Source of the DNA: Bdellovibrionota bacterium FG-2 | Lineage (GTDB): Bacteria; Bdellovibrionota; UBA1018 | Length of the DNA: 12,022 bases | Assembly (NCBI GenBank): GCA_051382305.1 | Contig: JBBCAV010000206.1 | Span: 1-12,022, forward strand | Direction of reading: 5' to 3' | Shown: positions 1 through 12,022 of the stretch, one piece after another | How the letters are laid out: each line of letters begins with the position of its first letter | Numbering within the stretch: the stretch's first letter is position 1 | Notes under the pieces: model-generated | What the model was told of the DNA's origin: nothing | Seen by the model: the letters and a program-made list of their open reading frames with translations, nothing else | The model's database searches: none | Made by a program: the position numbers and the translations under genes

Positions 1-172
1 AATAACACGACAATTTTCTACTGCTTTTTTCGCGCTACCGCTACAATGACCACAGTGCCACGCAAAATAGATCCAAAGGTTTCCCACTAGCGGTCACCTC
101 TCCGAAGGTCACAGCGGTCATGCAGTTAGCTTGAAACCATATTTGCAACGTGGTTGCGATTGAACATTTGAA

Positions 173-201
173 AACAGAAAATTCACACAAAAACATGTCA
201 A
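173..201 (-). promoter_or_regulatory. possible sigma70 promoter firing leftwards out of the window
   Basis: Minus strand reads TTGACA (201-196), 17 nt, TCTGTT (178-173), preceded by an A-rich tract (AAAAATAAAAAAAGTG). The -35 is perfect but the -10 is poor. Confidence 0.3.
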
Positions 202-244
202 CACTTTTTTTATTTTTATGAAAATAAATTAGACGGCTGGCCAA

Positions 245-329
245 TTACGCCAGAACAATTCCAGCGATAGCAAAGAGCGGCAATCTCGTTTTGCGGTAAA
301 ACCAATCTTTAAGCCTCATAAAGCCTCAT
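245..329 (-). pseudogene. N-terminal stub of a membrane protein (possibly a sensor kinase), truncated
   Basis: Directly after the SBP stop the minus strand reads GGAG-att-ATG(329). A second ATG at 319 gives MRLKDWFYRKTRLPLFAIAGIVLA then TAA (247-245): a basic N-region plus the start of a hydrophobic helix. A 10-nt tandem duplication spans the start. Identity as a sensor kinase is inferred from context only. Confidence 0.4.
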
Positions 330-330
330 A
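311..330. repeat. perfect 10-nt tandem duplication AAGCCTCATA x2
   Basis: Positions 311-320 and 321-330 are identical. Confidence 0.9.
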
Positions 331-336
331 ATCTCC

Positions 337-1872
337 CTATTTCAGCCGAAAAACATCAAGGTGCCCATAATTGCGCTGCATAAGATCGGAGTTCGCTTCA
401 ACGCGATCCCGCTTTATAATCGCAACGGCGCGACTAAAGCCAAGGTGCACAAATGGCACTTCTTCTAGTGCCACTCTAGAAACGTTTTTATAATGCGAAT
501 CCAACACCTCTTGATCAAGAAGTTTTCGTCCATCTTCAAGTAGGGCGCCCACTTTTTTCCGATAGATAGTGGGAGCCAGAATTGATCCTCGCTCGCCCAG
601 TGCATGGTAGATTCCGTCGGGGTCACCATTTAGGACGCTGAAGGTGGTTGCAAGGAGATCATAGTCCTGTCGATTGTACATGTAGTTGAAGTGCTCGCCC
701 TGGGGAATCGGCCCTGACTTTTCGGACACCGAAACGCCTGTTTTCTTCAACTCATCAGTCACCCAAAATCCAATAGGATCCGAGATGAAGTGAATTGGGT
801 GCTCTTTAGACGCTTCAATCAATTCAGGAATGAATTTCTCACCTTCTTTGATGATCTTCTCCGCCTCGGCGCGATCAAGGCGTCCAGCCTGCGCGGGAAG
901 AAAGACCTGTGGATCTAGCGAAAAATACTCCTTGGCTCCAATCAGCGTTGGTTCGCGCGAAAGACGGCTATAAATTATGAATTGCAGAGCACGCCTAAGA
1001 TTCGAATTCTCAAAAAGATGGCCCGGCATCCCATTAACATTAAGAACGATATGAATAGCCTCAGGGCCTGGCAACACTTGAAGATCGGGTTGCGCAGCAA
1101 CGTCGGAGAAAATTCGTGACCCCATCGTATACGCCATCGCGTCAATGCGATTTTCCAGTAGCGCCGCCTTCGCGTCTCTTGACCAGACAAGGGACAACTC
1201 CACCGGCCCAAGCTCCTTGGCTTCTGGATTGTATGGATTCGGTGTGAGCTTCAGAGTATTGGGAGAGGTCTCCTCGATTACAAATTTCCCAGTACCTATC
1301 AATTTACTGCCAACATTACGATAGGCCGACAACCTCGCACCATCGAAGTAATCTAGGGCCATTCGAAAAGGGCGTTTGAATCGAACGCGTAGGGTTCCGT
1401 CATCGACCACAAGAATCCCGGAGATAGTCTTATTTTGCTCAAAATTCTCAAAGCCTTCAATCTGATAGAGGGTGTCTAAAAGGCTACTATTGGCGGATTT
1501 TGGCTGCAAACGATAAGACTCCTCCCAAGAGCGTTTAAAATCATCAGCCTTAAGTGGCGATCCGTCCGAAAAGCGCTTGGATGGGTCGATTTTGAAAATG
1601 AACTCTCTATAGTCCTTTGAAATGCTCCAAGACTTTGCGCCACAAGGCTGAAGCACCCCTTGTTCGTTTGTTCCGACCAGCGTATCGAATTGATTCGACA
1701 ATACCAGTCCCGCCCAAAGAGTGTGCTGCAGTCCGGGATGGAGAGACTTCCATTCGCCGCCAATTCCCAGACGGATAGTACGGGAGCGGTCCAAATGTTT
1801 TTGTATGAGGGTAACCATTGCAATTCCTCCAAGCGCCAGAATCAAAATCAGAAGCCATTTTCTTTTGAGCAT
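337..1872 (-). CDS. family 5 (OppA/DppA-like) extracytoplasmic solute-binding protein, orphan, with N-terminal hydrophobic anchor/signal
   Basis: 511 aa with the family-5 pattern FDTLV...AKSWSISKDYREFIFKI...FSDGSPLKADD, plus DDGTLRVRFKRP, IGTGKFVI, LTPNPY and C-terminal ALEEVPFVHL. No permease or ATPase genes are present in the window. Confidence 0.9.
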   Translation of the reverse strand: MLKRKWLLILILALGGIAMVTLIQKHLDRSRTIRLGIGGEWKSLHPGLQHTLWAGLVLSNQFDTLVGTNEQGVLQPCGAKSWSISKDYREFIFKIDPSKRFSDGSPLKADDFKRSWEESYRLQPKSANSSLLDTLYQIEGFENFEQNKTISGILVVDDGTLRVRFKRPFRMALDYFDGARLSAYRNVGSKLIGTGKFVIEETSPNTLKLTPNPYNPEAKELGPVELSLVWSRDAKAALLENRIDAMAYTMGSRIFSDVAAQPDLQVLPGPEAIHIVLNVNGMPGHLFENSNLRRALQFIIYSRLSREPTLIGAKEYFSLDPQVFLPAQAGRLDRAEAEKIIKEGEKFIPELIEASKEHPIHFISDPIGFWVTDELKKTGVSVSEKSGPIPQGEHFNYMYNRQDYDLLATTFSVLNGDPDGIYHALGERGSILAPTIYRKKVGALLEDGRKLLDQEVLDSHYKNVSRVALEEVPFVHLGFSRAVAIIKRDRVEANSDLMQRNYGHLDVFRLK

Positions 1873-1889
1873 GGGCTATAAGCTTCTCA

Positions 1890-2246
1890 CTATTGGCCCC
1901 AACCGCCGCCGCCGCTTCCTACCATCGAGCTGATATTCTTCTCGTTTATCTGGAGAAGCCGGTTCTTTATCAATGTCTGAAGGGCCAGATCGAACTTGGC
2001 ATTTAGCTCTTTTTCATCCTTTATCGCGCTGACCTTACTGAAACGCGCAAAAGCCTCGTCCATAGTCGTCTCTGTCTCAAAGTCCTTAAAGAGTTGTCCC
2101 TTAATCTTGAGGGCATCACCTAAGAGAATTCCATTTTGGACCTCTCCTTCCATCGCCGAGAGCTCTGAGGTCGCAGCAAGTGAGATCGATGCTACCGGCA
2201 TCACCGCTAGGGCGGTGAGAATCAACTTACGAAATCGCAGCTTCAT
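1890..2246 (-). CDS. 118-aa exported protein; putative RiPP precursor with PqqD/RRE-like body and C-terminal GSGGGGWGQ tail
   Basis: Start reassigned from 2402 to ATG 2246 because GAAGGAG lies 7 nt upstream. The N-terminus MKLRFRKLILTALAVMPVASISLA is a Sec-type signal ending S-L-A. The gene overlaps the rSAM stop by 20 nt. The CDS is well supported; the precursor role is inference. Confidence 0.8.
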   Translation of the reverse strand: MKLRFRKLILTALAVMPVASISLAATSELSAMEGEVQNGILLGDALKIKGQLFKDFETETTMDEAFARFSKVSAIKDEKELNAKFDLALQTLIKNRLLQINEKNISSMVGSGGGGWGQ

Positions 2247-3321
2247 AAAAATACTCCTTCTTGATTTGGGTTTGAGTTTTGGGGACCAACCAACAGCCCG
2301 GATCGGCTGCCAGATAATCCCCGGTTTCGGCATAGGCCGCATTGCGATCACCGCCGCAGCGATCAAAATGGGGGCACTCCCCACAGACTTTGATTTGGCC
2401 ACGGCGAAGGTTCACAAAAATAGGATGATTGAAGAAAAGTGTTTCAAGTCTATTTCCTAGGGCGCTCCCCAATGCCAAGCGTGAGCGACTTGAAGCAAGG
2501 AGGCTGCCCTGATAGTCAATGACGAGCCCCTCCCAAAAACGACCACTTCGCCCAAGTCCAGGATGCAGGAGTGTATAGAGGGGATGATTGGTGTGAGTCT
2601 TTACGCCCGTTCTGGCGGATTCGATTAAGATGGATTGATAGGCGCGTTTTAGGGCTTCGGGGGATAGCGAGATGTTCTTATCTCCCGGCTGCTTGGGCTG
2701 GATAAGGCGAGTGAAGCTCATATGAGAAACACCCACATTTTTTGCCAGCTCAAAGAATGCTGGAATCTGGGGGGCGCTTCGTTGATCCAGGATAGCCTGG
2801 AAATAGGCGGAAACCCCATTTGCTTTAAGATACCGAGCACACGCAACAGCTTTATCGAAACTTCCGGAGCCACGAATTGAGTCGTGCGATTTTGCGTCCG
2901 GCGCATCCAAACTGATTTGGATAGAAACCTCAGGGAAGAGCTTCAACAATTCGGGGCTCAGGCGCTCAGGCAATGTGCCATTGGTCAGAATTACGATGCG
3001 GGTCTTATGATCTTTCGCGTGGATCCAATCCAAAAGCGGGCGAAAATGGGGACTCAATGATGGCTCCCCTCCGCAGAGGAGGACCATCGGGCGAAACCTG
3101 AGCCGCGCAATCATCGTATAATATTGCTCTAGGATGTCGATCCACTCAGGCAGATCAATCGCTCCTTCATTTGAATGGTTGGGGTGATAGCAGTGGGCGC
3201 ACCGAAGGTTACAAAGATTGGTAATATCGAGCTGGATTGGCAGATACCGATCTACATCGATCCAAACCAGGATCTCGTTTTCAATGCGTCGGAGAATGCG
3301 AGGTAAAAGAGAGGGAATCAC
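2227..3321 (-). CDS. radical SAM / SPASM-domain protein, putative peptide maturase
   Basis: Contains CNLRCAHC (C37-x3-C41-x2-C44), GGEP, ILTNG, QISLD...HDSIRGSGSF and a C-terminal C313-x2-C316-x5-C322...DPGC343. The GTG start overlaps the upstream TGA (GTGA coupling). Confidence 0.93.
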   Translation of the reverse strand: MIPSLLPRILRRIENEILVWIDVDRYLPIQLDITNLCNLRCAHCYHPNHSNEGAIDLPEWIDILEQYYTMIARLRFRPMVLLCGGEPSLSPHFRPLLDWIHAKDHKTRIVILTNGTLPERLSPELLKLFPEVSIQISLDAPDAKSHDSIRGSGSFDKAVACARYLKANGVSAYFQAILDQRSAPQIPAFFELAKNVGVSHMSFTRLIQPKQPGDKNISLSPEALKRAYQSILIESARTGVKTHTNHPLYTLLHPGLGRSGRFWEGLVIDYQGSLLASSRSRLALGSALGNRLETLFFNHPIFVNLRRGQIKVCGECPHFDRCGGDRNAAYAETGDYLAADPGCWLVPKTQTQIKKEYFYEAAIS

Positions 3322-3548
3322 TTTGGAGTGCCAGCCTTTATCGCCTCTTTGAGGGATCTTAAGTGACCGAGACTTGAGTGGAGACTTTTAAGCGACGCTT
3401 GGTAATATGTGGAACCGCTTTCCTCGCCATCACACTGCGTCTCGTGGATATCGGAAAATACAGCATCACAAACCGTTTGCAGGGCGCCTAGTCCGGCACG
3501 GAGATCATGATAGATTCTTTCAAGCTCTGGCAAAGTGTTCGTCGTCAT
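3318..3548 (-). CDS. 76-aa stand-alone HisKA/DHp-like helical protein
   Basis: AGGAG lies 8 nt before ATG 3548 and the stop is coupled to the rSAM start. It has an H-box-like IYHDLRAGLGAL and a second amphipathic helix (SLKSLHSSLGHLRSL). No ATPase domain. Confidence 0.65.
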   Translation of the reverse strand: MTTNTLPELERIYHDLRAGLGALQTVCDAVFSDIHETQCDGEESGSTYYQASLKSLHSSLGHLRSLKEAIKAGTPK

Positions 3549-4317
3549 TGCATGTGCTCCTGTTTTTAGGTTTCTTCTCGACGGGTATTTTTCGTTTCAA
3601 AAGACGTCTGTTTTCCTGACGAGTGAGCGCCGTCTTAAGGCGGGAACTAATGCCACTCTCTGACATCTTAAGTGCCGCAGCCACATCGCGATTTTTTGGG
3701 TATTTTGCCTTAGCGCTTTCCATGATTTTATCGCCGAACATTTCAATCAGTGCAGTGAATCCAGGAAACCCAGGACCCTCAATATCAAATTCTGATTTCA
3801 TCAGCTGATTTGCGGTTATAACCCCCTCAACATGATCCGTAGCAGATGTTTTCCTTATGCCCGTAAAGAGGTACGAAATCATTCGCCAGTTACTAAAATC
3901 TGGCTTTCTGTCTCGATCACGAGGAGAGAGAGCAAACATACGACTCAAGAGGTGGTTAATTCCACGGACATTGCCCTCGGGAGGATTATCCATTACCTCT
4001 TGAATGAAATCTTGAGGGAGATCTTCGTAGCCAACGATCACACCGGCTTCACGCGCCACCGCAGGAATGCGAGAACGAATAAGCTCTGGAATATCTTCTT
4101 TTCGCTCCGCCAGACTTGGCATTTTAGCAACAAAGGTCGAAATCCGCATATAAAGGTCTTCACGGAACTCCCCATTCTTGACCGATAGGAATTCTAATCG
4201 CAGCGGCCGAAGGAGTTCAGACATAGCGATCATCACCCCGACTGCACTAATGAGATCAAAAATGTTGAGCCCCAGTACCGATCCATTGTCATTTAGGTTT
4301 CTTGCGCCGAACACCAT
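3520..4317 (-). pseudogene. in-frame chimera: VirB3-like N-terminus fused to the C-terminal half of a sigma54-dependent enhancer-binding protein with HTH
   Basis: The likely start is ATG 4317, 1 nt after the pilin stop. The first ~45 aa (ARNLNDNGSVLGLNIFDLISAVGVMIAM) are hydrophobic and sit in the VirB3 position. From ~4182 the sequence matches bEBP motifs: VKNGEFREDLYMRI, MPSLAERKEDIPELI, PEGNVRGI and a Fis-type HTH NRDVAAALKMSESGISSRLK. Walker A, GAFTGA and Walker B are absent. Confidence 0.75.
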
Positions 4318-4318
4318 A

Positions 4319-4624
4319 TCAACCCCCAAATATCATGCGAAACAGGCCAATTAGGCTGGGTCCGGCAAAACAAAGTCCAGCACCGATAAGGCCACCAATG
4401 ATCGTACCTCTCGCGAACATCACTGCTCCCGAAATTTGGTAGATCGCAGCCCCGCAAAGAATCCCAAGCACACTCAAAGCCTTCGCAATTGAGGTTGCTT
4501 GAGTAACTGCCCCATCCGCTGCCGACGATAAGTCTCGTGCAGCAAAGCTTAAAATGGGGAAGATCAATGCAAGAGCAATGCTCCAAAGAACTCCCTTCAA
4601 ACTCTGTGGTTTAATTCTTTTCAT
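4319..4624 (-). CDS. TrbC/VirB2-like conjugative pilin
   Basis: 101 aa with a long signal peptide (ending S-F-A) followed by two Gly/Ala-rich hydrophobic helices. AGGAGG RBS. Located in an SSB/lipoprotein operon next to an integrase. Confidence 0.65.
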   Translation of the reverse strand: MKRIKPQSLKGVLWSIALALIFPILSFAARDLSSAADGAVTQATSIAKALSVLGILCGAAIYQISGAVMFARGTIIGGLIGAGLCFAGPSLIGLFRMIFGG

Positions 4625-4627
4625 ATT

Positions 4628-5173
4628 CTATTTTCCTCCTTCGGAAATCGCTGGTTTTCCCAGCGGGTTTAGTTGTGGTTGATGAAATCTAAAGAGCAGA
4701 TCCTGGTGAACGAGTTCGCTTTCTCCGGCTCTTCCCCATCGATCAACGTGGTACAAGCTCCATTCACCAGGGGTAATAAGGTTTTTGAATTTTTCTGGAA
4801 GTGGTTTGGATAGCCCCAAGCGATTTGTCGCGATCAATTCCGGGGCGATTTCGGCGTTCATTGCAGCAAGTTCTTTTTCTAGCTTCATTGCCTTTGTTTC
4901 CGCCTCATGTCTTTTTGCATCTTCATCGAAGATGAAAAGCCCCAAAGCGCCCGTGCTAGCGGCACTCAGACCGCCCCATAAAGCCGCATGAGCAAGCTTG
5001 CGCTCATCTGAGGGCGCCAATACCGCACCAATCGTCCCTGCTGTGACTGCAGAGACAGTCATCAGGGTTAACGTCTTGGAGCGGTTACTCATTGTTGAGC
5101 ACCCCCAGGAACAACTTAAGAGTCCCAGCCCCAGGAATAACGAAACGAATTGGTGCGCGTATTGGTTCTTCAT
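4628..5173 (-). CDS. lipoprotein with glycine-zipper helices and coiled coil, probably conjugation-associated
   Basis: AAAGGAGG RBS; lipobox candidates LLSC / SWGC; hydrophobic AVTAGTIGAVLA and ALWGGLSAASTGALGLFIF; coiled segment AKRHEAETKAMKLEKELAAM. Confidence 0.75.
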   Translation of the reverse strand: MKNQYAHQFVSLFLGLGLLSCSWGCSTMSNRSKTLTLMTVSAVTAGTIGAVLAPSDERKLAHAALWGGLSAASTGALGLFIFDEDAKRHEAETKAMKLEKELAAMNAEIAPELIATNRLGLSKPLPEKFKNLITPGEWSLYHVDRWGRAGESELVHQDLLFRFHQPQLNPLGKPAISEGGK

Positions 5174-5185
5174 ATAGCCTCCTTT

Positions 5186-5566
5186 CTAGAGTGATGTAGG
5201 CGCGGTTGATTCAACCGTTACCTTGGGTAAAAGCTTTGAATAGTTGATGTCGTCGGCTAGAACCTCAAACGCCCACAGCATTCTTCCGTCTGCGGTTTCG
5301 TACTGATACGTCTTGAGTGTCCCCGTAACTGACACGCGATCTCCTTTCTTAAGCGTGCCCTTCACGCGAGAGCCTAGGTTTCCGAAGCTTCGGATCGGAA
5401 ACCAGTTTGTGTGAACCTGCTCGTATTGTTTCGTTTTCTCGTTTAGCTTTGAGATGCTCTCGGCTAGCGAGAAGGTAACGACACCGTTTGAGTCCTCACT
5501 TTTTTTGTAGTGCTCGGGGTCCGACCCGATGTTTCCCGTAACTACGACCTGATTTGTTGTACTCAT
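5186..5566 (-). CDS. ssb: single-stranded DNA-binding protein (126 aa, no acidic tail)
   Basis: OB-fold motifs NQVVVTGNIGSDPE, VTFSLA, TNWF and LKKGDRVSVTGTLKT. Start reassigned to ATG 5566 because AAGGAG lies 8 nt upstream. Confidence 0.92.
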   Translation of the reverse strand: MSTTNQVVVTGNIGSDPEHYKKSEDSNGVVTFSLAESISKLNEKTKQYEQVHTNWFPIRSFGNLGSRVKGTLKKGDRVSVTGTLKTYQYETADGRMLWAFEVLADDINYSKLLPKVTVESTAPTSL

Positions 5567-5669
5567 TGCATTGTCTCCTTCTTTGTTTATAGTTTTACGT
5601 TCACTGCTCACTGGCCTTCACCAATGACACTTTCAAAAGTTCGTCCAAGCACCGAGACCCTGCCCTTGA

Positions 5670-6149
5670 TTTGGACGGGAGGGTATCCGGGTTCGCAAAA
5701 GTTGGAGCACTCGCTTCAAAAAGGCTGGGCCAACTAAGGCCGGATATTGGCGCACGCTGCCCGTTTCGAGTAAATTCTACTGGTTTCTGATGAAAGAGGT
5801 GAAGATTGAGGCGATCAAGCCAGATGCCTTCCTTTTTCCGAGATCTTGGGAGTGGGATCAGGGTCAACAAGCAAGTATTCTACGTGGATTCTGCCAAGCC
5901 AATCGCCTGACGTCCGTCAGGTTCCATGCACTCAGGGCCTGCTTCGCAACGCAGTTGATTGCTACGGGGATTCCAGCAACGGTAGTAATGAAGATTTGCG
6001 GATGGAAGGACATGAAGACTATGCAACGTTACATTCGCCTCGCAGGTATCGACGAGGCTGGTGCCACAGAGACGCTGCACTTCATCCCAACTGAAGCAGC
6101 AGTAATGGAAAAAGTAGGGAGCTTGTACGATCCTACGAAGCAAGGATGA
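5670..6149 (+). pseudogene. tyrosine recombinase/integrase, 5'-truncated C-terminal fragment
   Basis: The frame of ORF 5790..6149 stays open back to TGA 5667-5669 and reads IRVRKSWSTRFKKAGPTKAGYWRTLPVS...FHALRACFATQL...ICGWKDMKTMQRYIR (catalytic K, H-x-x-R, W, Y). The first catalytic Arg box and the N-terminal domains are missing. Confidence 0.88.
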
Positions 6150-6186
6150 CTAAATGGAAAAACTTTGAGATAAGATCTTTCTAGGT

Positions 6187-7299
6187 ATGAAGAAACAAAA
6201 AGACGTTAAGAAGAAGATTCTGTCACAAGCTGTGACAGAAATGGGTGCGGTCCTCGGCTATGCTACTTTTCTGTCTGAAATTAAGGCACGTGTAGCAGCG
6301 GCACAAACACGTGCCACAATGGCCGTCAATCGCGAGATGCTTGCCCTCTATTGGCACATCGGTCGTTCCATTATTGAGCGGCAAAAGACAGAAAAGTGGG
6401 GCTCTTCTGTTATCGAACGTTTCGCGACCGATATGCAAAAAGCATTTCCAGGAATCGAAGGTTTTTCGGAACGAAACATCTGGAAAATGCGGGCATTTTA
6501 TCTCGCTTACCCAGAAAAACTTAGCCGCACAGCCGCCACCAAGATAAACCACTCATTTCTGCCACAAGCTGTGGCAGAAATACCCTGGGGCCACCAAGTT
6601 GTACTGATCGAAACCGTGAAGTCTTCAAAAGAACGCGATTTTTACGCAAAAATGGCACTCAAAAATGGTTGGTCCAGGGCTATTTTAATGATGCAAATTG
6701 AGAGCGGGCTTGCTGCGAGACAAGGAAAAGCGATCACCAATTTCAAGAACACCATTCTTCCACCGCATTCCGATATGGCCCAACAATCGCTCAAAGACCC
6801 GTATGTTTTTGACTTTCTAACCTTGGCTACTGATGCACAAGAGCATGAGTTTGAACAAGGGTTGATGAATCATGTCCAGAAGTTCCTGCTGGAACTTGGG
6901 GTAGGCTTTGCATTCGTTGGACGCCAGGTTCACCTTAAGGTCGGCAAGAAGGATTACTACGTCGATTTGCTGTTCTATCACCTAACGCTTCGCCGTTTTT
7001 TTGTAATCGAGCTAAAGACAAAGGCTTTTGAGCCGGAGTTTGCGGGAAAAATGAACTTCTATCTTTCGGCGGTTGACGACAAGTTCAAGCACCCCGATGA
7101 TCAACCCAGCATAGGACTGCTACTTTGTAAGTCAAAGGACAAGTTTGAGGTTGAATACGCCTTGAGGAGGGTGAGCTCACCCATCAGTGTTTCCGCATGG
7201 GAGACTCGGTTGGTCGAATCATTACCCAAGGAGCTGAAGGCAAGTTTGCCAACAGTGAAACAGTTGGAAGAAGAATTCAGTGGAGAGAAAGAGAAGTGA
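6187..7299 (+). CDS. yhcG: YhcG/DUF1016 family PDDEXK nuclease-domain protein
   Basis: Characteristic motifs VNREMLALYWHIG, WGSSVIE, GFSERNIWKMRAFY, IPWGH, LKDPYVFDFL, FLLELGVGFAFVGRQ, DLLFYH, VIELK, GKMNFYL and IGLLLCK. Confidence 0.95.
   Translation: MKKQKDVKKKILSQAVTEMGAVLGYATFLSEIKARVAAAQTRATMAVNREMLALYWHIGRSIIERQKTEKWGSSVIERFATDMQKAFPGIEGFSERNIWKMRAFYLAYPEKLSRTAATKINHSFLPQAVAEIPWGHQVVLIETVKSSKERDFYAKMALKNGWSRAILMMQIESGLAARQGKAITNFKNTILPPHSDMAQQSLKDPYVFDFLTLATDAQEHEFEQGLMNHVQKFLLELGVGFAFVGRQVHLKVGKKDYYVDLLFYHLTLRRFFVIELKTKAFEPEFAGKMNFYLSAVDDKFKHPDDQPSIGLLLCKSKDKFEVEYALRRVSSPISVSAWETRLVESLPKELKASLPTVKQLEEEFSGEKEK
6218..6240. repeat. perfect inverted repeat, copy 1 (TTCTGTCACA-agc-TGTGACAGAA)
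   Basis: 10-bp arms with a 3-nt spacer, inside the yhcG CDS, encoding ILSQAVTE. Confidence 0.9.
6555..6581. repeat. perfect inverted repeat, copy 2 (ATTTCTGCCACA-agc-TGTGGCAGAAAT)
   Basis: 12-bp arms with the same agc spacer, encoding FLPQAVAEI; 23/25 identical to copy 1. Confidence 0.9.
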
Positions 7300-7367
7300 A
7301 CGCATCAGTATTTCCCAGCATTTCGCGAACATTCTTAGAGCACTTTAAGTTGTCGAGATTTTCGCAC

Positions 7368-7402
7368 TTGCTTAACGCAGATGCTTTTCCTACAATAGGA
7401 AA
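7368..7402 (+). promoter_or_regulatory. sigma70 promoter of the U32 gene with a palindrome over the -10
   Basis: TTGCTT (7368-7373), 17 nt, TACAAT (7391-7396). TTTCCTA-caa-TAGGAAA (7386-7402) overlaps the -10 box. Confidence 0.6.
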
Positions 7403-7470
7403 GAACGAGTCGCAAGTACGCAGAATTATTCAGTGTGAATCACCTCCACCAAAATTTTAGAAAGTCCACA

Positions 7471-10107
7471 ATGACCGTCCCCCCCATTGCGCCAAACTTA
7501 AGGCCAAAGGTCTTGCGTCGCCCCGAAATTCTTGCCCCGGCCGGGGACATTGATAGCATGCGCGCGGCCCTTTTCAGTGGGGCCAACGCGGTATTTTTTG
7601 GACTTGATGAGGGCTTTAATGCTCGCTCGCGAGCCAAGAATTTTCCGGTGGCACGTCTTCAGGAAACGGTGGAAATGATACATCGTGCGGGTGCCAAAGC
7701 GTACGTAACAATGAACACGCTTGTTTTTGAAGCCGAACTCCAAGACGCTGAGGACCTTATTCGAGCATGTGCTCGTTGCGGCGTGGATGCTTTGTTAGTG
7801 CAAGATCCGGCCGTTTCGCTGCTGGCCAGAGCGATATGCCCATCGCTTGATCTTCACGCCAGTACTCAAATGACGATTAGTTCAGCCGAAGCTGCTGAAT
7901 TTGCTCGCACCTTGGGAATCAAGCGCGTTGTTATTCCGCGAGAACTCTCGGTTTCAGAAATTGATCACTTCAAGAAGAATACAGACCTCGAAATTGAAGT
8001 CTTCATTCATGGCGCTTTGTGTGTGGCGTGGAGCGGTCAGTGTTTAAGCAGCGAAGTCTGGGGCGGGCGATCGGCAAACCGCGGTCAGTGCGCTCAATCG
8101 TGTCGCATGCCATATGACCTCATCGTCGATGGTAAATTCGTACCGCAGGGTGAAATCAAATATTTTCTAAGCCCAAAGGATTTGGCGGGCTATCGGGCGG
8201 TACCTGCCCTGATGGAAACGGGAGTTCATTCGCTAAAAATCGAAGGCCGTCTTAAGGGACCCGCCTATGTTGCCACAGTGATACGAGGCTTGAGTCATTG
8301 GATGGATGCAATTGTAAATGGGATCGCAGACCAACCTGAACCGCAGCAAGTTTTGGCTAAAGCACTTTCACAAATGATGGTCACTTACTCGCGGGGTTTT
8401 GGTGACGGATTTTTAGCGGGGGTCGATCATCAGAATCTGGTCGATGGGCGATTTCCGCGGCATCGGGGGTATTTAGTCGGGACGGTTCAGCGCGTTCAAG
8501 GAAAACATGTTTGGGTTGAAAAAGGGCCCCTGGCACTAAGGCATTTTGTGCGCGGGAAAACCCTGGCAGGTGTGGTGGCCTCACCGTTGCCGCCTCTTGG
8601 GGGGGCACCGGATTCTTCTACAGGGGCGGCAGTGGCTGATCTGCAAATTCGCCCTGGAATGGGCGTATGCTTTGATGCCGGTAAGCCTGAATCACACGAT
8701 GAGGCCGGAGGCCCCATTTTTGAAACACGCCGCGAGGGATCGACTTGGATTTTAGGTTTTGGAATTCCGGGCCCTGATTTAACTCGAGTTCAAATCGGAG
8801 ATCGAGTTTGGCTTAATAGCGATCCTGAGATTACTCGCTTTGCCAATCAAGCGGCTCAGGGCGAGGTGCGTGAGGGTAAAAATCCACTCGTGTTTCGAAT
8901 AAGCGGCAAAATGGGCGAACCGCTTCGAATTGAAGTTAGGAGTAATCGCTATGGAGAGCTTCTGATCGAGAGTGCCGAATCTTTAGTCGCCGCAAGCGGA
9001 AAGGGCCTGAGCTCGGAGATCATGAGCGAAAAACTTTGTGCGCTCGGAGGAACGCCGTTTTATTTAGAGGCGCTTCAGTTTGCGCTCGAAGGAGATTTGC
9101 ACTTTCCGGTCAGTCAACTCAAAGTACTTCGACGAAAAATCGTCGAAGAATTTGAACGGCGGCTCGCGCTGCCGCGAAAAGATGTCGAGACGGAGCCAGT
9201 TCTTCGCGCACTCAAGGCTAAACCGTTTAGTTTTCCGCGCGCGCAAACTGAAATCCCAGAACTTGTTGTTCTCTGCCGCACGATGGACCAGCTGGAGGCC
9301 GTGATCGCACTTGGCTTCAAAGAAGTCGAGCTGGATTGGATGGAGTTGGTAGGCCTTGGAGAGGCGGTCGATCGAGCGAAAAAGGCTGGCCTCAAAGTGA
9401 CGATCGCCACAATGAGAGTTCAAAAGCCGGGAGAAGATGGATTTGATCGGCGCATCGCCTGCCTTGAACCCGAGGCGGTCCTAGTACGCAATTGGGGCGC
9501 ACTAATGCAGTTTAGAAAAGAGGGCGCGCTCGGCAGGAGGAATCCGATTATTCATGGTGACTTTTCCTTGAATGTGACCAATTCTCTGAGCGCAAAGCAT
9601 GTGCTCGCCTTGGGGCTAGACACTCTGACGGCCGCACATGATTTAAATAGTGAGCAGCTTGTGGCCTTGCTTCGCGAAGTCCCGCCAGCGCTTGTGACGG
9701 TGGTTGTGCATCATCATATTTCAACTTTTCATACCGAGCATTGCGTTTACGCACAGAACCTCTCACCTGGAAAGGATTTTCATTCTTGTGGGCGTCCCTG
9801 CGAAAAACATCGTGTTGCGCTCCGGGACCATCTGGGCAATGAACACCCCGTCGTGGTGGATGTCGGATGTCGAAATACTGTCTTTAATGCGCAGGCTCAA
9901 AGTGCGGCCGCCCTAGTCCCTTCGTTGATCAAGCAAGGCGTAAAGCGGTTCCGAGTTGAATTCGTTTGGGAGTCCGGACATACCGCAACTGATGTTCTGC
10001 AATCTTATCAAGCGCTCCTCATCGGATCGCTCTCAAGCGATGAACTCGTTAGACGGATTGGTGTCTACGAGCAGTTCGGTGTAACGCAAGGAACGATGGC
10101 GCGTTAG
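7471..10107 (+). CDS. long U32-family protein (two U32-like repeats, probable DUF3656 region); RlhA-like Fe-S RNA hydroxylation factor
   Basis: PEILAPAG, LHASTQM, RELS, EVFIHGALCVAWSGQC...SANRGQCAQSCRMPY, LSPKDL and SLKIEGR, plus a second Cys cluster HTEHC...CGRPC...GCRNTVFN. The start is ATG 7471 or GTG 7435. The substrate is inferred from family knowledge. Confidence 0.9.
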   Translation: MTVPPIAPNLRPKVLRRPEILAPAGDIDSMRAALFSGANAVFFGLDEGFNARSRAKNFPVARLQETVEMIHRAGAKAYVTMNTLVFEAELQDAEDLIRACARCGVDALLVQDPAVSLLARAICPSLDLHASTQMTISSAEAAEFARTLGIKRVVIPRELSVSEIDHFKKNTDLEIEVFIHGALCVAWSGQCLSSEVWGGRSANRGQCAQSCRMPYDLIVDGKFVPQGEIKYFLSPKDLAGYRAVPALMETGVHSLKIEGRLKGPAYVATVIRGLSHWMDAIVNGIADQPEPQQVLAKALSQMMVTYSRGFGDGFLAGVDHQNLVDGRFPRHRGYLVGTVQRVQGKHVWVEKGPLALRHFVRGKTLAGVVASPLPPLGGAPDSSTGAAVADLQIRPGMGVCFDAGKPESHDEAGGPIFETRREGSTWILGFGIPGPDLTRVQIGDRVWLNSDPEITRFANQAAQGEVREGKNPLVFRISGKMGEPLRIEVRSNRYGELLIESAESLVAASGKGLSSEIMSEKLCALGGTPFYLEALQFALEGDLHFPVSQLKVLRRKIVEEFERRLALPRKDVETEPVLRALKAKPFSFPRAQTEIPELVVLCRTMDQLEAVIALGFKEVELDWMELVGLGEAVDRAKKAGLKVTIATMRVQKPGEDGFDRRIACLEPEAVLVRNWGALMQFRKEGALGRRNPIIHGDFSLNVTNSLSAKHVLALGLDTLTAAHDLNSEQLVALLREVPPALVTVVVHHHISTFHTEHCVYAQNLSPGKDFHSCGRPCEKHRVALRDHLGNEHPVVVDVGCRNTVFNAQAQSAAALVPSLIKQGVKRFRVEFVWESGHTATDVLQSYQALLIGSLSSDELVRRIGVYEQFGVTQGTMAR

Positions 10108-10277
10108 TAACGCCACATTATGTAACCGGGCACATGATCCACGGTAACATCGGCCGCAGAAGCCGGAGCGCGATCAAAGGATTCGCCTTGCGGGGGAGAA
10201 ACTGACTCTTGCGCGCAGCCCGCGAGAACACAAAACCCCAGAACCAGCACCAAACACAAAGCGTATCGAATAGTCAT
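10104..10277 (-). CDS. 57-aa small lipoprotein (not in ORF track)
   Basis: MTIRYALCLVLVLGFCVLAGCAQESVSPPQGESFDRAPASAADVTVDHVPGYIMWRY*. It has a canonical LAGC lipobox (C21), an AAGGGAG RBS and an upstream sigma28-like promoter. Its stop overlaps the convergent U32 stop. Confidence 0.7.
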   Translation of the reverse strand: MTIRYALCLVLVLGFCVLAGCAQESVSPPQGESFDRAPASAADVTVDHVPGYIMWRY

Positions 10278-11106
10278 AATGGCACTCCCTTTCTTTGGGC
10301 GTATCGGCTTTTCTCGGAAAAAATTGAATTTTTTTATTTATTAAATCCTGAACTACTCCGGTAGTTCCCGGAGGCACCAGGAGCATCGTGTCCAGTTTCG
10401 GACAACGTATTTTCAAAAAATCGGAGAGCTGTTTGTCATCTTGAAACGTCAGGACGGCATCCCTCTTCTGATAGCCAAAATAGGTGAATAGCTCGGAGTT
10501 CGGCACCGAACAGGTTTCACCCGAAGGCGCCCTGAAAATGCAGGAGCGCTTAGAATCCGTAATAGGGGCGTCGCCCATCTTCCACCCGCAATCAAGCAGC
10601 AAGCCCTTGTACTTGGGGATCTCAAAACCACCCTGATTTTTCATGCTGACTTTCTTGGCCTCTTTGAACTCGCCTCCAGAAAAGCTCAGTGGTCGACCCG
10701 TGGTCCCTGAAAAACGCCAAAAATCGCCCGAAGGGACCCGCACTGTGATAGATTCATCAGGAGAAATTTCGTATGTAGGAACGCCGCCTCTTCTCGGAAA
10801 AAGATAAAAGACGCGAGCACCGTTTTCGCTCTTTAAGGCACTAAACGCCAAGAGTTGACCATCGTCTTGAAAATTAAAAGTGCGATTCCCCGCCCCTTTT
10901 TCATCGCCTGCGAAACCCACTGACAGAAGGCACCTCTTAGAGGCGGGTCCATATAGGATTTGAACCTTGACGTCATTCGGTTGAAAAAAATCCTCTTTGC
11001 AAGCGGCTTCACCACCACTAGGCGTCCGTATTGGGGTAACCCCAAAAGCTGTGCTTGAAAGGAGCAGAATTCCTAAAGACACCCAAAAAGGGGTTGACCG
11101 CATCAT
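10174..11106 (-). CDS. exported hypothetical protein, Cys-containing; last ~55 aa possibly read-through
   Basis: Signal peptide MMRSTPFWVSLGILLLSSTAFG and a long open frame. The 3' end runs through an AT-rich tract, a promoter-like motif and 104 nt of the small lipoprotein gene. Confidence 0.75.
   Translation of the reverse strand: MMRSTPFWVSLGILLLSSTAFGVTPIRTPSGGEAACKEDFFQPNDVKVQILYGPASKRCLLSVGFAGDEKGAGNRTFNFQDDGQLLAFSALKSENGARVFYLFPRRGGVPTYEISPDESITVRVPSGDFWRFSGTTGRPLSFSGGEFKEAKKVSMKNQGGFEIPKYKGLLLDCGWKMGDAPITDSKRSCIFRAPSGETCSVPNSELFTYFGYQKRDAVLTFQDDKQLSDFLKIRCPKLDTMLLVPPGTTGVVQDLINKKIQFFPRKADTPKERECHYDYSIRFVFGAGSGVLCSRGLRARVSFSPARRIL
10301..10327 (-). promoter_or_regulatory. FliA/sigma28-like promoter for the small lipoprotein
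   Basis: TCAA (10327-10324), 15 nt, GCCGATAC (10308-10301); the consensus is TAAA-N15-GCCGATAA. Confidence 0.6.
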
Positions 11107-11112
11107 GTTGCC

Positions 11113-11140
11113 TTATCGGCACATCGCAAAAGGAACTAAA
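11113..11140 (-). promoter_or_regulatory. FliA/sigma28-like promoter for the exported protein
   Basis: Perfect -10 GCCGATAA (11120-11113) with a weak -35 TTTAGTT starting at 11140. The -10 ends 6 nt before ATG 11106. Confidence 0.55.
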
Positions 11141-11177
11141 TCTTGCTTTTTGACGCGTCGCATTATATACATAATCC

Positions 11178-11801
11178 ATGTGCGCCCGCCAAAGCCAGGC
11201 AGTCCAACTCGCCCTCACCTTCTGCACCCTGCTCGTGCTCACGCTTTCCGTCCCTTCCGCTTTGGCTGAAGTACTTCTCGTCTACAAAAATAAGAGCGAG
11301 CTCTCCGTTCGAATTGCCACGGAACAAGAACAAAAACGCCACCTCTCCGAAGCAAATGGTTTTTTCTTTGAGAGCGAAGCCACAAAACAGTCCTATGAGC
11401 AAATCACTCACGCCTTATCTCCAGTCGTGGGCGAAGCGGAGGCCAAAAAGGCATTCGCATTCTTGAGTTCACAAACCCAGATCCCATTCTCTATTATTGA
11501 CGACGGCTGCTACGCACGCGCTCACGAGATGGCACTCTTGCTTGAATTAAGAGGAATCCTCAGCAAAAAAGTTTTTGTCTATGGCAAGCTGTTTGCCACA
11601 GGAAAATATGGCTCGGCTCCCTGGAAGTACCACGTCGCTCCGATGGTTCAAGTTCGCCGCGCAAACGGCTTGGTGGAACAAATGATTTTCGATCCCTCGC
11701 TCTTTTCTCAACCCTCACCCCTCCGCGATTGGTTCGCCACTATTGGACAACCCCACTGCCCCGAGGCACACGGAAACACCTTAGGAACTGTAACAAAATA
11801 A
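11178..11801 (+). CDS. secreted protein-glutaminase-domain protein, 3' end interrupted by IS
   Basis: Signal peptide ending A-L-A and a Cys-His-Asp triad in DGCYARAH, WKYHVAP and IFDPSLF. The last codons (GTVTK*) and the stop lie in the putative IS end. Confidence 0.85.
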   Translation: MCARQSQAVQLALTFCTLLVLTLSVPSALAEVLLVYKNKSELSVRIATEQEQKRHLSEANGFFFESEATKQSYEQITHALSPVVGEAEAKKAFAFLSSQTQIPFSIIDDGCYARAHEMALLLELRGILSKKVFVYGKLFATGKYGSAPWKYHVAPMVQVRRANGLVEQMIFDPSLFSQPSPLRDWFATIGQPHCPEAHGNTLGTVTK

Positions 11802-11806
11802 CTGAG

Positions 11807-11852
11807 TGATGTTCACAGTAAACATAGTGTACCGTTTTTTCTGTGAACATCA
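11807..11852. repeat. 12-bp inverted repeat covering the transposase start codon
   Basis: TGATGTTCACAG (11807-11818) pairs with CTGTGAACATCA (11841-11852), which contains GTG 11843. Confidence 0.85.
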
Positions 11853-12022
11853 GTGGTCTTCGTCAGAAGTACCGGGCTATCGCGCCTGCGTTGAGCGAAC
11901 GCAGCCGAAGACTTTGGGCAGCGGCCGAAGCTGTATCCATCGGACACGGCGGTATTGCAAAGGTGGAGCGCGCCACTGATATTTCTCTTTCGACCATTAG
12001 CCGTGGGATCAAGGAATTGGAA
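11843..12022 (+). CDS. ISAzo13-family transposase, N-terminal 60 aa (partial)
   Basis: MNISGLRQKYRAIAPALSERSRRLWAAAEAVSIGHGGIAKVERATDISLSTISRGIKELE matches the family N-terminal pattern L.ER.RRLWAA.EA...G.GGI..V..AT.....TI.RG..EL. The frame is open to the window end. Confidence 0.88.
   Translation, partial: MNISGLRQKYRAIAPALSERSRRLWAAAEAVSIGHGGIAKVERATDISLSTISRGIKELE

Follow-up and report, generated by a model that had tools for sequence, protein, structure and literature searches.

The enterococcal pCF10 system (cCF10/iCF10, PrgZ and PrgX) is Gram-positive and relies on an unmodified peptide, which reaches its cytoplasmic receptor by import through Opp. In the AI-2 circuit of Vibrio, the components are LuxP-LuxQ-LuxU-LuxO. 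The ChvE-VirA-VirG system governs the Agrobacterium virB T4SS; its ligands are plant sugars and phenolics, and its regulator is of the OmpR type and sigma-70 dependent. Among radical SAM (rSAM)/SPASM enzymes, the maturases of mycofactocin (MftC/MftA), PqqE/PqqA and streptide (StrB) act on short C-terminal motifs of small precursors. In the anSME/sulfatase and QhpD/QhpC pairs, an rSAM/SPASM enzyme acts in the cytoplasm to modify a protein whose export to the periplasm follows. Enterococcal pheromone-responsive conjugation is among the subjects covered in PMC5552905 and PMC7117660.

The stretch of DNA analyzed here (12,022 nucleotides; "the window") is an entire 12-kb contig of a Bdellovibrionota assembly. 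A minus-strand run in it consists of ssb, genes for a lipoprotein-like and a pilin-like protein, an in-frame chimera of a VirB3-position protein and a bEBP, a 76-aa protein (p76), an rSAM enzyme, a 118-aa exported protein, an orphan family-5 binding protein (SBP5) and a 24-codon kinase stub (Table 1). An earlier note on this DNA had described such a run, and the open reading frames place all of its genes on that strand and in that order. It had also stated that no described system matches the architecture; correspondingly, no curated family or published description was found, and the genes are a conserved mobile gene module, previously undescribed, of the Bdellovibrionota, bacteria of the predatory type. 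What is established directly is the gene content and synteny of the cassette, its mobility, its promoter motifs and the decayed state of the copy in the window. With a probability of about 0.5, the rSAM enzyme, exported small protein, SBP5, kinase and sigma-54 activator constitute a modified-peptide or modified-protein signalling module. The note's broader interpretation along these lines is partly supported.

Table 1. Features of the window, in order of position
Feature	Positions	Strand	Basis
Multicopy repeat end (IS-like), truncates kinase gene	1..248	.	blastn vs own genome
Histidine kinase stub, N-terminal membrane helix	245..319 (24 codons 319-248; stop 247-245)	-	homology to C168 kinase
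Orphan family-5 solute (peptide)-binding protein, 511 aa, intact	337..1872	-	Pfam SBP_bac_5 E 1.8e-26
Small exported protein, 118 aa, intact, candidate rSAM substrate and signal	1890..2246	-	signal peptide, predicted winged-helix-like domain
Radical SAM enzyme, 364 aa, intact	2227..3321	-	Pfam Radical_SAM E 5.6e-19; CNLRCAHC
p76, 76-aa protein, conserved His in H-box-like IYHDLR motif	3318..3548	-	candidate stand-alone phosphotransfer (DHp-like) protein
Chimeric ORF, VirB3-position stub + bEBP C-terminus	3520-4329	-	comparison with C168/C107
bEBP remnant (NtrC-type RR/sigma-54 activator): AAA lid + DNA-binding end	3520..4179	-	alignment to 565- and 554-aa intact paralogues
In-frame rearrangement junction	4174..4180	.	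joins bEBP codon equivalent to about 354 with codon ~50 of VirB3-position gene
VirB3-position membrane protein stub	4180..4329	-	match to C168 97-aa protein
Pilin-like hydrophobic 101-aa protein	4319..4624	-	several hydrophobic segments; position
Lipoprotein-like 181-aa protein	4628..5173	-	one N-terminal hydrophobic segment; Cys-containing LLSC/WGC
ssb, element's single-strand DNA-binding protein	5186..5611	-	Pfam SSB E 1.2e-17; TIGR00621 above cut-off
Tyrosine recombinase (integrase), C-terminal fragment	5790..6149	+	Pfam Phage_integrase E 2.9e-10, profile positions 110-168 only

The genome carries three copies of the cassette. Two of them (C168 and C107) are intact, share the order RR-bEBP, 76-aa protein, rSAM, small protein, SBP5 and hybrid histidine kinase (HK), and each sit inside a conjugative element. 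Among 21 loci compared, rSAM is present in 21, SBP5 in 20, HK in 19 and RR/bEBP in 12, several loci having no adjacent regulator. The small signal-peptide ORF belongs to family A in 10 of the 21 and to family B in 5, and further small ORFs fill the same gap in L031, L136 and L137. In the loci listed, the rSAM gene and the small ORF either overlap or are separated by no more than about 31 nt; the overlap is 20 nt in the window. The linkage of rSAM homologues with a small signal-peptide ORF, SBP5 and HK, as the note had anticipated, thus recurs at every locus with enough contig. Its expectation that bEBP and T4SS genes recur as well holds for part of the loci: T4SS genes occur in the fetched flanks of 9/21, but in none of the other 12/21. 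In the 22 of 80 related loci that were checked, SBP5 was not adjacent to any of the 16 rSAMs with ≤32% identity. Orthologues of the rSAM are patchily distributed (16/401 genomes of the phylum).

The window's copy is decayed and its circuit broken. The repeat that cuts the kinase gene has at least 17 other copies in the genome (97-100% identical by blastn, mostly at contig ends), and Logan word depth is 307 within it versus about 10 next door. Homology to C168 starts at 249 (blastn). What had been called a membrane-protein stub is indeed a stub, and its identity is now clear: its translation, MRLKDWFYRKTRLPLFAIAGIVLA*, matches the N-terminus of the 681-aa C168 kinase, so that codons 1-24 of the histidine kinase gene of the cassette are left, with the stop at the repeat boundary. 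The activator is truncated. From residue ~53 on, the chimera matches the C-terminal ~210 aa of the RR-sigma54 activators of C168/C107; Pfam reports only an AAA_lid_14 fragment in the bEBP remnant, NCBIfam bEBP families cover chimera residues 49-142 only, and the receiver and AAA+ domains are missing. Chimera residues 5-50 match residues 1-46 of a C168 97-aa protein encoded between pilin and VirB4 (85% identity over the alignment), which has no Pfam match.

By blastn, window positions 249-4173 and 4190-5690 align with C168 in orientations opposite to each other. The direct adjacency to tra genes was created by a junction, as had been claimed, and the junction lies close to the proposed position of ~4183. 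A 1703-nt Logan contig spans 3417-5119 across it with 0 differences; this independent contig, whose run may equal the source sample, rules out an assembler's join. The three core genes are intact between broken neighbours, also as described. Between window and C168, dN/dS is 0.056-0.11 at dS 0.45-1.4 for SBP5 (0.056), the small protein (0.064), rSAM (0.10) and p76. Without the kinase, and with a regulator that has lost its receiver and AAA+ domains, the window's copy cannot signal alone. At most, it could still make a signal and a receptor that match those of the intact C168 element exactly or almost exactly.

The transfer-region genes on the other side of the junction have counterparts on C168, where an ssb homologue precedes the lipoprotein gene and the gene for the 181-aa protein is kept beside ssb and pilin (dN/dS 0.09). 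Because the 181-aa protein matches no Pfam or NCBIfam family, its "lipoprotein" label is plausible but unproven. The 101-aa protein, which has no Pfam match, is a "pilin" by position and hydrophobicity only; the homologous C168 region sits upstream of VirB4, and a positional analogue in L124 matches TrbC/VirB2 (E 6.5e-6, below the gathering score). The integrase fragment is homologous to a full 417-aa C168 integrase and to other copies.

By sequence, the rSAM enzyme groups with SPASM/Twitch-like enzymes that modify peptides and proteins. Its NCBIfam matches are full-length but sub-threshold (mycofactocin maturase, PqqE, NirJ2 and GeoRSP), with scores of 77 versus a cut-off of 265 for TIGR03962 and 50 versus 381 for TIGR02109. 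The closest PDB sequences are SkfB, PqqE and anSME. The label "rSAM/SPASM" given earlier needs to be corrected in one respect: besides CxxxCxxC, the protein has only four conserved C-terminal cysteines (C313, C316, C322 and C343) rather than the full seven-Cys SPASM motif, and Pfam reports no SPASM domain. The rSAM core begins at about residue 29, and no RiPP recognition element is visible in the protein. The cassettes of the intact paralogues contain no leader protease or dedicated exporter.

The 118-aa protein ends in SMVGS-GGGGWGQ, with GGGGWGQ at its C-terminal end. Its AF2 model has block-mean pLDDT of 73-88 over residues 41-110 and below 50 in the tail (residues 112-118), and gives winged-helix matches at Z 5.4-7.2. 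The family comprises 94 cluster representatives; P17, A25 and S111 are ≥90% conserved (63 sequences). "PS" occurs within the last 20 residues of 51/85 near-full-length members, and the tail that follows has a median length of 3 aa and is distinct in 48 of the 51. W, Y, F and H make up 25.5% of tail residues versus 7.4% in the body. Characteristic of the family is a conserved (P)S, after which comes a very short tail that is rich in aromatic residues and Gly and differs in nearly every case. Because this tail is so short and the body is predicted to be folded, the product may be a modified protein and not a released peptide. There is no obvious route across the outer membrane for a periplasmic protein of ~90 aa, which, like the lack of a visible recognition element, a leader protease and an exporter, counts against the signalling reading.

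These features bear on the idea that rSAM and the small protein together yield a periplasmic protein, cofactor-bearing or cross-linked, whose role is enzymatic or structural and which the two-component genes merely regulate. The full-length similarity of the rSAM to anSME and PqqE-type enzymes and the signal peptide of the candidate substrate are consistent with it, as are the twin-arginine-like SRRSILG motif of some family-B members and RR in the first 15 residues of 7/85 members. However, no recurring partner enzyme or redox protein was found in the neighbourhoods of the 21 loci, hypervariable tails would be unusual at a cofactor site, and SBP5 is an invariant partner, making this explanation rather improbable.

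SBP5 has an N-terminal membrane anchor (hydrophobic segment, residues 2-27). A profile search of PDB recovers peptide binders including PrgZ (4faj, E 7.9e-13), and the protein is nearest to general peptide, murein-peptide and nickel binders. No ABC permease is encoded in the intact cassettes. The intact kinase has a canonical H-box, N and G boxes, an invariant periplasmic Cys pair, a periplasmic loop of ~105 aa and a C-terminal receiver. Among the loci compared, p76 is present only in the three cassettes of this genome. It has no Pfam match even at E 10 and no Hpt-family match; hhalign aligns its residues 11-62 weakly with residues 222-265 of the kinase, the DHp region, so that the two His coincide (E 0.0039, probability 8.6%).

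The SBP5-kinase pair might instead sense a ligand from outside, such as peptides derived from prey or from cell walls, with rSAM and the small protein as accessories; the small protein would then serve in the periplasm as a modulator or co-receptor, its tail requiring a modification, and would not be a self-made signal. The nearest relatives of SBP5, the predicted winged-helix-like fold and very short tail of the small protein, the absence of exporter and protease from the cassette, and the many chromosomal loci without a T4SS nearby would all suit such a function. Nonetheless, rSAM, small ORF and SBP5 are tightly coupled almost universally, and the tail is hypervariable while the body is well conserved. 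This hypervariability resembles a diversification of specificity, for which a housekeeping modulator would have no use. The sigma-54 motifs before the cassette's own operon at six loci (below) fit autoinduction. Sensing of an exogenous ligand is therefore possible but doubtful.

The genome contains rpoN, and position-specific promoter motifs support the sigma-54 output that the note had assigned to the cassette. At six loci, TGGCAC-N5-TTGC (≤1 mismatch) ends 33-77 nt upstream of a bEBP start of the type MNY(K/R)ILIADD; as about 0.7 such matches are expected by chance per 20-kb locus, position alone is informative. In C168 and C107, the motif and its downstream leader, about 50-55 nt upstream of a Zn-ribbon gene, are a conserved island in a divergent intergenic region that has otherwise diverged; an inverted repeat lies about 110 nt further upstream. 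In L125, TGGCACGGTACTTGTC precedes the homologous Zn-ribbon gene by about 50 nt and has GT, not GC, as its -12 element. Thus, at three loci in two genera (the two intact paralogues and L125), the sole sigma-54 motif beside the bEBP faces a Zn-ribbon gene that heads a co-directional run into pilin-VirB3-VirB4 genes.

Two different T4SS types accompany the cassettes: C168 has VirB4/TraC, TrbI, coupling protein, MobC-like and integrase genes, and C107 has TraU, TraF, TraE, TraC and a VirB11-like ATPase. The cassette is not confined to conjugative elements: of 10 other cassette-bearing genomes that were tested, 7 gave no genome-wide match to a VirB4-type gene (PF19044), and in the remaining 3 such genes lie only away from the cassette. 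This diversity of T4SS types, the genomes lacking detectable VirB4 and the patchy distribution are what would be expected if the cassette were cargo of mobile elements that regulates a non-transfer function, proximity to T4SS genes reflecting shared mobility only. The orientation of the sole sigma-54 motif toward the T4SS-leading Zn-ribbon gene argues against this unlikely explanation, as do similar Zn-ribbon genes that precede pilin genes in L124, L126 and L131. Genes for DNA transfer often neighbour the module, which may activate them.

For the signalling module that we favor, we infer modification, a ligand and control of transfer; the signal may act between cells. The cytoplasmic rSAM would modify the small protein's tail before Sec export, and periplasmic SBP5 would recognize the protein after export, either whole or as a released fragment. 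Loaded SBP5 would then target the kinase's periplasmic loop, and phosphate would pass to the activator, here possibly via the kinase's C-terminal receiver and p76. The activator would fire sigma-54 promoters. Some elements would in this way autoinduce the activator's own operon; in this genome's elements, the target would be the divergent promoter before the Zn-ribbon gene heading the operon into T4SS genes.

Each described system resembles part of this proposal. pCF10 likewise encodes a family-5 peptide-binding protein on a conjugative element, its PrgZ is among the PDB matches of SBP5, and a short gene-encoded peptide decides transfer; however, it has no rSAM, histidine kinase or sigma-54, and SBP5 here lacks permease genes. 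MftC, PqqE and StrB share an rSAM with a C-terminal auxiliary-cluster domain beside a small precursor with aromatics at its extreme C-terminus. In contrast to MftC and PqqE, the present rSAM scores far below the family cut-offs, has only 4 conserved C-terminal Cys and lacks a PqqD/MftB-type recognition protein, and its precursor has a signal peptide and a predicted folded domain of ~70 aa. As in the proposed scheme, anSME (4k37 is among the PDB matches) and QhpD are cytoplasmic rSAM enzymes acting on proteins exported afterwards, but no sulfatase or amine-dehydrogenase partner is present here, and the presumed target motif differs, being (P)S plus a variable tail. ChvE-VirA-VirG has no rSAM or encoded small protein, yet it also combines a periplasmic binding protein, sensor kinase and response regulator to switch on a mobile element's T4SS operon; the VirA-like model NF010411 is among the weak kinase matches.

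With regard to the Lux circuit, the bEBP is not a LuxO orthologue, because it scores 188.7 bits against a cut-off of 800 (NF041946), and p76 differs from its counterpart in lacking an Hpt-family match. The binding protein here belongs to family 5 (peptide type), whereas the LuxP type binds sugars; the presumed signal is gene-encoded beside an rSAM instead of being AI-2; and the module resides on mobile elements. Nevertheless, the binding protein, hybrid kinase, small His phosphotransfer protein and NtrC-type sigma-54 activator of LuxP-LuxQ-LuxU-LuxO are paralleled by SBP5, hybrid HK, p76 and bEBP in C168 and C107.

The genome holds two further cassettes, on contigs C168 and C107, and both are intact. 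Relative to the window, the radical SAM enzyme (rSAM) and the SBP_bac_5 protein (SBP5) are 91% and 92% identical in C168, and 81% and 65% identical in C107. The gene order in both is that of an activator with REC, Sigma54_activat and HTH domains (bEBP), p76 (76 or 75 aa), rSAM, a small exported protein (118 or 120 aa), SBP5 and a sensor kinase (681 or 680 aa). In the kinases, two membrane helices flank a periplasmic loop of ~105 aa; HisKA and HATPase domains follow, and an extension at the C-terminus weakly matches a receiver domain. H225, N332, N336 and the G boxes of the kinase are invariant. The two regulators combine REC with PF00158 (E = 6e-55), and GAFTGA is visible in the alignment. By these sequence features, each paralogue is predicted to form a two-component system with an NtrC-type sigma-54 activator. 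Between C168 and C107, SBP5 and kinase are both 65% identical and rSAM is ~80% identical; in this single comparison, the greater divergence of SBP5 and kinase would fit diversification of receptor and signal.

The existence of this module, its mobility and the decay of the copy in the window are near certain. As to its function, we give about even odds (~0.5) to the reading that the cassette encodes its own enzyme-tailored, exported signal, which would be sensed by SBP5 and the kinase, and that the sigma-54 activator would then induce both its own operon and an operon leading into T4SS genes. The latter output is proposed for this genome's elements only, and the chemistry and the ligand are those that we infer.

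The window spans the whole of one contig (C206), from an assembly of 433 contigs that is 85% complete, and both ends of the contig are multicopy repeats (see table), with Logan word depths of 307 (1-248 side) and 181 (11777-12022). Word depth is 8-14 across 402-7218 versus ~22 across 7372-11806. ORF calls recover all genes named in the earlier note, on the minus strand. Its domain names are clear for ssb, Radical SAM and SBP_bac_5; "lipoprotein" and "pilin" have no family match and were named by sequence features and position. What had been taken for a membrane-protein stub belongs to the cassette's sensor kinase: its first 24 codons remain, and a stop follows where the repeat begins.

Positions of features in the window (C206), in contig C168 of the same genome and in compared loci (L numbers)
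Contig or locus	Positions	Feature	Remarks
C206	1-248	multicopy repeat	at least 17 recurrences in own genome, mostly at contig ends
C206	249-4173	cassette part	collinear with C168 cassette, 83% nucleotide identity
C206	1890-2246 (-)	small exported protein	118 aa
C206	3520-4179	bEBP C-terminal remnant	
C206	3520-4329	chimeric in-frame ORF	first ~50 residues VirB3-position protein, remainder bEBP C-terminus; join at 4174-4180
C206	4190-5690	ssb-lipoprotein-pilin-VirB3 block	as in C168, inverted orientation
C206	5790-6149	integrase C-terminal fragment	clear domain match
C206	6187-7299	YhcG/DUF1016 PDDEXK nuclease	370 aa, intact; Pfam E 1.4e-63 and 7.1e-41
C206	7219-7430	region of the depth step	contig branch at 7401 (Logan)
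C206	7368-7418	similarity to C168:40839-40889	90% identity; also similar to contig C390
C206	7435-10107	U32 peptidase with DUF3656 domain	890 aa; outside element
C206	10174-11106	exported protein without family	310 aa; outside element
C206	11178-11801	protein with Gln_deamidase_2 domain	207 aa; outside element
C206	11777-12022	second multicopy repeat	at contig end; at least 10 recurrences in own genome
C206	11843-12022	open-ended ORF in second end repeat	transposase start by look of sequence alone
C168 (L014)	13538-14275	Zn-ribbon/72-aa site	
C168	14551-19757 (locus L014)	793- and 942-aa proteins	between Zn-ribbon genes and ssb; no Pfam, NCBIfam or PADLOC match; 793-aa protein Cys-rich with lipoprotein-like start
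L015	13606-14142	Zn-ribbon/72-aa site	
L125	12916-13200	Zn-ribbon/72-aa site	
L126	11031-11387	family-B small protein	
L126	17941-18159	Zn-ribbon/72-aa site	
L131	4027-4368	family-B small protein	
L131	9461-9676	Zn-ribbon/72-aa site	

The chimeric ORF begins like a 97-aa membrane protein encoded between pilin and VirB4 in C168 (85% identity over the alignment), and its remainder corresponds to the last ~210 residues of the two intact response-regulator/sigma-54 activators (565 and 554 aa). Because a Logan contig of 1703 nt spans 3417-5119 with 0 differences, the junction is present in reads and is not merely an assembler's decision. An assembly chimera is unlikely given this contig, the run possibly being the assembly's source sample.

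In C168, the corresponding ssb-to-VirB3 block is located ~7 kb from the cassette, on the opposite strand. Therefore, the direct adjacency of cassette and transfer genes in the window is secondary, as the earlier note had held. Missing from the window copy are the receiver and AAA+ domains of the activator, the intergenic control region and the kinase. With 24 kinase codons and the lid and C-terminus of the regulator remaining, this copy no longer encodes a two-component system. The transfer genes left are ssb, the lipoprotein-like and pilin-like genes, the VirB3-position stub and the integrase fragment. Ratios of dN/dS between the window and C168 are 0.056 for SBP5, 0.064 for the small protein, 0.10 for rSAM and 0.11 for p76 (dS 0.45-1.4). 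They suggest that the surviving cassette genes have not been drifting, as an average since the copies diverged that is silent on the time since breakage. The bEBP remnant is more diverged from C168 (dN 0.237, 66% identity, versus dN 0.04-0.09 for p76, rSAM and SBP5) and is as distant from it as C107 is. This divergence could reflect recombination, with a breakpoint between p76 and bEBP, or a relaxation of selection once the gene was truncated.

Scans of the window detected no tRNA and no meaningful internal repeats. The region of the depth step may be an att-like element end, with the element carried by only part of the population. The YhcG/DUF1016 gene sits between the integrase fragment and this presumed end.

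Publicly named relatives of the rSAM gene come from Bdellovibrio, Bdellovibrionales, Bdellovibrionaceae and Silvanigrella MAGs, which places the source of the window in Bdellovibrionota. Orthologues are present in 6 of 41 relatives' genomes at E ≤ 1e-30 (compared genome G000 counted) and, at E ≤ 1e-50, in 16 of the 401 genomes of the phylum, which represent 15 of 203 genera, a patchy distribution. In a species collection, the best six loci (35-53% identity) were the only ones from this lineage, and the next reached at most 32%. Inspection covered 22 of the 80 loci returned (L028-L049, with L050-L107 outside); SBP5 and kinase genes lie beside rSAM in six of these, and the other 16 have neither.

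ORFs were clustered over 21 loci, leaving out the short contigs L128, L133, L135, L024, L025 and L026, which have the same partial order, and L022 and L029, which are duplicates of L028 and L131. The rSAM gene is present in all 21, SBP5 in 20, the kinase in 19 and a response regulator or bEBP in 12. A shorter regulator with REC and a Fis-type HTH replaces the bEBP in some loci, and SBP5 is split in two (L136 and L137). A small signal-peptide ORF of family A is found in 10 loci, and one of family B in five. Clustering places a small ORF in the gap from rSAM to SBP5 in at least 15 of the 21 loci, and L031, L136 and L137 were added by eye. The start of the small ORF and the rSAM stop overlap or are closely spaced. 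The recurrence of orthologous rSAMs with the small ORF, SBP5 and kinase, which the earlier note had proposed as a check, is thus borne out. As with precursors of the rSAM type of RiPP, the small gene adjoins and is co-conserved with its presumed maturase, and its modification is putative. The cassettes contain no PqqD-like RRE, leader protease or exporter, and this lack of a recognition element, protease and exporter counts against the main reading.

The motif CNLRCAHC (residues 37-44) is invariant across seven rSAM orthologues, and PF04055 matches at 69.3 bits (cut-off 29.5); together these assign the enzyme to the radical SAM superfamily at the level of sequence. The only conserved C-terminal Cys residues are C313, C316, C322 and C343, where a seven-Cys SPASM motif would serve two auxiliary clusters, and a Pfam scan gave no match to the SPASM domain. 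The C-terminus would fit a domain with one cluster, either Twitch-like or a partial SPASM. The enzyme aligns over its full length with the models of the mycofactocin maturase MftC, PqqE, NirJ2 and GeoRSP, far below their cut-offs. Its top NCBIfam equivalog is TIGR04053 (100.1 bits against a cut-off of 395), and the best 25 of 69 matches are all below cut-off. The nearest solved sequences are SkfB, PqqE and anSME. No N-terminal recognition domain is present on the enzyme, whose core begins at about residue 29. An AF2 model has a mean pLDDT of 65, with values below 50 in the C-terminal part. PADLOC found generic similarity to viperin-type rSAM and RtcR-type AAA+ proteins, and no defence system.

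A word-based homologue search with the small protein reached five proteins only. A profile search of 1.84 billion proteins reached more: clustered at 50%, its matches comprise 94 representatives, of which 62 have E ≤ 1e-10. Conservation is unusually high in the N-terminal hydrophobic segment, where P17 and A25 are each present in at least 90% of 63 sequences. S111 is near-invariant and usually preceded by Pro. The AF2 model consists of an alpha1-beta1-alpha2-alpha3-beta2-beta3 domain (block-mean pLDDT 73-88 at residues 41-110) and a disordered tail. Foldseek returned nothing for this model at E ≤ 0.001. A wide VIA-align search returned generic winged-helix domains only (Z 5.4-7.2, within the range that the tool calls common); its list has no CpxP-like or PqqD-like chain, which excludes nothing. 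Family searches with the small protein and p76 gave no family at all, and ESM Atlas look-ups gave matches at ≤0.82 only, none to a named family.

The tail comprises the residues after the conserved (P)S. PS is found within the last 20 residues of 51 of 85 near-full-length members. The tail that follows is 1-10 residues long (median 3) and is distinct in 48 of these 51. Its W/Y/F/H content is 25.5%, versus 7.4% in the body, and its Gly content is 19%, versus 4.7%. The tail S-GGGGWGQ is common to the window and C168; that of C107 is S-GGGGGWG. The very short tail and the folded body speak against the main reading. A rival account, which we consider rather unlikely, is that exogenous peptides are sensed and that the small protein is a modulator. 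The main reading must also contend with the outer membrane, which separates a periplasmic protein from other cells. Instead of a signal, the product could be a periplasmic protein that bears a cofactor or is cross-linked; we hold this to be very unlikely.

One database representative, P0021 (476 aa), joins an N-terminal rSAM part to a C-terminal small-protein part (match 364-473). It may be a natural fusion or, because the rSAM and small ORFs normally overlap, a frameshift, and is not counted as evidence. The family-B proteins occupy the same slot and are barely alignable with family A. Some have a twin-arginine-like SRRSILG or TRRSILG, and their tails have a common A.LS.I pattern.

SBP5 contains the SBP_bac_5 domain, with all equivalog scores far below cut-offs. 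No permease or ATPase genes are present in or beside the cassettes of this genome or of the 21 clustered loci. SBP5 is thus predicted to be an orphan binder, with the kinase gene directly behind its own, and not part of an importer of the Opp/Dpp/PrgZ type. A GDPDG-type motif (D417, P418, D419 and G420 in the window) is invariant in 18 of 18 SBP5 orthologues; it may correspond to the DppA/OppA segment whose Asp binds the free N-terminal amine of a peptide. A complex prediction for SBP5 (30-511) and the mature small protein (27-118), both given as alignments, reached a score of 0.01, with the mark at 0.32, a result that is neither for nor against.

Among the clustered loci, p76 is confined to the three cassettes of this genome. 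Kinases with the extra receiver-like C-terminal region occur in the same cassettes. The His of the p76 motif IYHDLR is conserved, and hhalign places it weakly on the phospho-His of the kinase (E = 0.0039, probability 8.6%). A search of p76 against Pfam at E 10 found no match. With low confidence, p76 is a candidate phosphotransfer protein (Hpt or DHp-like).

The genome encodes rpoN, on contig C397. Sigma-54 sites were sought as TGGCAC-N5-TTGC; GG and GC had to be exact, and one mismatch was allowed elsewhere. Because ~0.7 chance matches are expected per 20-kb locus by our calculation, only the position of a motif is informative. No exact consensus occurs in the loci of this genome, and the motifs came from relaxed scans. 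In six loci with bEBP-headed operons (L124, L126, L127, L131, L132 and L030), a motif ends 33-77 nt before the start codon. The receiver domain that begins at this start reads MNY(K/R/N)ILIADD, or nearly so, at its N-terminus, and a Shine-Dalgarno-like GGAG or GAGG precedes the start codon in several of the six loci. The placement would fit an autoregulated operon with a predicted promoter.

C168 and C107 carry the motif on the opposite strand, at distances of 171 and 260 nt from the bEBP start. There it forms a nearly invariant island, GTGGCAC.GAT..TGCCT.A.GGGTTCCCGTTCGGC, in a spacer that has otherwise diverged. An inverted repeat of the TTCGAAATTC type lies ~110 nt upstream of the motif. 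Behind the motif are genes for a Zn-ribbon protein (81 or 95 aa) and for a conserved protein of 72 aa. In C168, these begin a co-directional run through the 793- and 942-aa proteins, ssb, lipoprotein, pilin, the VirB3-position gene and VirB4. A locus from another genus (L125) has the same divergent layout: TGGCACGGTACTTGTC, with GT at -12, ends ~50 nt ahead of a homologous Zn-ribbon gene, and pilin-VirB3-VirB4 come after that gene. Zn-ribbon genes are also upstream of pilin genes in L124, L126 and L131. Between kinase and pilin genes, no motif was detected in L124, L131 or L132, and L126 and L030 have matches with two and one mismatches. The cassette part of the window has no sigma-54 motif. 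A terminator scan of the T4SS-side run of C168 gave 12 sites versus 8.8 expected, a difference that does not argue for or against a long operon.

Small CxxC...CxxC Zn-ribbon proteins and the conserved 72-aa protein (ending NWDSANGYYSYLRDFR) recur between cassette and pilin genes, and in three loci their genes are directly behind a sigma-54 motif. Neither protein has a family match. Possibly they are second-tier regulators of transfer.

Downstream of its ssb-pilin block, C168 encodes a VirB4/TraC-type ATPase, TrbI, a TraG/TrwB coupling protein, a MobC-like protein and integrases. C107 encodes TraU, TraF, TraE, TraC and a VirB11-like ATPase. No relaxase was identified. Of the 21 loci, nine have VirB4-like or TraU/coupling-protein genes within the fetched flanks, namely the window remnant, C168, C107, L124, L125, L126, L131, L132 and L030. 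However, many loci have no T4SS gene nearby, which tells against the main reading. In ten other cassette-bearing genomes, a PF19044 search found no match in seven (G250, G248, G359, G258, G014, G028 and G408) and matches away from the cassette in G255, G018 and G016. The link between cassette and T4SS is not obligatory. The cassette might be mere cargo, unrelated to transfer, a view that we regard as quite unlikely.

A more specific form of the main reading, offered tentatively and on balance doubtful, is a Gram-negative pheromone system on conjugative elements. The rSAM would tailor the hypervariable C-terminal tail of the Sec-exported small protein. The tail, protein-bound or released, would be read by the orphan SBP5 coupled to the (hybrid) kinase, and the signal would pass through a mini phosphotransfer protein to the sigma-54 activator. 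This chain would autoinduce itself and license expression of the T4SS operon. Different tails would act as "pherotypes," by which related elements would distinguish one another within a cell or community. Control of conjugation by peptide pheromones is known from Gram-positive bacteria; in Gram-negative elements, the known cues are acyl-homoserine lactones or stress signals.

If true, this would be a new wiring of cell-cell or self-sensing to DNA transfer in conjugative elements of Bdellovibrionota, in which an SBP-kinase-sigma-54 chain would read an exported signal that is gene-encoded and enzyme-tailored. It would also define a new class of radical SAM substrate, a folded, signal-peptide-bearing protein with a variable tail of one to ten residues. 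Because intact and broken copies share one genome, and ~94 clusters have different tails, the module is directly testable.

The earlier note recognized no described system in this architecture; in agreement, the titles and opening parts of abstracts returned by a literature search do not contain the arrangement, and no module component reaches the cut-off of a curated family. The signalling half is similar to LuxP-LuxQ-LuxU-LuxO. An element-borne SBP5 is reminiscent of pCF10 PrgZ, one of the PDB matches of SBP5. The pair of enzyme and precursor has parallels in MftC/MftA, PqqE/PqqA and anSME/sulfatase. The module appears akin both to two-component quorum-type sensing and to rSAM-tailored precursors, and is a member of neither.

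Follow-up and report, generated by a model that had tools for sequence, protein, structure and literature searches.

A radical SAM cassette of Bdellovibrionota whose putative precursors share a signal-like leader and, in one clade, carry a domain with a faint likeness to PqqD

In Bdellovibrionota bacterium FG-2, the gene for a radical SAM enzyme (rSAM) without an RRE is directly followed by a small gene whose product begins like a secreted protein, and the locus raises the question of which part of that product the enzyme would recognize, if the product is indeed its substrate. The locus lies in a stretch of 12,022 nt (contig JBBCAV010000206.1, positions 1–12,022), hereafter referred to as the window. 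A preliminary description proposed that the product is a precursor that brings its own RRE, of the PqqD type, between a signal peptide and a core. The comparison with related loci points to a different answer. In related clusters, this middle domain is lacking, and the signal-like leader is all that the products have in common. It is thus the leader that seems to be the true handle of the system, and the cassette as a whole looks like an undescribed peptide-signalling system of predatory bacteria.

The Locus and Its Gene Order

Gene order and domain content can be observed directly in the window, where the ORF list and Pfam matches reveal a tight block on the minus strand comprising, in this order, a truncated sigma-54-dependent regulator, a 76-aa ORF, the rSAM gene, the precursor gene, and a gene for an extracytoplasmic binding protein of the SBP_bac_5 family (SBP; Table 1). 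The 118-aa ORF is a genuine gene, with a strong Shine-Dalgarno site and a 20-nt overlap with the rSAM gene. The sequence on which the preliminary description was based is present as residues 46–100 of this ORF (2246..1890); however, the range given for it, 1929–2246, spans residues 1–106. The same description made no mention of the neighboring genes for an SBP, a kinase, and a sigma-54 regulator. A gene for a dedicated exporter, which it had reported to be lacking, is indeed not found among the genes of the window.

Table 1. Features of the cassette in the window (positions of the 12,022-nt stretch).
Feature	Position	Strand	Description and basis
Precursor gene ("type A")	1890..2246	-	118 aa plus stop; ATG at 2246, stop at 1892-1890; ORF translation
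Shine-Dalgarno sequence GAAGGAG	2254..2260	-	7 nt upstream of the precursor ATG, within the 3' end of the rSAM gene; direct reading
Leader, residues 1-25	2172..2246	-	MKLRFRK; hydrophobic run containing Pro17; SLAA containing Ala25; both residues invariant; signal-peptide-like
Middle domain, residues 37-107	1926..2138	-	Predicted three helices and beta-hairpin, winged-helix-like; AF2, Foldseek, hhalign
Tail, residues 108-118	1893..1925	-	SMVGSGGGGWGQ-type, Ser111 nearly invariant; probable core
Radical SAM enzyme	2227..3321	-	364 aa, without RRE; Pfam Radical_SAM 5.6e-19
SBP_bac_5 extracytoplasmic binding protein	337..1872	-	511 aa, N-terminal signal/anchor; Pfam 1.8e-26
Histidine kinase remnant	245..319	-	First 24 codons (MRLKDWFYRKTRLPLFAIAGIVLA), then stop; translation compared with the kinase N-termini of loci L008 and L014
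76-aa ORF	3318..3548	-	4-nt overlap with the rSAM start; HD-containing, H-box-like motif
Truncated sigma-54-dependent regulator	3520..4329	-	269 aa; AAA+ end, lid, and C-terminus only; AAA_lid_14 9.1e-5

In the window's copy of the cassette, the core trio is intact and the control circuit is gone. The regulator is devoid of its receiver domain and of most of the AAA+ domain, its NtrC and RtcR matches being limited to positions ~283–426. The kinase is reduced to a remnant located behind a 10-bp tandem duplication; a tblastn search for kinase remnants in the window returned nothing significant, and this 24-codon piece was found by reading the translation. Remnants of mobile elements (a TraA-like pilin, SSB, an integrase fragment, and YhcG) lie in the neighborhood. 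As both regulator and kinase are truncated, the signalling loop appears to be broken in the window, and the cassette may be inactive there because its regulators are missing.

The 76-aa ORF matches no model of Pfam or NCBIfam. Small ORFs sharing the motif L[KR]HD..GL..P are found at the same position in five related loci (L008, L014, L015, L017, and L053), and phmmer detects no significant similarity between them and the window's ORF. This ORF was also considered as the missing RRE, a possibility that was rejected because it has no Pfam match and because the H-box-like motif of its counterparts is more like the DHp helix of a kinase.

The Radical SAM Enzyme

The cluster-binding motif of the enzyme (C37-x3-C41-x2-C44) is preceded by 36 residues, and none of 35 aligned orthologues holds an N-terminal domain, their CxxxCxxC motifs being preceded by 36 residues at most. 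The preliminary description was thus right in stating that this enzyme has no N-terminal RRE. Together with CxxxCxxC, the protein contains the SAM-binding core and a GGE motif. Seven cysteines are invariant among the 35 orthologues (C37, C41, C44, C313, C316, C322, and C343), the last four of which make up a single set, CX2CX5C plus one distal Cys, in a C-terminus derived from SPASM. A full SPASM motif consists of seven cysteines and holds two auxiliary clusters; the enzyme does not contain this full motif, nor any Cys at the Aux-I ligand positions of anSME.

No curated family accommodates the enzyme. All 70 of its NCBIfam matches fall below the cut-off, with 100 bits vs a cut-off of 395 for the best one (TIGR04053), and the same is true of all matches of the orthologues L001 and L013. 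Among the matches listed to solved structures, the best one for the core is SkfB (1.4e-21) and the longest alignment is with anSME (E 1.6e-17, positions 31–324). Below cut-off, the enzyme also resembles other maturases, such as MftC, ScmE, and GeoRSP, and its best curated matches include the non-peptide enzymes AhbD and NirJ.

A parallel in size is offered by anSME (PDB 4K36–4K39), which likewise holds no RRE. Its target is a Ser or Cys in a protein equipped with a Sec signal, and export takes place after the modification. The rSAM of the window differs from it in remaining far below the cut-off of every curated family, in missing the Aux-I cysteines, and in exhibiting an invariant ASSRSR at the place of PCDFYV, where the anSME residues include an Aux-I ligand and the proposed base. 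In addition, the putative substrate here is a small dedicated peptide without a C/S-x-P-x-R motif, and not a sulfatase. Given the conserved Ser in the tail of the precursor, an anSME-like oxidation can be taken as one lead, and no more.

The Cassette in Related Genomes

Species-representative genomes were scanned with an alignment of the rSAM, which resulted in 281 confirmed relatives; the best 80 loci of these 281 were kept, and all counts of loci given below refer to them. The in-group consists of 54 loci (L001–L053 and L058), whose enzymes are 36–53% identical to that of the window, with values of up to 60% over two short matches at contig ends. Most of their records are titled Bdellovibrionota (Bdellovibrionia, Bacteriovoracia, and Oligoflexia, including Silvanigrellales), and the others comprise some "Elusimicrobia" MAGs and a few further titles.

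A leader-bearing precursor is encoded in 48 of the 49 in-group loci having sequence past the rSAM gene (42 recognized at E<0.1 with an HMM of the leader, and six by eye), the exception being L051, where none is found after the rSAM gene. The precursor ORF immediately follows the rSAM gene in the same orientation, often overlapping it, except in L038, where it lies behind two SBP genes. Downstream of the precursor, 43 of the 54 in-group loci encode an SBP_bac_5 orthologue; among the remaining 11, nine end at a contig edge, and only L012 and L051 are truly devoid of it. This SBP holds an N-terminal signal or anchor. Behind it, 39 of the 54 loci encode a histidine kinase of ~550 aa, with two transmembrane (TM) helices flanking a loop of ~100 residues, and a REC-AAA+ sigma-54 regulator, of 472–521 aa in its full-length forms, adjoins the cassette in 26 of the 54.

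Promoter-like sites can also be observed directly in these loci. Sites of the sigma-54 type, sought with the -24/-12 consensus TGGCAC-N5-TTGC, number 58 on the coding strand vs 20.3 in shuffled sequences, and many of them are located 10–90 nt upstream of the regulator gene. Such a conserved combination of sigma-54 regulator, rSAM, precursor, SBP, kinase, and sigma-54-type promoter points to a peptide circuit that senses its own product. Literature searches outside subscription journals returned no description of the cassette, nor of any such system in Bdellovibrionota and Oligoflexia.

Conservation of the Leader and Divergence of the Rest

No model of Pfam or NCBIfam covers the precursor family, and NCBIfam holds none for any of the precursor types described below. 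A word-indexed search retrieved four close homologues of the window's precursor (60–85% identity), two of them named Bdellovibrionota bacterium FG-2, whereas an exhaustive search of representatives yielded 32 family proteins at E≤1e-3, nearly all of 105–125 aa, and a profile search, with 35 at the same threshold, extended the family further. For 11 of the precursor matches, the longest contig equals in length that of an rSAM match, an early indication of linkage. The ESM Atlas gave no usable match for either residues 31–110 or the whole precursor. In an alignment of 62 sequences, Pro17 and Ala25 are the sole invariant residues, both being located in the N-terminal hydrophobic segment and both invariant also in a set of 34 sequences. 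Leu13 is at least 90% conserved in the larger alignment, and Ser111 reaches the same level in both. No Cys is conserved in the family.

The presence of a signal peptide, as proposed in the preliminary description, agrees with heuristic criteria for a Sec signal: a positive n-region (MKLRFRK, with four K/R in the first 10 residues), a hydrophobic h-region within a 20-residue uncharged run, and a small-x-small motif in SLAA. Heuristic counts over 49 precursors are similar, with at least two K/R among the first ten residues in 48, an uncharged run of at least 15 residues in 45, a Pro within this run in 47, and a small-x-small motif in 48.

The conservation of this segment goes beyond that of a signal peptide. 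Mean pairwise identity is 35% in the leader vs 17% in the rest of the precursor, while the SBP from the same loci, used as an internal control, exhibits the opposite pattern (14% in the signal/anchor vs 39% in the mature part). The leader looks like a signal peptide and yet is far better conserved than the signal or anchor of the SBP. When the leader HMM was run against all stop-to-stop segments of at least 25 residues from the 80 loci and the window, its 44 matches at E≤1 were all cassette precursors, and among the 48 precursors the leader is the only segment common to all types. This conservation could also stem from some other constraint, for example one imposed by a particular peptidase or route of targeting.

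Behind the leader, the precursors diverge, with total lengths from 46 to 138 aa, so that the family has the layout of RiPP precursors: a small gene beside an enzyme, a conserved leader, and a variable remainder. Typing by eye of the 48 loci, from the best 80 of 281 relatives, distinguished four types. Type A, with the middle domain of the window's precursor, is found in 13 loci, two of them with a shortened form. Type B (17 loci) holds a different helical domain with E-G-E-M-M-R-R-L ... K-Y-Y-D-F. Type C (12 loci) has no middle domain and measures 46–75 aa, or 46–62 aa in 11 of the 12; in one example, the leader is followed by only ~24 residues ending in GGGTSR. In type D, from Oligoflexus (four loci), G-G-T-T-S-G comes right behind the leader and precedes a helical follower. 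Two loci hold unclassified precursors.

In a tree of 61 enzymes, the type-A loci form one clade (SH-aLRT 96), which contains 14 type-A rows, including the window, in addition to L012 and L002, and is nested in an in-group with an unresolved backbone. A position of type A as the earliest branch, beside the PqqD-linked outgroup described below, was considered and not recovered in this tree. Judging from this distribution, the middle domain is clade-specific and not a general requirement of the system.

The C-terminal tail is predicted to be disordered in the AF2 model. Besides the near invariance of Ser111 in the family of the window's precursor, the Ser column is conserved in all 12 type-B sequences compared, and a Ser is found near the C-terminus in 41 of 43 precursors, a count that is weak evidence since Ser is common near C-termini.

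The Middle Domain and Its Likeness to PqqD

The AF2 model of the precursor, built with 62 sequences, places helices at residues 37–52, 62–73, and 78–94, and strands at 59–60, 98–100, and 105–107, in the canonical order of a winged helix. Its confidence is moderate (mean pLDDT 61.8, pTM 0.47, with 66–79 per block over residues 41–110). Strands are predicted after helix 3, and the N-terminal three-stranded sheet of PqqD is missing, residues 16–40 ahead of helix 1 having a pLDDT <50 and no sheet. In a Foldseek search of the PDB, nothing was retrieved at E≤0.001, and the best 50 of at least 500 matches contain no PqqD or RRE chain; the matches listed are to the winged helices of DpnI (E 0.017, prob 1.00), E2F-DP, cullin WHB, and BlaI. 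A shallower first model, built with five sequences (pLDDT 58), had no match with an E value under 1.3. The winged-helix fold put forward in the preliminary description holds in the sense of a winged-helix-like prediction, but its identification as an RRE is not supported.

Sequence searches with single models point in the same direction. The window's precursor has no match to PF05402 at E≤1, and neither has any of the 62 family members at E≤10, a limit at which HMMER filters drop most matches above ~0.1. The weak Pfam matches of the family are to SelB-wing_2 (two members, 2.2e-4), HemN_C (three), and MCM4_WHD (one). A sequence-profile search of the PDB with the family retrieved no PqqD, its matches being de novo repeat proteins and ParM (E 7e-4 to 1e-2).

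Genuine PqqD proteins are encoded in more distant relatives of the cassette. In a scan of 65 small outgroup ORFs, which served as a positive control, PF05402 was confirmed in eight (1e-5 to 3e-10). An HMM made from Pfam-confirmed outgroup PqqDs revealed 13 outgroup loci, with enzymes 26–32% identical to that of the window, in which the rSAM gene is immediately followed by a true PqqD gene, with a Cys-rich precursor of 43–54 aa encoded behind it. In the in-group, the PqqD HMM detects no discrete PqqD gene in any locus, and it matches the type-A precursor of L044 at E=0.025.

When the 62-sequence family was aligned by hhalign with nine Pfam-confirmed outgroup PqqDs, family residues 47–104 fell on PqqD residues 41–98, helices 1–3 (Prob 30.3%, P 5.4e-4, score 25.4, 58 columns, helices only, 9% identity). 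In a separate run with controls, the real profiles scored 24.1, compared with 11.8 and 11.9 for reversed profiles and with a mean of 10.4 (sd 2.2, max 19.1) for 200 column shuffles, none of which reached the real score. The register is the one proposed in the preliminary description, and each of 15 subset comparisons returned it again, at P values between 5e-4 and 0.26. The three-helix spacing of PqqD claimed there is thus above chance at the profile level; on the other hand, it stays below threshold, is limited to the helices, and is not seen by Pfam. The type-B middle domain was also considered as a PqqD-like domain and rejected, with an hhalign score of 11.8.

The resemblance can be summarized as three helices of similar length and spacing, the last one ending in G-L-I/L, in a protein encoded at the same place after the rSAM as in the 13 outgroup loci. 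Unlike PqqD, however, the middle domain does not match PF05402, is devoid of the N-terminal three-stranded sheet, is fused between a signal-like leader and a probable core, and occurs in only one clade of the cassette. This PqqD likeness, above chance yet weak and confined to the helical half, may be due either to descent or to convergence.

Convergence, with no historical or functional link between the middle domain and RREs, is a reading that deserves serious weight, even if we lean away from it. Similar scores would be expected from any small three-helix winged helix whose last helix is amphipathic and ends in G-L-I/L, and the low hhalign probability and identity, the dispersion of the weak Pfam matches over other winged-helix families, the nature of the Foldseek matches listed, and the position of type A in the enzyme tree, where it is not the earliest branch, all fit with it. 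Against it stand the shuffled and reversed controls, which score well below the real alignment, the stability of the register across independent halves of both alignments, and the coincidence of the position with that of the true PqqD gene of the outgroup.

That residues ~25–105 act in cis as a working RRE, docking the precursor onto an enzyme without one and leading its own tail into the active site before Sec export, appears unlikely. The profile alignment with its controls, the L044 match, the outgroup gene position, and the winged-helix-like prediction would agree with such a role, as would the fact that neither the enzyme nor a discrete neighboring gene provides an RRE. Nevertheless, RRE membership is supported neither by PF05402, which matches none of the 62 family members, nor by the predicted secondary structure, nor by the 50 Foldseek matches listed. 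The missing half, β1–β3, is the one that forms the peptide groove, and the region ahead of helix 1 is predicted with a pLDDT below 50. Moreover, orthologous enzymes are accompanied by precursors with another domain at this place (17 loci, with the PqqD score of 11.8 given above) or with none (12 loci, 46–75 aa), so that the domain is confined to one rSAM clade. Finally, known RREs bind the peptide and not the barrel of the enzyme, and for this reason docking in cis would need a new logic. A working RRE in the precursor is accordingly not the preferred reading, although the above-chance PqqD likeness and the E=0.025 match of L044 leave room for docking by the middle domain within the type-A clade.

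An intermediate possibility, equally improbable in our judgment, is that the type-A precursor represents a fossil fusion, in which the helical half of an ancestral PqqD was inserted behind a Sec-type leader and ahead of the core, where it still acts as a half-RRE in cis. This half-RRE would be completed by the C-terminal beta-hairpin of the precursor or by the enzyme, and would hold the tail for modification prior to export.

Proposed Mechanism

The conservation pattern observed directly across the loci (a leader common to all types, a replaceable middle, and a short tail with a conserved Ser) suggests a reading that combines an rSAM substrate, a dual-purpose leader, a Ser-tail core, a dispensable middle domain, Sec export, and a self-sensing loop. 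We give this reading, taken as a whole, about an even chance. The enzyme–substrate relation, the recognition of the leader, the site and chemistry of the modification, export, and sensing are all deduced from anatomy and conservation.

According to this model, the 118-aa protein would be a substrate of the adjoining cytoplasmic rSAM enzyme that is exported by Sec. Its leader would most likely perform two tasks, being both the recognition sequence, bound directly by the RRE-less enzyme, and the signal for Sec targeting and cleavage. The enzyme would most likely modify the short Gly/Ser-rich C-terminal tail, at or beside the conserved Ser, prior to export. The 70-residue middle domain would be a clade-specific winged-helix-like insert that the system can do without; its helices may go back to the PqqD gene found behind the rSAM gene in distant relatives, with loss of the beta-sheet half. 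Rather than a docking element, it would be a carrier or pro-domain, involved in solubility, in holding the protein before export, or in presenting the tail.

Once exported, the modified product would probably be bound by the SBP_bac_5 protein of the cassette, and the signal would then pass from the SBP to the two-TM histidine kinase, from the kinase to the sigma-54 regulator, and from the latter to the sigma-54 promoter of the operon, closing a self-sensing loop. A reading in which the 118-aa protein is not a substrate but a periplasmic accessory of the SBP and the kinase (a tethered ligand mimic or modulator), with the enzyme acting, for example, on the SBP or on a small molecule, would suit a protein that is long for a RiPP precursor and is modelled with a folded domain, the AhbD and NirJ matches of the enzyme, and a linkage of SBP and kinase to the precursor as tight as that of the enzyme, but it is very unlikely in view of the precursor-like layout (conserved leader, hypervariable middle, and short conserved tail), the forms of only 46–62 aa in 11 loci, the position of the gene, abutting or overlapping the rSAM gene with the exception of L038, and the resemblance of the enzyme to the peptide and protein maturases SkfB, anSME, MftC, ScmE, and GeoRSP.

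Comparison with Known Systems

The sensing part of the proposed mechanism has counterparts in LuxP-LuxQ, TorT-TorS, and CBP-ChiS, which are sensor kinases dependent on binding proteins, CBP belonging to the peptide/nickel SBP family. As in these systems, the cassette holds a gene for an extracytoplasmic SBP beside that of a histidine kinase whose two TM helices enclose a small periplasmic loop. Contrary to them, the presumed ligand is encoded in the operon itself and would be made by an rSAM, with a sigma-54 activator, apparently driving its own operon, as the output.

With regard to the precursor, a similar arrangement is found in the bufferins, which are DUF2282 precursors modified by MNIO enzymes and equipped with Sec signal peptides (PMC11626156). 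They share with the protein described here an unusual length for RiPP-type precursors, the Sec signal peptide, and a folded mature part, as well as modification in the cytoplasm and export by the general pathway without a dedicated exporter (PMC11626156). However, bufferins are modified by an MNIO enzyme and a partner with an RRE-like domain instead of a lone rSAM, and they are Cys-rich copper binders, whereas the precursor family has no conserved Cys; no SBP-kinase-sigma-54 module is reported for them either (PMC11626156). The signal peptide of bufferins is dispensable for modification (PMC11626156), which counts against leader recognition in the cassette.

HxsA, from the His-Xaa-Ser system, is another protein that bears a signal peptide and is matured by rSAM enzymes, and it acts in the periplasm (PMC13128918). 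Its enzymes, HxsB and HxsC, differ from that of the window, which scores 49 bits against the NCBIfam model of HxsC, with a cut-off of 268. The HxS repeats are also absent from the precursors described here, and the His-Xaa-Ser system, for its part, functions in phage defence and is described without an SBP or a kinase (PMC13128918).

Significance

Genome mining for RiPPs mostly relies on RRE domains and dedicated exporters, and this cassette has neither. It pairs an enzyme without an RRE and with a single auxiliary cluster with precursors that are constant only in a Sec-like leader, the profile of which provides a search handle for a class missed by current tools. If it is true that both the enzyme and Sec read this leader, the cassette would offer a route by which a cytoplasmic Fe-S enzyme acts before general secretion.

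The faint PqqD likeness of one clade, together with the position of PqqD in the outgroup, offers a case in which the gain, fusion, or loss of recognition domains can be put to the test. Should the fossil fusion be real, it would be the first recognition element borne by a RiPP precursor itself, within an operon-encoded autoinducer circuit of predatory bacteria. With its linked SBP, kinase, sigma-54 regulator, and promoter, the cassette is a candidate peptide self-sensing system of Bdellovibrionota and Oligoflexia.

Radical SAM Enzyme and Outgroup Cassettes

The SPASM-like end (residues 255-343) of the window's radical SAM enzyme (rSAM; 2227-3321) keeps a single four-cysteine set, C313, C316, C322, and C343. 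In the stretch where anSME holds an Aux-I cysteine and an Asp, the rSAM has an invariant A-S-S-R-S-R instead. The enzyme thus bears one auxiliary cluster, which corresponds to Aux-II and not to an Aux-I of the twitch type.

In the outgroup loci, which encode distant relatives of this enzyme, the rSAM gene is followed by a PqqD gene and then by a precursor of 43-54 aa (L054, L056, L057, L059, L061, L068, L069, L073-L075, L077, and L079). These precursors end in C-[RK]-Q-C-S-[GS]-C-H-G-C-R, and several of the loci continue with a methyltransferase-like ORF and an ORF of ~1000 aa.

Precursor and Small-ORF Variants

Oligoflexus-type precursors, from four loci, hold a Gly/Thr/Ser motif (A-G-G-T-T-S-G) ~15 residues past the leader and an additional long helical follower, and their loci carry the sigma-54 regulator gene past the kinase, not ahead of the rSAM.

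A small ORF of ~72-76 aa lies between the regulator and rSAM genes. A motif common to its five locus copies, L[KR]HD..GL..P, is reminiscent of the H-box of kinase DHp helices; the window copy has IYHDLRAGLGAL. None of the six copies has a Pfam match.

Features of the window and of L-numbered loci (the best 80 loci, from 281 confirmed rSAM relatives)
Feature	Source	Position
Oligoflexus-type precursor	L013	6938-7366
Oligoflexus-type precursor	L031	6904-7350
Oligoflexus-type precursor	L039	6013-6393
Oligoflexus-type precursor	L040	7063-7383
Small ORF	window	3318-3548
Small ORF	L008	5770-5988
Small ORF	L014	5778-5993
Small ORF	L015	148-417
Small ORF	L017	3312-3695
Small ORF	L053	5687-5989
Sigma-54-type site	L001	4545
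Sigma-54-type site	L011	4512
Sigma-54-type site	L020	1444
Sigma-54-type site	L024	4511
Sigma-54-type site	L026	4487
Sigma-54-type site	L027	4482
Sigma-54-type site	L029	659
Sigma-54-type site	L037	4486
Kinase remnant region	window	245-339 (minus strand)
10-bp tandem duplication	window	311-330
Sigma-54 regulator	window	3520-4329
TraA-like pilin ORF	window	4319-4624
SSB	window	5186-5611
Tyrosine integrase, 3' fragment	window	5790-6149
YhcG/DUF1016 nuclease	window	6187-7299
U32 peptidase-family protein	window	7435-10107
Glutaminase-like protein	window	11178-11801

Ends of the Window Cassette and Sigma-54-Type Sites

Only 24 codons of the histidine kinase gene remain at the end of the cassette before a stop. 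A tandem duplication (two copies of TATGAGGCTT) lies at the start of the remnant, immediately past the SBP stop codon, and the sequence left of position 245 is unrelated.

Elsewhere in the window, a U32 peptidase-family protein (890 aa, with a TrhP/UbiU-like N-terminus) and a secreted protein-glutamine glutaminase-like protein (Gln_deamidase_2, 2.3e-25) are unrelated to the cassette.

Sigma-54-type -24/-12 sites immediately precede the cassette's own sigma-54 regulator gene in the tabulated loci and in others, a placement that suggests positive autoregulation. No such site is left near the window's cassette. There, the regulator lacks its 5' side and adjoins a run of mobile-element remnants (4319-7299), made up of the tabulated TraA-like pilin ORF, SSB, integrase fragment and YhcG/DUF1016 nuclease, which suggests that an insertion has separated the cassette from its own promoter.
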